From Elusimicrobiota bacterium (GTDB taxonomy: Bacteria; Elusimicrobiota; UBA5214; JBBAAG01): a stretch of 64,000 nt of DNA. The notes under the pieces are model-generated. The model was given only the letters and a program-made list of their open reading frames with translations, did no database searches and was not told the DNA's origin. The first letter of the stretch is position 1. The number at the start of each line of letters is the position of its first letter. This document shows, in pieces, positions 1 to 64,000 of the stretch. The translations under genes were made by a program, and so were the position numbers. The stretch spans positions 453-64,452 of the forward strand of contig JBBAAG010000002.1 of assembly GCA_041658405.1 (NCBI GenBank), given 5' to 3'.

Positions 1-1076
1 GTAGTACCAAGTTTATTGTGAAAGGTTTTGTTTAAAAAACATTGGGTGATTAATAATAGTTCTGAGATCATCAGCGCTATTCCCGCCATTGTGAGGTACA
101 TTCTGTGGTCAGATATGGCTTGGACAACAAATATGTGTAATACCGGAAAAATTGTTATGCCCGCAAATACTGCGCCAAAAAATATTAACCGGTCTTTTTT
201 TGCTATGTAATAAATAAAATATATTATTGCTGGGACTATAATAACTGACAAAATATTATTTAATGAATTAGATGGGTATATACACGCCAGTTTTGTGGGA
301 AGTATAATTTTTGAAAAGTATATGCTTAATTCATAAAAGGTTAAGCGTAAATCAAACAAGCGGTTCTGGACGTTCATCATCTCCCGGGACATTCCTAAAG
401 TTGTTATTGTAAATCCAGCCCAAGCCAGTGCGATTATGATAAACGGTATTTTATTGATTAACTGTTTAACCGCGAGTTTTCCTTCGCTATAAAAGTCTAT
501 CAAAACCAGCGCGAAGGGTATTGTAACAGCTAATGGTTTGGAGAGTAACGCTAATAAAAATAGTGTATAACAAAAAATGTGGTAGGCCCGGTTCCCTTCA
601 CGTTTTTGTGTTGAGTAGTAAATTAATGTCAGTAAATAAAATGTAGTGTATACCAAGTCATCCTGCCCGGCAATCCACGCGACGGGCTGTACCTGCAACG
701 GGTGTATCCCGAAAATGATACTTGTGAAAATAGCGAGAAAATAGTGTTTTGTAAGGACCATGGCAAAGATGAATATTAAAGCTGTATTCAACAGGTGCAG
801 TATAAGGCTTACTGCGTGATATCCCCGCGGATTTAACCCGAAGAACTTGTATTGCACGGCATAGAGTATGTATGTTATAGGCCTGTACTCGTAGTTGATC
901 GGGCTGGTGAATATGTGTTTAACAGAATTTAATGTTAAAGTTTGTATCGCCGGATTCTCTGTAACCAGTAAATTATCGTCAATATTCGTGAATTTATTGT
1001 TGAAGCTCGGATAAAATACAGCGGCGCATAATATTAGTATCAACGGTAAATAAAAAGCGTATTTGTTAATCATCAT
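1..1076 (-). CDS. PMT_2/GT39-like (TMTC-like) multi-pass membrane glycosyltransferase; N-terminal part only, C-terminus runs off the window start
   Basis: An open minus-strand frame runs from ATG at 1074-1076 to position 1 with no stop, so it is absent from the ORF track. Its N-terminus reads MMINKYAFYLPLILILCAAVFYPSFNNKFTNIDDNLLVTENPAIQ...YEYRPITYILYAVQYKFFGLNPRGYHAVSLILHLLN. This is typical of bacterial PMT/ArnT-fold (DUF1736/TMTC-like) proteins. Confidence 0.55.
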   Translation of the reverse strand, partial: MMINKYAFYLPLILILCAAVFYPSFNNKFTNIDDNLLVTENPAIQTLTLNSVKHIFTSPINYEYRPITYILYAVQYKFFGLNPRGYHAVSLILHLLNTALIFIFAMVLTKHYFLAIFTSIIFGIHPLQVQPVAWIAGQDDLVYTTFYLLTLIYYSTQKREGNRAYHIFCYTLFLLALLSKPLAVTIPFALVLIDFYSEGKLAVKQLINKIPFIIIALAWAGFTITTLGMSREMMNVQNRLFDLRLTFYELSIYFSKIILPTKLACIYPSNSLNNILSVIIVPAIIYFIYYIAKKDRLIFFGAVFAGITIFPVLHIFVVQAISDHRMYLTMAGIALMISELLLITQCFLNKTFHNKLGT

Positions 1077-1146
1077 ACTTTTTATTATATAATAAAGGCT
1101 GACAATTTGCACTTAACCTTGCGTTTGTGTTGTTAAGAAACCTGGG

Positions 1147-2748
1147 TTGTTGTCGTATCAAAGGTATAATATCGTGTATCACAACAAGAGTAACAACAGA
1201 ATGCTGTATCCGCCATTCATGCTTATAATGGCGTGTGTTGCTCGCTTGGTTGTCCTACTTGCGATAGTGGTGCCCTGCATACTCTTTTTTTTGACAGATT
1301 GGTTTATCCCCTGGGTAATATCTGTATGCCCGCCAATACAAAACATGGATTATGCGAAGCTATCCTCCGCAATTATGTTTTTCAAGGCCGTTCATACCCT
1401 GCCATATTTTTGGCTGGCATTATTCTCAACAATTACGGTGAGTTACATGTTTTCTTTATTTATCCGTACGGTATGGGAAAAGGCTGTTGTGTCTTCCGCG
1501 ATACTTGGATTGGTAGCGTTTCATGCATACCGGTTAACATTCGACGGCGGGATTGTGTATTTACTATTACTGATACTGATATTTTTCTTAGGGCGTAAGG
1601 TCAGCGAGATTGACTGGTCAGCTAACCGGTTTGATGTGTTAATGAGAGTTTTATTATTCATCCCGTTTTTTGTTGAACTATTTATTCCCTCGCTTCTGTT
1701 GTATTACTGCGAAACTGTTGATAATGCTGTAGTGAAAAAAGTTTGTGTTTCCGCGAAAAAACTGAAACTTGTAATGCTGCTCTCGCTGATAGGCGCAAAT
1801 GCCGTTATATTCACATTGTTTATGATTAAAAATGAGTACTCTAAAATTGTACCGGTGTATCCCGAAGTACAAAAACTTGCACCCGGGAATTTTTATTGTT
1901 TGGAACTGGACAAACAAAAGGAGCGTTTATATGCAAGTAAAACAGAGGCAAAAGTGTTGTACTCTTTTGACCTTAGAACTGAACCGTGTAAATATAACAA
2001 ACTGGTGCTATTGACGCTGGAGTTTCAGGACCTCAGGTTTAATCCTGAAAGAAACGAATTGTACCACTGCGACCGGTTGTATGAACGGGTAACAGTGGTA
2101 GATTCAAATACGCTAAAAGTTAAACGGGTGTCAGAAAGTGTAGTTACCGGCGGGGGTAGCGCGAGGGTGGCGTTCGATAACGCGTCACGGACTATACTGG
2201 CAACACGCGAGAATGATGATGCGTGGGCGCTTAGCCTTGATTCATTAACGCCAATCAGGAAGTTTGATAATTTCGGTGACCGTAACGAATGTATTGTTTA
2301 TGACAGTAAAAACAAGCGGTATGTACTCACGTATTTCGAAAAATATCCGTATATAAGGTTTGTTTATCCTGCAAATTGGAAGGTAGAAGAAATTAATGTG
2401 CCGATGTGTCAGGGCGGAATTACAATCTCTGACGAGTTAAACGAACTTTACCTTGCTTTACCGAAAAATAAAAAAGTGTATGTGTATGATCTACGGACAA
2501 TGAAATTTAAGCATAGGTTCAATGTTACTTTCGGAGTACGGCAATTGGCGTATGACAATATCCATAAGTTATTATTCGCACCAAGCGCGGTGTCGGGATA
2601 TATGGATATTATCGATGTTATCAACAAAAAACTTGTCCGCAGAGTGTATGCCGGCTATGCGTTGCGGGAGGTGTGTGTTTATCCGGAAAAACACTGGGTA
2701 TTTATTTCATCAAAGGAAGACGGGGTTGGGAGAATACAATATCAGTAG
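1147..2748 (+). CDS. hypothetical membrane protein with an N-terminal multi-TM region and a C-terminal soluble domain
   Basis: A 533-aa ORF. It has about five hydrophobic helices in the first 230 aa followed by a soluble domain. It is divergent from the PMT-like gene. An alternative start Met lies at 1201. Confidence 0.5.
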   Translation: MLSYQRYNIVYHNKSNNRMLYPPFMLIMACVARLVVLLAIVVPCILFFLTDWFIPWVISVCPPIQNMDYAKLSSAIMFFKAVHTLPYFWLALFSTITVSYMFSLFIRTVWEKAVVSSAILGLVAFHAYRLTFDGGIVYLLLLILIFFLGRKVSEIDWSANRFDVLMRVLLFIPFFVELFIPSLLLYYCETVDNAVVKKVCVSAKKLKLVMLLSLIGANAVIFTLFMIKNEYSKIVPVYPEVQKLAPGNFYCLELDKQKERLYASKTEAKVLYSFDLRTEPCKYNKLVLLTLEFQDLRFNPERNELYHCDRLYERVTVVDSNTLKVKRVSESVVTGGGSARVAFDNASRTILATRENDDAWALSLDSLTPIRKFDNFGDRNECIVYDSKNKRYVLTYFEKYPYIRFVYPANWKVEEINVPMCQGGITISDELNELYLALPKNKKVYVYDLRTMKFKHRFNVTFGVRQLAYDNIHKLLFAPSAVSGYMDIIDVINKKLVRRVYAGYALREVCVYPEKHWVFISSKEDGVGRIQYQ

Positions 2749-2751
2749 CCT

Positions 2752-3666
2752 CTATTGAATTTCAATAGTAAACTTTTCTACCATCTTTACCGGATGATAA
2801 GAAAGTTTTGCTTTTCTCAGTCCCGGGATTCCGAGGTCTTGCTCGCGGTTGATGTACTCATACTTACCCATGAGAGCGTGCTCACAAAAAAGGTTGTTCA
2901 ATGCCTGGTATATCCCGTGGAAGCCTTTTTCTGCTTTTTCTATGTGCACTATCGCGGTGGAGGGTTCTGTGGTTTCAGCAATGGTGAACCCCTGGATTTT
3001 ATCGTCAATCATTATTACTCCGCCAAAGAGGTGAAGTTCGTGAAAGTGTTTGAGCAGTTCTGCGGTACAAATGTTTTCGTAATGAAGCGAGAGGTTGTCT
3101 TCACATTTGCGTTCTTTACACCATTTTTGTTGTAATGCCAAACATTCGTCCAGCTGCGCTGCGGTTTCCAATGCGCGGTATTCGTATTTATAACGTTTCT
3201 TGAACTGTAACACAAAATTCTTTTTTGAGTGGTACTTCTGTCCCTCAAGGTTTGTCAGGCTTGATACAAGGTATATATAATCGTCGTTGTCACGGTCATC
3301 CGTGATGTTAAACTTCCCTGATTTACGGAGTTCATACGCTATGTCATTTGTTACTGTAACAATCTCGCCGTTTATCTTCTGCGATTTGTAGTAGTCCAGG
3401 CAGCGGGTATATATATCAACAATCTTTCCGTCTGCATTCTCCTTCGGGCCGATGGGGGAGAACATGAACCGTTCGTTTTCGATTGTGCAGTCAAGGCATA
3501 GGTAGCCGTTAAGCAGTGCGGTGTTGATTTTCAGGGTGTCACGGTAACCGTATAATATCCCAAGGGTCAACTCCGAAGGTTGGGGCTGGTATTTAAGCAG
3601 GTATGACAATACTTCGTCTTTCATCTCAAAACTTAACGGTATAAAATTAGGAAACTGCGGGATCAT
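2752..3666 (-). CDS. hypothetical protein, possibly DUF2156/acyltransferase-fold
   Basis: A 304-aa ORF packed tightly with the neighbouring minus-strand genes. The family assignment is from memory only. Confidence 0.4.
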   Translation of the reverse strand: MIPQFPNFIPLSFEMKDEVLSYLLKYQPQPSELTLGILYGYRDTLKINTALLNGYLCLDCTIENERFMFSPIGPKENADGKIVDIYTRCLDYYKSQKINGEIVTVTNDIAYELRKSGKFNITDDRDNDDYIYLVSSLTNLEGQKYHSKKNFVLQFKKRYKYEYRALETAAQLDECLALQQKWCKERKCEDNLSLHYENICTAELLKHFHELHLFGGVIMIDDKIQGFTIAETTEPSTAIVHIEKAEKGFHGIYQALNNLFCEHALMGKYEYINREQDLGIPGLRKAKLSYHPVKMVEKFTIEIQ

Positions 3667-3684
3667 TTATGCGTTCTTCAAATA

Positions 3685-3936
3685 CTATTTAATTTTCTTT
3701 GGTTTGCAGAGGTGTGACGCGTCAATCGCAGTGCGTCCGCAGCTGTTGCATATATATGCCAATTCTTTTACTTTATCATTGCATAGGTGGCGGATTGTCG
3801 GAATCATTGCACCGCACCAGTCACATTTTTCGGTATGTTTATCCGTAGGGACGCACATATGCCCGCCGTCTTTTGTTTTGCAATTACACGTAGGACATAC
3901 GTGTTTGTGGGTAGTATTAACTTTTTTTGTTGCCAT
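3685..3936 (-). CDS. small Cys/His-rich putative metal-binding protein
   Basis: An 83-aa ORF with about 13 Cys and 8 His arranged as repeated HxC and CxxC units (HVCPTCNC, HMC, CDWCG, HLC, CNSCG, HLC). It lies between blc and the upstream ORF with gaps of 18-25 bp. Confidence 0.45.
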   Translation of the reverse strand: MATKKVNTTHKHVCPTCNCKTKDGGHMCVPTDKHTEKCDWCGAMIPTIRHLCNDKVKELAYICNSCGRTAIDASHLCKPKKIK

Positions 3937-3960
3937 AAATTTACCAGGCCCTTCCTTAAT

Positions 3961-4497
3961 CTATTTTTCCGGATGTTCGGTTTTTTCTATTTTATTGAGA
4001 TCAAACCCTATGGTGGTTAGTTTGTTTAATATTTCAGTATACTTTAGTTCATCCATTTTGGGTGTACGGCTTAGGATCCACAAAAACCGGCGTTTGGGTT
4101 CGCTTACCACCGCGTATTCATAATCTTTGCCTAAATCAATTACCCAGTAATCCCCGGCGAACGGCCAGAAGAAGGTTACTTTAAGTTTTGTCGGGATATC
4201 CTTGTTAGGTATCCATGCAGTACCGGTGATTGAAGAAGGTTTCCCTGCTATTGAACCTTTATTAGCGCGGTTTACTACTTTTATTTTGCCGTTAGGTAAT
4301 AACGTATATTCTGCTGTTGCGGCGTAAAGATTTTTCTGGAAACTATTAGGGTATTTCGCAATTTCGTACCATAATCCCAGGTACCGCGAAAGTTCTAAAC
4401 TAGGGACGGTTTCTAACGGTTTAACTGTTGCGGATACTGCTAAAGTCGGTACCGTTAAAATAGAAAGTGCCAGTATCAACCTAATAGTTCTTAACAT
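3961..4497 (-). CDS. blc: bacterial lipocalin Blc (outer-membrane lipoprotein)
   Basis: Signal peptide, the lipocalin SCR1 motif YLGLWYEIAKYPNSFQ, and C-terminal GDYWVIDLGKDYEYAVVSEP...FLWILSRTP. Confidence 0.85.
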   Translation of the reverse strand: MLRTIRLILALSILTVPTLAVSATVKPLETVPSLELSRYLGLWYEIAKYPNSFQKNLYAATAEYTLLPNGKIKVVNRANKGSIAGKPSSITGTAWIPNKDIPTKLKVTFFWPFAGDYWVIDLGKDYEYAVVSEPKRRFLWILSRTPKMDELKYTEILNKLTTIGFDLNKIEKTEHPEK

Positions 4498-4610
4498 ATG
4501 CTTTATTTCTCCATTTCATTTTGTTTTCTTTATGTTCTATCATACAAGACTGTATTATACATACAATGCATCAATAAATCAAGAGGGACTATAGACAGGT
4601 TCTTTACACA

Positions 4611-4632
4611 AAAGTGTGCAAAGTGTGCAAAA
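4611..4632 (+). promoter_or_regulatory. tandem AGTGTGCAAA boxes upstream of M23 copy 1 (candidate operator/promoter element)
   Basis: AGTGTGCAA and AGTGTGCAAA lie directly in tandem and are followed by ACAGTTATTCT. The same boxes and ACAGTTATTCT recur upstream of copy 2. Confidence 0.35.
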
Positions 4633-4691
4633 ATTCGGGTATAGTATACAGTTATTCTAGGAGTTAAATGATATAATTAATCGACGCTAAA

Positions 4692-4705
4692 GTGAATATA
4701 TTCAC
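4692..4705. promoter_or_regulatory. perfect 14-bp palindrome GTGAATATATTCAC in the copy-1 leader
   Basis: Seen directly in the sequence. It has TGAAT..ATTCA half-sites and is absent from copy 2. Confidence 0.3.
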
Positions 4706-4789
4706 AGTTGCTCCATGTATGGCATAAATATTGCAACAATGGTTGTTCGAGAAACAAAAAGAAACTGGAAAGAAAGAAGGAGAAAGAAA

Positions 4790-5275
4790 ATGAAAAGTTT
4801 AAGAGTCGTTCTGGTAGCAGCCTTAGCATTAGCAATAGCAGCGCCGTCAGCGTTTGCATGGTATCTTTATTGGCCAACAAGCGGACGTATCAGCAGCGTA
4901 GTTGGCTGGAGAATCTGTCCTTTCCATGGCCGTGAATATCATCCCGGTACAGACATTGCAGCGCCCGGTGGACGCCGGATTGGTTCAATCGCAGCGGGTA
5001 GAGTTACTTCAGCGGGTTGGGCAGGCGGATACGGGAAATCAGTGAATATGAGCCACGCAAGCGGATATACAAGCCGGTATTCACATATGAGCTCAATCTC
5101 AACACGTCGCGGTGCATATCTTGCATCAAAAGGTAAAGTTGGTGCAGTAGGAACGACCGGCAGCAGCACTGGTAACCATCTTGATTTCGGGATCAAAAGA
5201 TATGGTTCAGTAAAGGCGCCGAGATGTTCTAAAGGGCAGTATAAAACAGCCGGAACAAGAATATATCTCCGGTAA
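4790..5275 (+). CDS. secreted M23-family (lysostaphin/LytM-like) peptidase, paralog 1
   Basis: AGGAGAAAGAAAATG RBS and a signal peptide MKSLRVVLVAALALAIAAPSAFA. M23 motifs HPGTD (HxxxD), SRYSHMS, and GSSTGNHLDFGI, where HLD replaces the canonical HxH. Confidence 0.75.
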   Translation: MKSLRVVLVAALALAIAAPSAFAWYLYWPTSGRISSVVGWRICPFHGREYHPGTDIAAPGGRRIGSIAAGRVTSAGWAGGYGKSVNMSHASGYTSRYSHMSSISTRRGAYLASKGKVGAVGTTGSSTGNHLDFGIKRYGSVKAPRCSKGQYKTAGTRIYLR

Positions 5276-5303
5276 TAAGATAGAATAAGTTAGTTAACGA
5301 AGG

Positions 5304-5340
5304 CTCCCTTGGTTGAAGAAACCAAGGGAGTTTTTGTTTG
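5304..5340 (+). terminator. rho-independent terminator
   Basis: Stem CTCCCTTGGTT / AACCAAGGGAG, loop GAAGAA, then TTTTTGTTTG. Confidence 0.7.
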
Positions 5341-5423
5341 TATAGCATTAAAGGTAGTTAAAGTAATTCAACAGTTGTATTGAAAATATGTATAGAGCAT
5401 ACTGTAGAATATCGTGCAATACA

Positions 5424-5459
5424 AGTGTGAAATAAGTGTGCAAATTACACAGTTATTCT
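5424..5459 (+). promoter_or_regulatory. AGTGTGaAAt / AGTGTGCAAA boxes plus ACAGTTATTCT upstream of M23 copy 2
   Basis: Counterpart of 4611-4659. The two boxes are spaced 11 nt apart. Confidence 0.35.
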
Positions 5460-5631
5460 GCTAAACCGACAAAACATTATTTTTAGCCATCACAATATTT
5501 GTATTGTAATATAATCAAAATAACGATAATTGCGGTATACCCCACCCACTCTTTTGTGTATTGGCACGAATATTGCAACAATGGTTGTTCGAGAAACAAA
5601 AAGAAACTGGAAAGAAAGAAGGAGAAAGAAA

Positions 5632-6111
5632 ATGAAAAGTTTAAAGATCGCCTTGGTAGCAGCGTTAGCATTAGCAGTAGCAGCGCCGTCAGCGTTTGCA
5701 TTATATTGGCCGGTGTCAGGACGTATCAGCAGCATAGTCGGCTGGAGAATCTGTCCTTTCCATGGCCGTGAATATCATCCTGGTACAGATGTCGCAGCGC
5801 CTAGCGGGCGGAGAATCGGTTCAATAGCGGCAGGAAGAGTAACATCAGCGGGTTGGAACGGCGGATACGGGAAATCAGTGAGTATGAGCCACTCAAGCGG
5901 GTATACAAGCCGGTATTCACATATGAGCTACATCTCAACACGCCGCGGTGCATATCTCTCAGCAAAAGGTAAAGTCGGTAATGTCGGAACGACAGGTAGC
6001 AGCACTGGTAACCATCTTGATTTCGGGATTAAGAGATATGGTTCAGTAAAGGCGCCGAAATGTTATAAAGGGCAGTATAAGACAGCCGGAACAACATTGT
6101 ATCTAAGATAA
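5632..6111 (+). CDS. secreted M23-family peptidase, paralog 2 (tandem duplicate)
   Basis: It has the same 65-nt leader, RBS, signal peptide and motifs as 4790-5275. The coding sequence is near-identical with scattered substitutions. Confidence 0.75.
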   Translation: MKSLKIALVAALALAVAAPSAFALYWPVSGRISSIVGWRICPFHGREYHPGTDVAAPSGRRIGSIAAGRVTSAGWNGGYGKSVSMSHSSGYTSRYSHMSYISTRRGAYLSAKGKVGNVGTTGSSTGNHLDFGIKRYGSVKAPKCYKGQYKTAGTTLYLR

Positions 6112-6144
6112 TAAATGCTTAAGTTGTTAAGAAGTTTTACAAGG

Positions 6145-6180
6145 CTCCCTTGGTTAAGAAAACCAAGGGAGTTTTGTTTG
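6145..6180 (+). terminator. rho-independent terminator (copy of 5304-5340)
   Basis: Same stem CTCCCTTGGTT/AACCAAGGGAG followed by a T-run. Confidence 0.7.
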
Positions 6181-6189
6181 CCAATATTT

Positions 6190-7128
6190 ATGTGGAGTAT
6201 GATTTTATCAGGTATATCATGGATTAACGCTGAAGATATGGGAAACGTAAACATTAAAAGTTATATTAAAAACGATACCATTCTATCCATAACAATAGAA
6301 TGTCCAAAGAAATATAATCAAAAAGAAGTTGTAATCTGCAACGGAGATAAAACTTTGTATTCTTCTAATTTCACAAAAATCAGCGGGACATCAACAGTTA
6401 TATCCGCAGAAATACCATATCCTGTGCGTTCACTAAAATACGAACCTCTGAAAGTGTACATTTCAAGCGCTTTAGCGGGAACAATAGATTATCTTAAGCT
6501 ACCCTATGAGTATGTAAATGCAAAACCTTTAAGGTACATCAAGAATATCCGCGAATTTGAGAAACAGGATGCTATAAATCCGCCGGAGGAAGGTTTAATA
6601 CTATTTCTTGGTAGTTCAAGCATTACCCGCTGGAAGAGTGTGTATGCTGATATGTCACCGTTAAAAGTTCTCAACCGCGGGTTTGGCGGATCACGGAGCG
6701 ATGACTTACTTCAGTATTTCAATCGCGTGGTTTTGCCGTATAACCCAAAAACTATTGTGTATTACGAAGGCGATAATGATATTGGCGGTGGAAAAACTCC
6801 GGAGCAGTTACTGAATAATTTTAATGAATTTGTTAACCTTACCCGCAAGCATATACCCGGGTGCAGTAAGATCTTTTTTGTTTCAATAAAACCAAGCCCG
6901 GTACGTGAAAAAACATGGCTTAACTCGCAAAAAGCTAATCAACTAATACTGGAGTATACAAAAACAACAGTGGATGTTGAGTTCATAGATATTACGGCTG
7001 TTATGTTTGATAAAAATGGGAAACTGCGTACGGATATTTTTGCTAAAGATAACTTGCATATGAATGAAAAAGGGTATGAACTCTGGGCCAGTATTATAAA
7101 ACAAAGGTTGTTGGGATTAAATAAGTAA
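6190..7128 (+). CDS. SGNH/GDSL-family hydrolase
   Basis: Block I LFLGSSSITRW, block II NRGFGGSRSDD, block III YYEGDNDI, block V DNLHMNEKGY. The start is placed after the terminator; the tracked ORF start at 6115 overlaps it. Confidence 0.7.
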   Translation: MWSMILSGISWINAEDMGNVNIKSYIKNDTILSITIECPKKYNQKEVVICNGDKTLYSSNFTKISGTSTVISAEIPYPVRSLKYEPLKVYISSALAGTIDYLKLPYEYVNAKPLRYIKNIREFEKQDAINPPEEGLILFLGSSSITRWKSVYADMSPLKVLNRGFGGSRSDDLLQYFNRVVLPYNPKTIVYYEGDNDIGGGKTPEQLLNNFNEFVNLTRKHIPGCSKIFFVSIKPSPVREKTWLNSQKANQLILEYTKTTVDVEFIDITAVMFDKNGKLRTDIFAKDNLHMNEKGYELWASIIKQRLLGLNK

Positions 7129-7189
7129 CCGGCTTCCCTGTTCCTGGTAATTAGAAATATTCCTGTAAAATTTTATATAATAAGATGTT

Positions 7190-8641
7190 ATGAAAAATAC
7201 ATTGGTTATCACGTATATATCTATCTGGATTCTTTTCTTCACATCCGGGATTTATTCTGAGGAAATGAAGTTTGACCTCAGTTCTGCGGTTAAGCTCGGG
7301 CTGAAAAAAAACAGGTCGGTACTGCTTTCCGTAAAAGATTCGTGGTTACAGGCGGAGATCTCGCATTTACAAACAAAAGCGCAGTATAAGCCGCAACTGA
7401 ATCTAACAGGTAATATTAAACGCGCATCAAGTTATGATGTCAGCAGTGCTATAACAAGTTATACCGAAGAAGGCGCTGAACCCAGTGATGCTACTACATC
7501 GGTCTCCGGTGATTCTGATAACATCGGGTTAGCGTTAACCCAACAATTCCCTATTCTACAAACCGGCGGGAAATTGTCTTTAAATTGTAACTATCTATAC
7601 GAAACACAATCTGACTACCCTAATACTTCACGGCTTGGCATGGAATTTACGCAACCACTTTCCCCAGGGCAGGTGTTAACCCAAAAAAGTGAGTGGAAAG
7701 ACGCAGAGGAAAGTTATTTTACTGCGGAGTTAAATTATAAATCATCACAGGAACAGTTGATCTACGATATTATCAATCAATACATAGGTTTAGTGAAAGC
7801 TGAGAAAGCGATTGAACGTATCCGGAAGTCTACTGATGCAGGGAAGTCGTTGTTGGATATCGCAAAACTAAGGCATCAAGCCGGTGAAATTGCGGAAATT
7901 GATATGTTAAACCTGGATATCCAGAATAAACTTGATGAGGATACGATTATCACGCAGGAACGCGCGTTAGCACAGCAGAGAGATGAGTTTGTCAAACTAC
8001 TTGGGTTGACAAAGGGAACTACAATTATGCTTGATCCGGAAATTAGCATCAAAACATACGAGGTGTCGTATAAAGACGCGCTGGAATTATCAAAGAAAAA
8101 CCGGGCGGAGTATAAACAACAAATATTGGGGATAGACGACGCGTTGGTGAACCTTAAACAAACAAAGTATAGTAATTGGCCTGATATGTCTCTTAACGCG
8201 AATTATTATCTTGAACAATTAAATACAGGCTGGACACCGCAATGGGAAGTTAATGCTGAGTTTACATTACCATTATACGCCGGCGGGATTTATAAACATA
8301 ATGTTAGAAAAGCGGAAAGCAGTTACAACCTTGTCCGGCAGTCGTTTGAAGAGTTTGAGGAAACTGTTGAACGCGAACTTGACGAAATATTTTCGCAGTT
8401 AGAAATTAATAAACGCAGGATTGAAGTATTAAAACAGGCACTTAAGGCATCCGAGGAAAGTTTGAAAGTTTCAGAGCTTAGGTTTAAGATGGGCATAATT
8501 TCGTATAACGATTATTCGCAGGATATGGAACGTTACAACCAGGCAGAACAGACTGTTACGGATACGGAACTTGAAATTGTAATGCTTCACGTACGCCTGC
8601 TAAAATCAGTGGGTAAATTGTTGGAAGTATATAGTAACTGA
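7190..8641 (+). CDS. TolC-like outer membrane efflux protein
   Basis: 483 aa with a signal peptide and an OEP-family two-repeat coiled-coil architecture. It is the first gene of the efflux operon. Confidence 0.65.
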   Translation: MKNTLVITYISIWILFFTSGIYSEEMKFDLSSAVKLGLKKNRSVLLSVKDSWLQAEISHLQTKAQYKPQLNLTGNIKRASSYDVSSAITSYTEEGAEPSDATTSVSGDSDNIGLALTQQFPILQTGGKLSLNCNYLYETQSDYPNTSRLGMEFTQPLSPGQVLTQKSEWKDAEESYFTAELNYKSSQEQLIYDIINQYIGLVKAEKAIERIRKSTDAGKSLLDIAKLRHQAGEIAEIDMLNLDIQNKLDEDTIITQERALAQQRDEFVKLLGLTKGTTIMLDPEISIKTYEVSYKDALELSKKNRAEYKQQILGIDDALVNLKQTKYSNWPDMSLNANYYLEQLNTGWTPQWEVNAEFTLPLYAGGIYKHNVRKAESSYNLVRQSFEEFEETVERELDEIFSQLEINKRRIEVLKQALKASEESLKVSELRFKMGIISYNDYSQDMERYNQAEQTVTDTELEIVMLHVRLLKSVGKLLEVYSN

Positions 8642-8672
8642 GTTATTGATTTGAGTATATGGAGAAAATAAA

Positions 8673-9788
8673 TTGATGAAAAACAGGAAAACGTTAATTA
8701 TTGTCGCCGCTGTACTGGCGGTATTATTTATTATCCGTGCGGTAGTGGTTAATATCAAACGCGCGGTGCCCGTACAGGTTACAACACCGGTCTTAGGAAG
8801 TATTACCGCTAAAGTCCGTGCAGCAGGAACGATTACTTCCCGGAAAGTGTTCAAAATAACAGCGCCGGTATCCGGGCAGCTACAGGACATACCCTCAGAA
8901 CTTAATACAGGGTCAAAGGTAAGCAAAAGCGCGGTACTCGCTATGATAAAACCTACGGAAGAAGAAATTTCAAATGCTGAGGAAGAACTTAAATCTGCCG
9001 AGATTAACCTCAAATTATCCCAACAAAAACTTGACCTCACAAAACAGTTGTTTGATATGAAAGCCGTAGCGCAACAGGAAGTTGTACAGGCGGAGATCGC
9101 GCTTATGCGTGAAGATTCTGCAGTACAAAAACTGCGTGCGCGCCTTACCGGTAAAAATGTTACTGTACCGTTTGACAGTGTTATCGTGAAAATGGGTATC
9201 AAAAACGGCGAGATAATTTCTGCCGGGTCAGAATTGTTTACTATAGCTGACATGAAAAACCTGATCTCCGTGCTTAACGTATCAGAGTCTGATATCTCAA
9301 AAATATTTGTTAAACAGCAGGTAGATATTATTGGGTCAGATTCAGAAAGTGTGCTTAAAGGTAAAGTTGAAAGTATCAGTATGGTTGCGCAGGATACCGG
9401 TGCGGATCAGGAACGCCGTGAACCTCCAAAATATGTGGTGCAGGTAACTATTGTTGTACCGGAACGCAACGAGTTACGGCTCGGGGGTAATGTCTGGGGT
9501 GAAGTCAAACTGGAAACTAAACCCAATGTTCTTAGTGTTCCCATGGAAGCTATATTATACGAAACCACGTCAGCAATCCCGCAGCCGTACCTTTATGTCA
9601 TGCGCAACGGTACCGCAAAAAAAGTTTTTGTTGAAACCGGGATAAACGATACAAAAAATGTTGAAATCTCCGCTGACCTAATGCCGAATGAGCAGATAAT
9701 CACCGTAGGTAATGTTAATATTAAAGATGGCAGCCGGGTGAGGTTGTTGACCCAACGTGAAATTGAGGAACAAATAGAACTTAAGTAA
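8673..9788 (+). CDS. efflux periplasmic adaptor (membrane fusion protein, HlyD/MacA-like)
   Basis: N-terminal TM anchor, a coiled-coil region, and C-terminal beta domains. It lies between the OEP and the permease. Confidence 0.7.
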   Translation: MMKNRKTLIIVAAVLAVLFIIRAVVVNIKRAVPVQVTTPVLGSITAKVRAAGTITSRKVFKITAPVSGQLQDIPSELNTGSKVSKSAVLAMIKPTEEEISNAEEELKSAEINLKLSQQKLDLTKQLFDMKAVAQQEVVQAEIALMREDSAVQKLRARLTGKNVTVPFDSVIVKMGIKNGEIISAGSELFTIADMKNLISVLNVSESDISKIFVKQQVDIIGSDSESVLKGKVESISMVAQDTGADQERREPPKYVVQVTIVVPERNELRLGGNVWGEVKLETKPNVLSVPMEAILYETTSAIPQPYLYVMRNGTAKKVFVETGINDTKNVEISADLMPNEQIITVGNVNIKDGSRVRLLTQREIEEQIELK

Positions 9789-10981
9789 TGAATATACTCG
9801 AAGTTTATCATGCAGGGATAGAAAACCTTTTATTAAACCGTATACGCAGTTTCTTGTCATTACTCGGTGTGATCATCGGTGTTGCGGGCGTTGTTGCGGT
9901 GGTGACTGTCGGGGACGGGGGTAAAGAAAAAATCCGTGAGTTCGTAAAACTTATGGGTACCGATACGTTTCGTATAGAATCGCTGGAATATATTACGGGT
10001 AAGCCGCAGAGTAAGTATAACCTTATCCGTATGACGGATGACGATTTTGGTGCGATAAAAAGGTATTGTTCCGCAGTTGCAGAGATCACAGAAGTAATAC
10101 CGTTAATATTGAGTGCTCCGGCGGATAATGTTGTAATTGAATGTTCAGGTGTTACACCGAGTTACCGCCAGATCGCGCATGCACGCGTGCTTGAGGGTAG
10201 GTTTATTAATGAAGTTGACCTACGTGAACGCCGCGCGGTGTGTGTATTGGAAGACAGCCCGTTATTAATAAAAACGTTAGGTAAAAACCCGCGGGTAGGT
10301 GAGTTTGTGACTTTTGGGATGGATAGGTTTGAAGTCATAGGAAAAGTTAAACGCCAGAGGCTTATCTTCGAACGCGAGAACGTAGTTGAACTTTTTGTTC
10401 CTCAAACCCTGGCAAATGATAGAACCGGGTATTCAATGTTTGGCGAAGTGTTTGTCCAGGCGGTTTCACAATCAGCGGTACCGCTTGCGATGAGGCAGGT
10501 ACGCGAGATGCTGAAATCGCGGTACGGCGGGCTGGAATATTTTCAGCCTATGGCACATAGCGCGTTATTGAAGGAAGGGTTGAAACAAATTAATTCATCA
10601 ACAATGGTGATGACTGGTATAGCGTTATTGTCACTTATTGTCGGGGGTATTGGTATTATGAATGTTATGCTGGTGACTGTGAAAGAACGCACCCGCGAGA
10701 TTGGCGTGCGTAAAGCTATCGGCGCGACAAGCAGGGATATATTGCTGCAATTCATACTTGAATCTTCTATTTTATGTATTATCGGCGGGCTCGCTGGAAT
10801 TATTTTCGGTATATTAGTATCGTTTTATATTGTTCCCTTCCTGGATGTGCCTTTTGTGATATCGATACGGTCAATCGCAGTGGGGTTTGTGTTCTCAGTT
10901 GTGGTAGGTATTTTCTCCGGGACATATCCTGCGGTACAGGCAAGTAAACTTCAGCCAGTAGAGGCGTTGCGTCATGAATGA
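9788..10981 (+). CDS. MacB/FtsX-like ABC transporter permease
   Basis: N-terminal TM, a periplasmic MacB_PCD-like domain, and a C-terminal FtsX 3-TM region (GGIGIMNVMLVTVKERTREIGVRKAIGA). Confidence 0.75.
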   Translation: MNILEVYHAGIENLLLNRIRSFLSLLGVIIGVAGVVAVVTVGDGGKEKIREFVKLMGTDTFRIESLEYITGKPQSKYNLIRMTDDDFGAIKRYCSAVAEITEVIPLILSAPADNVVIECSGVTPSYRQIAHARVLEGRFINEVDLRERRAVCVLEDSPLLIKTLGKNPRVGEFVTFGMDRFEVIGKVKRQRLIFERENVVELFVPQTLANDRTGYSMFGEVFVQAVSQSAVPLAMRQVREMLKSRYGGLEYFQPMAHSALLKEGLKQINSSTMVMTGIALLSLIVGGIGIMNVMLVTVKERTREIGVRKAIGATSRDILLQFILESSILCIIGGLAGIIFGILVSFYIVPFLDVPFVISIRSIAVGFVFSVVVGIFSGTYPAVQASKLQPVEALRHE

Positions 10982-11651
10982 TAATACGGTATTAAAAACT
11001 TGTGATATAAAAAAATCGTTTCAGCTTGGTAAACTGGTGATTGAAGTTCTACACGGGGTTAATATTGAAATCACCCGTGGCGAGATGGTGGCGTTAATGG
11101 GCCCTTCCGGTGCAGGGAAAACTACTTTACTTGGCATACTTGGCTGTCTTGACAAACCAACTGAGGGTAAGGTGTTGATTGAAGGGGTGGATGTAACTAA
11201 TTATAACGACTATGAACTTGCGCAGTTGAGAAATAAAAAAATAGGATTCGTATTTCAAACATTTAACCTCATACAATTTTATAACGCACGGTATAACGTA
11301 GAACTCCCGCTTTTTTATTCGGGTATTACACAGGAAGAACGCAGTGCACGGGCAATAACCGCGCTTGAGCGTGTAGGGTTAGAGCATCGCGTTAACCACC
11401 GCCCAAATGAACTTTCCGGAGGTGAACAACAGCGGGTAGCAATCGCACGGGCAATTATTAATACCCCGCCGATACTTATTGCGGATGAACCCACGGGTAA
11501 TCTGGATACGCATACGGGTGAGGAGATACTAAAAATATTTAATGCTTTGCATGAACAAGGGACTACTATTATACTGGTAACGCATAACGAAGAAATTGGT
11601 AAAGTCGCACAACGGATAATACGTTTACGTGATGGAAATTTGGTAAAATAG
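10974..11651 (+). CDS. ABC transporter ATP-binding protein (MacB/LolD-like)
   Basis: Walker [10 protein letters not shown], signature [14 protein letters not shown], Walker [13 protein letters not shown]. Confidence 0.85.
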
Positions 11652-11694
11652 ATATTCGAAGTATTTTTATCAGTAATAAGGAGTTTAGAGGGTT

Positions 11695-13278
11695 ATGGAA
11701 GAAAAAAAAGGGTTGTTTAATACAAAAACTGTTATTGCTATAGGGTGTATTGTCTTAGCTACGGGGCTTGTGTGGAGCGTAAGTTCAAAAAAAGTGTATT
11801 TACACAACGCTATTCTCGCATCTAATTCATCTCTGCCTTCACCTTCGGCCGAGGTGTTGAACCTCCAGGATTCATTCGCTGCAGTAGCGGAACACGTAAA
11901 ACCCGCGGTGGTAAATATTTCCACACTGCAGATAGTGGAACGCGAATTTCCGTCAGAATTCTATTTTGGGGATCCATTTGAAGATTTCTTTAATGACTTT
12001 TTTGGGGCACCGTACCCTCAGCAACGCAGGCAGCAGTATCCTAACCGCCAGCAGCAACAACGGCCGAGTGCAAAAAAGTATAAACGCCCCTCAGGTACCG
12101 GCAGCGGGGTTATCATTGATAAGGAAGGGTATATCCTCACGAATGAGCATGTTGTGCGGGATGCAAATGAAATTAAAGTTACCCTCGCGGGTGATGATTC
12201 AAAATCCTATACCGGCAAAGTTGTGGGTAAAGATGCCCGGACCGATCTTGCAATAATTAAAATTACGCGTCCCGGAGGGTTCCCATCAGTAACACTCGGT
12301 GATTCTGATAAAGTGCGGGTGGGTGACTGGGCAGTTGCTATCGGCAGCCCGTTTGGGTTGGAACAAACCGTTACTGCCGGTATAATCTCAGCTGTCCGGC
12401 AGTCGTTGGAGATTGAGAACAAGGAGTATAAAGACTTGTTCCAGACAGATGCTGCAATTAATCCTGGTAATTCCGGCGGCCCGCTGGTGAATATCCGTGG
12501 AGATGTTATTGGTATCAACACCGCGATTTATGCTCCGACCGGCGTATTTTCAGGGATAGGTTTTGCGATACCTATTAACCGTGCGAAAGAAGTTTTGGAT
12601 GACCTTATACATAAAGGCAAAGTTGTGCGCGGGTATATGGGTATCGGGATACAGGAAGTAAGCCCGGCTATACGTAAACAATTTGGCATCCCCGCGGATG
12701 CCGGTGTTTTGATAAATAATGTTATGCCGAATACACCGGCGGAGAAAGCCGGGATCCAGCGGGGCGATGTCATACTTAAGTATAACGGTAAAACTGTAAA
12801 GACCGCGCGTGAACTCCAGCAAGAGGTAGCCACTACAAATCCTAAGCAAAAAGTGCCGGTTGAACTTTTGCGTGATGGAAAAAAGGTTAATACCACAATC
12901 GAACTTATGGAAATGCCGAGTGAAGAAGAACTTGCCGGGCAGCAGAGCGATGAAAATACCGGGGATACCGGTAAGATTACCGGAGAAAAGTTTGTGTGGA
13001 AAGGTTTGACTGTTATTAATACCAGTAAAAAAATAGCGGAACAATATGGTTTACCGGCAGATATGCCCGGAGTGATAGTTATAGACGTTGAGCAGGGAAG
13101 CGCAGTGGATGATGTTGGCCTTGATGAAGGCGATCTTATTCTTTCAGTGAACCGTATGAAGGCCAGGAATATTAATGAATTTGAATCTGCTGTAAAAAAA
13201 GTTAATTTAACCGACGGTGTGGTGTTTGACATTAACCGACAGGGACAGTTATTATATATAAGTTATTCAGGTGAATAA
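11695..13278 (+). CDS. HtrA/DegP-family periplasmic serine protease with two PDZ domains
   Basis: Catalytic His in ILTNEHVV, Asp in TDLAIIKI, Ser in GNSGGPL. There are two PDZ-like regions. Confidence 0.85.
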   Translation: MEEKKGLFNTKTVIAIGCIVLATGLVWSVSSKKVYLHNAILASNSSLPSPSAEVLNLQDSFAAVAEHVKPAVVNISTLQIVEREFPSEFYFGDPFEDFFNDFFGAPYPQQRRQQYPNRQQQQRPSAKKYKRPSGTGSGVIIDKEGYILTNEHVVRDANEIKVTLAGDDSKSYTGKVVGKDARTDLAIIKITRPGGFPSVTLGDSDKVRVGDWAVAIGSPFGLEQTVTAGIISAVRQSLEIENKEYKDLFQTDAAINPGNSGGPLVNIRGDVIGINTAIYAPTGVFSGIGFAIPINRAKEVLDDLIHKGKVVRGYMGIGIQEVSPAIRKQFGIPADAGVLINNVMPNTPAEKAGIQRGDVILKYNGKTVKTARELQQEVATTNPKQKVPVELLRDGKKVNTTIELMEMPSEEELAGQQSDENTGDTGKITGEKFVWKGLTVINTSKKIAEQYGLPADMPGVIVIDVEQGSAVDDVGLDEGDLILSVNRMKARNINEFESAVKKVNLTDGVVFDINRQGQLLYISYSGE

Positions 13279-13315
13279 TGTTGTGTTAATACAGGGATAG
13301 GGGTGCAAAGAGTAT

Positions 13316-14227
13316 ATGCCAAAAGTATTGTTAGCTGATGACGACGCAGAAATCCTGGAATTACTGACGTACTCGTTTCAGATGGAAAACTATGAGGTGG
13401 TAACTGCGATTGACGGTGAGGAAGCAGTAAAAAAAGCTACCGCAGAACTGCCGGATCTTATTGTATTAGACGTAATGATGCCGCGGAAGACCGGGTTTGA
13501 AGCACTGGAACAGATACGCAGTTACCCTGCGACAATGCTGACTCCCGTGATTATGCTTACGTCAATGTCACAATTGAAAGACCGCCTTACCGGCATAAAA
13601 CTCGGTGCGGATGAGTATCTTCCAAAACCTATAGAACCTTATGAACTTATTGCCCGTGCGGAACGTTTGCTTGAACGCACAAAAGCCGCGTTAGCAATGA
13701 GCCCGTTAACAGGTTTACCGAGTAATGCTAATGCAGAGGCTGAGATAAAGAAACGGTTGGATGAAGCACACGAATTTGCGTTGGTGTACCTTGACCTTAA
13801 ACGTTTTGGCAGTTATAACAAAGTTTATGGTTATGAGATGGGAGACAATATTATCCGCCTTCTTGGGATAATAACGCGTTCCGCGGTGAAAGAAATTGGT
13901 TCTCCGACGGATATGGTTGCGCATCTCGGTAGCGATGATTTTATGATTATCACGACCACGCCTAACCTGCAGCCGTTATGTGAAACAATAGCGCAAAATT
14001 TTCAAAGCCTGTCCGGAACTTCGTACTCGAAGGAAGACCAGCAGAGAGGATATTTTATCCTAAGAACCGATGCGGGAACTCAGGAACAGATGCCGTTGAT
14101 AACGCTTGCCATAGGTGCAACGTTAATCCCAGCGGGGACAAAACATTTTGTTGAAGCTATTGATAAAGTAAAAAAGTGCTGGCAGGAAGCTAAACAAACC
14201 GTTCAGGATCATGTGGTTGTCAAGTAA
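13316..14227 (+). CDS. response regulator: REC plus a degenerate GGDEF domain (GSDDF)
   Basis: REC with DDD and a LDVMMP phospho-Asp. The GGDEF-like domain (LTGLP..., YLDLKRFGSYN) reads HLGSDDF in place of RxGGDEF. Confidence 0.7.
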   Translation: MPKVLLADDDAEILELLTYSFQMENYEVVTAIDGEEAVKKATAELPDLIVLDVMMPRKTGFEALEQIRSYPATMLTPVIMLTSMSQLKDRLTGIKLGADEYLPKPIEPYELIARAERLLERTKAALAMSPLTGLPSNANAEAEIKKRLDEAHEFALVYLDLKRFGSYNKVYGYEMGDNIIRLLGIITRSAVKEIGSPTDMVAHLGSDDFMIITTTPNLQPLCETIAQNFQSLSGTSYSKEDQQRGYFILRTDAGTQEQMPLITLAIGATLIPAGTKHFVEAIDKVKKCWQEAKQTVQDHVVVK

Positions 14228-16001
14228 ACATCAGCATTAATACGTAACCGATAACAGCTATAGCGCCTAAACTAGTGAAGAAAGTTGTCCAGGAAAAACC
14301 TTTAGGCTTAGTATCCTTACTTTTTGTGAATTTTTTATCCTCACCTGTTTTTGTTGTGTCTGATGCCTGAACTGTTGCCGTGCTGAATTCAATCCCGGGT
14401 TTAAGGGCTTCAATTTTTTGGCCTGAAGCCGCGCTGTAGGATTTTGTTATATTACGTATGATCTTAGTTTCATTACCTGCTCCATCCCGGGTGATAAAGC
14501 TTAATACGTGCTTACCGTCAGGTAATAACCTGGCGGTTTCAAACCGTCCTTCATAATCGTGATTTACTAAGTTACCGTTTAATCTTAATTCTGCGCCTTT
14601 CTCCATCCGTCCTTTTATATACAAAAATTCGTCTTTAATCACAGCATTATCTGCCGGCGCATCAATCTCCAGCATCGGAGGTTTAGTGTCAATTATGTAC
14701 GCCTGAGGCATACCAAAGTCACTTTCGAATCCTACAGCGTCAACCACAGCTGCACGCCAGTAATACTTACCGTCGGGTAAAGCGCGTTTGAGGTCAACAT
14801 TTTTGCCTAGTTCTCCTACCTCATCAACTATGGTATTCAAAAACTTTTCATCGGTAGCGATTTGCAGCCGGTATTCTTTTAAACTGATATTCCGCGAAAG
14901 AAGATTAGTTTTTTGCCCGGCCTGTACAGGCTGAGGTACCGTGGGTTGCTGTGGTTGTTTTTCCTGTTGCTGTTGAACCGCTGATTTATCTGGTTGTATA
15001 ATAACATTACTCTTTATGCTTTGTTGAGTGCTTACATTTTTGCCATTAGTTAAATCAGGCTGCTGCTGCGGTGTTCCTGATGGATTGTAAACAAACTCGT
15101 TTTCTTTCGGCATCTCCAATACAATTTGTCCGGCATCCATTTTCATTTTTGGGGCAAGCTGCTGCGGTACGGATGTAAATTCATCAGGGAAACGTGCGTC
15201 ATACTTTATCTGCCCGGTAGTCATTGTCATTAAAGGAGGCAGCGCTACCGGCATAGACGGTGCCTGCATATATTTAACTTCAGTACCAAACCCTTCCGGC
15301 AAAGTTATGGTCTTGCCTTGTGCCGTAACTTCAGCTTCGCCTTTATAAACTGCCACTAGAGTTGTATTATCTGCTTTCACTTTTGTGCGGATATCCGGGA
15401 TTACGCCTCCTTTTGCCGTGATCTTTGGTAATATAACAGTTGATTTTGTCATTACCTTAGAACGTCCCGTCCGTATTTCACCGAGGACAAGTTCAATTTC
15501 TTCACGTTTAATTTCCGGGCGGAGAATTACCATTGAGTTTTCGTTTATTTTTAATATTTCACCGCTATAAAACTTTATCTGTCCATACGAACCCATACCG
15601 GTCTTCACACCGTCTTCGTTATACAATGCGGCGTTCAACGGCGCTTTGTTCCAGGTTACCGCGTTTTTTTTGCGGTATTGCACATTATTTATTAAATTAA
15701 CAAGAAAAGCTGCACGCAAGTTTTCTTTTATTAACAATATAGGTACGCGGATTCTCATGCCGGGTAGGACAGTGTTAGGGTCGTTAGCCGGGAAGTTTTT
15801 GTTGTACCTAAGGATTTCGTTCCATTTAGTAGGGTCTTTGAGGTAATAGTTTGCTACACTCCATAACGTTTCACCGGGCTTGATTACGATATCCTGAAAA
15901 ATAGTGTCTTCCCCCGGTGCGGAAATGACTGCGGGAATACAAAATAGTGATAATATTATGAGGATTACAGCAGAATTAATAATTTTATGCTGTAACATCA
16001 T
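14220..16001 (-). CDS. LysM-domain protein with a Q/P-rich linker and C-terminal TM anchor
   Basis: Signal peptide, a LysM motif (DIVIKPGETLWSVANYYLKDPTKWNEILRYN), and a C-terminal hydrophobic helix. It overlaps the upstream histidine kinase gene by 4 bp. Confidence 0.6.
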   Translation of the reverse strand: MMLQHKIINSAVILIILSLFCIPAVISAPGEDTIFQDIVIKPGETLWSVANYYLKDPTKWNEILRYNKNFPANDPNTVLPGMRIRVPILLIKENLRAAFLVNLINNVQYRKKNAVTWNKAPLNAALYNEDGVKTGMGSYGQIKFYSGEILKINENSMVILRPEIKREEIELVLGEIRTGRSKVMTKSTVILPKITAKGGVIPDIRTKVKADNTTLVAVYKGEAEVTAQGKTITLPEGFGTEVKYMQAPSMPVALPPLMTMTTGQIKYDARFPDEFTSVPQQLAPKMKMDAGQIVLEMPKENEFVYNPSGTPQQQPDLTNGKNVSTQQSIKSNVIIQPDKSAVQQQQEKQPQQPTVPQPVQAGQKTNLLSRNISLKEYRLQIATDEKFLNTIVDEVGELGKNVDLKRALPDGKYYWRAAVVDAVGFESDFGMPQAYIIDTKPPMLEIDAPADNAVIKDEFLYIKGRMEKGAELRLNGNLVNHDYEGRFETARLLPDGKHVLSFITRDGAGNETKIIRNITKSYSAASGQKIEALKPGIEFSTATVQASDTTKTGEDKKFTKSKDTKPKGFSWTTFFTSLGAIAVIGYVLMLMFT

Positions 16002-18250
16002 TCTTTATCCTTGTTTGCATTCAGAATAACGACCTCGCTTTTATCATTCAATCCTATATTTTTAGGGATAGTAAATTTGAATGTTGATCCTTCTCCTACC
16101 TTGGACTCAACCCATATTTTCCCGCGGTGTCCCTCCACTGCATAACGGCAGACGGTAAGCCCGATACCCGTACCGCCCCGAGCTTGTTTACCCGGTACTT
16201 GCTGAAACTTTTCAAATATTTTATCTAATGCATCTTCGGGTATACCTTCACCGGTGTCACGGATCCAGCATAGGATTTGCTCAGGTTCGTCTACTATGCC
16301 TAATTCAATCTCGCCATCCTGCGGGGTGAATTTAACAGCGTTACCGACAAGATTTATAAATACGCGTTCGATTAAGTCGCCGTCGCACATAAAAGCGTTC
16401 ATTGTTTCCGGGACCGTCAGTATCAACTTAATTCCTCTGCGGTCGGCTAACGGGCGCTGGATTTCAATCACGCGTTCGCTTATCTCACGGATGTTATGTG
16501 TAGACAGTTCAATCTTCATTTTCCCGGATTCCATCTTTGCAACGTCAAGTATGTCGTTTATCATAGTCAGTAACCGTGACGATGCGCGGTCCATTGTCTG
16601 TAACATCTTCAACTGTTGTTCTGTCACCGGGCCGCCTACGCCGTCCAATAAAAACTTTAGGAACCCGCGGATTGATGTCATAGGATTACGGAGGTCATGC
16701 GTTATGGAATGCACAAAATCGTCTTTCATTTGTTCAATTTCTTTTTCCAGGGTAATATCATGGAATACCTGTAACAATCCAAGGTCGGAACCGGTCAGTG
16801 TGCGGATGTCTTGTCCCTGAAGTTGATAATACAGTGTCCTGGTTTCTTTTGGCAGCTTGATTTCTGTGATGTACGACTCATGTTTTCCTTCCAATAACGG
16901 TTCTACCTGTAGTCTAAGCTCGTTGTTAAGGTAGTTAATAAACTTTTTGCCTTCCCACCCTGTGTCTTCGATACCAAAAATATCTTTTGCCCGTTTATTT
17001 ACCAGAATAATTTTGCCGCTATGGTCTGTTAGAACAATTCCTTCCGCAATGGAAAACACAATGGCTTCTGTCTTAGCTTTCTCAGCAAGCAGTTTATCTA
17101 ATTGCATATCCGCATATTCTTTTAACCGGTTAACCATCAGATTAAACGTATTCGCTAGGTCGGCTAGTTCGTCTTTTGTCCCGATTTGTACTTGATGAGT
17201 AAAATCACCGGCCGCAACTTTACGTGCGCCCTTGATAAGTTCAAATACGGGACTGCTTAACCCGCGGGCGGTGAGGAACGCAACGATTGAGGCGGATAAT
17301 AGCGCCAGGATAAACCATAAATACGCGCGATTACGCATCTGGATCACCGCAGCAAAAGCTTCATTCCTGGATTGCTGCACCATAACTGCCCAGCGAAGGC
17401 CATGGGTTTCTGTCATTGCGTATGCACCAACAACGTCGGTGCCTTTGAGGTCTTTAAACTCGCCACTGCGGGTAACGACTGCGATCCGTGATGCTGAAAC
17501 AGTTCCGGTACTTACGTTTTGAGTGGCGGACATATCCGTCACAAGTTTTTGTATGATATTCATACCACGTAACGATTGACGGGAATACATTATTTTTTCG
17601 TCCGGGTGTATCAGCGCACAGCCTTGGTCGTCAGTAACAAATACATACCCTGTCTGCCCTAGGTTTACCCTGTCACGTATAGTTAATACTTTGTTCCATA
17701 AGTTCTCAAGCGAGCTTGTGACATATATATAATGCTGTCCTGTAAACGGGATAACTACGTCGATTACCGGGATCGTGCTTTTAAAATGCACGGTTCCCAC
17801 CTGCGCTTTCTTTGTGCGTTTTGCGCGGATAAATGCCGGGTCATTCAAATAATTCTCAAGTTTTGGTTTTTTTATGATATCTGGGTTATATGCTTTTATG
17901 ATCTCGTCACCTTGTTCATCAACAAGCGCGGTATTGACAATATCGGGGTTGGAGTCAACAAACGCTACAAGCCGTGATTGGCGTTCATCCCATGTGATCC
18001 CGGGTTGCTGCTGGGTTAGAAGAATGAAATTCAGTTTTGTGAACAGGTTGTCTATATCCTGACGGATATTATCCGCAACAGTACTTGCAACCTGGATGTA
18101 TAACTCAAGCGTTACTGTCTGAACACTCGTACGGTTGATGTTTATCAGCTGCATACCGGTGAAAACTAACGGTATGATTGTGACAAGTATCATTATTACT
18201 GCAATTTTAGGGAAAAGTTTTAGTCTTATATCTTTCCCGAAAAGTTTCAT
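15998..18250 (-). CDS. sensor histidine kinase (periplasmic sensor, HAMP, PAS, HisKA, HATPase_c)
   Basis: H-box HDLRNPMTSIRGF, N box, and G1/G2 (IRDTGEGIP, GGTGIGL). Two TM segments flank an extracytoplasmic domain of about 270 aa. Confidence 0.85.
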   Translation of the reverse strand: MKLFGKDIRLKLFPKIAVIMILVTIIPLVFTGMQLININRTSVQTVTLELYIQVASTVADNIRQDIDNLFTKLNFILLTQQQPGITWDERQSRLVAFVDSNPDIVNTALVDEQGDEIIKAYNPDIIKKPKLENYLNDPAFIRAKRTKKAQVGTVHFKSTIPVIDVVIPFTGQHYIYVTSSLENLWNKVLTIRDRVNLGQTGYVFVTDDQGCALIHPDEKIMYSRQSLRGMNIIQKLVTDMSATQNVSTGTVSASRIAVVTRSGEFKDLKGTDVVGAYAMTETHGLRWAVMVQQSRNEAFAAVIQMRNRAYLWFILALLSASIVAFLTARGLSSPVFELIKGARKVAAGDFTHQVQIGTKDELADLANTFNLMVNRLKEYADMQLDKLLAEKAKTEAIVFSIAEGIVLTDHSGKIILVNKRAKDIFGIEDTGWEGKKFINYLNNELRLQVEPLLEGKHESYITEIKLPKETRTLYYQLQGQDIRTLTGSDLGLLQVFHDITLEKEIEQMKDDFVHSITHDLRNPMTSIRGFLKFLLDGVGGPVTEQQLKMLQTMDRASSRLLTMINDILDVAKMESGKMKIELSTHNIREISERVIEIQRPLADRRGIKLILTVPETMNAFMCDGDLIERVFINLVGNAVKFTPQDGEIELGIVDEPEQILCWIRDTGEGIPEDALDKIFEKFQQVPGKQARGGTGIGLTVCRYAVEGHRGKIWVESKVGEGSTFKFTIPKNIGLNDKSEVVILNANKDKE

Positions 18251-18429
18251 TTATTATTTTTCCCTATGTTTTCAAATTAATGTTGTTGCTTGCACCTAAA
18301 AAAATTGTAGATATATATCAATATTAAGTCAACTGTTAATGTATTCACAATATCAATGTTCATTTAGTATACTTTACAAAGGAATGTTGTGAGTTGATAA
18401 AAATGAAGGTATACAGTAAGGTTTAATAA

Positions 18430-18795
18430 ATGAAAACTATACTAATCGCTGATGATGACCGTTTGATTGTTGAAACATTAAACGCAATATTGACAGAAGC
18501 AGGGTACAATATTATTACTGCGTATGACGGTGAAGAAGCGTTATCTAAGATTATTAAACACACACCAGGCCTTGTTATACTGGACATAAACATGCCGAAG
18601 ATGAACGGTTACGATGTTATCACAGAAATAAAGAATCGCGTGGTGCCTATGCCCAAAACTATTATTTTGACGGTACGGGATACTATGCCGGAACAGGCGC
18701 TTGGAACAATTATTGGTGCTGATCTTTACCTCACTAAACCATTTAAAAACGCGGAACTCCGCGATAAAGTGCAGCAGTTATTGCCAAATGACTAA
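18430..18795 (+). CDS. single-domain CheY-like response regulator
   Basis: DDD, LDINMP and a conserved Lys in TKP. There is no output domain. Confidence 0.8.
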   Translation: MKTILIADDDRLIVETLNAILTEAGYNIITAYDGEEALSKIIKHTPGLVILDINMPKMNGYDVITEIKNRVVPMPKTIILTVRDTMPEQALGTIIGADLYLTKPFKNAELRDKVQQLLPND

Positions 18796-19798
18796 CCTCA
18801 AAACAAAAATTAAGTTATGGCTGACATACGACGCTAAATCCGCATATCCTATTCCTCCGGAGAACGCAGAGGATCTTTATGCTGAATTTGACAGCGATGT
18901 TACAATAGGATACGTTTCATCCGCAATTACACGTAATGGTTATCAACTAACAAAAGTAGGGAATTATACGCAGTTAATGAAGTATCTTCGGAAATATGAT
19001 ACTTCCAACGTTTTAGTGTTCAACCTGTGTGAATGCCTGTATGGCCGAGGGAGGGAAGCTCTGGTCCCGGCTTTATTGGATCATTATAACGTAAAGTATA
19101 TCGGCAGTGATCCTGTCACCATGTGTACCACACTGGATAAAGTTACTGCAAAAAAGGTTGTTGCGTACCACGGGATTAAAACCCCTGATTTTTGTGAGAT
19201 AAATACTATGAATGATTCCGAACGCTGTGCATTAAAGTTTCCGGTAATCCTTAAACTGCGGTGTGAAGGTACTTCCAAGGGCATAGATACCGGTTCTGTT
19301 GTATACACCCGCAGTGCATTGGTTAAACGTACACGTGAACTTATGCGCCGTTATCCCGGTACGCAGATGATAGCGGAAAAATTTCTTACCGGTATGGAGT
19401 TTACCGTTGGAGTGACGGGTAATGCTGTGCCGGAAGCGTTACCGCCTGTACAGGTGATTATCGACGGGAAAAGTGTTTTGGGTGATAAGGTTTATACTTA
19501 TGACATGGTAGCAAACCCCGGGGTTGATTACCTGTGCCCGGTTAAGGCTGGGCCTAAGTTATTGCACAAACTTAGTGTTATGGCAATAGATGCGTATAAA
19601 GCGTTGGAATGCCGTGATTTCGGGCGGATAGATATACGTACTGACTTTGAGGGCGTACCGTATTTTTTGGAATGTAATCCCTTACCGTCACTCACGGAAA
19701 ACGATATCTGGCCGCTGGCGGCTGAAGCAGCGGGGATGAGTTATGACAAGATTATCGGTAAAATTATCCGTTTAGCTGAACTTCGGTATGGATTATGA
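18788..19798 (+). CDS. ATP-grasp enzyme of the D-alanine--D-alanine ligase (Ddl) family
   Basis: C-terminal ATP-grasp motifs (EKFLTGMEFTVGV, FGRIDIRTDFEGVPYFLECNPLPSL). The start overlaps the response-regulator stop by 8 bp. Confidence 0.65.
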   Translation: MTNLKTKIKLWLTYDAKSAYPIPPENAEDLYAEFDSDVTIGYVSSAITRNGYQLTKVGNYTQLMKYLRKYDTSNVLVFNLCECLYGRGREALVPALLDHYNVKYIGSDPVTMCTTLDKVTAKKVVAYHGIKTPDFCEINTMNDSERCALKFPVILKLRCEGTSKGIDTGSVVYTRSALVKRTRELMRRYPGTQMIAEKFLTGMEFTVGVTGNAVPEALPPVQVIIDGKSVLGDKVYTYDMVANPGVDYLCPVKAGPKLLHKLSVMAIDAYKALECRDFGRIDIRTDFEGVPYFLECNPLPSLTENDIWPLAAEAAGMSYDKIIGKIIRLAELRYGL

Positions 19799-19922
19799 TG
19801 ATAATGATAAAGTATTTGAATTGGGAATAAGTATTGGTGTATAATAGCGGTTGAATTGAGCTATTCGCTACAGTAAACTTTAAATAGTGTCAACATAAAC
19901 GTTAAAAGGAGAAAAAGTTGTT

Positions 19923-20513
19923 ATGAAAAAGTTGTTAGTAACATTCCTGGCGGTAACGGTTGCTTTAGTATTGTATTCATGCGATAAGAAAGTAAACGCA
20001 CCCGCAGCGCCGGAACAGCCGAAGGTAGAACAACCCTCAACACCGTCAGTAAGTACGGTGGTTGAAAAAAAACTGGGTACAGAGTTAGGCAAAGCGCCGG
20101 AATATGAAGTAACGCTTCTTGATGGCAGTAAACTTTCATCCAAGAGTTTGGCAGGTAAAATTGTAGTTATCGACTTCTGGGCAACCTGGTGCGGCCCGTG
20201 CCGTATGGAAATCCCGTGGTTTATTAACTTATATAAAAAGTACAAAGATCAAAATGTTGTTATCCTGGGAATTTCGCTTGACCGCGCAGGGAAGACGGTA
20301 GTAGAAAAGTTTTGTAAAGATACCAGCGTTAATTATCCTATAGCAATTGATGAGAACCAGGTCGTTACCAACGCATTCGGCAAAATATTCGGTCAAATAA
20401 GCGGGATACCAACAACGTTTGTTATCGACCAGGCGGGTATGGTAAGAAGTAAACACGTAGGGGTAACACAGGAAGCTCAGTTTGATTCCGAAATCAGCGC
20501 GTTGTTAAAATAA
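19923..20513 (+). CDS. TlpA/ResA-like thiol-disulfide oxidoreductase lipoprotein
   Basis: Lipoprotein signal (LVLYSC) and a thioredoxin fold with WCGPC. Confidence 0.75.
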   Translation: MKKLLVTFLAVTVALVLYSCDKKVNAPAAPEQPKVEQPSTPSVSTVVEKKLGTELGKAPEYEVTLLDGSKLSSKSLAGKIVVIDFWATWCGPCRMEIPWFINLYKKYKDQNVVILGISLDRAGKTVVEKFCKDTSVNYPIAIDENQVVTNAFGKIFGQISGIPTTFVIDQAGMVRSKHVGVTQEAQFDSEISALLK

Positions 20514-20529
20514 GAAATCAGAAAATACT

Positions 20530-21660
20530 TTGAACCGCAATATTTGGTTGATTATAGTATTAAGTTTAACACTGTTTTCCTGTGGGGCAAAAGTTGAATG
20601 GTTGAAGATGGAAGAAGAACGCATTAATCCCACAAGCCTGGTTACTCCGGAGGACGCGCCGTTATTTGCTGATGATATGGATCTCGTGTCGTTAAAGGAA
20701 GCTGCTGAACATAATACCTCATTACTTCGCAGCGGGCGTATCGCCGGTGGAGTTAAATTCGGGGATGATAATTACCAGTCTACAGATATCGCAGAATCTG
20801 TCAATCTTTTAATACAAATATTTGAGAAAACACAGGATTCCGGGGAACGCGATAAGTTGATCAAACAGAAGTTTAATATTTACCGTTCAGCCGGGCGTGA
20901 TGGTAAAGGCGGGATGTTGTTTACGGGATACTACACCCCGACCTACCGCGGTAGTTTTGTTAAAACTGATGTTTATAAATATCCTTTATACAGCAAACCA
21001 TCGGATGTTGCAACACGTAATCCGTATTATACCCGCGGCGAAATTGACGGCCAGGGTGTTCTCAACGGTAAAGGCTTGGAAGTTGCGTGGATGGAGAACG
21101 ATCTGGACCGTTTTTTCCTGCAGGTACAAGGTTCCGGCGTGCTTGCGCAGGAAAATGGTAAAGGTATCATGGTGACTTACGGAGGGACAAACGGGCATGA
21201 GTACGTAAGTATAGGTAAGGTATTGATAAACGAGAAAAAAATTCCGGAAGCTGAAGTTTCAATGCAAAGCATCCGTGAATATCTAACAAAACATCCTGAG
21301 GATATCCGTCATGTATTTGATCAGAATCAAAGATACATATTTTTTGAAGCAAATGAAATCCCTACTGCCGCAGATGTGCAGAACGCGCTAACACCGGGAC
21401 GGTCAGTAGCGGCTGACCTTCAGTTCTTCCCCAAGGGTTTACTCGCATTTTTGAAGACCGAACGCCCGGAAGTTAATGACAAAAACGAACTTACGCAGTG
21501 GAAACCGTTCTCGCGGTTTGTTTTTGTGCAGGATACAGGTTCGGCAATTAAAAGTCCCGGGCGGATAGATATCTACTGGGGTGCGTCAAGGTACGCGGAA
21601 GTTGCTGCGGGTAATCTCAAACACCCGGGTGAACTATATTTCCTGGTTAAGAAACCCTGA
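20530..21660 (+). CDS. mltA: membrane-bound lytic murein transglycosylase A
   Basis: Lipoprotein signal and MltA motifs FTGYYTP, LQVQGSG, RSVAADLQFFPKG, and the 3D-domain VFVQDTGSAIKSPGRIDIYWG. Confidence 0.75.
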   Translation: MNRNIWLIIVLSLTLFSCGAKVEWLKMEEERINPTSLVTPEDAPLFADDMDLVSLKEAAEHNTSLLRSGRIAGGVKFGDDNYQSTDIAESVNLLIQIFEKTQDSGERDKLIKQKFNIYRSAGRDGKGGMLFTGYYTPTYRGSFVKTDVYKYPLYSKPSDVATRNPYYTRGEIDGQGVLNGKGLEVAWMENDLDRFFLQVQGSGVLAQENGKGIMVTYGGTNGHEYVSIGKVLINEKKIPEAEVSMQSIREYLTKHPEDIRHVFDQNQRYIFFEANEIPTAADVQNALTPGRSVAADLQFFPKGLLAFLKTERPEVNDKNELTQWKPFSRFVFVQDTGSAIKSPGRIDIYWGASRYAEVAAGNLKHPGELYFLVKKP

Positions 21661-21677
21661 TAGTTCCAACTTAAATA

Positions 21678-22499
21678 TTACGTTCCGACCCGTACATCAC
21701 TGGTTAATTGTTTTAACAACGCAATTACTGATAGTACTGCGAGGTAGCTGGTCTTAGGATTATCCGGTGAAGGTATATTGTGAGTATGAGTTGTTATATC
21801 TCCGAATTCGCCGCTAATACATATTTCATGGGAGTTAATCTTGGTATCCGGATCAGCTACTATTTTTACTCTTGGCAAGTACCGGAACTCTGTCGCTGCA
21901 GCAAGTACTGCTGCGACGTTTATGTTGACCGGGAAACTTTTTGCTGCTTCATAAACAGTACCGCTGAATATGCATTTCGGGCTAGTGAGTTTAGATAAAT
22001 CAATTTTATGTTTCAAAACATACGGTGCGGAAGCTAAACTTGCAGGGCTTTTTGTGGTGGTAAGCATAAGGTTCTTGATTCCGCATACCGCCGCGGCTTT
22101 CACAGCGTCAACCCCGGCAATTGCTCCGGAAGGTAAGTGAAGTTTAACACCCTGTGCTTTGTATTTCTCAATAATTCGTTTGTTTAATAATAAACCGTTG
22201 ATGCTGATGCATATAGTAGGCGTCCTGTATTTTAACGCTGCCTGCGCGACTACCGGCACTGCTGCGGGTGATGCGCATTCAAGTACGAGATCACAAATGT
22301 GTACCGCTGAATCTATGCTTTTACATATTTTAATTCCTGGTACAGCCAGGCCTGCTGCCTGTTCCGGATTTATGTCGTACACTGCCGCGAGTTTGATCCC
22401 CGGCACTTTGCCGGTGATTATACTCTTAACCACCTGACGTCCGATATTACCGCAACCGATGATTGATAGTTTAGTAATAGTTTTGTTTATTTTGTCCAT
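21678..22499 (-). CDS. nadX: L-aspartate dehydrogenase
   Basis: N-terminal Rossmann motif GCGNIGRQV and a length of about 270 aa. It sits near nadA. Confidence 0.6.
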   Translation of the reverse strand: MDKINKTITKLSIIGCGNIGRQVVKSIITGKVPGIKLAAVYDINPEQAAGLAVPGIKICKSIDSAVHICDLVLECASPAAVPVVAQAALKYRTPTICISINGLLLNKRIIEKYKAQGVKLHLPSGAIAGVDAVKAAAVCGIKNLMLTTTKSPASLASAPYVLKHKIDLSKLTSPKCIFSGTVYEAAKSFPVNINVAAVLAAATEFRYLPRVKIVADPDTKINSHEICISGEFGDITTHTHNIPSPDNPKTSYLAVLSVIALLKQLTSDVRVGT

Positions 22500-25400
22500 A
22501 CTTCACTTTCTGATAATTTGAGTATAACATCTTTACCGGTAACTACGCGTAGCTTACAGCTGTCAGTCATTACTGCCGGGAATGTAATTGTTTTCTTGAG
22601 TACATCGCGTGAATAGTTTGTGAACGTATTATCTACAGTCACCTGTCCTGCTGAATTCCAGCCGGCAGGGCTGCTACTATTTTTTGCCAGTACTTCAAGT
22701 TCATCAATTTTTCCTTGATAATATAATACTACTTTGTTGACTTCAAATGTTTTAGGGAAACGGTACTCAATTTCTATAACCGGTACTGGTGTTGACCATG
22801 ATACAATCCAGTCGTTAAGTTTTGTAATACCCGCGTCAACATCGCCTGCCGTAGGAGCTGCGCGGCGGTTTGTGAGTTTACCGTCAGAAAATGTTAACCA
22901 CCCGTCTTTTTGCTGTATTGTGGTATCTTTGATTAGATCAGGCGTAACAGAATACTTATACATCCCGCCGGGAGTATATTTAGAAGTATTTGTGAATGCA
23001 GGCTTGTTAGAATCCCAAAAAATGTAGTTATTGGTCAGGCATACGCCATCCGGGGGTAAGTGTTGCGGTAGTGTGTACTTCGGAAGTTTAAATCTCCAAA
23101 TATCATGTCCTGTTGTTATCCCAACTTTTGCGCATAATAAATTAAACAGTTCTTTCCACGCAGTATCCGTAATATTTTTTTGTGTTAACGGGTTAAACCC
23201 GAACATCCATACAGTACCTTTCCCAAAACTGTGGGTAATAACCGCGGCGCTATTGTTTTTGTAAACAGCAACGGTTTGTGTATTATTATCATTTGGTAAT
23301 AACTCATATCCGCGTTCATTAACACTTAACTCTTTGTTATTAAACACCTTGAAGTTAACAGTTTCAGTATTGACCCCAGGTAGTTTATTCCCAAGTTTAC
23401 AACCAAATAACTGTGTGTAGTCTATTTGAGTGTCATCACCCAGAGGGTCGTACATAAACGCTTCCGGGTCAAATACCACAAGTGTTCCGCCGCTGCGGAC
23501 ATAATCCTGGATTTTTTGTACAACCTCCCTGCGTTCATATTTTGCGTAGGGGACAATAATTGTTTTGTAACTATTAAGGTTAATATCACCGCGGGTAATT
23601 TGGTTATCATCGATAAACTTAAACCATGCGCGGCATACCGGGCCGAGGAAAGTGTAGATCCATTCAACTTCGGAACTAAACGTTACGCCCTGTGACTGGT
23701 ACGCGTCACAGGAGTATAATACCGCTGTATCACAAGTGTTAGGGAATTGTAGTTTGTTAATCTCAGCCGCACGCTGTGCGGTCTGCATTACTACCTCGTT
23801 TTGTACAGGTGAACCAAACCGCAGAGTGTATGTCCCACCGGTTTTGGCAACAACCCCGATGGTATCTTTTAAGTACAAATGTATCCCGGTACCGCCGTTG
23901 CGGTACACCTGGCTAAAATATTCACGGATTTCCTCTACAGTAAATGTACTTGCATAATTTTCTACGTGGCAGCACGGCCAGGTTTCTTTGCCCGTGAGGT
24001 CTGCTACGAGTTTTGTTAAGAACCCGAACTCGCACCGCGAGGAGTTTAAACTCGGGTATAATTGCGTGGTCATAACATCAAAATATTTTGTCCAGTACCC
24101 GAAATTGAAAGGTTTATGCGTAGATATAGGGTCCCATGAAACTATTTTTGTTTCCGGGGCAATGCTTTTTACAATATCAAGTACGCGTTGTTGCCTCACA
24201 AAATATTTGTCGAGTATCCATCGGTAGGTCGCGACCCAGCGTTGCCGTGCGGGGTCCTTTATATTTATGGGTAAACCGTATTTCCCGGCACCATACTTAT
24301 TCATAATTTCAGTATTTACTTCACGGATAAACGCATAGGTGTCTTTCATCACTTCAAAGTATTTTATCAAGCGGGTAATTGCCTGTTCAATTTCTTCATC
24401 TCCTGAGTATATGCCCCAGATGACATCCTCGTTCTCTTTCAACGTTTTCTCTAAATCCGAGTAGTATGACTCCAGCCCTTCCGGGGATAAATTAGAAGTT
24501 CCCGCACTATCAGGTAACCGAGGGACATTCAAGGGGACACGTTTAGGAGACGGGTATAATAAACATTTTAACCCTTTTTCTTTTAGCGTATCGCGTATAC
24601 CGCGCAGAGCTGCGGATTGTGATATCGGTAACAACTTGTTATTCTTCAGAATATCAAACGAGTCAGCGTAAATGTAGTCCATACCGTACTGCATACACAT
24701 TGGGGGTAATGCCGGGCTGGTATCATGGAACCAGTAAATCGCGCCGTTTTGTGCCAGCCCAACGGTATTAGTACTTAAAAGTTCGGTATACAATTCATCG
24801 TATACCTGGAACACCCGCGGGGTGGGGGATTTTATTGGTAGCCGGCTTTCATACGAAGTTATCCCGGATGTATAAGAAAATACCGCTTCTGTTCCGCCAT
24901 CAATATCCGCAGGATAAAATAGTTTAAGCGCCTCTCCTTTATTATTCTGTGTATCAGCAGTTTTTGATGATAAAAATATTGTATTTCCTGTAGTATCAAC
25001 AATTTTTACTGCACAGGAAAAGTTGTTGCTGCCGGATTCAGGAAATGAGATCCTGAAATTGTTATACTCCACAGGCTGTGTAAGCCCGCGGAGTACTGCT
25101 CCGCGGGAATAAATGGCTGGTATATCGATATCTTTATTCTTCCCGGTTAATAATACCTCGCCATATTTTTCCATGTCCATTACCTGCCCGATAATCCCAG
25201 GCCAGTTTGTCACAGCCTTACCCGCGCGGGGATAGTTTCTGCCGATAAATAGGTTATAAACTTCACCGGGTTGAGGCGTGGTGTTCATTGACGTAAACGG
25301 AATACGCAGTTCCATGTACCACAGGCTTTTTGCGATAACCGTTTTTATTTCTGCTCCGGAATCCCATGTAATATCTTTCCCACCGGCAATAATTTGTTCG

Positions 25401-25813
25401 TCATAAATTATTCCGCGGGTGTTAATAATAATATGGTACGCACATTTTTTGCCGTTAGATGGGTCAATCATTAGTTCTATACTATCATCACCCCAAACTC
25501 GTCCGTCACGCGCGGTAGTTTTACATATAATTTTTGAAGTATCCTCATCAGCGCAGATTAAACCAAAGTACAGGTTGGTACTGTCATAAACAGCATAGGC
25601 GGTGGTATGGATAGCTAACGGCGTTTTACTCGCGATATGTGATTTAAACCCGGTAAATACTGATGCGGCCTGCCATTCTTCCGGCCTGATTTTGCCGTCG
25701 AGTATAATTGTATTATCTTCTACCTGTGTAAGAATAGGAAAACCGTGTTTTGCAGCAGAAGCCGTACTGAATAATAGGGATAAAAATATAAATGATATTG
25801 GTATTAGTTTCAT
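22487..25813 (-). CDS. secreted protein with an N-terminal CBM9/DOMON-like domain and a GH42-like (beta-galactosidase trimerisation-type) C-terminal region
   Basis: 1108 aa with a signal peptide. CBM9-like N-terminus (ILDGKIRPEEWQAAS...LYFGLICAD...DDSIELMIDP), KYGAGKYGLP, GGTLVVFDPEAF. It is a paralog of 38159-40777. Confidence 0.55.
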   Translation of the reverse strand: MKLIPISFIFLSLLFSTASAAKHGFPILTQVEDNTIILDGKIRPEEWQAASVFTGFKSHIASKTPLAIHTTAYAVYDSTNLYFGLICADEDTSKIICKTTARDGRVWGDDSIELMIDPSNGKKCAYHIIINTRGIIYDEQIIAGGKDITWDSGAEIKTVIAKSLWYMELRIPFTSMNTTPQPGEVYNLFIGRNYPRAGKAVTNWPGIIGQVMDMEKYGEVLLTGKNKDIDIPAIYSRGAVLRGLTQPVEYNNFRISFPESGSNNFSCAVKIVDTTGNTIFLSSKTADTQNNKGEALKLFYPADIDGGTEAVFSYTSGITSYESRLPIKSPTPRVFQVYDELYTELLSTNTVGLAQNGAIYWFHDTSPALPPMCMQYGMDYIYADSFDILKNNKLLPISQSAALRGIRDTLKEKGLKCLLYPSPKRVPLNVPRLPDSAGTSNLSPEGLESYYSDLEKTLKENEDVIWGIYSGDEEIEQAITRLIKYFEVMKDTYAFIREVNTEIMNKYGAGKYGLPINIKDPARQRWVATYRWILDKYFVRQQRVLDIVKSIAPETKIVSWDPISTHKPFNFGYWTKYFDVMTTQLYPSLNSSRCEFGFLTKLVADLTGKETWPCCHVENYASTFTVEEIREYFSQVYRNGGTGIHLYLKDTIGVVAKTGGTYTLRFGSPVQNEVVMQTAQRAAEINKLQFPNTCDTAVLYSCDAYQSQGVTFSSEVEWIYTFLGPVCRAWFKFIDDNQITRGDINLNSYKTIIVPYAKYERREVVQKIQDYVRSGGTLVVFDPEAFMYDPLGDDTQIDYTQLFGCKLGNKLPGVNTETVNFKVFNNKELSVNERGYELLPNDNNTQTVAVYKNNSAAVITHSFGKGTVWMFGFNPLTQKNITDTAWKELFNLLCAKVGITTGHDIWRFKLPKYTLPQHLPPDGVCLTNNYIFWDSNKPAFTNTSKYTPGGMYKYSVTPDLIKDTTIQQKDGWLTFSDGKLTNRRAAPTAGDVDAGITKLNDWIVSWSTPVPVIEIEYRFPKTFEVNKVVLYYQGKIDELEVLAKNSSSPAGWNSAGQVTVDNTFTNYSRDVLKKTITFPAVMTDSCKLRVVTGKDVILKLSESEVWTK

Positions 25814-26730
25814 ACAATATCAAGCATACGCTGGATTGCCTGTTTTGCGCGGAGGCGGATAACTTCAGGTACATGAACCTCATATTTATTTTCAGCTAAG
25901 CTTTCCTTAATTTTTTCTAAGGTAACCCTTTTCATGTTCGGGCATACAAGTTTTGGGCTGGCAACAAAAAACTGTTTATTCGGATTTTGTTTCTGTAAAC
26001 GGTATAACATCCCGTATTCCGTACCGATAATAATTTTTGTTACTGCAAGTTCGGGTACATGTTTGAACATCCCGCCGGTTGAGAAAACGTAATCCGCTAA
26101 TGCCAATACCTCAGGGCTGCATTCGGGATGCGCCATAAATATGGCATCCGGATGCGCTTCCTGCGCGGCAATAACATCTTCTTTAGTAAGTTTCGCGTGG
26201 GTCGGGCAAAAACCGTCCCAAAGGATAAGTTCTTTCGTTGTGAATGACGATACATAACGTCCCAGGTTTTTGTCCGGTGCAAAGATAACTTTTTCTTCTT
26301 TTAACGCGTTAACTACGTGCACGGCATTTGATGATGTGCAGCAAACATCGGCTTCCGCTTTTACTTCAGCGGAAGAGTTTACATACACAACTACTGCAGC
26401 ATCGGGATGTTCGGACTTTAGTTTACGTAATTGATCCGCATCAATTTGTTCCGCTAACGGGCATCCTGCTGCCAGGTCGGGTATTAAGACGTGGCGGTTA
26501 GGATTAAGGACCGCAGCGGTTTCCGCCATAAAACGTACCCCGCAAAAAACTATGGTTTCCGCATCAGTTCTTGCGGCGGTCCTTGCAAGTTCCAGTGAGT
26601 CGCCCAGAATATCCGCAATTTCCTGTACTTCTTCAATCTGATAATTATGCGCTATAATAATTGCATGCCGTTCTTTTTGTAACGCGCGTATCTGTTTTAC
26701 TAACTCCTGTTTTTCGCTTAATGGATTCAT
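25810..26730 (-). CDS. nadA: quinolinate synthase
   Basis: IIAHNYQ, CGVRFMAETA, and the length fit NadA. Confidence 0.85.
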   Translation of the reverse strand: MNPLSEKQELVKQIRALQKERHAIIIAHNYQIEEVQEIADILGDSLELARTAARTDAETIVFCGVRFMAETAAVLNPNRHVLIPDLAAGCPLAEQIDADQLRKLKSEHPDAAVVVYVNSSAEVKAEADVCCTSSNAVHVVNALKEEKVIFAPDKNLGRYVSSFTTKELILWDGFCPTHAKLTKEDVIAAQEAHPDAIFMAHPECSPEVLALADYVFSTGGMFKHVPELAVTKIIIGTEYGMLYRLQKQNPNKQFFVASPKLVCPNMKRVTLEKIKESLAENKYEVHVPEVIRLRAKQAIQRMLDIV

Positions 26731-26845
26731 CTTATTGTTTTACAACTCCTCATTAATTACACAACCAACCCGTTTAATAATTACACTTATAAACTATATG
26801 CGGTATAGTATATCAAACCTTTCATTAATACGATTATTATGAAAG

Positions 26846-27691
26846 TTATTTTATGTACAGATTGTCAATCAACCTTGTGTTGCCATACCATACGGCTAAC
26901 AATATTACTACAGGTAATTTAATATTTTTAACTTCTTCCAAAGTATCCGGAGCGCAGATACTAATATAATCAATTTTAGAAGGATTGCTTTTATTGATAA
27001 TACTGCGTATTGCACTCAAAACTGTTTTAGCAAACCGGATTTTTTTGTTTACTACCAACTTTCTTGCGGTATTAAGTGCACAGGATAATGCTAATGACTT
27101 TAAACGCTGTTCTTTTGATAGATAGGCGTTTCTTGAACTTTTAGCAAGGCCGTCATGTTCGCGTATAATCGGGCATTCAACAATACTTACGGCTAAGTTA
27201 AGATCCTGTACCATACGTTTGACCACGCGTATCTGCTGAAAATCTTTTAACCCGAAATATGCGCGGGTGGGGTTTGTTAGGTTGAAAAGTTTTAATACTA
27301 TTGTTGCAACTCCGCGGAAATGGCCGGGCCGGAATTTGCCGCAGAGAAGGTTGTCAATTTTTTCAATATTAACATAGGTTTTGTATCCTTCGGGATACAT
27401 CTCGTTAGGTACCGGCGTGAAAATGTAATCCACCCCGATACTGCGGCATAATGCCGCGTCTTTTTTCAGCATACGCGGGTAACGCAGGTAATCTTCATTC
27501 GGCCCGAATTGCGCGGGGTTAACAAAGATTGTTACTATAACAACATCATTTTCCTTCCGTGCGCGGGTTATCAACGCTGCGTGGCCGTCATGCAAAGCGC
27601 CCATTGTGGGTATAACACCGATTGTTTTTCCGGTGGAAGCCAACCGGCGTGAAATGTTCTGTATCTCGCGGCAGGTGCGGAGTATCTTCAT
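26846..27691 (-). CDS. panC: pantoate--beta-alanine ligase
   Basis: PTMGALHDGH and the VTIFVNPAQF motifs. Confidence 0.85.
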   Translation of the reverse strand: MKILRTCREIQNISRRLASTGKTIGVIPTMGALHDGHAALITRARKENDVVIVTIFVNPAQFGPNEDYLRYPRMLKKDAALCRSIGVDYIFTPVPNEMYPEGYKTYVNIEKIDNLLCGKFRPGHFRGVATIVLKLFNLTNPTRAYFGLKDFQQIRVVKRMVQDLNLAVSIVECPIIREHDGLAKSSRNAYLSKEQRLKSLALSCALNTARKLVVNKKIRFAKTVLSAIRSIINKSNPSKIDYISICAPDTLEEVKNIKLPVVILLAVWYGNTRLIDNLYIK

Positions 27692-28188
27692 GTATTTTCA
27701 ACCCCGTACTTCACAACCTTTTGTGTTTTATCAGGTATTTGTAATAACTCATTAATATCCTTCCCTGTTATAGGATGAACAAACTGTGGTTCAATTTCCC
27801 CAAGGGGTACTAAAACAAACCGGCGTGATACCGCGCCGGGGTGCGGGATAATAAGGTTCTCGTCTTCCACCTGTAGGTTGTCATAAAACAAAATGTCGAT
27901 ATCAATCATCCTTGGGCCCCAATGCTGGCTCCGCAAACGGCCAAGCCTTACTTCAATTGCTTGACATAACTTCAGTAACCTCTGCGGTGCGTGTAATGAA
28001 GATATTTTTATGACAATATTAAGAAACGCAGGTTGTAACAATACCTTCCCTACGGGCGAAGTTTCGTATACTGACGATTGTTTTAGTATAGAAATCCCGC
28101 GGGTATTGCTCAACGCTTGTACTGCGGCAATAATATTTTTATCGCGATAACCAAGGTTTGACCCCAGGCTTAGATAAATTTCATGCAT
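27688..28188 (-). CDS. folK: 6-hydroxymethyl-7,8-dihydropterin pyrophosphokinase (HPPK)
   Basis: YLSLGSNLG, YETSPVG, GPRMIDIDIL. Confidence 0.8.
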   Translation of the reverse strand: MHEIYLSLGSNLGYRDKNIIAAVQALSNTRGISILKQSSVYETSPVGKVLLQPAFLNIVIKISSLHAPQRLLKLCQAIEVRLGRLRSQHWGPRMIDIDILFYDNLQVEDENLIIPHPGAVSRRFVLVPLGEIEPQFVHPITGKDINELLQIPDKTQKVVKYGVENT

Positions 28189-28190
28189 AT

Positions 28191-29360
28191 TTAGAGTTTA
28201 ATCTCGGACATACGTTTTAATGCTTCCATAATTTTTTCTATCGGTACAGTTAATGCGAAGCGTACATACCCTTCACCGCTGGGCCCGAACCCAACACCCG
28301 GTGTGCAAACAATCCCGGCATCATCCAAGAGTTTTCCGACAAACGCTGCGGAACTATAGTTTCTTGGGCATTTACACCACACATAAAACGTTGCCATCGG
28401 CAGTTTAGCTGACCACCCAAGGCCATTAAGGCCTTTTATAAAAATGTCACGGCGTTCACGGTATGTTTTCCGCATTTCAGTGACACAGGTTTGGTCAGAT
28501 GATAAAGCCGCTACCCCTGCTTCCTGAACAGCATTGAATACACCGGAGTCGTAGTTATCCTTAACTTTTGCAAGCCCGGCAACTAAATCCTTATTCCCGC
28601 AAACCCATCCTATCCTCCAGCCTGTCATATTATAAGTTTTGGATAATGAATGAAACTCAATTGCAACATCCTTAGCTCCGGGTACCTGAAAAATACTGCC
28701 GGGCTTGTTATCTTCATCGTAATACATTTCGGAGTACGCATTATCTGAAGCAATGATGATCCCGTGTTTTTTTGCCAGTGCCACAACTTTTTCGTAGAAC
28801 GCCATTGGCGCCACTGCGCCGGTCGGGTTGTTTGGATAGTTAATCCAAATAAGTTTTACGCGTTTAAGAGTGTTTAACGGTATAGCGTCGAGGTTGGGGA
28901 GGTAATTATTTTCTTCCTTCAACGGCATAAAGTATATTTTTCCGCCGGCAAATATTGTGCCGGATTGATACACAGGATACGCGGGTTCCGGGATAAGTAC
29001 TGTATCGTCCGGATTGATAAACGCTAACGGAAAATGGCCGATAGCTTCTTTTGACCCGATAACCGCGTGTACTTCCGTCATTGGGTCCATGTTAATACCA
29101 AACCGTTGCTGCATCCATTGTGAAGCGGTTTCACGGAAAAGTTTTAACCCCGCACCAAACGGGTACTGGTGGTGTTCCGGTTTTTCTACCGCAATTTTTA
29201 TGGCGTCAATAATATGTTTTGGCGTAGGGAGGTCGGGATCGCCAATACCTAAACTGATAATTTTAATCCCGCGCGCGAGTGCCGCTTTTTTTTTGCGGTC
29301 AATTTCCGCGAAAAGGTATGGGGGTAACTGCCCAAGTCTTTTGTTGAATTCAATACTCAT
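28191..29360 (-). CDS. dapL: LL-diaminopimelate aminotransferase (DapL-type class I aminotransferase)
   Basis: PPYLFAEID, ISLGIGDPDLPTP, NNPTG, SLSKTYNMTGWRIG. It is clustered with dapB, dapA, dapF and lysA. Confidence 0.6.
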   Translation of the reverse strand: MSIEFNKRLGQLPPYLFAEIDRKKKAALARGIKIISLGIGDPDLPTPKHIIDAIKIAVEKPEHHQYPFGAGLKLFRETASQWMQQRFGINMDPMTEVHAVIGSKEAIGHFPLAFINPDDTVLIPEPAYPVYQSGTIFAGGKIYFMPLKEENNYLPNLDAIPLNTLKRVKLIWINYPNNPTGAVAPMAFYEKVVALAKKHGIIIASDNAYSEMYYDEDNKPGSIFQVPGAKDVAIEFHSLSKTYNMTGWRIGWVCGNKDLVAGLAKVKDNYDSGVFNAVQEAGVAALSSDQTCVTEMRKTYRERRDIFIKGLNGLGWSAKLPMATFYVWCKCPRNYSSAAFVGKLLDDAGIVCTPGVGFGPSGEGYVRFALTVPIEKIMEALKRMSEIKL

Positions 29361-29379
29361 AACAATGTTTTTTATACTC

Positions 29380-29739
29380 CTACTCTTTCTTTTTTATCGT
29401 TAATAAATACCGTATCCTGAACATAACATAAACCAAAAAAAACAGTATAGCAAGTGCAATCGTATTTACGGTTAACCCTTCAAATATTTCGGGATAATCC
29501 TTAAACGTTTTTGCAGTGAAGGTAATATCCGTTAAAGCTTGTAATTTAGGGAATATTCCGCCGGTATAAACCAGGATTGTCCATAGTAGCCAGTAGAGTA
29601 CGGTGAGTACGGTCATCACAATGATAATCATCGCTCCTAAGTGTACCGGATCGTATTGCGGTACAGTTGGATCATCATTTTCTGTAAACTGGTTATTCAG
29701 GTACTGCTGAATTTTTTCAAGCCACTTACTATTTATCAT
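29380..29739 (-). CDS. small membrane protein, 2 TM helices
   Basis: A 119-aa ORF wedged between dapB and dapL at operon-like spacing. Confidence 0.45.
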   Translation of the reverse strand: MINSKWLEKIQQYLNNQFTENDDPTVPQYDPVHLGAMIIIVMTVLTVLYWLLWTILVYTGGIFPKLQALTDITFTAKTFKDYPEIFEGLTVNTIALAILFFLVYVMFRIRYLLTIKKKE

Positions 29740-29744
29740 TATTC

Positions 29745-30527
29745 TTACTTCAACCCCAAAACGTCTTGCATATCATATAATCCCGCAGGTTTTGAGGTAA
29801 GCCATTTCGCGGCGTATACCGCGCCGGAAGCAAACGCGTTACGGCTATGCGCGCGATGCGTTATCTCTACGCGTTCCCCTGCCCCAACGAACATAATCGT
29901 GTGGTCCCCAACGATATCGCCTCCGCGAACCGCGTGGACGCCGATCTCAGTTTTTTTTCTCGCCCCAACCAAGCCTTCACGGCCATAGACCGCGTCAGCC
30001 TTGAGGTCGCGGTTGAGCGTATCAGCAATAATCTCTGCAAACCGCGCAGCAGTACCAGACGGCGCGTCCTTCTTTTGGTTGTGATGCGCTTCAATAATTT
30101 CTACGTCGTAACCCTCAAGTTTTTGCGCAACTTCGCGTATGGTTTTGAATAAAATGTTCACTCCGATACTCATATTTGGCGCATGAACCACCGCGATTTT
30201 TGCGCTTGCAGTTTTTACCGCCAAGAGCTGGTCCGGGTTCAACCCGGTCGTGCCGATAACAATTGGTTTGCCAAGTTTCATAGCGGTTTCCGCGTGTTCT
30301 ACTGACGCTGTGGGGGATGAAAAGTCGATCACAACGCCGCTTTTGGCAAACGCTGCGTCAATGTTATCCGTAATTTTTACTGCGGTGCCGATAACCGTGT
30401 TTCCAACCGCCGGGCTGGCAGATGCTTCCACCGCGCCGACAATCGTAAATTCTTTGTCCGCAACGGCTAACGCGAGTATCCGAGTGCCCATCCGCCCCGC
30501 TGCGCCGCATACTGTTAAACTTATCAT
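29745..30527 (-). CDS. dapB: 4-hydroxy-tetrahydrodipicolinate reductase
   Basis: VCGAAGRMG Rossmann motif and a C-terminal DapB domain. Confidence 0.85.
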   Translation of the reverse strand: MISLTVCGAAGRMGTRILALAVADKEFTIVGAVEASASPAVGNTVIGTAVKITDNIDAAFAKSGVVIDFSSPTASVEHAETAMKLGKPIVIGTTGLNPDQLLAVKTASAKIAVVHAPNMSIGVNILFKTIREVAQKLEGYDVEIIEAHHNQKKDAPSGTAARFAEIIADTLNRDLKADAVYGREGLVGARKKTEIGVHAVRGGDIVGDHTIMFVGAGERVEITHRAHSRNAFASGAVYAAKWLTSKPAGLYDMQDVLGLK

Positions 30528-30586
30528 AATCGTAAACTCCTCATAAATCTATTAGTTATTGTCAATACCCAATGCCTATAATAATA

Positions 30587-30700
30587 CTATTTTTCCACAT
30601 ATCTCTCAAAATACTTTCTTACCTCAGTATTTGTAAAATGTACATAACATCCCTTCAAACCTCTTGAAAGCGAGGTTCTATAAATGTTTTTAATATACTG
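30587..30700 (-). pseudogene. C-terminal remnant of a second DUF2075-family gene
   Basis: The minus-strand translation is YIKNIYRTSLSRGLKGCYVHFTNTEVRKYFERYVEK*. This aligns to the last 36 residues of the intact DUF2075 protein (IIKNTYKTLMTRGTKGCYVYFTDKETEEYFMSRIGK*) at about 50% identity, including KGCYV.FT. A stop lies immediately upstream. Confidence 0.6.
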
Positions 30701-30809
30701 TTAAAATTTATTTACTTTTTGAAGTGTTGGATCTTTTGTTTCATTTATAGCAACCTTTAAAACAACGGTTGATATATATGACTTTTTGTTTGTATCTATT
30801 TGGGGTATA

Positions 30810-32660
30810 TTATTTACCAATTCTCGACATAAAATACTCTTCCGTTTCTTTATCCGTAAAATACACGTAACACCCCTTCGTCCCCCGAGTCATGAGCGTT
30901 TTATAAGTATTTTTGATAATGTTGCCTGCAACTTCCTTCGCTTTCTCAAGATTATCTTCTAGCATCTTCCTGTACCCATTTAACGATTTATCCGTCCTCG
31001 CCCGGTTCGAAGGTACAGTCACAATCTCACCGTCACGGCATAACAAGTCTGGTCCGACAATAACACCGATATAATCAAGTTCCAACCCCTGGCACGTGTG
31101 TATACATCCCGCTTCTGTAACAGACTGAGGGTCGATTATCCATTTGTTCCCGTAACTTTTAAAATTCCATTTTATCTTAAAATCCCATCCTGGTATAACG
31201 ATATCATACGCATCGGGATCCTTAGCACTTACCCAGTTCCAACAGTATCCCGCTACGATACGCGCTTTATTGTTAATCTGATTTTTCTCAAATATCATAT
31301 CTCTTAGCTCCACTGGGCTTTTCATCACACGAAAGTCGTATTCTTGACGAGACAAATACATATTCGCTGTTGGCCGTTTCTGCAAAGTATTATCCAGCCA
31401 TGCAAGGTATCCATCGGAACCGTTACACCTGAACTGCGAGGGTAGATCCATCTTAATCACCACTGCACCCAACTTTTTGGCCCAACACACTATTTCGTCA
31501 GTATCCCCAATATCTTTCAATGTAACCTTCTGATCTTCGTCTAAGAAGAATACGCACGTCCTAGCAGCATTGATTAACTCCTTTACCTGGTTTTCTCCTG
31601 AATTCTGAAACATCCCACTTCGTTCGTTCAACCTATGCGCTTCATCTACGATCAGACAATCGAAAACATTTGTGGCACAGTCAACAAACTTACCTGAACC
31701 ACAAAAAAGGTTAGCAATCCTTGTCTTCTTCATAGTCCCCGTGAGTTTCACTTCGTACACCGTCCGCGGAGCGGAATTTTTTGTAACATACCTCGCGTTG
31801 TACTGTTTCTGGGTAGAAGCAACTAATAAATTCACAGCTACGACTGACTTACCGGTACCTGCGCCACCGTTGACAATCAACACTTGTTTTTTTCCGTTAC
31901 GTATCATTTCTAACACGGTTTCGTACACTAACTTCTGTTCGTCTATCAGTACAAACTCTTTATTCCCTTTCATCAGAGAAGCCAACGAGTCTGCTAAGTT
32001 TTTTGACGGTTTTATCCGCCCGCTTTCGATGAGGAAAATACATTCAGACTTGTCTCCATATTTTACGAACTGTTTTATAAACTCCCTGAGTTTTATCGCA
32101 TCGTTTTTAAGGAATACAGGCGCTTTCGATAAATGTTCCTGATAAAAAGAGTTGGTGATAACGTCATCTGGTATGTAGTTGTGTAGGTACGAACAGGGTT
32201 TCAATGAGATGCTGTAATCTAGCACCGCTTCGTTATAATCTTCTAGCAATGCAGCGTACGACCAGGCCTGGTAGCTCGGGTGTTGGCATTCATGCATACC
32301 GCCATTAACAAACGTTTTGACAACTGCATCCTGTTGAGTTAGTTTAGCGGACTCCCATTGTTTGAGTTCAATTATGATCAAATGGGGTGCGTTTTTGGTA
32401 TCCTGCCCGCTGATGATAAAGTCTATCCTCCTTGAAGAAGACGGTATGACATACTCTATCGCTACTCCACAATCCGTTGGAATATCAGGATCGCTAAGCA
32501 CGGTTTCCATGTACCGCAAAGAGTTTTGATACGCTCTAATTTCTGCAGGGGAATAACCCGATACATGTTTTAATTTAAGAGAATTCACTACTTTATCTGT
32601 GAGAGTATTATTTAAAACATCATTCGAAAACTCTGTTTTTGTTGCCGTATAAATAATCAT
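30810..32660 (-). CDS. DUF2075-family protein: N-terminal PD-(D/E)xK nuclease-like domain plus P-loop/DEAH helicase-like ATPase
   Basis: RIDFIISG...IIELKQWE (D...ExK), Walker A GGAGTGKS, motif II DCLIVDEAHRL. 616 aa. Confidence 0.7.
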   Translation of the reverse strand: MIIYTATKTEFSNDVLNNTLTDKVVNSLKLKHVSGYSPAEIRAYQNSLRYMETVLSDPDIPTDCGVAIEYVIPSSSRRIDFIISGQDTKNAPHLIIIELKQWESAKLTQQDAVVKTFVNGGMHECQHPSYQAWSYAALLEDYNEAVLDYSISLKPCSYLHNYIPDDVITNSFYQEHLSKAPVFLKNDAIKLREFIKQFVKYGDKSECIFLIESGRIKPSKNLADSLASLMKGNKEFVLIDEQKLVYETVLEMIRNGKKQVLIVNGGAGTGKSVVAVNLLVASTQKQYNARYVTKNSAPRTVYEVKLTGTMKKTRIANLFCGSGKFVDCATNVFDCLIVDEAHRLNERSGMFQNSGENQVKELINAARTCVFFLDEDQKVTLKDIGDTDEIVCWAKKLGAVVIKMDLPSQFRCNGSDGYLAWLDNTLQKRPTANMYLSRQEYDFRVMKSPVELRDMIFEKNQINNKARIVAGYCWNWVSAKDPDAYDIVIPGWDFKIKWNFKSYGNKWIIDPQSVTEAGCIHTCQGLELDYIGVIVGPDLLCRDGEIVTVPSNRARTDKSLNGYRKMLEDNLEKAKEVAGNIIKNTYKTLMTRGTKGCYVYFTDKETEEYFMSRIGK

Positions 32661-32671
32661 TATAATCCCCT

Positions 32672-33016
32672 CTATAGCTGCGTATATTTTGTATGTTTCC
32701 CTTTTGATTTCCGAACAGGATACTTTGTTTGATTCTTTTTAAGTTTTTTTGCCAAGGCTATCAAGATATCAATTTTAAGATCATGACTCATCAACAATAC
32801 CCAATACAGAACATCAGCCAGTTCATCCCCTATTGCATCTTTGTGTTGTATTACGTATTTCTCAATCTCTTCATTATTTTTCCATTGAAAATGTTCAAGA
32901 ACTTCAGTTGCCTCAAGAACAAGCGACAACGCAACGTCTTTTGGATTATGAAACTGTTTCCAATCACGTTTTGTACGGAATTCAATAATTTTCTTAGTGA
33001 TACTTTTTAGATTCAT
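32672..33016 (-). CDS. MazG-like nucleotide pyrophosphohydrolase (small all-alpha NTP-PPase)
   Basis: 114 aa with EATEVLEHF and DELADVLYWVLLMSHDL motifs. Its stop is 11 bp before the DUF2075 start. Confidence 0.65.
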   Translation of the reverse strand: MNLKSITKKIIEFRTKRDWKQFHNPKDVALSLVLEATEVLEHFQWKNNEEIEKYVIQHKDAIGDELADVLYWVLLMSHDLKIDILIALAKKLKKNQTKYPVRKSKGKHTKYTQL

Positions 33017-33125
33017 AGTTCCCGTGTCTAAAAAACACTGTTTATCGCATCAGTGAAAGCACAGGAATTTGTCAGACGAATAGGAGTAAGGACTTTTATC
33101 GTTCGAAGATTTAATCGTAACTCGA

Positions 33126-35090
33126 CTAATTACTTTTGTTCAACATGTCTTTTGCTATCTTATATTCTTTTTTAAAATCTATCCCAATATCCAAGTTGGG
33201 GTCTATTGTTTGAAACGCTACATACATAAACGCTAATAATTGTAAGCCCGAAAATTCTTTGTCAGGGATGCTTGTTAAATGATATTTTTTCTCGGTATCC
33301 AAAGGATCAATTCCTTGAGTCCCGATTTTGGCTATCTCAAATCCGGCTTTTGTGATTTCTTCATTGGATTTGTCTTGAAAGTATTGTAATGCAGAAAGAC
33401 AATACATTACTGTAGCCATGTGTTTAGGAGATTGTTCAGAAAAAGAGACGTTATTCTTTGGATTAGTTTTTTCAACCGAGTCAATGAAAGTTAATGAAGC
33501 AGGATAGTTTTTACGATATTCGTCTTCCGAAACTATAGAAAAATAGGATGCTAAATTCAATTTCTTCGCCCAATTGTTTATCAATTCGTATTCCATTGCG
33601 GGCCTATGCATATCCTTGTTTTTGAAATATTCTTTGTAAAGTTCGTTTGATATGCGTAATTGTTGTTGCGTAGGATTAAATTTATAGATCAAATCAATAC
33701 CAAATAATTCTTTAAATTGCAGCGCGTTTACGATATTCAATATTTTGCTGGCATCAGTGACCAATGGAGGTATGATTTCTGCGGCTCTTGTGTCTGTTAC
33801 TGCCTTTATTCCTTCAGAAATTAAATTGTGTAACGACAAAAATTGATACGGCCTTAAATCCGGATGAGTATTGTATAGATAATTCTCAATAAATAAATCG
33901 ATAGGCGTGTTAAAGATTTGCCGGTTTATTCCATCAAACAAAGCCGAAATAAAGTCAGATATGTTTTTGTCATTAAGCCCTTGTTGATTTAATCCATTAA
34001 TTGTTTTTTCTGTCGAAACAATAAATGCTTTCTTGTGTTCATTAGTGGAGATGAAAAGTTTATTTGCCCCCACCTTTCGTGCTTCAAGGTTAAAATATAG
34101 ATGAACCAGTTCATGCATCACGAGATGCTCGACAGCGGGATAATCGTTTTTATAACGTATTACATGCGAACCCTTATTATAATTTTCAGCGATCTCTATT
34201 TTTGCAGCAGTTGGGATAGAAGCGTCTTCAACAATTTCAATTGGTTTATTCGATTGCTCTTCAAGGATTGATCTATACTGACGAAATATTTCTTTTCCAT
34301 CAATATGTCCAATATACTTAGTTGCAGTTTCCTGAGCAAGCGTTAGGATGTGGTTGAATAACTGGTTGCTACTACATGTAGGGGGGGGGGAATTTGTCAT
34401 GCTTTGAATAGCAAAATCAAACGCCTTCAAATAATCTTTTTTTATATCGTTTATTAAACCTAATGCAAAAGTTGTATGCGGATACTTTGGGTCAATCTCA
34501 TATGCCATCTCAAAATATTTTATTGCTTGTTCAATTTTTCCGGACTGCATAAGATTTGCGCCCAGATTATTGATAGCAATATTATCCCGAGGATTTATCT
34601 TAATTGCCTGGTCATAATATTTGGTCGCAGATGTAATATCGTTTTTATGTTTTGAAAGAATGTTGCCCATCATGATAAGTGCAAAACAATTTTTAGGATC
34701 CCATTTTAAAGCGTCTATTAAACAATTCAATGCTTCTTCTGAATTCCCTTCATCGGAATATATTTGTCCTAACACCCTGTGATACTCTGAATTTGCTGGA
34801 TTTGTTTCTATTAGTTTCATTAAGATTGGTTTAGCATCTCTGAATCTTCTTTTTTCACACAAGCTTATCACTGTGTCAAAATCTTTTTTCTGCGTAGCTA
34901 TTAAATTAATATCAATCGAAATTGAAACAATATTTTTAATTTCATCAATTTCAACTTTAGGTTTATATGGGCCAAAAGTGTAATAACTAATCAACTCTTT
35001 CCTCAACTTATCAATATTACTACCGTCCATCACTTTGGTTTTCGGAAAAAGCTCAAACAAAAAATTGTCTAGTTTGTGAATAATAATCAT
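33126..35090 (-). CDS. TPR-repeat protein with a central HExxH (zincin-like) motif
   Basis: 654 aa with about 5 TPR repeats N-terminally and HLVMHELVHLYF. An in-frame C10 tract encodes SPPP. Confidence 0.6.
   Translation of the reverse strand: MIIIHKLDNFLFELFPKTKVMDGSNIDKLRKELISYYTFGPYKPKVEIDEIKNIVSISIDINLIATQKKDFDTVISLCEKRRFRDAKPILMKLIETNPANSEYHRVLGQIYSDEGNSEEALNCLIDALKWDPKNCFALIMMGNILSKHKNDITSATKYYDQAIKINPRDNIAINNLGANLMQSGKIEQAIKYFEMAYEIDPKYPHTTFALGLINDIKKDYLKAFDFAIQSMTNSPPPTCSSNQLFNHILTLAQETATKYIGHIDGKEIFRQYRSILEEQSNKPIEIVEDASIPTAAKIEIAENYNKGSHVIRYKNDYPAVEHLVMHELVHLYFNLEARKVGANKLFISTNEHKKAFIVSTEKTINGLNQQGLNDKNISDFISALFDGINRQIFNTPIDLFIENYLYNTHPDLRPYQFLSLHNLISEGIKAVTDTRAAEIIPPLVTDASKILNIVNALQFKELFGIDLIYKFNPTQQQLRISNELYKEYFKNKDMHRPAMEYELINNWAKKLNLASYFSIVSEDEYRKNYPASLTFIDSVEKTNPKNNVSFSEQSPKHMATVMYCLSALQYFQDKSNEEITKAGFEIAKIGTQGIDPLDTEKKYHLTSIPDKEFSGLQLLAFMYVAFQTIDPNLDIGIDFKKEYKIAKDMLNKSN
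34381..34390. repeat. G10 homopolymer; C10 on the coding strand of the TPR-HExxH gene
   Basis: Counted directly. It encodes S-P-P-P in frame. Confidence 0.8.
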
Positions 35091-35101
35091 TTTTTATTAT
35101 A

Positions 35102-35509
35102 AATTTCTTTCAAAACATTTTCTTTAACACAATTTATTATACATTATCGCTTCACATCGGGACAATACTGGTGTTTATCCGTAACAAGCCGAAAGACCGG
35201 AAAAATACAATATTGTTTATCAACGCAGCGGAGTGTTACGAGTCCGTGAAAAACCAAAACAAGCTGCGGGACGAGGATAACACAAAAATTGTTTAAGTAT
35301 TTGAGGAAAACAAAAACGTGGACCGTTTCGCGCGGGTCGTGGAATTAGACTAAATCCGGGGTAACGAGTATAACCTCAACATCAGCCGGTACGTGGATAT
35401 TACTGAACCGGAACCGGTCGTTGACGTAAAGGACGCGCTTGCGAAACTGCGCGAACTTGAGAAACAACGCGATGCCGCTGAGAAGAAAATGAACGAGTAC
35501 TTGAAATAG
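35102..35509 (+). pseudogene. hsdM: hsdM (type I R-M methyltransferase) 3' remnant with two in-frame stops
   Basis: A single frame reads ...IFFNTIYYTLSLHIGTILVFIRNKPKDRKNTILFINAAECYESVKNQNKLRDEDNTKIV* VFEENKNVDRFARVVELD* IRGNEYNLNISRYVDITEPEPVVDVKDALAKLRELEKQRDAAEKKMNEYLK*. This matches the conserved HsdM C-terminus (LFYNTGI..ILV..KNK, VLFIDAS, NQN.L.DE.I.KIV, YNLNISRYVD). TAA stops lie at 35294 and 35351. The 5' roughly 350 codons are missing. Confidence 0.7.
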
Positions 35510-35609
35510 CTGGGGTATGACTAGGATAATAAAACTTGACAAAATAAAGGAAAGTGGTAATAATATATACTGATACATCTAAAATGGATGTGTGAGTATA
35601 TAATTAGAT

Positions 35610-36203
35610 ATGAAAAATATTGATATAGATAAGCCTTTAGTAATGTTAGGAGTGTTGCTTGAAGCCAATAATACGGTATCGCCCATTAACTTGGTGGTAT
35701 GCGGCGGTGCGGCGCTTATTATTACTGGTACGATAACCCAGAGGGTGGTTACAAAAGATGTGGATGTTATTGCAATAATTTCAAACAATTTAGTTGATAT
35801 TATAGAATGCGCAAAATTACCGGAAGCCGTAATTGATGCAAAAGACAAAGTAGCGGCTAACTTGGGGTTAGATACTGATTGGTTGAATACACAGTTTTCA
35901 CATATAGTCAAAGACGGGTTACCGAAAGGGTTCGAATCAAGGTTGATCCCAAAAAAATACGGTAAGTCTTTGACAGTGTATTTTGTTGGCAGGGAAGACC
36001 AAATATGTTTCAAATTACTTGCAGCTGCGGATTCTAAACTAACTAAACATTTTGATGATTTACAGGAGTTGAAGCCCACAGCAGTAGAAATTCAAAACGC
36101 TGTTGACTGGATACTCGGACACGAATCAAGAATAAATTATAAATATGATATTAAATACATTGTAAGAAGGCTAGGATATGAAACAATCGCTGATAGAATT
36201 TAA
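35610..36203 (+). CDS. minimal nucleotidyltransferase-fold protein, AbiEii/DUF1814-like
   Basis: LVVCGGAALIITGTITQRVVTKDVDVIAII is a GG...DxD NTase signature, close to AbiEii GGTAL...S.DIDF. 197 aa. Confidence 0.55.
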   Translation: MKNIDIDKPLVMLGVLLEANNTVSPINLVVCGGAALIITGTITQRVVTKDVDVIAIISNNLVDIIECAKLPEAVIDAKDKVAANLGLDTDWLNTQFSHIVKDGLPKGFESRLIPKKYGKSLTVYFVGREDQICFKLLAAADSKLTKHFDDLQELKPTAVEIQNAVDWILGHESRINYKYDIKYIVRRLGYETIADRI

Positions 36204-37203
36204 AACAGCGTATATCTATAAAATTACCAACATCCTCTGGCGGCAATGGACGGCACTCGGGGTTCCCGGTACTATTGATGTTGAAGATAAAGGGGTTGTG
36301 GATCCAGAAGCGTTGATCCCCGCAACCTGCCTGTTTGGCCGTTACGACAGCCGGTTGTTTGACGAAATGTTGAACTGGCTGTACATTAACGGTAAAGTTG
36401 TCAATATCCAGAGATTGAAAAACATTATTGCAAAAGAAATGTTTGTAAACGCGGATATTATTCCGGCAATCGCCGAGTTTTTGAATACTACGAGTAAGTA
36501 CCGGTTCTTGAAGTGGAAAAAAATACTGCCTGCTGCCAATAATGTTACGGACAAAAAAAACTTTTTTTATTTCCGCGATGGGAACGCTATGGAACAGTTT
36601 GGCCCGGCTGACGCGATATTCGAAAAGTACGGATACCTGCGCGGGCCGGTGAAGTTGAGAGAGCACACTTTGCCGGTATATTATCGGTACGGCAGCGATG
36701 TTATATTCAAACTTCGCGCGTTATTCGGGGTACGTACTCGCGCGGACATTGTTTTGTACTTATTAACACACGAGTACGCGCATCCCAGGGAAATCGCGCG
36801 AGATTTGTATTACGCTCCTAAGTCGGTACAGGATATTCTTATCGAAATGTCGAATTCCGGGCTCGTTAATATGCGGCCGGAAGGAAAAGAAAAACAGTAT
36901 TTCCTTGATAAAACCAGATGGCATGAATTCCTGAAACTACACGATAGGCATGTGGAGTGGATAACCTGGCCGGCAGTGTTCCGCGCATTAGAGATTATAT
37001 GGTTAAAAATCAGCGGGGAGAAAGCCGACGGGTATAGCAAATTGTTATTATCGTCGGTACTACGTGAGGTTATGGATGAAGTGAAATATAAAATTGAAGC
37101 CGCTGGGATTAACAATGTTTTGACGAATCCCAAGTTTTATCTTGGGGAACAGTACGTGGATGTTTTTTTCGCGGATATGAACAGGTTGTTTGAGAAATTA
37201 TGA
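36178..37203 (+). CDS. 341-aa protein with a predicted winged-helix DNA-binding domain, partner of the NTase
   Basis: RADIVLYLLTHEYAHPREIARDLYYAPKSVQDILIEMSNSGLVNMRPEGKEKQYFL looks like a wHTH. Its start overlaps the NTase gene by 26 bp, and its stop overlaps the next ORF by 4 bp. Confidence 0.5.
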   Translation: MKQSLIEFKTAYIYKITNILWRQWTALGVPGTIDVEDKGVVDPEALIPATCLFGRYDSRLFDEMLNWLYINGKVVNIQRLKNIIAKEMFVNADIIPAIAEFLNTTSKYRFLKWKKILPAANNVTDKKNFFYFRDGNAMEQFGPADAIFEKYGYLRGPVKLREHTLPVYYRYGSDVIFKLRALFGVRTRADIVLYLLTHEYAHPREIARDLYYAPKSVQDILIEMSNSGLVNMRPEGKEKQYFLDKTRWHEFLKLHDRHVEWITWPAVFRALEIIWLKISGEKADGYSKLLLSSVLREVMDEVKYKIEAAGINNVLTNPKFYLGEQYVDVFFADMNRLFEKL

Positions 37204-37439
37204 AACTAAAAACTTTTAATACTAGTCATAAAACAAAGAAAACGCCGGCCGGGGAAATCCCAGTGGACTGGGGAACTATTGAACTAAATAAAATAGTGAA
37301 TATAGAAAAGGGTAAAGTTCCAGAATTGATTGAACAACCCGAATGGATGTTTCGTACAGCCAACGGGTATAGTTACGACGAGCTCGAAGCGTTAGCCACA
37401 AAAATTATGGACTTAGCCCGTACGCGGCTCGGGAATTGA
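37200..37439 (+). pseudogene. hsdS: hsdS (type I R-M specificity subunit) remnant, 79 codons
   Basis: ...EIPVDWGTIELNKIVNIEKGK matches the HsdS N-terminal TRD start (P.GW....L.EI....G). It is far too short for a functional two-TRD HsdS. Confidence 0.5.
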
Positions 37440-38155
37440 AAATGGATGAAAAAAGTGTGGTAACGTTTGGTAGCCAAAATATTGAGTTTGGCATCATCCG
37501 CAGCGCCCGGCGAACCATAAGCATCATTGTCGACCCTTACCTTGGCGTCTACCTCCGGGTACCGCGATATATTGGGTTGCCCAAAATCCAGCAAATCGTG
37601 AAAACAAAAGCTAAATGGATTTCTGATAAGATGGAATACATAAACAAGCTTGGCGAGATGCCGAAGAAGAAAGAGTTTGTTTCCGGCGAAGCGTTTTCGT
37701 ACCTCAACCGCCAGTATCGTTTATTGGTAGAAGAGTCAAACATAAATGAAGTGTTTTTTTTGGGTAACTATATCGTTGTAGAAACTACACATATAAACCA
37801 TCCGCGGTTAATCCGTGTGTTAATAGAAGAGTTTTACAAACAAAAAGCGCGGAAAGTGTTGGTGCGGCGAGTAGAGATTTATTGTAAGAAACTCAACCTC
37901 CCGCTCCCGCCGTTGACTGTAGCGAATCAAACCAAGAAATGGGGTAGTTGTAACAGTAAGGGGCATATACGCATAAACTGGCGGATAGTAATGGCGCCAA
38001 TAGTGCTTGTAGACTATATTTCAGCCCACGAGTTGTGTCATGTGATACAAAAGAATCATTCTACAGAGTTTTGGAAACTACTCGGCAGTATTATGCCGGA
38101 CTACGACACCCGCCGTGAACGGTTGCGTAGAGAAGGGTATAAATACTTTTTCTAA
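37436..38155 (+). CDS. DUF45/YgjP-like (M48/SprT-like) metal-dependent hydrolase
   Basis: WGSCNSKGHIRINWRIVMAP...YISAHELCHVIQKNHSTEFW carries WGSC and HExxH...NHS motifs. The family is commonly linked to type I R-M loci. Confidence 0.7.
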   Translation: MKMDEKSVVTFGSQNIEFGIIRSARRTISIIVDPYLGVYLRVPRYIGLPKIQQIVKTKAKWISDKMEYINKLGEMPKKKEFVSGEAFSYLNRQYRLLVEESNINEVFFLGNYIVVETTHINHPRLIRVLIEEFYKQKARKVLVRRVEIYCKKLNLPLPPLTVANQTKKWGSCNSKGHIRINWRIVMAPIVLVDYISAHELCHVIQKNHSTEFWKLLGSIMPDYDTRRERLRREGYKYFF

Positions 38156-38158
38156 ATT

Positions 38159-40777
38159 CTATTTTTTTGCGATATCCGGCAGCATAAACCGCCAGATCGG
38201 CAAGTTAAACTGTTCCCCGGCCGATATCTCAAGTTCTTTAATAACATCTTCCCAGCCGGGTACACCGCGGATTGACTGCGGGGAGAAAGGATTCGCTGCG
38301 AAGTACACAACTTTTCCTTTTCCAAACCCGCGAATCACCACACCAGGATTACCGTCGGATAACGTTGCCGCTACCGTCGCTTTCGGGTCTACCACTTTTA
38401 CGGTTACTGCTGTGTTGGTCCATCCGGTAGAACGGCGTTGGGGTTTGTATAACACAAACTTCTGCCCGGCTTTCATCGATTTCAACGCATCCGTCCCCGT
38501 GCCTACCAACGCATCACTCAGGTTCTCGTCCCCGACTTGCACGCCAAAAAGTTCTTCCTGATACTTCGCGAGGCTCGTTCCGTCCGGCGCTAGGGTAAAC
38601 GCTTTCGAATCCCCGACAACCAGTGTCCCGCCTGCCGAAGTCCAGTCGCGTAAACGTTTGACCACTTCTTCCCGCTGCAGCCACGCGTAAGGAACATAGA
38701 TAATTTTGTAGTCCTCAAGTTTATCCGCGCCATCCAATATTTTATCGTCGGCAATAAACCGGAACCACACGCCAAGTTTTTCGCCTAACCACGCATAAAT
38801 TGTGTAAAGTTCGTCTGCGTAGATCGAGTTAACTTCGCTGAGATTGGTGTCCTGGGATACAAAAATTGCGGTTGATGTTTTCTCAGGAAACTTAATTTTC
38901 TTCATCGTGGTAACAGTTTTTGATACGTGCTTCATCATTTCCCATCGCGGCGGGTCGGTTACCATCGGCGCGTCCGACGCGTAGTATTCTATGCATACCG
39001 CACCGGTCTTCATACACTGGCTTGCCCATTCGCGGATATCTTCCGGCAACGGTTTGTACCCGTCATAAAAAAATGCTTGCATAATAGTCCATACCGGCTT
39101 CCCACCGATATCGTTCAAAAATTTTGTGCCGAACCCGTGGTTATAAATCCCGCGGCCACGGGTACGCCCATGCGCTTCATCCGCCGATGTGGTGTACGGA
39201 TCGCATAACGCGAGGTCCATTGTTTGCGCCATTTTCCAGTAATCGTACATAGACAACCCGCCCATAAACCAGTAGTCGCAGGGTTGCCATAACGCTGTGG
39301 GGTCGATGGATTTCAGCGCGTCTCTCATCCGTATACGCGATTCTACAAATTTATCACTTGCCCAGCGGTTATATGCCAGCCAACTTAACAGCGTGTCAGT
39401 ATCTGGTTTGGTTGTAACAAATTTTGTTCCCTTAGCGACATTAGCTCCTTTTATTGATGGTACTGGGATACCGTATTTTCCGTAGCCATACTTTTCTTTG
39501 ACTTCCACCTGCGCGTTTATCCAAAACGGTATGATATCGATAAATTCAGGCCCTGCCGGGCTTAAAGTCGGCTCGTCCACTCCGCGGTAAACATATACTG
39601 CGCCAGTTTCTTTGTGGGTAGTAACAATATTTTTCAGTGCTTCAATTACGACGTCAACATAAACAGGATCCGCGAGGAATAGGCGTTTTCTCCCTCCAGC
39701 AGCTGGATGTATTACAGGCGAACCTTTCTTTTCTGCAACTGCCGCAACAGGTGAGGTTTCTACCATAAGCCATGATTTGGCATTATACTTTTTGCGGTAC
39801 TCATTGAAAATCGCGCTTGACCCGTGAGGGATCAGCATTCCGCATTCCACTTGTTGGTCAAGGTATGACCGTAAATGTTTTTCGTATGCTTTAGGATCTT
39901 TTTTAAACTGTTCCTGCATATACTGCGGCAATTGTGCGGTGCGTATGTCGTGGTTCCACGACGCGCAAGCGTAGTTTCCCGGTTCGTTGTACAACACTTC
40001 ATCAAAAACCGGACGGTCGCGTTTGACCCCGTAGTTCGTTGGTTCCATATCGCCGTAATCCAGGCGTTCAATATAGTTGTGTTTAAACGATAATGTGGCG
40101 AATCGTTCCGGCTGGTTAAACTTCCCGCGGATGGGAGACCATGTGCTTTGTTCCATAGAATTAGGTACCTGCCGGGTAAAGTTTATGCGGTACTCGTCGT
40201 TAATACCGCCAAAATCGGTGAACGGCATTACAAAGTCGGCTGTCCAAAAGGTTTTATCTATCTTTGTAGAAGTCTTAAAATTACCCTTCCACTTTTCATC
40301 CGATGTTTTCCCGGTTTGGTCTTCAGTAACAACTTCGTGGTTCACATAAACAACGTTTTTGGTGTTTAATACCCAATGAAATGATTCCAGCGGTGAGGGT
40401 GATAAAAATACTTCTACACAATCATCTTTCCAGACATTACTCCCGTTAATTGTTACCGTCGCTTCAATTTTTCTGGGTTCTGGTTCTTCGCATTTGAACT
40501 GAACAAACAACGCGTTATCGTCGTAGGTTACCCTTACTTCAGTCTGCCGTACTGCAAGGTTACCGCTGCCGTTATTAAGATAAAATCCTGTTATTGGTAC
40601 AATTTTATTCCAGTCCGCCTTTTGTCCTTTAGCCAGTTTTGTTATTCCTGTTTTATTAACAACCACGGCATCCGCTTTCTTCACTGCGATAGCTGTTTCC
40701 GCAAATAAGTGTGTTATCTGTGGATATAACAGTGCTGACGTAGCTGCAATAACAACAACGCGTATTAATTTGTTCAT
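38159..40777 (-). CDS. secreted CBM9/DOMON-like + GH42-like protein, paralog of 22487-25813
   Basis: 872 aa with a signal peptide. CBM9-like N-terminus (WNKIVPITGF...LFVQFKCEEPEP...DDCVEVFLSP), KYGYGKYGIP, GGTLVVGDSKAF. Confidence 0.55.
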   Translation of the reverse strand: MNKLIRVVVIAATSALLYPQITHLFAETAIAVKKADAVVVNKTGITKLAKGQKADWNKIVPITGFYLNNGSGNLAVRQTEVRVTYDDNALFVQFKCEEPEPRKIEATVTINGSNVWKDDCVEVFLSPSPLESFHWVLNTKNVVYVNHEVVTEDQTGKTSDEKWKGNFKTSTKIDKTFWTADFVMPFTDFGGINDEYRINFTRQVPNSMEQSTWSPIRGKFNQPERFATLSFKHNYIERLDYGDMEPTNYGVKRDRPVFDEVLYNEPGNYACASWNHDIRTAQLPQYMQEQFKKDPKAYEKHLRSYLDQQVECGMLIPHGSSAIFNEYRKKYNAKSWLMVETSPVAAVAEKKGSPVIHPAAGGRKRLFLADPVYVDVVIEALKNIVTTHKETGAVYVYRGVDEPTLSPAGPEFIDIIPFWINAQVEVKEKYGYGKYGIPVPSIKGANVAKGTKFVTTKPDTDTLLSWLAYNRWASDKFVESRIRMRDALKSIDPTALWQPCDYWFMGGLSMYDYWKMAQTMDLALCDPYTTSADEAHGRTRGRGIYNHGFGTKFLNDIGGKPVWTIMQAFFYDGYKPLPEDIREWASQCMKTGAVCIEYYASDAPMVTDPPRWEMMKHVSKTVTTMKKIKFPEKTSTAIFVSQDTNLSEVNSIYADELYTIYAWLGEKLGVWFRFIADDKILDGADKLEDYKIIYVPYAWLQREEVVKRLRDWTSAGGTLVVGDSKAFTLAPDGTSLAKYQEELFGVQVGDENLSDALVGTGTDALKSMKAGQKFVLYKPQRRSTGWTNTAVTVKVVDPKATVAATLSDGNPGVVIRGFGKGKVVYFAANPFSPQSIRGVPGWEDVIKELEISAGEQFNLPIWRFMLPDIAKK

Positions 40778-40800
40778 TCAAACGGTTCTCCATTAATGAT

Positions 40801-41679
40801 TTATTTAAGTAATCCGTAGGCCGACATTTCTTTTCTTAACTTTTCTTTATTTGCATCATCCATCGGCGCTAATGGCAACCGCAGTTCGTCACTGCATAAG
40901 CCCATTATCCCCGCTGCGGTTTTTATCGGGATAGGGTTAGTTTCGATAAACAATGTTTTTATCAGTGTAAACGCTTTTAAATGTAACGCCTGTGCGGTTT
41001 TTAGGTCGCCCTTGAGGTACGCAGCGCACATGTCATGTACATCTTTAGGCGCAATGTTTGCCAGTACAGAGATCACGCCGTACCCGCCGACGGACATTAT
41101 CGGCAGCGTTAATGAATCATCACCGGATAATACCGGTATTTTATCACCGAATTGTTTAACTAGTTCCGATGTTTGGTCGACATTACCCGACGCTTCTTTC
41201 ACACCGACAACTAAACCTGTTTCTTTCGCTACTTTTATAATAGTATCCGGCAGCATGTTAACACCTGTCCGGCCAGGGATGTTATAGATTACCATAGGAA
41301 TATTAACATCCTTCGCTACTTTTTTGAAATGCAGGACCAATCCTTTTTGTGTGGGTTTATTGTAATACGGTACAACCAGTAGGACAGCATCCGCTCCAAC
41401 TTTTTTCGCGTACTCTGACATCTCAATAGTTTCAGTTGTGGAATTCGCGCCGGTACCTGCGATTACAGGTACGCGTTTTTTTGCCTGTTCCACTACAACT
41501 TCTATCACGCGTTCATGTTCTTCATACGATAATGTCGGTGACTCGCCTGTTGTCCCGCAGGGGACCAGGCCGTTGGTACCGTTCTTTATCTGAAACTCCA
41601 CAAGTTCACGTAATTTTTCTTCATCCACCTTATTGTTTTTAAACGGTGTTACAAGCGCAACAAAGGATCCTTTTAACAT
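40801..41679 (-). CDS. dapA: 4-hydroxy-tetrahydrodipicolinate synthase
   Basis: VALVTPF, GTTGESPTLS, and the length fit DapA. Confidence 0.85.
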   Translation of the reverse strand: MLKGSFVALVTPFKNNKVDEEKLRELVEFQIKNGTNGLVPCGTTGESPTLSYEEHERVIEVVVEQAKKRVPVIAGTGANSTTETIEMSEYAKKVGADAVLLVVPYYNKPTQKGLVLHFKKVAKDVNIPMVIYNIPGRTGVNMLPDTIIKVAKETGLVVGVKEASGNVDQTSELVKQFGDKIPVLSGDDSLTLPIMSVGGYGVISVLANIAPKDVHDMCAAYLKGDLKTAQALHLKAFTLIKTLFIETNPIPIKTAAGIMGLCSDELRLPLAPMDDANKEKLRKEMSAYGLLK

Positions 41680-41719
41680 TTTTTAATACTCCTTCTCTTT
41701 TGTGTTAGAACAATATTAT

Positions 41720-42559
41720 CTAAATTTTTATCTCGCCGGTAAACGATGTCTGGACTTTACCGGTGAGATATACCAACCCTAATTTATCTAAATTATACTT
41801 TACCTTCAACTTTTCACCGCTGCTTGTGATAACCGTTACCGGGGGTTCAACTTTGTTTAATACCCCGGAAATAATTGCCGCAGCGGTTGAGCCGGTCCCG
41901 CAAGCTAAAGTTTCAGCTTCCACCCCGCGTTCATATGTACGCACGCTTATTGTATGCCCGTCTTCTATCTGCACAAAATTGACGTTAGTCCCGGCTGGAG
42001 AAAATTTTTTGTGGTATCGTACCAGTCTCCCGAGGCCGTTGACGTTAACCTTCTGAAGTTGTGTGGTATATATTACCGCATGCGGGACGCCGGTATTAAC
42101 AAAATACGCGGTGTACCTCCGCCCGCCAGCTATGATTTCAAGCCCGAGTTTAATACCATGCGGGTCGGTAAGTTTTACTTCCACCCACTGGCTATCAATC
42201 ACGCGTCCTTCAATAGTCCCGGCTTTTGTTTCAAACGCTGTTGTCGTACCGATAATACTGTTTTCATATGCGTATCTTACGATACACCGTGCGCCGTTAC
42301 CGCACATTTCAGCTTCACTGCCATCGGAGTTAAATATGCGCATCTTGAAATCCAGTATCGCGCTTTTCTCAACAACCAGTACTCCATCCGCGCCGATACC
42401 GGTCTTACGGTTGCATAACCGCACAGTTAATTTAGCGAGGTTCTTATACTTACCCCGGCGGTTATCAAATACAACAAAGTCGTTGCCGGTACCTTGCATC
42501 TTCCAAAAATGTAGGACTTTAGCGTTACTCATGTTCTTGTACAAACTCCTGTTTTCCAA
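41720..42559 (-). CDS. dapF: diaminopimelate epimerase
   Basis: FWKMQGTGNDFVVFDN and two catalytic Cys regions (CGNGARC, CGTGSTA). Confidence 0.85.
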   Translation of the reverse strand: MENRSLYKNMSNAKVLHFWKMQGTGNDFVVFDNRRGKYKNLAKLTVRLCNRKTGIGADGVLVVEKSAILDFKMRIFNSDGSEAEMCGNGARCIVRYAYENSIIGTTTAFETKAGTIEGRVIDSQWVEVKLTDPHGIKLGLEIIAGGRRYTAYFVNTGVPHAVIYTTQLQKVNVNGLGRLVRYHKKFSPAGTNVNFVQIEDGHTISVRTYERGVEAETLACGTGSTAAAIISGVLNKVEPPVTVITSSGEKLKVKYNLDKLGLVYLTGKVQTSFTGEIKI

Positions 42560-42571
42560 GCGTTAACTTTA

Positions 42572-43828
42572 TTAAACAATTTTTGAAAATATATCGTTTA
42601 CAGTCTCGCGTTTACGGATAAGTTTCCATTTACTGCCTGTAACCATAACTTCTGCCGCACGGGGACGCGCGTTGTAGTTTGATGACATCATAAACCCGTA
42701 TGCCCCGGCATTACCCACAGCGACTGCTGTTCCGGAAGCGAGAAACGGCAACATCCTGTCCTTACCGAGATAATCACTGGTTTCGCATACCGGCCCAACG
42801 ATATCAACCATAACCTTTTTTCCATTACTTTTTTTAACGGGTACAATTTCGTGGTACGCATCATATAACGCAGGACGTATGAGGTCGCACATACCGCTGT
42901 CAACAATCAAGAAATTTTTGTGTACCGACTTTTTGCCGTATAATACGGATGTCACCAAAATCCCGCTGTTCCCAACGATATACCGTCCCGGTTCAAGTAT
43001 CAGTGTGAGCCCGGGAATATCTTTGAATTTCGAAGCATAAACCTGTGCCAGTGCCGAAGGTACCGGCGGTGTTTCGTTATCATACCGTATCCCCAACCCG
43101 CCTCCGAGGTCAATATAGCGTATGTCAAACCCCATTGAGCATAGTTTGCGGTAAAGCATCTCAGCTTTCTCCGCGACAAGCTTGAATGGCCCAAGTTCGG
43201 TTATCTGCGACCCTATATGCAAATGAATACCTGCTACATCCAAATTCCTTTTCTTCCCTGCCAGGCGGTATGCGTCAAGTATTGAGGGATAAGAAATCCC
43301 GAACTTAGTTTCATTCTTTCCTGTGGTGATATGTTTATGTGTATGAGCGTCAACGTTGGGGTTAAACCTGAACCCCACCTTTGCGCGTAACCCTATCCGT
43401 CCGGCAATACGGTCAATATGTTCCATCTCAGCTATGGATTCCATATTAAACAGTAACACCCCGGACCTTAACGCGTACACAATCTCGTCATCGCGTTTAC
43501 CCACACCGGCATAAACAGTGCGGGTACCCGGTACGCCTGACTTCAACGCTGCGTATAGTTCACCGCCCGAAGTTATATCAGCACCTGCGTTTTTTGCGGC
43601 TAACTTTTTTACCAGATGAATATTATTATTCGCCTTTAATGCGTAACACACCAGGGTGTTCACAGCCTTAAATGCAGAAGAAAATGTTATATAATTTTCT
43701 TCCAGTTGCTTACCGCTGTAGATAAACACAGGTGTACCGATCTTGGCGATAATACTTTTCACCGGGACATCTTCAACGTATAAATCAGCACCTTGATAAT
43801 TAATGTTTCTGTTATTGTCATTAATCAT
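42572..43828 (-). CDS. lysA: diaminopimelate decarboxylase
   Basis: The PLP-binding YALKAN motif, GGGLGIRY, and a fold-III decarboxylase C-terminus. Confidence 0.85.
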   Translation of the reverse strand: MINDNNRNINYQGADLYVEDVPVKSIIAKIGTPVFIYSGKQLEENYITFSSAFKAVNTLVCYALKANNNIHLVKKLAAKNAGADITSGGELYAALKSGVPGTRTVYAGVGKRDDEIVYALRSGVLLFNMESIAEMEHIDRIAGRIGLRAKVGFRFNPNVDAHTHKHITTGKNETKFGISYPSILDAYRLAGKKRNLDVAGIHLHIGSQITELGPFKLVAEKAEMLYRKLCSMGFDIRYIDLGGGLGIRYDNETPPVPSALAQVYASKFKDIPGLTLILEPGRYIVGNSGILVTSVLYGKKSVHKNFLIVDSGMCDLIRPALYDAYHEIVPVKKSNGKKVMVDIVGPVCETSDYLGKDRMLPFLASGTAVAVGNAGAYGFMMSSNYNARPRAAEVMVTGSKWKLIRKRETVNDIFSKIV

Positions 43829-43849
43829 AACTACAAAAAAACCCTTTCC

Positions 43850-44836
43850 TTACTTTCCTTCAATCCGTTCTATCACCATTGTGGCATACTGTTTTATCCA
43901 CGTACTGGCACTACCTTTCGATAATTCCCGCGCTAAAGATACTGCCGTATCATAATCCGCTGTACGATAATACGTTAATGCCAGCATCAACCTCGCGGCA
44001 GTGCTGGCAGGCTTTAATTCTAACACTTTTTTGAAGTCCGCACATGCATTACCAAAAAAATTATTTTTGTATGCTATCAACCCGCGCCGGAAGTATGCTT
44101 CCTCAATCCCCGCAGCAGAGGGGGTTGATGCTATCACCATTGACAGTATTTCGTTACTTTTATCATATTCTCTATTATGATAATAACACTGAGCCAGGGA
44201 ATACTTGTATTTAAGGTTTGAGTCTAAGGAAATAGCCTTTCTTAGTGCGGTTATTGAACGTGGATGGTCACCAGTGAGAGAATAAGCTTCACCCAGTAAA
44301 GCATAAGCGTCGCAGGTATTCAATAATTCCGTTGCGTGGATGAGGTATACCAGCGCATCCTCATACCTCTGCCCTTCAAGTAATATTTTCCCAAGCATAA
44401 AGTTTGCGTTGCCATTCTTTTTTTGTGATTTCACCGTGCGGGTAAGCCATTTATTCGCGTCTTCCGGTAAGCCTGCGGAATAGTATGCTAAACCCAGTTT
44501 TTCCCAGTATACACAGTTTTTATCATCGAATTCCACGGCTCTTGCGTATCTTTCAATTGCGAGGTCATACTTTTCTATTGTGCAATACATATCACCCAGT
44601 GCTGAGAGTAAGACGCCTTTTTTCTTCCTGCTTTTCGTTATATTAATGTTTTGGTTACAGTATTCTATTAATTTGGCATACTGTTTTTGTGAGAGCATTT
44701 CATTCAACGCGGTCTCCACAGGGTCGGCTAATTTAAAGATAATCTTTACTTTATTCTCAGCATTTATTACCCCCGGATTTTGGGTATTGAATACTATAAG
44801 TACAAAAAAAACGTAGCCCAGCCGTATAATCTTCAT
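43850..44836 (-). CDS. TPR-repeat lipoprotein/secreted protein
   Basis: Signal peptide and multiple TPR-like repeats. It overlaps the patatin gene by 4 bp. Confidence 0.55.
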   Translation of the reverse strand: MKIIRLGYVFFVLIVFNTQNPGVINAENKVKIIFKLADPVETALNEMLSQKQYAKLIEYCNQNINITKSRKKKGVLLSALGDMYCTIEKYDLAIERYARAVEFDDKNCVYWEKLGLAYYSAGLPEDANKWLTRTVKSQKKNGNANFMLGKILLEGQRYEDALVYLIHATELLNTCDAYALLGEAYSLTGDHPRSITALRKAISLDSNLKYKYSLAQCYYHNREYDKSNEILSMVIASTPSAAGIEEAYFRRGLIAYKNNFFGNACADFKKVLELKPASTAARLMLALTYYRTADYDTAVSLARELSKGSASTWIKQYATMVIERIEGK

Positions 44837-45813
44837 CTTACCAGTTCTTTCTTAAATGTACGGTCCATTATCACAGCTTTTACCTTCGGCATCATTTCCC
44901 GTGCGGCACGCATACCGGACTCTATACATTCCTTCCCGCGCCAAAGTTCTACCATTGTTACATCCCCGACATTAGGGATGAGGACGACATCAGCGTAGGA
45001 CATTTGCTGTTGCAGCAATAACCCGCCTTGTATAGATATTGATTGGTTTAAGACAAGCAGGACGTTATTAACGTTGTTCTTAGAAAAATCGCCTTCCACA
45101 GATACTGCAATAACAACATCCGCGCCAAGCGCACGGGCAATATCCGTAGGTAAATTATTCACAATCCCGCCGTCAATCAACATCCTGTGGCGGTAATTAA
45201 CCGGCTGGAATACGCCGGGTATTGTTGCGGATGCGCGCGTTGCTATCGCAACTTTGCCTTCCCTGAAAATTATGCGTTCACCGGTCTGCAGGTCAGTTGC
45301 TACACACGCGAATTTTTTGTTGAGCTCATCAAATGTTTTATCCCCGATATGTTGTTGAAGAAATATTTCCATACGTTTTGTTGATAATAACCGCTGCCCT
45401 AAGAGTAGTTCAACTACCGTAGACGGGCCGATATTGGTAAGGTTTGTCCACCCGATATCATCCGCCATGCGTTCAAGTTTTTCTATAGGATACCCGCTGG
45501 AATACAGCGCTCCGGCTAGTGAGCCAACACTTGTTCCCGTAACTATGTCTACCGGCACATTTTCCTGTTCAAAAACCTTGAGTACGCCTATATGCGCAAG
45601 CCCGCGTGCACCGCCCCCCCCGAGAGTGAGCCCGACTTTTATTCTTTGTTCTACGGGTAAGGTCGTTACTTCATGCCATATAAAATCGCGAAGGATATTT
45701 TCTTCATCCATAGCATAAGCAATACCCGCCGTCCCGCCTGATAGCAATAAAAGGAGGGATAAAATATAACCGTATAAAGCAGTAACAAATATTTTGTTGT
45801 TATACCAGCTCAT
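44833..45813 (-). CDS. patatin-like phospholipase
   Basis: GGGGARGLAHIGVL oxyanion motif, GTSVGS (GxSxG), and a DGG catalytic Asp. Confidence 0.8.
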   Translation of the reverse strand: MSWYNNKIFVTALYGYILSLLLLLSGGTAGIAYAMDEENILRDFIWHEVTTLPVEQRIKVGLTLGGGGARGLAHIGVLKVFEQENVPVDIVTGTSVGSLAGALYSSGYPIEKLERMADDIGWTNLTNIGPSTVVELLLGQRLLSTKRMEIFLQQHIGDKTFDELNKKFACVATDLQTGERIIFREGKVAIATRASATIPGVFQPVNYRHRMLIDGGIVNNLPTDIARALGADVVIAVSVEGDFSKNNVNNVLLVLNQSISIQGGLLLQQQMSYADVVLIPNVGDVTMVELWRGKECIESGMRAAREMMPKVKAVIMDRTFKKELVR

Positions 45814-47144
45814 TCGACAATACTTTTACCCATGGACTGTTCAAGCTTCGCCCGTGCGGCCATTGCGTCGGTGATAGCTTGAAAATATTTATCTTGTGAA
45901 GTTAAGAGGTCAAGTTGTGATTGTATAAACTGTATTAATTGAGTATCAGCTCCCGCTAATTTTGTGGTTAATGCATCCACGACTTTCTGTTGTTCTTTCA
46001 CTGCGGTATCACGGATATTAACATCGTTCTGGCGGTATGCCATAACATTATACGCTGCACGGACGTCGTATTCAACCAGGTTTTCGTATTCACCCCGGCG
46101 TAACCGCCCTTTTTCTGCGTTAATTTCAACCTGCCGTTGCCGTATATTACCAGCCCAGCCGTCGAATACCGGTAGGTTGATGTTTACCGTGGCGTTCCAG
46201 TTTTTTTCCGGGAATGGGAAAACATCGCCTGCAATTTCGTAGTTGAACCCAAAAAATATTGTGGGATACTTATGAGCAACCGCAAGGTTAATGGATACCG
46301 CATCAATATCTTCCTGAGCGCGTATCTGTTTTAACTCCGGGCGGTAACGGAATGCCCAGGCAAGGCATTTGCTGATCTCAACATCTACGGGTTTATACTT
46401 CAGATTTTCATCCAAAATATAATCATTTGCGAGATCCAGCCCGGCAGTGTGGTTAAGTTTTAACTTTCCCGCACGGAAGTCCTGTTCCGCACGGTAATAC
46501 ATGCTCCGTAGTTCTGAGAGTAACACCTGTGCACGGGAAAGGTCTTCATTCCCGGCATTCCTGAGTTTTGATGTGTAGTCCGCAATACTTTTTTCAATTA
46601 CCGTCAATGCCTGGCGGTAACGTTTTATGCGTAATGAGTGGTACACTGTTTGGTAATAGCCTTGCTTAATATCATACGCAACGATATCTTTTAACTGCGC
46701 CAACTGGTTCCTCATACGGTCAAGGCTTGCCTTAGCTGTGAGCAATGTCCCTAGATGCCGTCCTGCACTATAAATATCCTGGTATACCGATATCCGGGTG
46801 GAATAATAATCACTGGCTTCAGGTTCCGGTTTAAGGTTTGGCGGTAAAAAGGTTGACCCGAAATTAGGGGGTAGTAAAAACATTTGTTTTGCGTCGTAAC
46901 GCGAAAAATTGAAGTTTAATTCCGCACGGGGATATATTAACGCACCGGCTTCATAAACCTTTTGTTCTGCAATATCCACATCTTTCTGCACAATTTTTAT
47001 ATCAGTATTATTGATCAACCCCAGGCGGACACAGGTGTTGATATCTATAAATCTATCATTGTTCTCAACAGGGTATGCATTGACACAAAAAAGTGTTAGC
47101 AGCGATATTACGGGTATAAAACGTATAGGCGAAATAAAGCTCAT
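45810..47144 (-). CDS. TolC-like outer membrane protein (OEP family)
   Basis: 444 aa with a signal peptide and the two-repeat OEP architecture. It overlaps argH and the patatin gene by 4 bp each. Confidence 0.55.
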   Translation of the reverse strand: MSFISPIRFIPVISLLTLFCVNAYPVENNDRFIDINTCVRLGLINNTDIKIVQKDVDIAEQKVYEAGALIYPRAELNFNFSRYDAKQMFLLPPNFGSTFLPPNLKPEPEASDYYSTRISVYQDIYSAGRHLGTLLTAKASLDRMRNQLAQLKDIVAYDIKQGYYQTVYHSLRIKRYRQALTVIEKSIADYTSKLRNAGNEDLSRAQVLLSELRSMYYRAEQDFRAGKLKLNHTAGLDLANDYILDENLKYKPVDVEISKCLAWAFRYRPELKQIRAQEDIDAVSINLAVAHKYPTIFFGFNYEIAGDVFPFPEKNWNATVNINLPVFDGWAGNIRQRQVEINAEKGRLRRGEYENLVEYDVRAAYNVMAYRQNDVNIRDTAVKEQQKVVDALTTKLAGADTQLIQFIQSQLDLLTSQDKYFQAITDAMAARAKLEQSMGKSIVE

Positions 47145-48484
47145 TTTGTTAGTTCTTTAAGTTCCGTGATTTGATGGCGGACAGATTTTGTTGATGTCCC
47201 GCCATAAGTATTCCTGCGGTTGACCATCGTGTTTAATTCAATAAACTTCTTTAACTTTTTATTGTATGCCGGGAGTAATGTTTTGTATTCCTCATCCGTA
47301 AGTTCCGTGATACGGCATCCTTTTTTTATGCAGGAATCCACGAGTTTACGCGCATACCCGTGTGCCTGGCGGAATGGTATCCCCTGCCCAACAAGGAAGT
47401 CCGCAAGGTCAGTTGCTTCAATAAACCCGTTCCCGCATGCTGCACGCATTTTTTGTGGGTAAGTTTTCATACTGCCTATAACGCCTTGCATAACGGATAA
47501 ACTGTCCTTAACGGTTGTGTATGTATTAAATAAACACGTTTTGTCATCCTGGAGGTCACGGTTATAAGACAACGGTAATCCTTTCATCAATGATAACATA
47601 GCAGTGAGGTTTCCTATAACCAGTGCAGTTTTTCCGCGGATAAGTTCCAGGTGGTCAGGGTTACGTTTTTGCGGCATTATTGATGACCCGGTGGTATACT
47701 GTTCCCCGATAGATACGTACCCGTACTGGGGTGACATCCAGATAATAATATCTTCAGCCATACGTGAAAGCGTTACCATCAACATAGCTCCGGCAGAAAG
47801 GTATTCTGTAATAAAATCACGGCTACTGACGGTATCTATAGAATTATGAGTAACCTGCGAAAACCCGAGTGCATGCGCTACGGCTTTACGGTCAAGCGGA
47901 TACGTTGTCCCGGCAAGCGCAGCAGCGCCTAACGGTGATTCATCTAAATGGTAAAGGCATTGGTAATACCTTGTTTTATCGCGTTCAAGCATCCACGCAT
48001 ACGCAAGTACGTGATGCGCAAAAAGGATTGCCTGTGCGGGTTGTAGATGCGTTACCCCCGGCATTATGATCCCAATATTATTTTCAGCAAGCGTAATTAT
48101 ACGTTTTTGCAGGTTAGTAATAAGTTCAATACATTCAAAAACAGCGTCTCTAGTGAAGAGTTTCATGTCAAGTACTACCTGATCATTCCGGCTGCGGCCT
48201 GTGTGCATCTTACCCCCAACGGGGCCAATGATTTGGATCAAGCGTTTTTCTACTGCCATATGTATATCCTCATCATACCGCCCGAAGGTTGAGGGTGAGG
48301 TTCCTATTTCTTTCAATATTTTGAATAACCCGGCAACAATTATGTTTACTTCCCCGGGTTTCAATACTTTTTGTTTACCCAGCATCTTTACATGCGCGAT
48401 TGAACCCGCAACATCGTATGCTGCAAGGAAACTATCTTCTGCTTTCACAAATGTTTGTGTTACATCCCCCTGTTTATTCTTCAT
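47141..48484 (-). CDS. argH: argininosuccinate lyase
   Basis: TGRSRNDQV, GSSIMPQKRNPD fumarate-lyase signature. Confidence 0.85.
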   Translation of the reverse strand: MKNKQGDVTQTFVKAEDSFLAAYDVAGSIAHVKMLGKQKVLKPGEVNIIVAGLFKILKEIGTSPSTFGRYDEDIHMAVEKRLIQIIGPVGGKMHTGRSRNDQVVLDMKLFTRDAVFECIELITNLQKRIITLAENNIGIIMPGVTHLQPAQAILFAHHVLAYAWMLERDKTRYYQCLYHLDESPLGAAALAGTTYPLDRKAVAHALGFSQVTHNSIDTVSSRDFITEYLSAGAMLMVTLSRMAEDIIIWMSPQYGYVSIGEQYTTGSSIMPQKRNPDHLELIRGKTALVIGNLTAMLSLMKGLPLSYNRDLQDDKTCLFNTYTTVKDSLSVMQGVIGSMKTYPQKMRAACGNGFIEATDLADFLVGQGIPFRQAHGYARKLVDSCIKKGCRITELTDEEYKTLLPAYNKKLKKFIELNTMVNRRNTYGGTSTKSVRHQITELKELTK

Positions 48485-49689
48485 TTCATAAACCTCTTTT
48501 GCGCAGCCTTACGCGTGGGTAATCCAAAAAGTTTGATAAACCCTTCCGCATCTTTCTGGTTATACACATCTTCTTCCTCGAATGTTGCAAGTTTTGCGGA
48601 GTACAGAGAGTCCGCGGATTCACGGGCAAGTATTTTGGTATTGCCTTTATAGAGTTCCATAGTAATAGTACCGTTAACAGATTCCTGGGTGTAATTAATA
48701 AACTTATCCAGGGCTAACCTCAACGGGGTAAACCACTGGCCGTTGTAGATAAGTTCCGCGTATTTTTGGGATAACCCGAGTTTATAATGCCAGGTTTCAC
48801 GGTCAAGCGTTATTGATTCAAGATCAAAATGCGCGGTATGGAGCAACGTCAACCCCGGGCTTTCGTATACACCCCGCGACTTTATCCCGACTAACCGGTT
48901 CTCTACGACATCCACGCGCCCTACGGCGTTACGTCCCGCTATTTTGTTTAGTACCGACATCAACACTGCGGGGGTTAACTTTTTACCGTTAACTTTCACA
49001 GGGATGCCACGGGTGAAGGTTATACTAACAACTTCCGGCTTATTTGGCGCAGTCTTGGGGGATAACGTTAACTTAAACATATCATCCTTCGGTGCGTTCT
49101 TGAGGTCTTCCAAAACACCGCCTTCAAAACTTATATGCCCAAGGTTTTCGTCGGATGAATAAGGTTTCTCCCGGGTGATCGGGATTTTGATATTATACTT
49201 TTCAGCGTACTCAATTTCTTCAGTCCGTGACTTAATATCCCAGTCACGCCAGGGAGCTATAATCTTTGCTTTCGGCATAAGTGTTGAGAATGCCATATCA
49301 AACCGTACCTGGTCATTACCTTTGCCGGTTGCACCGTGAGCCAAGGCATCTGCGTTTTCTTTTTTTGCGATTTCCACCATCTTCGCTGCGATAATCGGGC
49401 GGGCAAGCGAGGTGCCCAGGAGATAGCGTTGTTCGTATACAGCATTGGCTTTTACTGCGGGGTATATGTAGTCCGTAACAAACTCATCCCGGGCGTCAAT
49501 ATAGTAAAACTTAGCAGCACCGGCGGTACGCGCGTTTTTTGCAAGCTGTGAGCGGGTACCGACATTACCAACTTCAACGGTTACCGCGATGATATCGCTT
49601 CCATACTTTTGTTTCAGCCAATGCACGATCACCGATGTGTCCAGTCCACCGGAGTATGCTAACACTATTTTTTTTGGATTACTACCCAT
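48481..49689 (-). CDS. argG: argininosuccinate synthase
   Basis: AYSGGLDTS PP-loop and a C-terminal ArgG domain. Confidence 0.85.
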   Translation of the reverse strand: MGSNPKKIVLAYSGGLDTSVIVHWLKQKYGSDIIAVTVEVGNVGTRSQLAKNARTAGAAKFYYIDARDEFVTDYIYPAVKANAVYEQRYLLGTSLARPIIAAKMVEIAKKENADALAHGATGKGNDQVRFDMAFSTLMPKAKIIAPWRDWDIKSRTEEIEYAEKYNIKIPITREKPYSSDENLGHISFEGGVLEDLKNAPKDDMFKLTLSPKTAPNKPEVVSITFTRGIPVKVNGKKLTPAVLMSVLNKIAGRNAVGRVDVVENRLVGIKSRGVYESPGLTLLHTAHFDLESITLDRETWHYKLGLSQKYAELIYNGQWFTPLRLALDKFINYTQESVNGTITMELYKGNTKILARESADSLYSAKLATFEEEDVYNQKDAEGFIKLFGLPTRKAAQKRFMK

Positions 49690-49719
49690 GGTTAATTTGT
49701 CCCTTCCTACATTAAAAAC

Positions 49720-49753
49720 TTGTTATAACAATAAAGTGTATTGTATTACAATA
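49720..49753. promoter_or_regulatory. tandem palindromes TTGTTATAACAA and TATTGTAtTACAATA upstream of argG
   Basis: Both palindromes are seen directly in the sequence, 30-65 nt upstream of the argG start codon. Confidence 0.3.
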
Positions 49754-49946
49754 AGAGACGGGAAGTCAATTTAGTACTGAAGTGGAGTTTCACCAAAAAT
49801 ATCTTTGTATTCAACTTCTTATACAAAAAAACAGGGAAATGGGGAAACTACACAGTACTAGAATCCGTGTAAATTCAACCATAGTCAAAAACACGCGTGA
49901 TTTTATTTGACTACTATCCAAAACACTTGGTATATTTTTTACCATT

Positions 49947-51062
49947 ATGAAAAGATATCTTAATAAGCAAGTAATTGACGACCTCGGAAAAAAGATGGTA
50001 TTCCTCGGCGGGCCCAGGCAAGTGGGGAAAACCACGTTAGCGTTACAAGTTTTGGCTAACAAACGCGGATACCTTAACTGGGACATTCCTGAACACCGCG
50101 AACTGATATTGAAGAACGAACTTCCGGTTGTTGAAATGTACGCGTTTGACGAAATACACAAGTACCGCCAGTGGCGCAATTATTTAAAAGGGTTGTACGA
50201 CTCCCAGGTTGTGAACGGGGCAAAGAAGATTTTAGTCATCGGCAGCGCGCGGTTGGATTTTTACCGATACAGCGGCGATTCTTTACAAGGACGCTACCAC
50301 TTTCTGAGGTTACATCCGCTATCCATAGCGGAGCTTGGGATTACCAGCCAGAAAGATTTTATGTCGTTGCTTACGCTTGGCGGGTTTCCTGAACCTTTTC
50401 TTGCGGGAACAAAAGTCGATGCGGCCCGATGGTCTCGCGAATACCGCACACGGTTAATACGCGAAGACTTATCGTCGTTGGAACGCGTACAGGATATTGG
50501 TACGCTGGAACTTCTTGTCATACGATTACCCCAACTTGTTGGAAGCCCATTATCGCTTAACGCTTTACGCGAAGACTTGCAGGTAAGCCACAAAACGTTG
50601 ACACAATGGATGGACATCCTTGAACGGTTATATGCTGTATTCCGGCTCGCGCCGTTTGGCGCGCCGCGAATACGCGCAGTGAAAAAAGAACGTAAACATT
50701 ACCATCTTGACTGGACGCTCGTAAAAGATATACCGAAACGGTTTGAAAACATGGTAGCTGTGCATTTACTGAAATGGGTAAACTTTTTGGAAGACACGCG
50801 CGGAGAAAACACGGAACTCCGGTACTTCCGCGATACGGAAGGCAACGAAGTGGACTTCGTGGTCGTTACCGACGGCCAGCCGGTAATGTTTGTCGAAGCC
50901 AAATGGGATGACACCGAAGTTAGCAAAACATTGGTGTACCTCAAACGCAAATTCCCGCAGGCAGAAGCATGGCAAATACATGCAGCTGGAATAAAAGATT
51001 TTCAAACCCGGGACGGAATCCGTGTCGCGCAGGCTGGAACGTTGCTGTATAAACTTGTGTAA
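49947..51062 (+). CDS. AAA-family ATPase with a C-terminal DUF4143-type domain
   Basis: Walker A GGPRQVGKTT and the AAA_14 + DUF4143 architecture. Confidence 0.7.
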   Translation: MKRYLNKQVIDDLGKKMVFLGGPRQVGKTTLALQVLANKRGYLNWDIPEHRELILKNELPVVEMYAFDEIHKYRQWRNYLKGLYDSQVVNGAKKILVIGSARLDFYRYSGDSLQGRYHFLRLHPLSIAELGITSQKDFMSLLTLGGFPEPFLAGTKVDAARWSREYRTRLIREDLSSLERVQDIGTLELLVIRLPQLVGSPLSLNALREDLQVSHKTLTQWMDILERLYAVFRLAPFGAPRIRAVKKERKHYHLDWTLVKDIPKRFENMVAVHLLKWVNFLEDTRGENTELRYFRDTEGNEVDFVVVTDGQPVMFVEAKWDDTEVSKTLVYLKRKFPQAEAWQIHAAGIKDFQTRDGIRVAQAGTLLYKLV

Positions 51063-51194
51063 CATCATGATTTTTTTCTATTATCTTTCTTGTGGTTTTA
51101 GAAGCCTGTCCGTTATTTACCCGACATTGCTTTTGTGTTGTTATACAATATATTTTCGGAAGTAATGAACATTTTTGCGTAAAACGGTGTCAAT

Positions 51195-51782
51195 ATGTAT
51201 AGAGACAGACAGGATGGTGTGTTGGATAGTGGTGGGCAGGATAACTCAGCATTAATAACCGAAATCACGGGGTTTATCAAAGACGTGTATAACCTCGCGT
51301 ATAAGCTCATAGGTAACCGTTACGACGCGGAGGATCTTACACAGGACACACTGATGCAAGCCTGTAAAAAGTGCGGCAGTATAAAAGACCGTACAAAGAT
51401 AAGGCAGTGGCTGCATAAAATTACAGTTAACTTGTACAAAAACCGTGTGCGGTATGAGATTGTGAAAAAGTTTAGGATGATGGTCCCGCTGGACTTGTTT
51501 ACGGACAACGAGGATAAGTATGTGAGTAAACAGTTGATGCCTGTAGAACAAACGTTTGAAAAGGATGTTGAGACTAAAGACGTGGTACACCGCGCGCTCG
51601 CGCAGATGAAGCCAGACGAACGTATCCTCATTGTCCTCTGTGATATCGAACGGTACACCATGGGTGACGCAGCAAAAATGCTCGGCCTCTCTCGAGGTAC
51701 AGTGCAGCCGCGGGTACATTCCGCACGGGAAAGTTTTCGTAAAATCGTTCTCTGTGAAGAAGCAAAGAGCGAGGTAAAATAA
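51195..51782 (+). CDS. ECF-type RNA polymerase sigma factor
   Basis: Region 2 (AEDLTQDTLMQA...WLHKITVNLYKNRVR) and region 4 (ILIVLCDIERYTMGDAAKMLGLSRGTV). Confidence 0.8.
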   Translation: MYRDRQDGVLDSGGQDNSALITEITGFIKDVYNLAYKLIGNRYDAEDLTQDTLMQACKKCGSIKDRTKIRQWLHKITVNLYKNRVRYEIVKKFRMMVPLDLFTDNEDKYVSKQLMPVEQTFEKDVETKDVVHRALAQMKPDERILIVLCDIERYTMGDAAKMLGLSRGTVQPRVHSARESFRKIVLCEEAKSEVK

Positions 51783-51788
51783 GTTTTT

Positions 51789-52970
51789 ATGGACAAAAAT
51801 ATTATGTGCGCAAAAAAGTATAAGAAACTCATATCGTGGTATATCGACGGTGAGATAATCCTGGCGCAACAGCGTGAAGTGGAAGCTCATATCGCCACGT
51901 GTACTGAATGTAAAGAGTACATGGAACAACTACGTAAAATGAAAGATATGCTAAGTATTACCGCGGTTGCAACACCTCGCGCGGGGTATGAGGATAGGCT
52001 TAAGCGATTGATAACCAAACGTTTTGATACTTCTGCCGTTGCCAGAAAGGGAAAACGCGTACCGTTTCAACTGTTCCCGCACGGTATTATTGCAGGCGCA
52101 ACGGTATGCGCGGCGATACTGTTTATATACTCTAAACTACTATACATCCCGCAGCGTTCGCGGATAACTCCGCAAATCGTGAATAAAACGGATGTTGCGC
52201 AAATAAACAAACAACCCGTGGCGGTGTCTACCGGAAAACAGGAACACGTAGTATACCGCGTGGATACTGTTGCAGAAACGCTGCCCGTACCAACGATACC
52301 AGTAAATATTGCAAATGCGCGTAAGGATACGCAGAAAGTAACGACAAGTTTACGTTTACAGGATAATTATAATACTGGGATTACAACGGGCATACATACG
52401 GAAACGGTTGCGGTACCGTTAGCGTCGGAAATAGAGAAAAAAGTTTCGCCGTCAATACCGCCGGACAAAATGGTTGAATACGCGCCAATCGTAAGGTCGT
52501 TGGTAGATAAAGGTATGGGCGAACAAACCGCTGCGCGTACCGTCAAGGACGCGGTTACTCACGGGTACAACGCGGAACAGCTTGGGTGTATCGTTAACAC
52601 ACCGGCGAAAAACGTGGATGTAAAATCTGCGTTAGCGAAGGGTAAACAACAACCACAAAAGTTTGAGTATATAGAAACCGCACCGAACCCATTTACGCCG
52701 AACAACGACGGGGTGAACGATACCGCGCACTTTCATTATCGCGGAGCAACTACTGATGCAGACAGCGTAACACCGGCAACAACAGAAAATAAACTCCGGA
52801 TCTACACAATTCCCGGACGGTTAGTGCGAACCGCTAATATCTTCGCAGGAACCGTTCCTGCCTGGGATGGGACTGACGACACGAGCAATCTTCTAGACGG
52901 CGGGATTTACGTTTTTGTCCTTACCGTTGGGGAAAACACAGTACGCGGTACTGTAATCCTTGCAAAATAA
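51789..52970 (+). CDS. anti-sigma factor (zf-HC2, single TM) with a C-terminal CHU_C/T9SS type-B-like domain
   Basis: N-terminal HIATCTECKEYM, a TM helix at about residues 95-115, and C-terminal NPFTPNNDGVND...IYTIPGRLV...WDGTDDTSNLLDGGIYVFVL. Confidence 0.65.
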   Translation: MDKNIMCAKKYKKLISWYIDGEIILAQQREVEAHIATCTECKEYMEQLRKMKDMLSITAVATPRAGYEDRLKRLITKRFDTSAVARKGKRVPFQLFPHGIIAGATVCAAILFIYSKLLYIPQRSRITPQIVNKTDVAQINKQPVAVSTGKQEHVVYRVDTVAETLPVPTIPVNIANARKDTQKVTTSLRLQDNYNTGITTGIHTETVAVPLASEIEKKVSPSIPPDKMVEYAPIVRSLVDKGMGEQTAARTVKDAVTHGYNAEQLGCIVNTPAKNVDVKSALAKGKQQPQKFEYIETAPNPFTPNNDGVNDTAHFHYRGATTDADSVTPATTENKLRIYTIPGRLVRTANIFAGTVPAWDGTDDTSNLLDGGIYVFVLTVGENTVRGTVILAK

Positions 52971-52984
52971 ATTAGTTAATAAAT

Positions 52985-53371
52985 TTGTACAAAAATATGT
53001 TTTCCGGTGTCATAGTAAATAGAGGATCATCAAAGATGACGGAAAACGTTAAGGACACGATTGTAAAACAACTCTGCGCAATGTTGTCCCGCCACGGGTG
53101 GTATTACGAACTCGCGGATAAAGATTCTACAAACAACGACGCGGATATCCTGTCGACCAACGGGCGGGATTTGTATATGAAAGTAGTAACAAATCCCGAA
53201 AAGACGGATGTAGAATTGTGTATAGATAACGGGGTGAACATGTTCGTTGTTACAGATACATCATTAAAAAGCCTTCTAACCGATAAAGTTTATGCGGTCA
53301 ACCCAAAAATTCCGGTACTTTTACCTGATGAAGCCGAACCGTACGTAGTTAAATACAAAAAACAGGAGTAG
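52985..53371 (+). CDS. hypothetical protein
   Basis: A 128-aa ORF between the anti-sigma and regulator genes with no recognisable motifs. Confidence 0.4.
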   Translation: MYKNMFSGVIVNRGSSKMTENVKDTIVKQLCAMLSRHGWYYELADKDSTNNDADILSTNGRDLYMKVVTNPEKTDVELCIDNGVNMFVVTDTSLKSLLTDKVYAVNPKIPVLLPDEAEPYVVKYKKQE

Positions 53372-53380
53372 CTGTACAGG

Positions 53381-54085
53381 ATGCAATCTAAGGTGTTGCT
53401 CGTTAACACTAACATAAAAGAAATAGAAAAGTATACCGAACTATTTCTGCGGAACGGCTGTTACTGCGCAGTAGCGTTTACCGGAGCAGAAGCGATCCGC
53501 AAACTCATACGGATGCGCTACGATATTATCTTACTAAACCACGCGTTAGCGGACACAAACGCCCCGGCGGTGGTGTCCGTGATGAATAAACAAAACTTAC
53601 GCGGCGAGGCCGTTGTCATTGTTCTGGGTAATTTTAGGGATAAAAAGTATCGTGAACGGTTGTACAACATGGGCGTAACGGACTATATCACGAAACCTGT
53701 GAGTGAAGAGGAAATCGTTGCGGTACTATGCCACCGTATGAAAACTGTTCGTGAGGAAAAGAAAACTGTAAGGTTATTCAAAGAGTCCGGGACTGCGCAG
53801 ATATGTAAAAAAACGGTTCAATTAACGAGTCAAGAGTTTAGGCTGCTAGAACTTTTCGATCGCTACCCGGGTTATATCCTAGCCCGCGAGGTGATACTCA
53901 AACATTTGTATCCAAACGACAATGTGTTCCTGTCGGACGAGTCCCGCGCATTGGATATGAAAGTAATGCGGTTACGTCAAAAGATTGGTGATGACCATGG
54001 AAAAATAATCGAGGCCGTGTATGGGAACGGATACAGATATGCCCCGGATAACATCGACGTGAAAATGTATACGGGGGGGGGGTAG
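53381..54085 (+). CDS. atypical OmpR-family regulator (pseudo-receiver + winged-helix trans_reg_C)
   Basis: The receiver-like N-terminus lacks the acidic pocket (LLVNTN) and has the phospho-site Asp replaced (IILLNHALAD). The C-terminal OmpR-type wHTH reads LTSQEFRLLELF...ALDMKVMRLRQKIGD. The ORF ends in ...YTGGG*, encoded by a G10 tract. Confidence 0.65.
   Translation: MQSKVLLVNTNIKEIEKYTELFLRNGCYCAVAFTGAEAIRKLIRMRYDIILLNHALADTNAPAVVSVMNKQNLRGEAVVIVLGNFRDKKYRERLYNMGVTDYITKPVSEEEIVAVLCHRMKTVREEKKTVRLFKESGTAQICKKTVQLTSQEFRLLELFDRYPGYILAREVILKHLYPNDNVFLSDESRALDMKVMRLRQKIGDDHGKIIEAVYGNGYRYAPDNIDVKMYTGGG
54073..54082. repeat. G10 homopolymer at the 3' end of the OmpR-like regulator gene
   Basis: Counted directly. 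It encodes the terminal GGG plus part of Thr, immediately before TAG. Confidence 0.8.
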
Positions 54086-54187
54086 ATAATATATATAGTT
54101 TGCGTTGTTACAATTCTGTTACAAATTTGTTAGGTATGTAACATTGCTTTTCCGCCAAGAAGTTGTTATTAATTCTTGTCATAAGGT

Positions 54188-55927
54188 ATGAAAACAATAT
54201 TTGACCATGATAAGATAAATATCGCAGTGTTTCAACCACTGTTTTTTCATGAAATTGGGGAAACAATGAACGATATATTGCTGAAGAACGGGTACTTATC
54301 AAGCTTATCTAACAACGTTCAAGACGATTGCGTAAATATTGTATTGGGTTCTGTAAATAAAGGCAGCACCGAGAGAAAACGTAACGCGGTTAATATCATG
54401 TATAATATGGAGCAATTCCCGTCATTAGAAGAAACTAACGCACACACCCAGCAAAACTACGCAAGATTTAAAGATATTATAAATTCTTACGATTATATAT
54501 TAGATTCAGATCAATCAAACGTTGAGTTTTTAAAGCATAACGGTTTTCAAAACGCGTATTACGCGCCTATAGGGTACCATCCGAGGTTTGAGGTGGGTTT
54601 GTCAGAAACTCCAGAAACGCTCGACCTGTTATTCCTTGGTGTGCTTTCGGGCCGCAGGATGAAAATCTTGGAGAAACTATACAAAAAGTATGATGGGTTA
54701 GCGTTATTCAACGTGTTTGGTGAAGAGCGCGCAAAAAAAGTGATGTCCGCTAAAATTAATCTTAATCTTCATTTTGATGACAACCGCCGGTACTTTGAAT
54801 CGCATCGTATCATAATGTTAATGCTGTGCAACAAAAGATTTGTGTTATCCGAACCGGTAGAAAATTGTGCGCCATTGATCAAAGATGAACATTTTGTTGT
54901 TACGGATCAGGACAACCTTGATTCTGTCATAGGATATTACCTAAAAAATGAGATTGAACGCCGCCAAATCGGATGTTCAGGGTATGAGTATGTAAAATCC
55001 CACTTGCGGTTCTCAGACACCTTTATGACCGCATTTGATGAACTTGGGAAAAGTCATAAACAGGTATTCAGCGTACCGACACAAAACCGTAAAACTTGTG
55101 CGGTGTACCGCGTATTCAACGAAGAAGACTATATTGAACACTCTCTGAAGTCTATATATAACCACGTAGATAATATAGTAGTATTTCTTGGAAACAAACC
55201 TTGGAACGGCGAGGCGGTAAAACCCGATCGTACGGAAGAAATCATTGTCAATTATCCGGACATCCAAAACAAGATCGTGGTAGTGAAATATGATGCCGGA
55301 AGTATAAATGCCGCGCATCCATACTCCGGGGAAGTGAAGCTTAGCAATACCGCGCTGAACATAATCCGTAAATACTTTCCCGAAATGGGATATGTATTAT
55401 TAATTGATGGGGATGAGGTGTATGAAGAGAAACATATAACCAATCTATTAAAGTATGCGTATACAAATACAGAAGATGTATCCTTTTATTCCCGGTGGTA
55501 TACATACTGGAAAACACCGGGATTTAGGATAGATCCTATGGAACCGTATTCTCCGCTAGTATTGTTTAAACCTAACAGTGAAACCTTATTTACCGGCCCG
55601 AGAGTTATTAATGATAAGGAGCGGGAGAGAAACATTCTAAATCCCGAGGATGTTTTAGTACACCATTTCTCTTACGCGAAACCGGACGACAAAATCCGGC
55701 AAAAAATACTGTCATTCTCTCATTGTAGAGAAATAGTGGACGGTTGGTATGAAAACGTGTGGAGAAAATGGGACGAGGATAATACGCTCACAAACCTTCA
55801 TCCCACTCATCCGGAGTGTTATAAACACGTGGTAGAGGTCGATATAAAAAATATCCCGGTATTTATGGCTGACCATCCTTTGATAAATACCGACCCTTAT
55901 GTATATCTTGGAAAAGGGGAAAAATAG
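54188..55927 (+). CDS. two-domain putative glycosyltransferase
   Basis: 579 aa. It has a GT1-like (DUF3880-type) segment followed by a GT-A-like segment (CAVYRVFNEEDYIEHSLKSI..., LLIDGDEVYEE). Confidence 0.5.
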   Translation: MKTIFDHDKINIAVFQPLFFHEIGETMNDILLKNGYLSSLSNNVQDDCVNIVLGSVNKGSTERKRNAVNIMYNMEQFPSLEETNAHTQQNYARFKDIINSYDYILDSDQSNVEFLKHNGFQNAYYAPIGYHPRFEVGLSETPETLDLLFLGVLSGRRMKILEKLYKKYDGLALFNVFGEERAKKVMSAKINLNLHFDDNRRYFESHRIIMLMLCNKRFVLSEPVENCAPLIKDEHFVVTDQDNLDSVIGYYLKNEIERRQIGCSGYEYVKSHLRFSDTFMTAFDELGKSHKQVFSVPTQNRKTCAVYRVFNEEDYIEHSLKSIYNHVDNIVVFLGNKPWNGEAVKPDRTEEIIVNYPDIQNKIVVVKYDAGSINAAHPYSGEVKLSNTALNIIRKYFPEMGYVLLIDGDEVYEEKHITNLLKYAYTNTEDVSFYSRWYTYWKTPGFRIDPMEPYSPLVLFKPNSETLFTGPRVINDKERERNILNPEDVLVHHFSYAKPDDKIRQKILSFSHCREIVDGWYENVWRKWDEDNTLTNLHPTHPECYKHVVEVDIKNIPVFMADHPLINTDPYVYLGKGEK

Positions 55928-55930
55928 AAA

Positions 55931-56602
55931 ATGCCAAAAGTTGCGATCTTGATACCGTCATACGACTCGCAGTTACATGTGGACATTGTCTATCGTCTGG
56001 TAGAACTCAGCCGTAACGGCTATGAAATTATCAATGTAAACGGTTATGCGAATATTATTGAAGCCAGGAATAACTGTATATATCGTATGATGACGAGGGA
56101 AAAAGAAAGTAACACGCGGTACGACTATTTCATGTTTATAGACTCAGACATCGTGTTCGATACCCGCTATATAGACAAAATGCTCGCACAAGACAAATCG
56201 GTAGTTACGGGATTGTATTTCACAAAAAACGGCGGGCATAAACCGTTAGCGGGTTATTGGGGCAGCATGAATGAAACCGGGCAACTGATGTATCTTTCGA
56301 AAAAGGAAGTGTTGTCAAAAATGTTGGTAGAAATAGACTGGTGCGGGCTCGGGTTCACGATGTTCAAACGTGACGTTTTGGATAATATTCAATACCCTTG
56401 GGTAGAAGCAAAGATTATTGAGCTCAAACAACCGGTAAATACCGGTGTGTTCACGCTTAGCCAAGAAATATTGTCCGAAGATTTATCTTTCATAAAAAAG
56501 ATGGGAGATAACGGAGTAAAACTGTACTGCGATACAGAGCTGTTCTGTGAACACATAGGTATCCAGTATTTCGGGTTGAAACAGTATTTAGAAAATAACT
56601 AA
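55931..56602 (+). CDS. putative GT-A fold glycosyltransferase
   Basis: VAILIPSYD N-terminus and DSD (FIDSDIVFD) motifs. Confidence 0.5.
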   Translation: MPKVAILIPSYDSQLHVDIVYRLVELSRNGYEIINVNGYANIIEARNNCIYRMMTREKESNTRYDYFMFIDSDIVFDTRYIDKMLAQDKSVVTGLYFTKNGGHKPLAGYWGSMNETGQLMYLSKKEVLSKMLVEIDWCGLGFTMFKRDVLDNIQYPWVEAKIIELKQPVNTGVFTLSQEILSEDLSFIKKMGDNGVKLYCDTELFCEHIGIQYFGLKQYLENN

Positions 56603-56618
56603 TGGAGGTAATGTATTT

Positions 56619-57677
56619 ATGGCAGTAACTTTGTATTTAGAAGGCGGGGAATGGGACTCCGGGCATCTGAAACTCGGATCAAACCATTTATGGGTAGATG
56701 CTAACGGTAAGCTAAGGATAAAAACAAGTACACCCAGTAAAGATTTTGACGGGGAAGCATTAAATACACCATTTGATCGCAGCCAGTGTGTGCCTAAATT
56801 GGCGTATCAACTAGGATATGAATTCAAGTCTAGAAAAAACGTTACAGTTGGTGTCGGTAATCCTCAGTTTGGAATGGCGTTTGACGGGGAAAATATCTGG
56901 TATTCAATACCAACTACAAATAGCCTTCACAAAATAGATATTTCTACCAATAGTATAGTAGGAACTGTTTGTGTAGGTGAAGATCCAATGAGAATGGTTT
57001 ATGACGGGCAATATATTTGGGTATGTAATTATAACACTTCCTATATCTCCAAAGTACAAGACGGAACTCCTCCTACAGAAATTGCGACCGTTAGTGTTGG
57101 GGGAGCTCCTAGGTTCATAGAATTTGATGGCACCTATATTTGGGTATCATGTCAAGACGGTGATGCATTATATATTGCTAAAGTAAACGCTTCAACAGGA
57201 CAATTAGTATCCACAATATATACTGGCGGGTCGCCTACAGGATTGATATTTGATGGAAACTATATTTGGGCAACAAATTATCAAGCAAATCGTGTTATTA
57301 AAATCAATCCTAGTGACGATTCAATACTTGCGACAATTACTATGGGCGGAGATCCTGTTGATGCCGCATTTGACGGTAGTTATATATGGGTGTCCCATGG
57401 GAATACACATAAGAAATTATGGAAAATAGATCCAGTAAGTAACGTTGTCATAACGAGTATTAATATTGATAATCGATTAGAAGATATCTGTTTTGACGGG
57501 CAGTATTTATGGGTAGCAAATACAAGCAATCAAGCAGTAACAAAAATTGATGTTGATCGAAACGATATTATTGCTACCTTTTGTGTTGGAGATAATCCAT
57601 ATCAAATAGCATTTGATGGGCATAGCATGTGGATTTCCGGTGGTGTTGGTAACAACATTTCGAAAATACTTAGATGA
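56619..57677 (+). CDS. 7-bladed beta-propeller protein (YVTN-type repeats, FDGxYIWV motif)
   Basis: Seven repeats of about 42 aa, each with FDG.(Y/N)IW(V/A) then K(I/V)(D/N). Confidence 0.6.
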   Translation: MAVTLYLEGGEWDSGHLKLGSNHLWVDANGKLRIKTSTPSKDFDGEALNTPFDRSQCVPKLAYQLGYEFKSRKNVTVGVGNPQFGMAFDGENIWYSIPTTNSLHKIDISTNSIVGTVCVGEDPMRMVYDGQYIWVCNYNTSYISKVQDGTPPTEIATVSVGGAPRFIEFDGTYIWVSCQDGDALYIAKVNASTGQLVSTIYTGGSPTGLIFDGNYIWATNYQANRVIKINPSDDSILATITMGGDPVDAAFDGSYIWVSHGNTHKKLWKIDPVSNVVITSINIDNRLEDICFDGQYLWVANTSNQAVTKIDVDRNDIIATFCVGDNPYQIAFDGHSMWISGGVGNNISKILR

Positions 57678-58741
57678 TTTCTTTTTGTATTATTGTAAAA
57701 AACGAAGAAAAGTATTTAGAGCGGTGTTTGGATAGCATTAAAACACTATCGGACGATATAATTATTGTTGACACCGGTTCTACCGACAACACCAAACAAA
57801 TCGCGGCGAAATACACCGACAATATCTACGATTTTGTATGGACTAACAACTTCGCCGATGCGCGGAATTATTCTATCAGTAAAGCCACTGGCGACTGGAT
57901 CATGTGGTTAGACGCGGATAACTATTTTGACCCCGAGCAAGCGGAGAAACTTAAACGTATCATGAAAAACCCGCATGTTATACGTAACGACGTAATAAAC
58001 GTGGCGATCCGCGATTTGAACTCAAAGATTGTATGGTCGGTCCCGAAAATATTCCGTAACAACGTTGGTATTAGGTTCAAAAATCCAATACACGAAACGC
58101 TTGATTATAAAGGCAAAAATATTGTTGCCGTAGATGTATATTTAAACCACGACCGTCCAGGTGCTGTAGACCGCGAGGAACGGTACTTCAAAATGTTACA
58201 GGAACAGTACGCGGTGGATAAAGACGACGTGTCAACAAACTTCTATCTCGCAAGTTACAATCTTAGGAGAAAGAACCATGATACTGCTGCTATGCATTAC
58301 CAAAACATGTTAAAAAGCGCGGAAATGCAAAAAGAAGCGTTTACCGGCCTGAGCCGGATAAGTTATTACAAAAAGAACTATACGGACGCGCTTGAATACG
58401 CGTATAAGTCGTTGATGCTGGATAACTCGTACCCCGATATTTATGTGTTGATCGCGAATATTTATGACGAACTTGGGCAAAAACTTAACGCTATCACAGC
58501 GAACAAAATAGCGTTACGGTTGGACAAGAATTTTAGCACAAATACCATTACCAACGAAGAAGCGTACAACTACGTACCGTGGGTCAACCTCGCGAAACTG
58601 TACGTTGACATTATGGCAATCGACCGCGCGATTGAGAGTTATAATGAAGCGTTAAAGTACGCGGATACCCAAGAAAAGAAAAATATAGTACTGAAAAATC
58701 TTGAGCTAATAAAAACCAATTTTAAGAAACTGGAAGTATAG
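57674..58741 (+). CDS. family-2 glycosyltransferase with C-terminal TPR repeats
   Basis: ISFCIIVKNEEKYLERCLDSI, IIVDTGSTD, WLDADNYF (DxD). The C-terminal half is TPR-like. Confidence 0.65.
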   Translation: MISFCIIVKNEEKYLERCLDSIKTLSDDIIIVDTGSTDNTKQIAAKYTDNIYDFVWTNNFADARNYSISKATGDWIMWLDADNYFDPEQAEKLKRIMKNPHVIRNDVINVAIRDLNSKIVWSVPKIFRNNVGIRFKNPIHETLDYKGKNIVAVDVYLNHDRPGAVDREERYFKMLQEQYAVDKDDVSTNFYLASYNLRRKNHDTAAMHYQNMLKSAEMQKEAFTGLSRISYYKKNYTDALEYAYKSLMLDNSYPDIYVLIANIYDELGQKLNAITANKIALRLDKNFSTNTITNEEAYNYVPWVNLAKLYVDIMAIDRAIESYNEALKYADTQEKKNIVLKNLELIKTNFKKLEV

Positions 58742-58773
58742 AAAACTAAGAAAGGTTAAGGAGGAAATGTTTT

Positions 58774-59436
58774 ATGTCAAACAAAGTTGGGATAGGGACG
58801 GAAACGCCGTTAAGTCAACTGGATGTCAACGGTTCTGTAGCAATCGGTACGTATGCCGGTGCTAATGCGGGTCCGAGTAATGGTATGATAGTTAGTGGGA
58901 ATGTTGGTGTCGGAACAAACAATCCCGTAGAAAAATTGCAGGTTGCGGGAAATATAAAGATTACCGGTTACAAAAATCTGTACTTTATCGACGGGGGGTA
59001 TACACATGCAATAGGGCAATACCAAGAAGCTTCAGATTGGCTAGCCTTTGGCTCGGCAAAATTTCGATGGTTTGGAGGCCCTGATTTTTCATCTGATCAG
59101 GTAATAGCGTATATGGATAGCAACTCTTTTGTGTTAAGTCAAAGTTTGTCGGTAAAACAATCCGCTACGTTTAATTATGATAAAGGCAACTATGATTTTA
59201 ATGTTAAAGGTGATAACGATGATAATTTGATATTTGCAGACGCAAGTGCTGATAAGGTCGGGATTGGGACGAGTTCACCAGATGGGAAACTAGATATAAA
59301 TGGTTCATTGGTTTTGAGAACAGCATCTACACCCAGTAATCCGCCTAGTGGTACTGTTGTATTGTGGTTTGATGGAACAGATCTAAAAGCAAAAAATAGT
59401 AGCGGAGATACAAAGGTAATTGCTGATTGGTCATAA
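58774..59436 (+). CDS. phage tail-fibre-like protein (VGIGTxxP..LDVNG repeats)
   Basis: KVGIGTETPLSQLDVNGSVAIG, VGVGTNNPVEKLQVAGNIKI, KVGIGTSSPDGKLDINGSLVL. There is no signal peptide. Confidence 0.5.
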   Translation: MSNKVGIGTETPLSQLDVNGSVAIGTYAGANAGPSNGMIVSGNVGVGTNNPVEKLQVAGNIKITGYKNLYFIDGGYTHAIGQYQEASDWLAFGSAKFRWFGGPDFSSDQVIAYMDSNSFVLSQSLSVKQSATFNYDKGNYDFNVKGDNDDNLIFADASADKVGIGTSSPDGKLDINGSLVLRTASTPSNPPSGTVVLWFDGTDLKAKNSSGDTKVIADWS

Positions 59437-59556
59437 CAATTCATATGTTTTTGTAATTTCATAAGATATTGTTTAATATTCTTTGAACATTTTAGTAAAA
59501 TTAAGTGTCTGTCTATATGAGAGCGTAAAGGTTTGCAATCATATGGGGGGGTACTT

Positions 59557-62250
59557 ATGAGACATGTAATATTGGCACTTATAACACTAATGTGTTCAGT
59601 TCAATTATGTAATAGTGAAAAATGGGAAATAAATGATATAGTTGCAGCTGATCCACAATCAAGTATCTCAATGAATATTGATTTAAATGATGAACTTAGT
59701 TTTGCTTATATAGACAAAATTACTCATCAAATGAAAGTATTAAATGAACAAAATAATATTTGGCAAAATATTTATGATGATACAAGTACAATAACCCCTC
59801 ATATTAGTGTTAAGCTAGATTCTTTTTTACTCCCACATATACTATACCTGAAAAAATTTAGCGACACAAGTTATGAGTTATATTATTCTTCATTTAATGG
59901 AACAGCATGGTTTCAAAATTTTATTACATCAGGTAATTTTAGTTCAAACACTTTACAAGCACTAGATTTGGATACTAATAATCGTCCACACATAATATAC
60001 GAAGATGAAATTTCATCAAAATTAGTTTATGTGTTTCAGAGTACAAATTCATGGGAATTTAGGAATGTTTCAAAATTCCAATCTGGTGGTTCATGTATAA
60101 AAGTTGATTCACATGGAATTACACATATTTGTTATACAACAGGTGGAAATCTGTATTACGTGAAGTACTTCGATGGAGTATTTCAGAGTAGTAATTCAAT
60201 TTCTGGCACATTCACAGATGTACAGAATTGTTCTTTGATCCTAGATATTAATGATAATCCGCATATTTGTTTCAATAGTCGAAACGGTCTTATTTATACA
60301 ACAAATATTAACAACAATTGGAGTTATCAAGTGGTAAACACAATTCCAGATAGCGGATATTATTCAAACATCTGCATTGATAAACAACAAAGAATTCTTA
60401 TATCTTACTGTATATTAGGCATGAAAAATAGTCTTTATTATGCAACTTTAAATAATAGTTCATGGATTAATCAATTTATTGATTCAATAAATATTATGCC
60501 GTCAATTGTGTCGGATTCCTTTAATCTTCCAATTATTGGGTATTATAATGAGGGTATAATAAAATATGCACGATACGATGCTTTTTCTCCTTCTAAAATT
60601 GAAAATATTTATAGTAATATTATTGAAAAGCCCGGGGAAGCTTTATTATTATGGATCTCTCCTGGGGATGATGGTACGACGAGCACACTCGCGAATGCAA
60701 AGTACAGGATAGATTATTCCACGTATTCTGGCTACCAATTTTCTACTTCTACTTACAGGATCGAAATCCCAACTACGACGCCAAACCAAATGGCACAAGC
60801 ATACACCCTTACCGGGTTGACCGGCGGGACGACGTATTACTTCGCGATGTACACAATTGACAATGCTGACAATATCTCAGAACTTTCGAACACCACAACA
60901 AGTTATGTAAAATCTTTGGTACTTGACCATTACGAAGTATCAATACCCACAACGCCCGTCACTACCGGCACAAGTTTTTCTATAACAGTTACTGCGAAGA
61001 ACAACGAAAACGATACGTTGCCCAATTACACCGGCGCAGTCGCGCTCCAACCTGTTCTTGCGTCGAACGATACACAATCCGGTAGCGGGGTGTTAGGCGT
61101 TGTCCAAGCAACGCTAGTCAACGGTACGGTAACGATTGCCAACCAAACCTACACAAAAGCTGAGAATATCAAACTCAAAGTTACCGACGCGGATGGAAAG
61201 ACAGGTGTTAGCAACCAGTTGACGGTTACTGCGAGCAGTTATGGCGCGTACATGACGTTAACCGCGAACCCGCAGGCTGCGATCAACGGGCAAACAGTGA
61301 CGCTTACAATAGATGCTAAAGACTATTATGGTAACGCTGTAGTAAACATCCCGTTAACGATGGAAGTAATCACCGGCGCTGGCGTGTTTGGAACAACCAC
61401 AACATATACTGACACTACCGGCCGGGGAACATCAACGTTTGTTCCATCATTATCCGGTACCGGAGAGTGTGTCCTGCGCGTAACGAGTCTGGGGTTGGCT
61501 TCCGTAGAGGTGAGGTTGTATGTATCAGTTTTAATCGTCGCGTCGGACGGCGGAGTAGTCATCGCGTCGGACGATCCTAAGACACTGATACGTATCCCAC
61601 CGTGGTTGTTGAAAACTGACTCAGAGGTAAATATTAAACGCAAGACCGACACTTCGGCTGGTGAAGGGCAGGAAGTGGAAGTTGTAGCGAAAGAGCGTGG
61701 AACGGGGAATGATATCACCGACCTTGACGGTACGGTTGAGCTAACAGTAGGCTACCAAGTTGATTCTAACGGTAAGGTTACGAATACTGACGTCGTGGAA
61801 TCCGACGCTGCGTCCGTTCTGGCTTTGTATTACCATGACGGCGTGCAATGGCAAAAACTTGATGGGAGTACAGTAGATACTGCGAACAAAACGGTGACAG
61901 TGAAAACGTCGCACCTGAGTCGGTATGCGTTACGCAGCAGCGGTACCGCAGCGCGGTCCACGAGTTTCCGGTTTACCGGCATCGGCCCGAACCCGTTCAC
62001 CCCGAACCCTGACGGTATATACGACCGCGTGTATTTTTATTATGAGAACCCCGAGAATAAAGACATTGAGGTGAGGATATACAAGCTTACCGGTGCGCTG
62101 GTACGTGTGATCACAGCAACCTCCGGTGTTGTGCCGTACTGGGACGGGCGGAACACAACCGGCGATATGATGGACGGCGGGGTGTATTTATATGGACTAA
62201 AAGTGGGGGGGAACGCGGTGGTTAAAGGGACGGTGGTGTTGGGGAAATGA
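59557..62250 (+). CDS. large secreted Ig-like repeat protein with a T9SS type-B (CHU_C) C-terminal domain
   Basis: Signal peptide MRHVILALITLMCSVQLCNS and Ig-like repeats. The C-terminus reads NPFTPNPDGIYD...IYKLTGALV...WDGRNTTGDMMDGGVYLYGL. The start is placed at the Met after the G-rich RBS; the tracked ORF uses TTG at 59533. Confidence 0.7.
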   Translation: MRHVILALITLMCSVQLCNSEKWEINDIVAADPQSSISMNIDLNDELSFAYIDKITHQMKVLNEQNNIWQNIYDDTSTITPHISVKLDSFLLPHILYLKKFSDTSYELYYSSFNGTAWFQNFITSGNFSSNTLQALDLDTNNRPHIIYEDEISSKLVYVFQSTNSWEFRNVSKFQSGGSCIKVDSHGITHICYTTGGNLYYVKYFDGVFQSSNSISGTFTDVQNCSLILDINDNPHICFNSRNGLIYTTNINNNWSYQVVNTIPDSGYYSNICIDKQQRILISYCILGMKNSLYYATLNNSSWINQFIDSINIMPSIVSDSFNLPIIGYYNEGIIKYARYDAFSPSKIENIYSNIIEKPGEALLLWISPGDDGTTSTLANAKYRIDYSTYSGYQFSTSTYRIEIPTTTPNQMAQAYTLTGLTGGTTYYFAMYTIDNADNISELSNTTTSYVKSLVLDHYEVSIPTTPVTTGTSFSITVTAKNNENDTLPNYTGAVALQPVLASNDTQSGSGVLGVVQATLVNGTVTIANQTYTKAENIKLKVTDADGKTGVSNQLTVTASSYGAYMTLTANPQAAINGQTVTLTIDAKDYYGNAVVNIPLTMEVITGAGVFGTTTTYTDTTGRGTSTFVPSLSGTGECVLRVTSLGLASVEVRLYVSVLIVASDGGVVIASDDPKTLIRIPPWLLKTDSEVNIKRKTDTSAGEGQEVEVVAKERGTGNDITDLDGTVELTVGYQVDSNGKVTNTDVVESDAASVLALYYHDGVQWQKLDGSTVDTANKTVTVKTSHLSRYALRSSGTAARSTSFRFTGIGPNPFTPNPDGIYDRVYFYYENPENKDIEVRIYKLTGALVRVITATSGVVPYWDGRNTTGDMMDGGVYLYGLKVGGNAVVKGTVVLGK

Positions 62251-63287
62251 GTATGATTATGTCGACGGTATATACCGCTCACTCAATAATCGTTTCGCAG
62301 ACGAAACGATTGAAAGCGTTCGCGGCATATATCGTCGACAAACAATTAATAATTTTATTTTTAGTATTGTTATTTACCCCATTACAAAACGGGGAGTGCG
62401 CGTTTGTGTATACGGACTACAGTGCGCGGGGGCTCGGGATGAACGGCGCGATCTGCACGGTTACCGGCGTTACCGCCGACACTGCGGGTGTGTATTACAA
62501 TCCGGCGTTAACCGCAATCAGCGGGGGGAACGAGAACACCTCGCGTCCCCGGGTGAGTATGTCGTACGAATCGTTGTATCCTGGCGTGATGGACAGTTTA
62601 TGGTTAGGTACGCTGGTGTACACGCATCCGGTGAACCGCATAGTGGGAACGTTTGGCGTGAACTACCTCCAGTTTGGTTCGAGTTTGTATAGCGAACAAG
62701 TTGCGGGACTTACCTATGCGCGGGAAATGCTATATTTTGAACCGTTAAAACTGGGTGTTACAGTGAAAACATTAACGAAAAGTTATGGGCAGACAGGGTA
62801 TACCAACCGCGACCCTACGTTTGCCAACGCAATGACCGCTACGGGTGTAAGCTACGACGTAGGGCTGACCTACGCAACACCGTTATCTGGCCTTGTGGCA
62901 GGCGCGTCTGCGCGTAACGTAGATCGTCCGAATATTAAGCTGGTGAAACGCGACATTGTTCCTGCGGAGTACCGCGTAGGTCTGGGCTACCAAATGGAAA
63001 CAGTATCGACCGAACTTGTGTATTATTGCACGACCTCTGCGGGTACGGACGCTGCGTTGTTGCTGGGCAGCGAATGGTGGATATTAAGAAACGTGTTTGC
63101 TTTCCGCGCAGGCTGCGGGTATGGCGTAAGCGAGTACAAGTCTGTATCTTTTGGGTTGAGTTACCGGTTTAGCATCCCCGGGATGAAAACGTTTATTACA
63201 CTCGATTACGGGTACGGCTATCAGTTCAACGGTGCGATGGATAATACCGTTGGGAACAACCTCGCGACGTTAAACATACAGTTTTGA
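62247..63287 (+). CDS. PorP/SprF-family T9SS outer-membrane beta-barrel
   Basis: N-terminal YTDYSARGLGMNGAICTV...GVYYNPALTAISGG resembles the PorP/SprF start (QFSQYM.N...NPA). It is rich in alternating aromatics and ends with an aromatic C-terminus. It overlaps the cargo gene by 4 bp. Confidence 0.6.
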   Translation: MSMIMSTVYTAHSIIVSQTKRLKAFAAYIVDKQLIILFLVLLFTPLQNGECAFVYTDYSARGLGMNGAICTVTGVTADTAGVYYNPALTAISGGNENTSRPRVSMSYESLYPGVMDSLWLGTLVYTHPVNRIVGTFGVNYLQFGSSLYSEQVAGLTYAREMLYFEPLKLGVTVKTLTKSYGQTGYTNRDPTFANAMTATGVSYDVGLTYATPLSGLVAGASARNVDRPNIKLVKRDIVPAEYRVGLGYQMETVSTELVYYCTTSAGTDAALLLGSEWWILRNVFAFRAGCGYGVSEYKSVSFGLSYRFSIPGMKTFITLDYGYGYQFNGAMDNTVGNNLATLNIQF

Positions 63288-63343
63288 TACAGCGTCAACC
63301 AAGAACCGAAGCGCTTATTTCCTTCACTCTATGATTCCGTTTT

Positions 63344-63460
63344 AACACAGGCACAGCAGCTCCGCTGGCCGCCCCGATTGTGTCGGGGCTTATGATTTCG
63401 CTCCGTGCAAGGGAAGTCGCGAAATATAAACCATCGTTACTGCTGTGCCTGTGTTTTGTC
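63344..63460. other. structured intergenic element: 16-bp perfect inverted repeat enclosing two hairpins, followed by a T-run
   Basis: AACACAGGCACAGCAG (63344-63359) pairs with CTGCTGTGCCTGTGTT (63440-63455). Inside are GCCCCGA-ttgtg-TCGGGGC and ATTTCGC-...-GCGAAAT. It is followed by GTGTTTTGTC. Confidence 0.5.
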
Positions 63461-63690
63461 GAATATCACGTTTAAAAGTTTTTTTCAGGTCGGAATCGAA
63501 AGCCGTTCAGAAAACAAGCGCTCCGGGTTGTTTTTATCTCGACAGCGTTGATGTTGTTACTAATATTTGATAAAATATTTATTAATATAGAATTGGATTC
63601 AAGTTGGTTTTTTTGAAAGGATGGGTTGGTGCGATGGATGGGTTATCGATCTCAGTTGCTAAAAACAGTTCAATTTATGGAAGTGATGAA

Positions 63691-63915
63691 ATGAAAAACG
63701 TAACGGCTGTGTATGAGAAACGCGGGAAGTATTATGTTGGATATATAAAAGAACTTCCCGGTGTAAACACGCAAGGTAGAACCCTGCAAGAAACGAAGAA
63801 GAATATTAAAGAAGCGCTGATGTTGATACGTAAAACTGAAAAACAGCTAAAAGATGAATGTATAAAACCAATAAAGACATTCACGCAACGTATTGCAATC
63901 CGCGCTTCAAAATGA
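63691..63915 (+). CDS. hicB: HicB-family antitoxin
   Basis: MKNVTAVYEKRGKYYVGYIKELPGVNTQGRTLQETKKNIKEAL is a HicB_N-like fold. The tracked ORF starts at a TTG at 63604; the Met at 63691 fits the family better. Confidence 0.6.
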   Translation: MKNVTAVYEKRGKYYVGYIKELPGVNTQGRTLQETKKNIKEALMLIRKTEKQLKDECIKPIKTFTQRIAIRASK

Positions 63916-64000
63916 AAACTAAAGAGTTTATACGTTACCTTTCTTTGCACAACTGTGTTTTATTCAGACAAGGGAAGAAACATTCAGTATTCATAAATCT
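63912..64000 (+). CDS. hicA: HicA-family mRNA interferase toxin; N-terminal part, runs off the window end
   Basis: MKTKEFIRYLSLHNCVLFRQGKKHSVFIN matches the HicA N-terminus (MK.KE....L...G....RQ.GSH....). Its ATG overlaps the hicB stop (ATGA). Confidence 0.6.
   Translation, partial: MKTKEFIRYLSLHNCVLFRQGKKHSVFIN

Follow-up and report, generated by a model that had tools for sequence, protein, structure and literature searches.

An intact gene pair in the remains of a type I restriction-modification operon

The window, a stretch of 64,000 nucleotides from an Elusimicrobiota bacterium, contains two complete, overlapping genes (here, genes A and B) within a ruined type I restriction-modification (R-M) operon. 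This raises the question of what the pair encodes and whether it constitutes a self-contained module or a part of the R-M system around it. The features considered here are the following.

35111 to 35521, + strand: hsdM pseudogene, the last ~28% of the gene (amino acids 360 to 498 of 499), with two in-frame stops
35536 to 35564, + strand: putative promoter, TTGACA-17 nt-AATAAT, 11 of 12 consensus positions, a consensus match only
35564 to 35602, no strand assigned: operator-like inverted repeat, TATATACTGATACATC / GATGTGTGAGTATATA, with 16-nt arms that are 88% complementary and 7 nt apart
35610 to 36203, + strand: gene A, 197 amino acids (aa), ATG start; DUF6036 nucleotidyltransferase (NTase), MenT1/AbiEii-like, probable toxin
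36178 to 36203, + strand: A/B overlap of 26 nt, with B in the +1 frame (A frame ..GYETIADRI-stop, B frame MKQSLIEFK...)
36178 to 37203, + strand: gene B, 341 aa, ATG start; probable antitoxin and autorepressor
37200 to 37439, + strand: chimeric leftover open reading frame (ORF), in which ~42 codons from the start of hsdS run into ~25 codons from the end of hsdR
37436 to 38155, + strand: intact gene for a YgjP-like metallopeptidase (Pfam YgjP-like, E 4e-55)

As described in the earlier note, both ORFs of the pair are open and overlap by 26 nt, while the surrounding R-M genes have decayed. A tblastn search with the intact 499-aa HsdM from related operons aligned the hsdM remnant at 38 to 42% identity (E 4e-24), with the stops visible in the alignment. 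The hsdS remnant is limited to the first 42 codons (positions 37200 to 37325) and was recognized by the PADLOC Specificity_I model (E 7e-5) and by tblastn with HsdS N-termini. The tail of the same ORF (..IMDLARTRLGN) resembles, by eye, the C-termini of HsdR proteins (..IMELARARLKD); a tblastn search of the window with three full-length HsdR proteins gave no match at an E of ≤0.01. Since an hsdS start and an HsdR-like tail share one ORF, a single deletion appears to have taken hsdR almost entirely, together with the greater part of hsdS. The ygjP gene is the usual last gene of an hsdM-A-B-hsdS-hsdR-ygjP operon and occupies the same position in loci L007, L041, L049, L051, L058, L073, L077, and L098. 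Judged by these remnants, the window carries a decayed copy of that operon. Every family-invariant residue is kept in the A and B proteins of the window, while hsdM, hsdS, and hsdR are destroyed.

Gene A encodes a MenT1-like nucleotidyltransferase

The gene A protein carries the predicted GG-x16-DVDV signature (G32-G33, then 16 residues, then D50-V-D52-V in the translation and alignment). It matched the Pfam family DUF6036 (PF19502) with 40.5 bits (gathering cutoff, 23.6; E 3e-10); all 51 gene A homologues matched this family too. The pol-beta NTase fold and the motif hG[GS]-x(~15)-D-h-D, by which members of the DUF1814 superfamily and MenT/AbiEii toxins are recognized, are both present. The predicted structure is that of an NTase of the DUF1814/MenT group; the non-NTase fold that the earlier note had named as the contrary outcome did not appear. 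The motif III lysine, the downstream aspartate, and the Ser/Thr two residues before the first aspartate were all found. The invariant T48, K135, and D150 align to T39, K137, and D152 of MenT1, the roles of which are described in PMC11375011, in a profile match that is weak (E 0.2) and not significant alone.

The earlier note had placed the protein closest to AbiEii. Its assignment to an AbiEii-like NTase stands with respect to the fold, which belongs to the DUF1814/MenT group, but the Pfam family is DUF6036, and the characterized protein nearest to it is not AbiEii but the minimal toxin MenT1. The window protein gave no match to Pfam AbiEii (PF08843) at an E of ≤1, and 33 of 51 homologues matched that family at an E of ≤0.1 (best, 4e-7). 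No protein model of PADLOC-DB v2 matched gene A, a single-sequence PDB search yielded nothing useful for A or B, and no mention of DUF6036 or PF19502 was found in the literature searched. By comparison with these families, the gene A product is probably a MenT1/AbiEii-like toxin.

Gene B encodes a three-domain winged-helix protein

The predicted model of the gene B protein (pLDDT, 94.2) comprises an all-helical N-terminal domain (residues ~1 to 180), an ArsR/MarR-like winged helix (~185 to 250), and a helical C-terminal domain (~255 to 341). The winged helix, which had been suspected at residues ~195 to 250, also gave subthreshold matches to TrmB, ArsR, MarR, and Csa3 winged helix-turn-helix (wHTH) models and is the only part of the model that matched solved structures. 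No family or solved-fold match was found for the two helical domains in Pfam or among solved structures. The Pfam search returned no family at its cutoff for B, NCBIfam gave weak ArsR-type matches only, and PADLOC-DB v2 gave weak matches to the wHTH region only (CARF3, Csa3, and PDC-M05A); PADLOC had no defence-system model for A or B. The B family has 2,450 representatives at 50% identity, and its large conserved N-terminal domain contains invariant Arg, Asp, and Trp residues.

The earlier note was also right in seeing neither HEPN nor AbiEi in gene B. The window protein lacks an R-x4-6-H motif, no His column is conserved in the N-terminal domain across 60 homologues, and no HEPN family of Pfam matched window B or its homologues. 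The AbiEi Pfam families were matched by 0 of 60 homologues, and we rejected B as an AbiEi relative; an AbiEi partner would belong to COG5340/AbiEi, carry an N-terminal wHTH, and lie upstream of the toxin, and B departs from this description. By comparison with known partners, B probably represents a new type of partner (COG4861, an uncharacterized wHTH partner, was compared by description only) that acts as an antitoxin and repressor. It could have another role, because no known antitoxin resembles it and two-thirds of the protein are without a known fold. Among the few long B-family proteins, some carry DUF5677 or Schlafen AlbA_2 and others nothing recognizable; HsdS was found in none of them, and a B-HsdS fusion was rejected.

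The overlap and the upstream region are consistent with coupled and possibly autoregulated expression

Most of ~70 loci, spread over many phyla, share the 26-nt overlap and nearly identical DNA within it (ATG AAx xxx TCG CTG AxA GAA TT TAA/TAG), which is consistent with translational coupling; L001 and L002 also have the overlap. We also considered whether ribosomes might shift by +1 at the conserved (A/C)TT-TA(A/G) and so produce an A-B fusion, and rejected this: among the best 150 B-family representatives, there was no A-B fusion, and B began at the protein N-terminus in all of them. No Shine-Dalgarno-like stimulator of frameshifting was seen by eye in the window sequence. Conservation of the overlap DNA needs no frameshifting, because the dual-coding constraint suffices.

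The 100-nt gap 5′ of gene A contains the putative promoter, which was the best-scoring site in a consensus scan. The inverted repeat abuts it, lying between the −10 box and the A start codon, and scored a z of 4.4 against shuffled sequences. A palindrome with a z of ≥3 within 120 nt upstream of A was found in 17 of 65 related loci, mostly ~30 to 48 nt 5′ of A and with a sequence that varies between clades. We infer that the palindrome may be bound by B.

The two genes are linked nearly obligatorily, and gene A is the one that decays

Two sets of loci were compiled: loci fetched with B came from species genomes and loci fetched with A from metagenome contigs. A B relative is encoded in 303 of ~185,000 species genomes, and in the 80 loci that were kept, A lies directly upstream of B on the same strand. 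Among the 80 metagenome loci fetched with A, 47 had room downstream, and an open B was present in 47 of 47; in a further 32 of the 80, B was cut by the contig end, and none was without B. The co-occurrence check proposed in the earlier note thus found the pair together in other genomes almost without exception, with the NTase first and its DNA-binding partner downstream, as in the window. The A-B linkage is nearly obligatory. It is conserved across unrelated genomic contexts, as is generally looked for in toxin-antitoxin genes.

The 77 loci fetched with B included 62 with an intact A, 13 with a truncated or frameshifted A, and 2 with no A, and B was intact beside these. A broken B occurred in 0 of 47 loci fetched with A; the asymmetry between the two sets, which differ in ascertainment, was significant (Fisher P = 0.0005), and under the most conservative counting, P was only 0.047. 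A broken A beside an intact B, and never the reverse, is expected if A is harmful without B. The earlier proposal that the pair is under selection gains support from this family-wide asymmetry.

The hosts are mostly uncultured environmental lineages; cultured carriers are Geoalkalibacter subterraneus, Trichloromonas acetexigens, and Opitutales ASA1. In G. subterraneus, the two genes are located at ~1,111,600 to 1,113,200 of CP010311.1. Searches with PHROG and tblastn of the pair against INPHARED phages and PLSDB plasmids gave no match, IMG/VR gave one match in 2.9 million contigs, and a phage or plasmid origin was rejected.

A self-contained toxin-antitoxin module is the favored reading

Taken by analogy with characterized systems, the two genes fairly probably make up a module of the MenAT/AbiE kind that is autonomous and serves as a toxin-antitoxin or abortive-infection system. 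The best reading of the pair would be a MenAT/AbiE-type module with a new antitoxin family, a comparison that for COG4861 was made by description only. A is a minimal pol-beta-fold nucleotidyltransferase that, most likely and on the MenT1 analogy, adds nucleotides to tRNA 3′ ends and blocks translation. B would be translated from its start codon within the end of A, giving coupled synthesis at a fixed ratio, and would neutralize A by direct binding; a possible route is that B induces autophosphorylation of the invariant T48, as MenA1 does on T39 of MenT1. Through its winged helix, B would repress the operon at the palindrome overlapping the putative promoter. Observed in the sequences and models are the NTase fold and its catalytic residues, the linkage and overlap of the genes, the palindromes, the operon context, and the asymmetric decay; we infer toxicity, the tRNA target, and neutralization by B from such analogies, and repression by B and phage defence are likewise proposed. 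The module may travel mostly inside one lineage of type I R-M operons (hsdM-A-B-hsdS-hsdR-ygjP), where it could serve for addiction, for suicide as a second line of defence, or for both. In the window, the R-M genes are gone or inactivated, while the pair, which would stabilize itself, remains with its own putative promoter.

It has also to be asked whether the pair instead serves one particular type I R-M lineage as a functional accessory, with the window copy an orphaned leftover. In 35 of 86 assessable loci (~40%), the pair fills exactly the position between hsdM and hsdS, and hsdR and ygjP come next. In these embedded loci, the gaps measure 0 to 10 nt, and the hsdM-A gap is 2 nt in about half of them; a gap of 2 nt leaves no room for a promoter or operator of the pair's own and would suit a functional component of the R-M operon no less than a passenger. 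HsdM was the upstream neighbor in 15 of 71 and HsdS the downstream neighbor in 16 of 69 genome loci, embedded pairs are spread over at least five clades of the B tree, and HsdM and B distances covary (r = 0.92; Mantel P = 0.001), which shared host phylogeny could explain. Taken together, the sequences suggest that the pair has codiversified with hsdM. The hsdM-hsdS slot, where the pair does sit as the earlier note had it, thus appears not to be an accidental landing site. Nevertheless, in the remaining 51 of the 86 assessable loci, both genes and the overlap are kept without any R-M gene next to them; in Geoalkalibacter, for example, a DUF1015 gene and pilus genes flank the pair. Apart from R-M genes, the neighbors of the pair include Fic, Abi_2, AbiEi_1, AEP-TOTE, DUF4143, and transposases, a defence-island or mobile context. 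Many stand-alone copies carry their own palindrome, as does the window, which also has the promoter-like site, and the pair of the window is intact after the loss of the R-M genes. On balance, we regard a role as an R-M accessory as rather unlikely. Under it, B could control the timing of hsd expression, or the pair could act as a guard, sensing when the R-M complex is blocked or lost and then setting the NTase free, much as EcoprrI keeps PrrC in check. The pair as a built-in guard of a distinct type I R-M lineage, and not a hitchhiking toxin-antitoxin module, is doubtful in our estimate. The N- and C-terminal domains of B would then keep watch on the Hsd complex or on an anti-restriction factor of a phage, blocked restriction would cause B to release the MenT1-like NTase and shut down translation, and stand-alone copies, that of the window among them, would have outlasted the decay of their R-M genes. 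If true, the pair would provide a second line of defence like that of PrrC, but with a toxin and a sensor of an entirely different kind.

The roles within the pair might also be reversed, with the small NTase A as an antitoxin that nucleotidylates and silences a toxic B. MNT-HEPN operons have the NTase first and overlapping genes, which the order and overlap of A and B resemble, and the large N-terminal domain of B with its invariant residues could suit an effector. However, B has neither the HEPN motif nor a conserved His in that domain, and its DNA-binding wHTH is a typical feature of antitoxins; by Pfam and by fold, A goes with the MenT toxins and not with MNT, and loss of A beside an intact B is the opposite of what is expected of an antitoxin. 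With B lacking these HEPN features and A being the decaying partner, the HEPN-MNT reading was rejected, and role reversal in general is highly improbable. It is very unlikely, too, that A has a harmless role in metabolism or resistance, for example, as an aminoglycoside-modifying nucleotidyltransferase like ANT(2″), with B as a transcriptional regulator and no toxin-antitoxin relation: the conserved set (T-x-D-x-D, K, and D at MenT1-like spacing) is that of the MenT group, and the overlap, the strict pairing, the defence-island and R-M contexts, and the asymmetric decay would be unexpected for a resistance gene. The hosts, as noted, are mostly uncultured environmental lineages, and PLSDB plasmids lack the pair.

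Relation of the putative toxin-antitoxin module to known systems

Few toxins and abortive-infection effectors of bacteria are as common as the MenT/AbiEii NTase toxins, and their control by varied antitoxins is an active question. As a putative toxin-antitoxin module, the pair would represent a sizeable, widespread, undescribed branch of such systems, distinguished by a minimal putative toxin that keeps the phosphoacceptor threonine of MenT1, a large partner with two non-DNA-binding domains that match no solved fold, and a fixed position in one type I R-M operon architecture. It allows us to ask whether antitoxin-induced autophosphorylation reaches beyond mycobacteria and streptococci and whether toxin modules nested in R-M operons are addiction passengers or functional backups.

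MenT1 (Rv0078A) of MenAT1 from Mycobacterium tuberculosis falls into the COG4849 branch of the DUF1814 superfamily; gene A, in Pfam DUF6036, shares only ~16% identity with it. MenA1 is a 7.4-kDa helix-forming peptide with no DNA-binding domain and no autoregulation (PMC11375011), whereas B is a 341-aa three-domain wHTH protein. For A, tRNA modification and phosphorylation are proposed by analogy with MenAT1. The type IV system AbiE (AbiEi/AbiEii; with MenAT3 and MenAT4) shares with the pair an NTase toxin of the same clan, as the PF08843 matches of A homologues show, a partner with a winged helix, and mobile or defence contexts. AbiEi autoregulates at inverted repeats at its promoter (PMC3985639, PMC7319586), and inverted repeats near a promoter-like site are also found at the window pair. 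In contrast, AbiEii has ~290 aa against 197 aa in window A, which is without a PF08843 match, and AbiEi has an N-terminal wHTH and a C-terminal domain and precedes its toxin, whereas B has a central wHTH with unrelated flanking domains and is encoded downstream of the probable toxin, whose gene it overlaps by 26 nt. COG4849-COG4861 pairs, an NTase with a predicted wHTH regulator, have been noted and are uncharacterized (PMC3985639, PMC11375011), and the two sources disagree on their gene order. By description only, they embody the same concept, in which a predicted regulator of transcription is closely linked to an NTase of the MenT1 type.

Other systems resemble the pair in being extra toxin or defence genes nested in an hsd operon. 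PrrC lies in the EcoprrI type I R-M locus. PIN-like toxins of toxin-antitoxin systems occur in type I R-M loci (PMC5499597), and TgvAB occurs in the type I R-M cluster of Vibrio cholerae VPI-2 (PMC12409362). These systems consist of other proteins, while A and B occupy the same hsdM-hsdS slot across many phyla and covary with hsdM, with a putative coupling to the R-M system.

An open gene pair amid decayed restriction-modification genes

The window contains two overlapping open genes, A and B, flanked by remnants of type I restriction-modification (R-M) genes.

35111-35521, hsdM remnant aligning with intact 499-aa HsdM proteins over their residues 360-498
35536-35564, promoter-like site, TTGACA-17-AATAAT, the region's best consensus match, in the 100-nt gap 5′ of A
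35564-35579 and 35587-35602, inverted repeat with 16-nt arms, abutting the promoter-like site
35610-36203, + strand, A, open, 197 aa
36178-37203, + strand, B, open, 341 aa, in the +1 frame relative to A
37200-37439, in-frame chimeric hsdS/hsdR ORF of 79 aa (HsdS N-terminus and HsdR C-terminus)
37436-38155, intact YgjP-like metallopeptidase gene (Pfam E value, 4e-55)

Both frames are open across the 26-nt overlap. The earlier note had described the pair as open while the surrounding R-M genes decayed, and this was borne out: the hsdM remnant carries two in-frame stops, and only 42 residues of HsdS are left. These residues (1-42; PADLOC Specificity_I and tblastn) open the 79-aa ORF, whose end (..IMDLARTRLGN) resembled HsdR C-termini such as ..IMELARARLKD when compared by eye; full-length HsdR proteins gave no tblastn match in the window at an E value of ≤0.01. 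Since an HsdS start and an HsdR-like end share one ORF, a single deletion appears to have taken the bulk of hsdS and almost the whole of hsdR, and the ORF appears to be the scar of this one ~4-kb event. The YgjP-like peptidase gene, normally the closing gene of the operon, survives intact, its R-M partners having been lost.

A resembles MenT/AbiEii nucleotidyltransferases

A scored above the cutoff for the Pfam family DUF6036, "nucleotidyltransferase of unknown function" (40.5 bits; cutoff, 23.6), and had no assignment in PADLOC, NCBIfam, or PHROG. A profile search retrieved 548 relatives of ~197 to 200 aa; several have precomputed AbiEii matches, and one is named AbiEii/AbiGii toxin by NCBI. 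On rescanning, DUF6036 was matched by all 51 aligned members and AbiEii by 33 of them (best, 4e-7). Translation and alignment both contained the nucleotidyltransferase (NTase) signature GG-x16-DVDV that had been reported earlier. Fold comparison returned MenT1 (8.2), ANT(2″) (8.2), MenT4 (8.2), MenT3/TglT (7.2), and JHP933 (7.1). When the A-family profile was compared with PDB sequences, 5uvd ranked first and MenT1 next; in the weak MenT1 alignment (E value, 0.2), T48-K-D50-V-D52, K135, and D150 of A correspond to T39-R-D41-V-D43, K137, and D152. T48, D50, D52, K135, and D150 are invariant across the A family. Auto-phosphorylation of MenT1 requires T39 (the phospho-acceptor), D41, and K137, with which D152 is grouped as a conserved NTase-fold residue, and several of these residues were found essential for NTase activity in earlier work (PMC11375011). 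Together, the fold and residue correspondences suggest that A is a minimal NTase of the MenT/AbiEii group whose active site appears complete, as judged from sequence and model.

B is a winged-helix protein of a large, uniform family

The predicted model of B was very confident (pLDDT, 94.2; pTM, 0.92) and comprised three domains.

Residues ~1-180, all-helical N-domain
Residues ~185-250, winged helix
Residues ~255-341, helical C-domain

The winged helix thus lies where the earlier note had placed it (around residues 195-250). That note had seen neither a HEPN R-x4-6-H motif nor any resemblance to AbiEi; the motif was indeed not found, nor was a conserved histidine in the N-domain, and AbiEi families matched 0 of 60 B members. 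Its description was right in all particulars checked. All Pfam families remained below their cutoffs for B. A word index gave 183 family matches, and exhaustive HMMER searching gave 2450 representatives at 50% identity (682 below 1e-30), with uniform lengths of ~337 to 346 aa. Invariant residues are concentrated in the N-domain (W21, W24, G28, D42, P43, R55, R59, W67, R79, W113, R155, and R180). Rare long members have an additional domain at the C terminus (DUF5677 in P0265, Schlafen AlbA_2 in P0315) or extensions without a recognized domain (P0327, P0384, and P0389; up to 1738 aa); these could be true fusions or gene-call merges.

Gene overlap and upstream palindromes

In most loci by far, the stop codon of A falls 26 nt into B; these loci come from Acidobacteriota, Verrucomicrobiota, Elusimicrobiota, Desulfuromonadales, Spirochaetota, Nitrospirota, Clostridia, and other groups. 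The overlap DNA is near-constant (ATG AAx xxx TCG CTG AxA GAA TT TAA/TAG), which is sufficiently explained by conservation of both the A end (..GYExxAxRI) and the B start (MNxSLxEF[KR]); the overlap fits translational coupling of the two genes. Palindromes at least 3 SD above shuffled sequence were present within 120 nt 5′ of A at 17 of 65 loci, mostly ~30 to 48 nt upstream and some with perfect 20- to 21-nt arms, their sequences varying from clade to clade. A comparable arrangement serves AbiEi autorepression (PMC3985639, PMC7319586), and the layout seen here is the usual one for an autorepressing antitoxin such as AbiEi. We infer that B binds the palindrome 5′ of A.

A decays more often than B

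Co-occurrence in other genomes had been proposed as a check on the pair. Scanning one genome per species with the B profile turned up relatives in 303 genomes; 80 loci were retained. Intact A lay directly 5′ of B on the same strand at 62 of the 77 loci with upstream room; 60 were scored full, and two (L032 and L078) were added by judgement, their A ORFs reaching full length (193 and 197 aa) and scoring strongly against the profile, with a shorter overlap. A was truncated, internally deleted, or frameshifted at 13 loci and absent at 2. For the converse test, A served to retrieve 80 metagenome contigs: B was open in all 47 with downstream room and cut by the contig end in 32 more, and none lacked B. 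This asymmetry (A broken or absent at 15/77 loci versus B at 0/47; Fisher P = 0.0005, or P = 0.047 under the most conservative counting) is expected if A is harmful without B, but it is supportive rather than decisive because the two sets were ascertained differently. One Verrucomicrobiia contig (L021, 5112-8487) holds two convergent copies.

Copy 1: A 5112-5537, truncated; B 5512-6528
Copy 2, opposite strand: A 7852-8487; B 6774-7910; complete, divergent

Recurrent association with type I operons

Type I genes were found at 54 of 164 fetched loci, nearly all ordered hsdM-A-B-hsdS-hsdR-ygjP. Among immediate neighbors in genome loci (Pfam), HsdM was directly upstream in 15/71 and HsdS downstream in 16/69. 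This recurrent order marks the window as carrying a degraded copy of a six-gene operon rather than a chance insertion. R-M decay with A-B retained is not unique to it, since at two genome loci (L008 and L036) a short hsdM fragment, upstream of the pair, is all that remains of the R-M genes. Where flanks sufficed, 35 loci were R-M-embedded and 51 were not. The embedded ones are spread over at least five clades of the B tree, in which the window's B groups with copies from Elusimicrobia and with one embedded copy. Across embedded loci, pairwise distances of HsdM correlate with those of B (r = 0.92; Mantel P = 0.001), for which shared host phylogeny could be an alternative source. Further neighbors include Fic, Abi_2, AbiEi_1, AEP-TOTE, DUF4143/AAA_14, and transposases; in the complete genome of Geoalkalibacter subterraneus, a DUF1015 gene and pilus genes flank the pair. 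Collections of phages and plasmids were essentially devoid of the pair.

A probable toxin-antitoxin or abortive-infection module

Taken together, A-B is probably a toxin-antitoxin or abortive-infection module of the MenAT/AbiE type. A would be the NTase toxin, with tRNA 3′ ends as its target by analogy (PMC7450476, PMC10435456), and B would both neutralize A and act as repressor. MenT1 and MenT3 (PMC11375011), like AbiEii (bioRxiv 10.64898/2026.01.19.700257), are described as undergoing antitoxin-induced auto-phosphorylation, and the invariant T48 makes this reaction a specific, testable prediction for A. The pair's survival beyond its R-M genes is consistent with an addictive module.

The main rival reading makes the pair a working part of this R-M lineage, as controller or guard, and draws on the fixed slot and on the hsdM-to-A gap, which is 2 nt in about half of 26 embedded loci; we regard it as rather unlikely, and an exclusive R-M role is opposed by the stand-alone position of most copies, many with their own palindromes. 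A harmless, regulated NTase fits the data poorly and seems improbable, and a reversal of roles in HEPN-MNT style, likewise a poor fit, is more improbable still.

The toxin superfamily is already known, and PrrC is a case of a toxin or defense gene embedded in a type I locus. Such genes inside type I loci are a known phenomenon (PMC5499597, PMC12409362). The B family and its architecture, the toxin-first overlapping arrangement, and the recurrent hsdM-A-B-hsdS operon appear to be undescribed; B may yet fall in COG4861, a group of uncharacterized regulators linked to COG4849 NTases (PMC3985639). The literature searched mentioned DUF6036/PF19502 nowhere, and PADLOC has no model for the pair.

Neighborhood in the window

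A second defense-looking cluster (30810-35090, − strand) adjoins the decayed operon.

Schlafen-group-3/DUF2075 helicase, − strand, 616 aa, weak PADLOC AbiO/Nhi matches
MazG-like pyrophosphohydrolase, − strand, 114 aa
TPR protein, − strand, 654 aa, HELVH (HExxH-like) motif, weak PADLOC PDC-M71B match

A low-GC island (~30600-38200; GC, 0.31 to 0.44) splits a minus-strand row of lysine-biosynthesis genes, the order being dapB (29745-30527), the island, a GH42/CBM9-like gene (38159-40777), dapA, dapF, and lysA.

Follow-up and report, generated by a model that had tools for sequence, protein, structure and literature searches.

An ECF sigma factor/anti-sigma factor pair of an Elusimicrobiota bacterium in which the anti-sigma factor ends in a CHU_C-type domain paralogous to the tail of a neighbouring cargo protein

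The stretch of 64,000 nucleotides of an Elusimicrobiota bacterium that was analysed here (the window) contains the gene of an ECF sigma factor, directly followed by that of a membrane anti-sigma factor (positions 51789-52970). Further downstream, behind a set of accessory genes, it encodes a large cargo protein and an outer-membrane beta-barrel (Table 1). The original prediction of an ECF sigma factor paired with a zf-HC2 anti-sigma factor was borne out, as both open reading frames are present and pass the respective family models, and the anti-sigma factor has one transmembrane helix.

Table 1. Features of the sigma/anti-sigma locus and of the downstream cargo-barrel genes in the window.
Feature	Position	Strand	Evidence or remark
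ECF-type promoter TGAACA-N15-GTGTC, 5' of the sigma factor gene	51166..51191	+	exact motif match
ECF sigma factor	51195..51782	+	Sigma70_r2 and r4_2 matches; TIGR02937 77 bits
Anti-sigma domain with HxxxCxxC zinc finger (aa 1-57), cytoplasmic	51789..51959	+	zf-HC2
Single transmembrane helix (aa 96-118)	52074..52142	+	hydropathy; AF2 helix
Periplasmic linker, disordered (aa 119-222)	52143..52454	+	pLDDT ~30
Conserved three-helix segment (aa 225-270)	52461..52598	+	G242 and A248 invariant; pLDDT 92-96
C-terminal CHU_C-type beta-sandwich (aa 296-393), ending GTVILAK	52674..52967	+	PF13585; fold; identity to cargo tail
Small protein (111-128 aa), accessory	52985..53371	+	31% identical to L009 gene 2673-2993
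OmpR-family response regulator without phospho-acceptor Asp, accessory	53381..54085	+	Response_reg and Trans_reg_C
Glycosyltransferases, YVTN beta-propeller, GT2-TPR protein, 220-aa repeat protein	54188..59436	+	family matches; lineage-specific accessory
ECF-type promoter, second copy, 5' of the cargo gene	59484..59509	+	exact match, spacing as in the sigma promoter
Cargo: signal peptide, variable N-terminal head, conserved C-terminal ~450 aa (Big_1/fn3-like), CHU_C-type tail (aa 814-905)	59533..62250	+	
Outer-membrane beta-barrel, PorP/SprF-PorV/PorQ superfamily	62247..63287	+	overlaps cargo stop codon

The sigma factor consists of regions 2 and 4 only and passes the ECF (group 4) sigma-70 family model, with scores of 43.4 bits for Sigma70_r2 (cut-off 24), 39.8 bits for r4_2 (cut-off 25.7) and 77 bits for TIGR02937 (cut-off 42.9). 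It shares 24-36% identity with the sigma factors of the related loci described below. Since the -10 element of the upstream promoter stops 3 nt short of the ATG at 51195, the true start codon is probably the TTG at 51222, which is preceded by AGGA at a distance of 7 nt.

As judged from its domain, its transmembrane helix and its gene position, the protein encoded directly downstream is a membrane anti-sigma factor of the ZAS (zinc-binding) type and the predicted inhibitor of the sigma factor. From the N-terminus it comprises an HxxxCxxC zinc finger, one transmembrane helix, a disordered linker, a three-helix segment and a C-terminal beta-sandwich. The zf-HC2 match extends over residues 9-41 (27.1 bits, cut-off 22.2), residues H34, C38 and C41 are invariant in the family alignment, and the helices of the anti-sigma domain were modelled by AF2 with a pLDDT of 74-91. 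No match to the FecR domain (PF04773) was detected in the protein at E<=1. The only hydrophobic helix lies at about residues 96-118 (Kyte-Doolittle peak 2.05), where AF2 places a helix at 98-118; the N-terminus is thus formed by a cytoplasmic domain and an internal membrane anchor and not by a cleavable Sec signal peptide. This topology, with a single helix in both hydropathy and AF2, supports the periplasmic location that had been predicted for the C-terminus. The linker of about 100 residues is rich in V, T, K, P and Q and varies in both length and sequence within the family, its alignment columns being poorly conserved. Searches for relatives of the three-helix segment returned no known ones.

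The C-terminal domain (CTD) had originally been assigned to the CHU_C family and likened to the end of the 905-aa cargo protein. The first part of this assignment holds for one of the two curated models, as PF13585 matches residues 298-382 with 34.1 bits and exceeds its cut-off of 27, whereas TIGR04131 scores 21.1 bits and remains under its cut-off of 35. The likeness of the two tails was confirmed by alignment: the anti-sigma tail and the last 100 residues of the cargo protein share 41% identity over 103 columns (pairwise E 9e-29). The domain stops at the last residue of the protein and was modelled with a pLDDT of 86.8. Its top Foldseek matches are the T9SS CTDs of PorU, PorZ, NucA and RemA, and the TM-scores (normalised to the target) of the T9SS CTD matches, which include translocon-bound substrate CTDs, range from 0.66 to 0.72. 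Furthermore, positions conserved in the CTDs of cargo proteins are kept in the anti-sigma CTD (F302, T303, P304, D307, F315, W359, G361, G372, Y374 and the terminal GT..LAK). Anti-sigma and cargo CTDs represent separate subtypes, the former with PNGD.[VI]ND and WDGTN and the latter with PNPDG.YDR and VPYW.GR. The anti-sigma tail is supported as a genuine beta-sandwich of the CHU_C type that is paralogous to the one of the cargo. A gene-calling artefact as the source of the domain was ruled out, as about ten distinct sequences keep it to their last residue.

The cargo protein itself scores just short of both curated cut-offs (CHU_C 25.4 versus 27; TIGR04131 23.4 versus 35). Its identity to the cargo proteins of four related loci (L006, L012, L015 and L021) amounts to 43-76% over 443-509 aa, and its start is probably the Met of MRHVIL at 59557, as called by the gene caller, which results in a protein of 897 aa. 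The adjacent gene encodes a barrel protein with a signal peptide and a terminal Phe that shares 34% identity over 312 aa with the barrel of L015 (E 2e-43). Taken alone, the barrel of the window has only weak matches to TraF_2 (17.3 bits) and PorQ (17.5 bits) and none to PorP_SprF, while the barrels of L011, L012 and L015 pass the Pfam model PF11751 (PorP_SprF) with 30, 29 and 50.1 bits versus a cut-off of 22.3. The NCBIfam trusted cut-offs are missed by the barrels, which score higher on PorV_fam (61-75 versus 90 bits) than on TIGR03519 PorP (32-61 versus 90.55). A twin-cysteine C-tail of the SprF type is absent from all six barrels, each of which stops at the Phe of its terminal beta-strand.

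The two exact matches to the ECF-type promoter motif detected in the window, one ahead of the sigma factor gene and one ahead of the cargo gene, compare with 0.03 expected, and L006 likewise has two matches versus 0.01 expected. Equivalents of the motif precede the sigma factor gene in L005, L006, L008, L009, L012, L014 and L020, and its duplication ahead of both sigma factor and cargo was found in six of the related loci (L005, L006, L009, L012, L014 and L020). In L015 and L021 one promoter precedes an operon composed of cargo, barrel, sigma factor and anti-sigma factor genes. Since the same ECF promoter fronts the sigma factor and the cargo gene, the sigma/anti-sigma pair appears to be functionally tied to the cargo.

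This does not extend to the genes in between. The original prediction had coupled the pair to a downstream glycosylation and cargo cluster, of which the cargo part stands on account of the shared promoter but the glycosylation part does not, the latter genes not being conserved in the module. They were rejected as part of its core, as L006, L011 and L015 lack them and as the cargo promoter is located downstream of them; weak counterparts were found in L012 and L021 only for the 223-aa gene and the GT2-TPR gene. The counterpart of the small accessory protein in L009 sits after the second ECF promoter of that locus. The OmpR-family regulator carries NTN, ILLN and LGN in place of DD, D and T, and a different regulator, of the AraC type, occupies the same position in L012.

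Other anti-sigma factors with CHU_C tails were surveyed by an exhaustive HMMER search among 1.84 billion representatives, which recovered about ten distinct relatives with the same architecture, in every one of which the sigma factor gene lies directly upstream. In all seven loci with enough flanking sequence (the window, L006, L011, L012, L015, L020 and L021) the pair adjoins the gene of a large beta-propeller protein that bears the same CTD. A homologous barrel gene of the PorP/PorV superfamily adjoins wherever the sequence reaches (the window, L006, L011, L012, L015 and L021), in three different gene orders. For comparison, a metagenome scan provided 76 CTD loci, 35 of which contain a barrel gene, in each case (35/35) within 150 nt of the CTD gene. 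The same scan yielded the variant loci but added zero new independent members of the anti-sigma family, as L018, L019 and L025 are duplicates of L006, L012 and L011, respectively. Word-indexed protein searches, run with the single protein as well as with the family profile, recovered nothing beyond the query itself and members known before, a scan of the genome collection gave matches to the CTD alone, and a search of the window against Rfam gave no matches. The anti-sigma family is small and comes from uncultured organisms only. A further locus, L036, suggests that regulators acquired CTDs on at least two occasions.

Because the set of four genes recurs in independent loci, a feedback or surveillance circuit, as suggested by the original prediction, is the best reading of the locus. 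The conserved cargo-barrel set and the sigma-type promoter on the cargo operon furthermore tie the regulon to the biology of the CTD. Our best explanation starts from what was observed directly, namely the domain architecture, the two paralogous CTDs, the conservation of the gene set and the promoters common to sigma factor and cargo. In it, ECF sigma factor, anti-sigma factor, surface cargo and outer-membrane barrel would form a four-part cassette, in which the anti-sigma tail mimics the sorting domain of the cargo and couples sigma factor activity to a receptor that recognises such tails. We give this explanation about an even chance of being correct.

Within this cassette the zinc-finger domain of the anti-sigma factor would keep the sigma factor in the cytoplasm, while the protein is predicted to span the inner membrane once, its flexible linker of about 100 residues carrying the three-helix segment and the CTD copy across the periplasm. 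This decoy CTD would be recognised by the same receptor as the CTD of the cargo, most likely the cognate PorP/PorV-like barrel or an export route served by that barrel. Engagement of the receptor, or competition for it, may alter the state of the anti-sigma factor, most likely via regulated proteolysis, which is the route of other membrane anti-sigma factors. Once released, the sigma factor would transcribe the operon in which it is encoded as well as that of cargo and barrel. What we infer here is the partner that the decoy CTD binds, the way in which the sigma factor is released and the sign of the response.

Mimicry of the cargo tail leaves the conserved three-helix segment unexplained. Furthermore, the barrel scores below the NCBIfam cut-offs, the lack of an SprF-like C-tail and the differing CTD subtypes speak against it, as do the wide distribution of the CTD motifs, the merely marginal preference for the own cargo CTD and the lack of a reported T9SS in the phylum, all described below.

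The CTD motif set is also present in proteins of other kinds. FlgD (E 2.8e-6) and the Fn3-like domains of streptococcal C5a peptidase (E 6.6e-8) contain it, giant proteins have 5-11 tandem copies in their interior, and OmpA-family proteins for which a periplasmic location is expected bear it at their N-terminus. Since the motifs occur in FlgD, C5a peptidase and internal tandem repeats, a role in sorting is not provable from similarity alone. The tail may instead be a generic Ig-like sensor, a beta-sandwich shuffled in for an unrelated ligand of the envelope or periplasm (a glycan, peptidoglycan or another protein), in which case its likeness to the cargo would be mechanistically meaningless. 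This wide distribution and the TIGR04131 score under the cut-off are consistent with such a sensor. However, the domain is strictly C-terminal and ends in the CTD-specific terminal strand GT[IV][IV]LAK that is common to the cargo proteins, its best fold matches are T9SS CTDs, and the cargo and barrel gene set is conserved together with a sigma-type promoter on the cargo operon. We consider a generic sensor unlikely.

A second alternative retains the relation to the cargo but not the receptor. The anti-sigma CTD could pair directly with the CTD of cargo that is still in the periplasm, for instance by beta-strand exchange, and would then read an export backlog instead of receptor occupancy. The 41% identity between the two tails and their control by the same sigma factor are in line with such pairing, but the published partner of type-B CTDs is a PorP-like barrel (PMC9143113). 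Each anti-sigma CTD is also marginally nearest to the cargo CTD of its own neighbour, with per-locus identities to own versus other cargo CTDs of 46 versus 38-43%, 46 versus 37-43%, 46 versus 44-45% and 39 versus 33-39%; this preference is small, however, and could result from shared ancestry alone, and we regard direct sensing between CTDs as distinctly unlikely. An argument for co-evolution drawn from the same preference was dropped, the difference between 46% and 38-45% being too small and confounded by shared ancestry.

A secretion checkpoint of the FlgM type, in which the export machinery pulls on or removes the periplasmic part, triggers intramembrane cleavage and so permits cargo synthesis only once the route is assembled, would suit a secretion-signal-like domain at the C-terminus behind a long flexible linker and follows a logic that is established for FlgM and sigma-28, but it seems very unlikely given that translocon or motor genes were identified neither in the window and the 10 kb downstream nor in the literature on the phylum, and that the anti-sigma factor has a membrane anchor and not a cleavable signal peptide. 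Such a checkpoint overlaps with mimicry of the cargo tail and differs from it solely in the release step.

The original prediction had suggested that the anti-sigma factor might be recognised by PorP/T9SS machinery. No T9SS has been reported in the literature for Elusimicrobiota, and none of the T9SS core genes (SprA/Sov, PorK/L/M/N, GldK/L/M/N) was found within the 64 kb of the window or the next 10 kb downstream. As the phylum is without a reported T9SS, such machinery in this organism is an assumption. In Bacteroidota, regulators with a fused CTD are not known. [quoted passage not shown] It is conceivable, though in our view improbable, that Elusimicrobiota, which lie outside the FCB group, possess self-contained four-gene cassettes in which the barrel suffices for export or anchoring of the cargo, no canonical T9SS being involved, and the anti-sigma factor measures barrel occupancy by mimicking the CTD. 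If this is true, the shuttle step of the T9SS would have a minimal, self-regulating relative or forerunner in the cassette.

An outward-facing tail that copies the cargo tail suggests that the cell gauges the route of cargo export or anchoring before making more cargo. With four genes and two promoters this would be a compact design for matching the output of a large surface protein to the capacity for its export or anchoring. That pairs of CTD and barrel of the type-B/PorP kind occur, along with their regulation, in a phylum without a reported T9SS also bears on the origin and modularity of that system.

Several known systems share single traits with the cassette. In the RsgI-SigI systems of cellulosome-producing clostridia the anti-sigma factor has an extracytoplasmic sensor module with a paralogue in the proteins controlled by the sigma factor, which resembles the situation described here; these systems are, however, Gram-positive, use carbohydrate-binding modules and belong to the sigma-I/RsgI family, which is unrelated to ECF/ZAS. 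FlgM and sigma-28 offer the likeness of an anti-sigma factor with an apparent export signal, by which the export apparatus could gate expression, but FlgM is soluble and exported whole, whereas the anti-sigma factor of the window is membrane-anchored. In FecI-FecR-FecA an inner-membrane anti-sigma factor similarly spans the periplasm towards an outer-membrane barrel, whose operon is driven by the sigma factor. In contrast to the Fec system, the cassette lacks a FecR domain, a TonB-dependent transducer and an N-terminal signalling domain, and instead combines a ZAS zinc finger with a sensor that mimics the cargo. The T9SS pairs of Bacteroidota (SprB-SprF, PG1035-PorP, Fjoh_3952-Fjoh_3951) share the arrangement in which the gene of a large surface protein ending in CHU_C adjoins a small barrel gene; the pair in the window differs from them in its occurrence in Elusimicrobiota, in its distant barrels and CTDs with scores under the NCBIfam cut-offs, and in the barrel C-terminus without the twin-cysteine tail of SprF.

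Sorting domains are usually viewed as passive address labels. That they can double as regulatory ligands was recently shown by PorA of P. gingivalis, and signalling by its CTD via PorXY-SigP is the closest precedent for the cassette. There, a T9SS-type CTD serves as the periplasmic input of a pathway that ends at an ECF sigma factor over secretion-related genes (PMC12152298, PMC7712824), an arrangement that the cassette would share. PorA is, however, a separate type-A cargo that signals by way of a histidine kinase and a response regulator, whereas in the window the anti-sigma factor itself contains the CTD, which is type-B-like, and the predicted regulon consists of the cargo and barrel genes nearby. 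The anti-sigma family would therefore be the natural hard-wired version of this principle, with the address label of the cargo fused to the very anti-sigma factor that controls the cargo.

The ECF sigma factor and anti-sigma factor genes were found exactly where the original prediction had placed them. The product of the first gene matched Sigma70_r2 (43.4 bits), r4_2 (39.8 bits) and TIGR02937 (77 bits; cut-off 42.9). The 393-aa anti-sigma factor, of which an identical copy is deposited as a [quoted passage not shown] of Elusimicrobiota (MFA5857602.1), carries the expected zf-HC2 domain (residues 9-41, 27.1 bits against a cut-off of 22.2) and one strongly hydrophobic transmembrane (TM) helix at residues ~96-118. 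HMM scoring likewise recovered the proposed CHU_C-type C-terminal domain (CTD) with one of the two curated type-B models, Pfam CHU_C (residues 298-382, 34.1 bits against 27), while TIGR04131 remained below its cut-off (21.1 against 35). The postulated kinship with the tail of the 905-aa cargo protein was borne out by the alignment of the last 100 residues of each (41% identity over 103 columns, pairwise E 9e-29), the cargo tail itself scoring slightly below both cut-offs (CHU_C 25.4 against 27; TIGR04131 23.4 against 35).

An AlphaFold model of the whole anti-sigma factor comprises a helical anti-sigma domain (residues 5-56, pLDDT 74-91), the TM helix (98-118), a disordered linker (119-222, pLDDT about 30), a three-helix segment (225-270) and a beta-rich C-terminal domain; residues 220-393, modelled with a deeper alignment, reached a mean pLDDT of 86.8. 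Since the zinc-finger domain must be cytoplasmic for sigma binding and no signal peptide is present, the tail is periplasmic, as anticipated, and the linker of ~100 residues would be long enough to reach the outer membrane. The conserved and confidently modelled three-helix segment is not present in the cargo proteins, and no relatives of it were detectable in searches.

A word-indexed protein search returned the anti-sigma factor alone. Exhaustive HMMER comparison with 1.84 billion representatives revealed nine further full-length relatives (331-374 aa, 23-36% identity in the family alignment). A relative, OGS20073.1, is from Elusimicrobia bacterium RIFOXYA2_FULL_39_19. All full-length relatives share the zinc-finger residues (H34, C38 and C41 invariant), one TM helix, a variable linker, the three-helix segment (G242 and A248 invariant) and a CTD kept through its last residue (GT[IV][IV]LAK), and an ECF sigma gene lies directly upstream in every family member. 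No other protein among the 150 best HMMER matches combines zinc finger, TM helix and CTD. Two homologues with TM helix, CTD and a sigma gene directly upstream (loci L020 and L021) lack the first ~50 residues, where the HxxxCxxC zinc finger would be, which points to either a truncated anti-sigma domain or a mis-called start codon; a model of the three-helix segment matches the L021 but not the L020 homologue.

Coordinates of the features discussed in the window and in related loci from database and metagenome searches
Feature	Sequence	Position	Strand	Remark
CBM9/GH42-type paralogue	window	22487-25813	-	1108 aa
CBM9/GH42-type paralogue	window	38159-40777	-	872 aa
ECF-type promoter 1	window	51166-51191	+	ends 3 nt 5' of annotated sigma ATG
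ECF sigma gene	window	51195-51782
Anti-sigma gene	window	51789-52970
Three-helix segment	window	52461-52598		anti-sigma aa 225-270
OmpR-family response regulator	window	53381-54085	+	right after anti-sigma operon
Repeats	window	54106-54142	+	direct TGTTACA / TGTTACA / TGTTAGG, 11-nt spacing, then inverted TGTAACA
VGIGT-repeat protein	window	58774-59436	+
ECF-type promoter 2	window	59484-59509	+	24 nt 5' of cargo ORF
Cargo gene	window	59533-62250
Possible motor cluster	L006	400-4916
VGIGT-repeat protein	L012	10872-12035
OmpA-family protein	L015	197-1360
Anti-sigma homologue	L020	1721-2491
Anti-sigma homologue	L021	11907-12956
Sigma-CTD fusion ORF	L036	2466-5495	-	1009 aa
Barrel-TPR gene	L036	505-1995
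Sigma, anti-sigma, cargo, barrel	L046	6549-12589

[quoted passage not shown] The sequence profile ranks oppositely (C5a peptidase E 6.6e-8, FlgD E 2.8e-6, PorU E 0.017, GhpA type-B CTD E 0.029). The motif set PNGDG...WDG...G.Y.Y therefore denotes a broad beta-sandwich superfamily, and a sorting role is thus not provable by sequence similarity alone. In the HMMER match list the domain also occurs in OmpA-linked proteins, and an OmpA-family protein in L015 has two N-terminal copies. Giant proteins contain 5-11 internal tandem copies spaced 105-210 residues apart (P0007, P0009, P0033, P0035, P0058, P0147), and their C-termini are barrel-like ...F/Y strands in some cases, OmpA-like tails in other cases. 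The domain is a general envelope module and not exclusively a C-terminal signal.

In all seven informative loci, those on long enough contigs, the sigma/anti-sigma pair is grouped with a CTD cargo, in three gene orders. The pair precedes eight accessory genes, cargo and barrel in the window, a 990-aa SBBP-propeller protein with CTD and barrel in L006, and a response regulator, other genes, a 747-aa Kelch protein with CTD and barrel in L012; in L020 sigma and the anti-sigma-like protein are followed by an insertion sequence and a Kelch cargo, where the contig stops. Cargo and barrel come first in L015 (Kelch/Big_1 protein with CTD), in L021 (with an anti-sigma-like protein) and in L011, where the cargo is represented by the end of a CTD. 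Besides the CTD, the cargos of the window, L006, L012, L015 and L021 have a C-terminal region of ~450-500 residues in common (43-76% identity), with different beta-propellers as N-terminal heads (SBBP, Kelch or unassigned), which suggests a common stalk with exchangeable heads.

In all barrels a signal peptide is followed by AAFQY.[ED]VGAR..GM.GA, and the last residue is Phe. Those of L011, L012 and L015 passed Pfam PorP_SprF (30, 29 and 50.1 bits against 22.3); the window barrel did not pass by itself, but shares 34% identity over 312 residues with the L015 barrel (E 2e-43). NCBIfam scores for PorV_fam (61-75 bits) and PorP/SprF (32-61 bits) were under cut-offs of about 90, which makes the barrels remote members of the PorP/PorV superfamily. 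In a metagenome scan, 35 of 76 comparison loci with the same CTD type encode a barrel, in each case within 150 nt of the CTD gene (35/35), so that CTDs of this type are, as a general rule, paired with a barrel. This pairing resembles that in Bacteroidota, where the type-B CTD binds its PorP/SprF barrel (PMC9143113, PMC12618676). SprF is coupled to GldK through a twin-cysteine C-tail (PMC12635249), which the barrels described here lack. The organism is diderm since TolC, DegP/Q and MltA are encoded in the window; T9SS core genes were not detected in the 64 kb or in 10 kb past the barrel gene.

In another lineage (L046), the genes for a CTD cargo and a 763-aa protein matching PorP_SprF (46.8 bits) are immediately preceded by those for an ECF sigma factor and a zinc-binding (ZAS) anti-sigma factor, whose periplasmic domain is of the TPR type and which has no CTD, so that CTD-barrel pairs also come under ECF control with sensor domains of other kinds. 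The single ORF in L036 joins an ECF sigma factor (r2 and r4_2, aa 17-185), one TM helix (~aa 221-240), at least ten NHL propeller repeats and a CTD resembling type A (FlgD_ig 38.4 bits, Por_Secre_tail 26.7 bits). It adjoins a barrel-TPR gene and another CTD gene, and adds a second, independent example of a sigma-pathway regulator that carries a CTD. The Elusimicrobiota-type contig L006 encodes, besides the cassette, a FliG_C-like protein, MotA/ExbB, two MotB/OmpA proteins and a TPR protein, adjoined by a FecR-domain protein, which may represent a stator-like motor.

The OmpR-family regulator of the window has three conserved receiver positions altered (acidic pair NTN, phospho-acceptor Asp replaced in ILLN, Thr replaced in LGN; Lys kept), no kinase gene adjoins it, and by its sequence it looks phosphorylation-independent. 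The AraC-type response regulator in the same position of L012 has its Asp residues intact. The repeats, which lie in the intergenic region before the glycosyltransferase gene (at 54188), are a candidate binding site of the OmpR-type regulator. Between regulator and cargo genes, both window and L012 encode a protein with tail-fibre-like VGIGT..P...L.V.G repeats, neither of which gave a family match. Elsewhere in the window, two large paralogues each contain an N-terminal CBM9 and a GH42-type beta-galactosidase trimerisation domain.

TGAACA-N15-GTGTC matches exactly twice in the window (128 kb on both strands; 0.03 expected, and no shuffle reached two), upstream of sigma and of the cargo. AAC at -35 and CGT or GTC at -10 are typical for ECF promoters. 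The two corresponding sites of L006 read TGAAC-N15-ACGTTTA (2 matches, 0.01 expected), and in L012 and L020 both sigma and the Kelch cargo are preceded by TGAAAAT-N14/15-ACGTC[TC]AA. In L009, L014 (identical copies) and L005, a version particular to the locus occurs before sigma and again after the anti-sigma gene, and in L015 and L021 just one copy is present, in front of the cargo-barrel-sigma-anti-sigma operon. Given the position of promoter 1, sigma translation would start at the TTG at 51222, which is preceded by AGGA at 7 nt and leaves a leader of ~30 nt, like in the relatives. From the promoter motifs we concluded that the sigma factor autoregulates and drives the cargo-barrel operon. 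The originally suggested coupling to a downstream glycosylation and cargo cluster is thus supported for the cargo only: its promoter lies downstream of the glycosyltransferase block, which is accessory since it is absent from L006, L011 and L015.

The anti-sigma factor has as its sensor domain a paralogue of the sorting domain on a protein under control of its sigma factor. For the surveillance circuit envisaged earlier, the conserved cassette and the shared promoters lend support, and for receptor recognition we propose mimicry. As the sensor CTD is paralogous to the cargo CTD and the cargo is always paired with a barrel of a CTD-binding family, molecular mimicry by a decoy CTD is the simplest explanation: competing with cargo or taking its place, the decoy would dock onto the receptor of CTDs, be it the barrel or the route served by the barrel, and would thereby determine how stable the anti-sigma factor is or which conformation it adopts. 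Anti-sigma (PNGD.[VI]ND, WDGTN) and cargo CTDs (PNPDG.YDR, VPYW.GR) form distinct subtypes, with mean identities of 44% and 53% within and 41% between the classes; the decoy is therefore a specialised form, and it and the cargo CTD cannot replace each other. Two of three rival explanations vary this idea of coupling: the anti-sigma CTD would sense unexported cargo directly by CTD-CTD contact, or the machinery would remove the periplasmic part of the anti-sigma factor in a FlgM-like checkpoint. The third, a generic Ig-like sensor without relation to secretion, is less convincing in view of the strictly terminal position and conserved terminal strand of the CTD, the synteny and the regulon.

With support from the conserved architecture, from synteny and from the duplicated promoters, this is a real and non-trivial finding, which joins two known kinds of system, ZAS/ECF signalling and CTD-barrel pairing, the latter in a phylum where it was previously unreported. 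Literature searches found neither a paper connecting Elusimicrobiota with T9SS nor a described anti-sigma factor bearing a CTD. In contrast to PorA/PorXY/SigP, the CTD is fused here to the anti-sigma factor itself. The proposed reach across the periplasm, with the anchor in the inner membrane and a barrel in the outer one, is reminiscent of FecIRA; family-model searches revealed no FecR domain in the anti-sigma factor. FlgM is similar in that an anti-sigma factor carries an export-type signal. In RsgI-SigI the anti-sigma module is borrowed from the products of the regulon, and the anti-sigma factor described here likewise takes its module from the products of its regulon.
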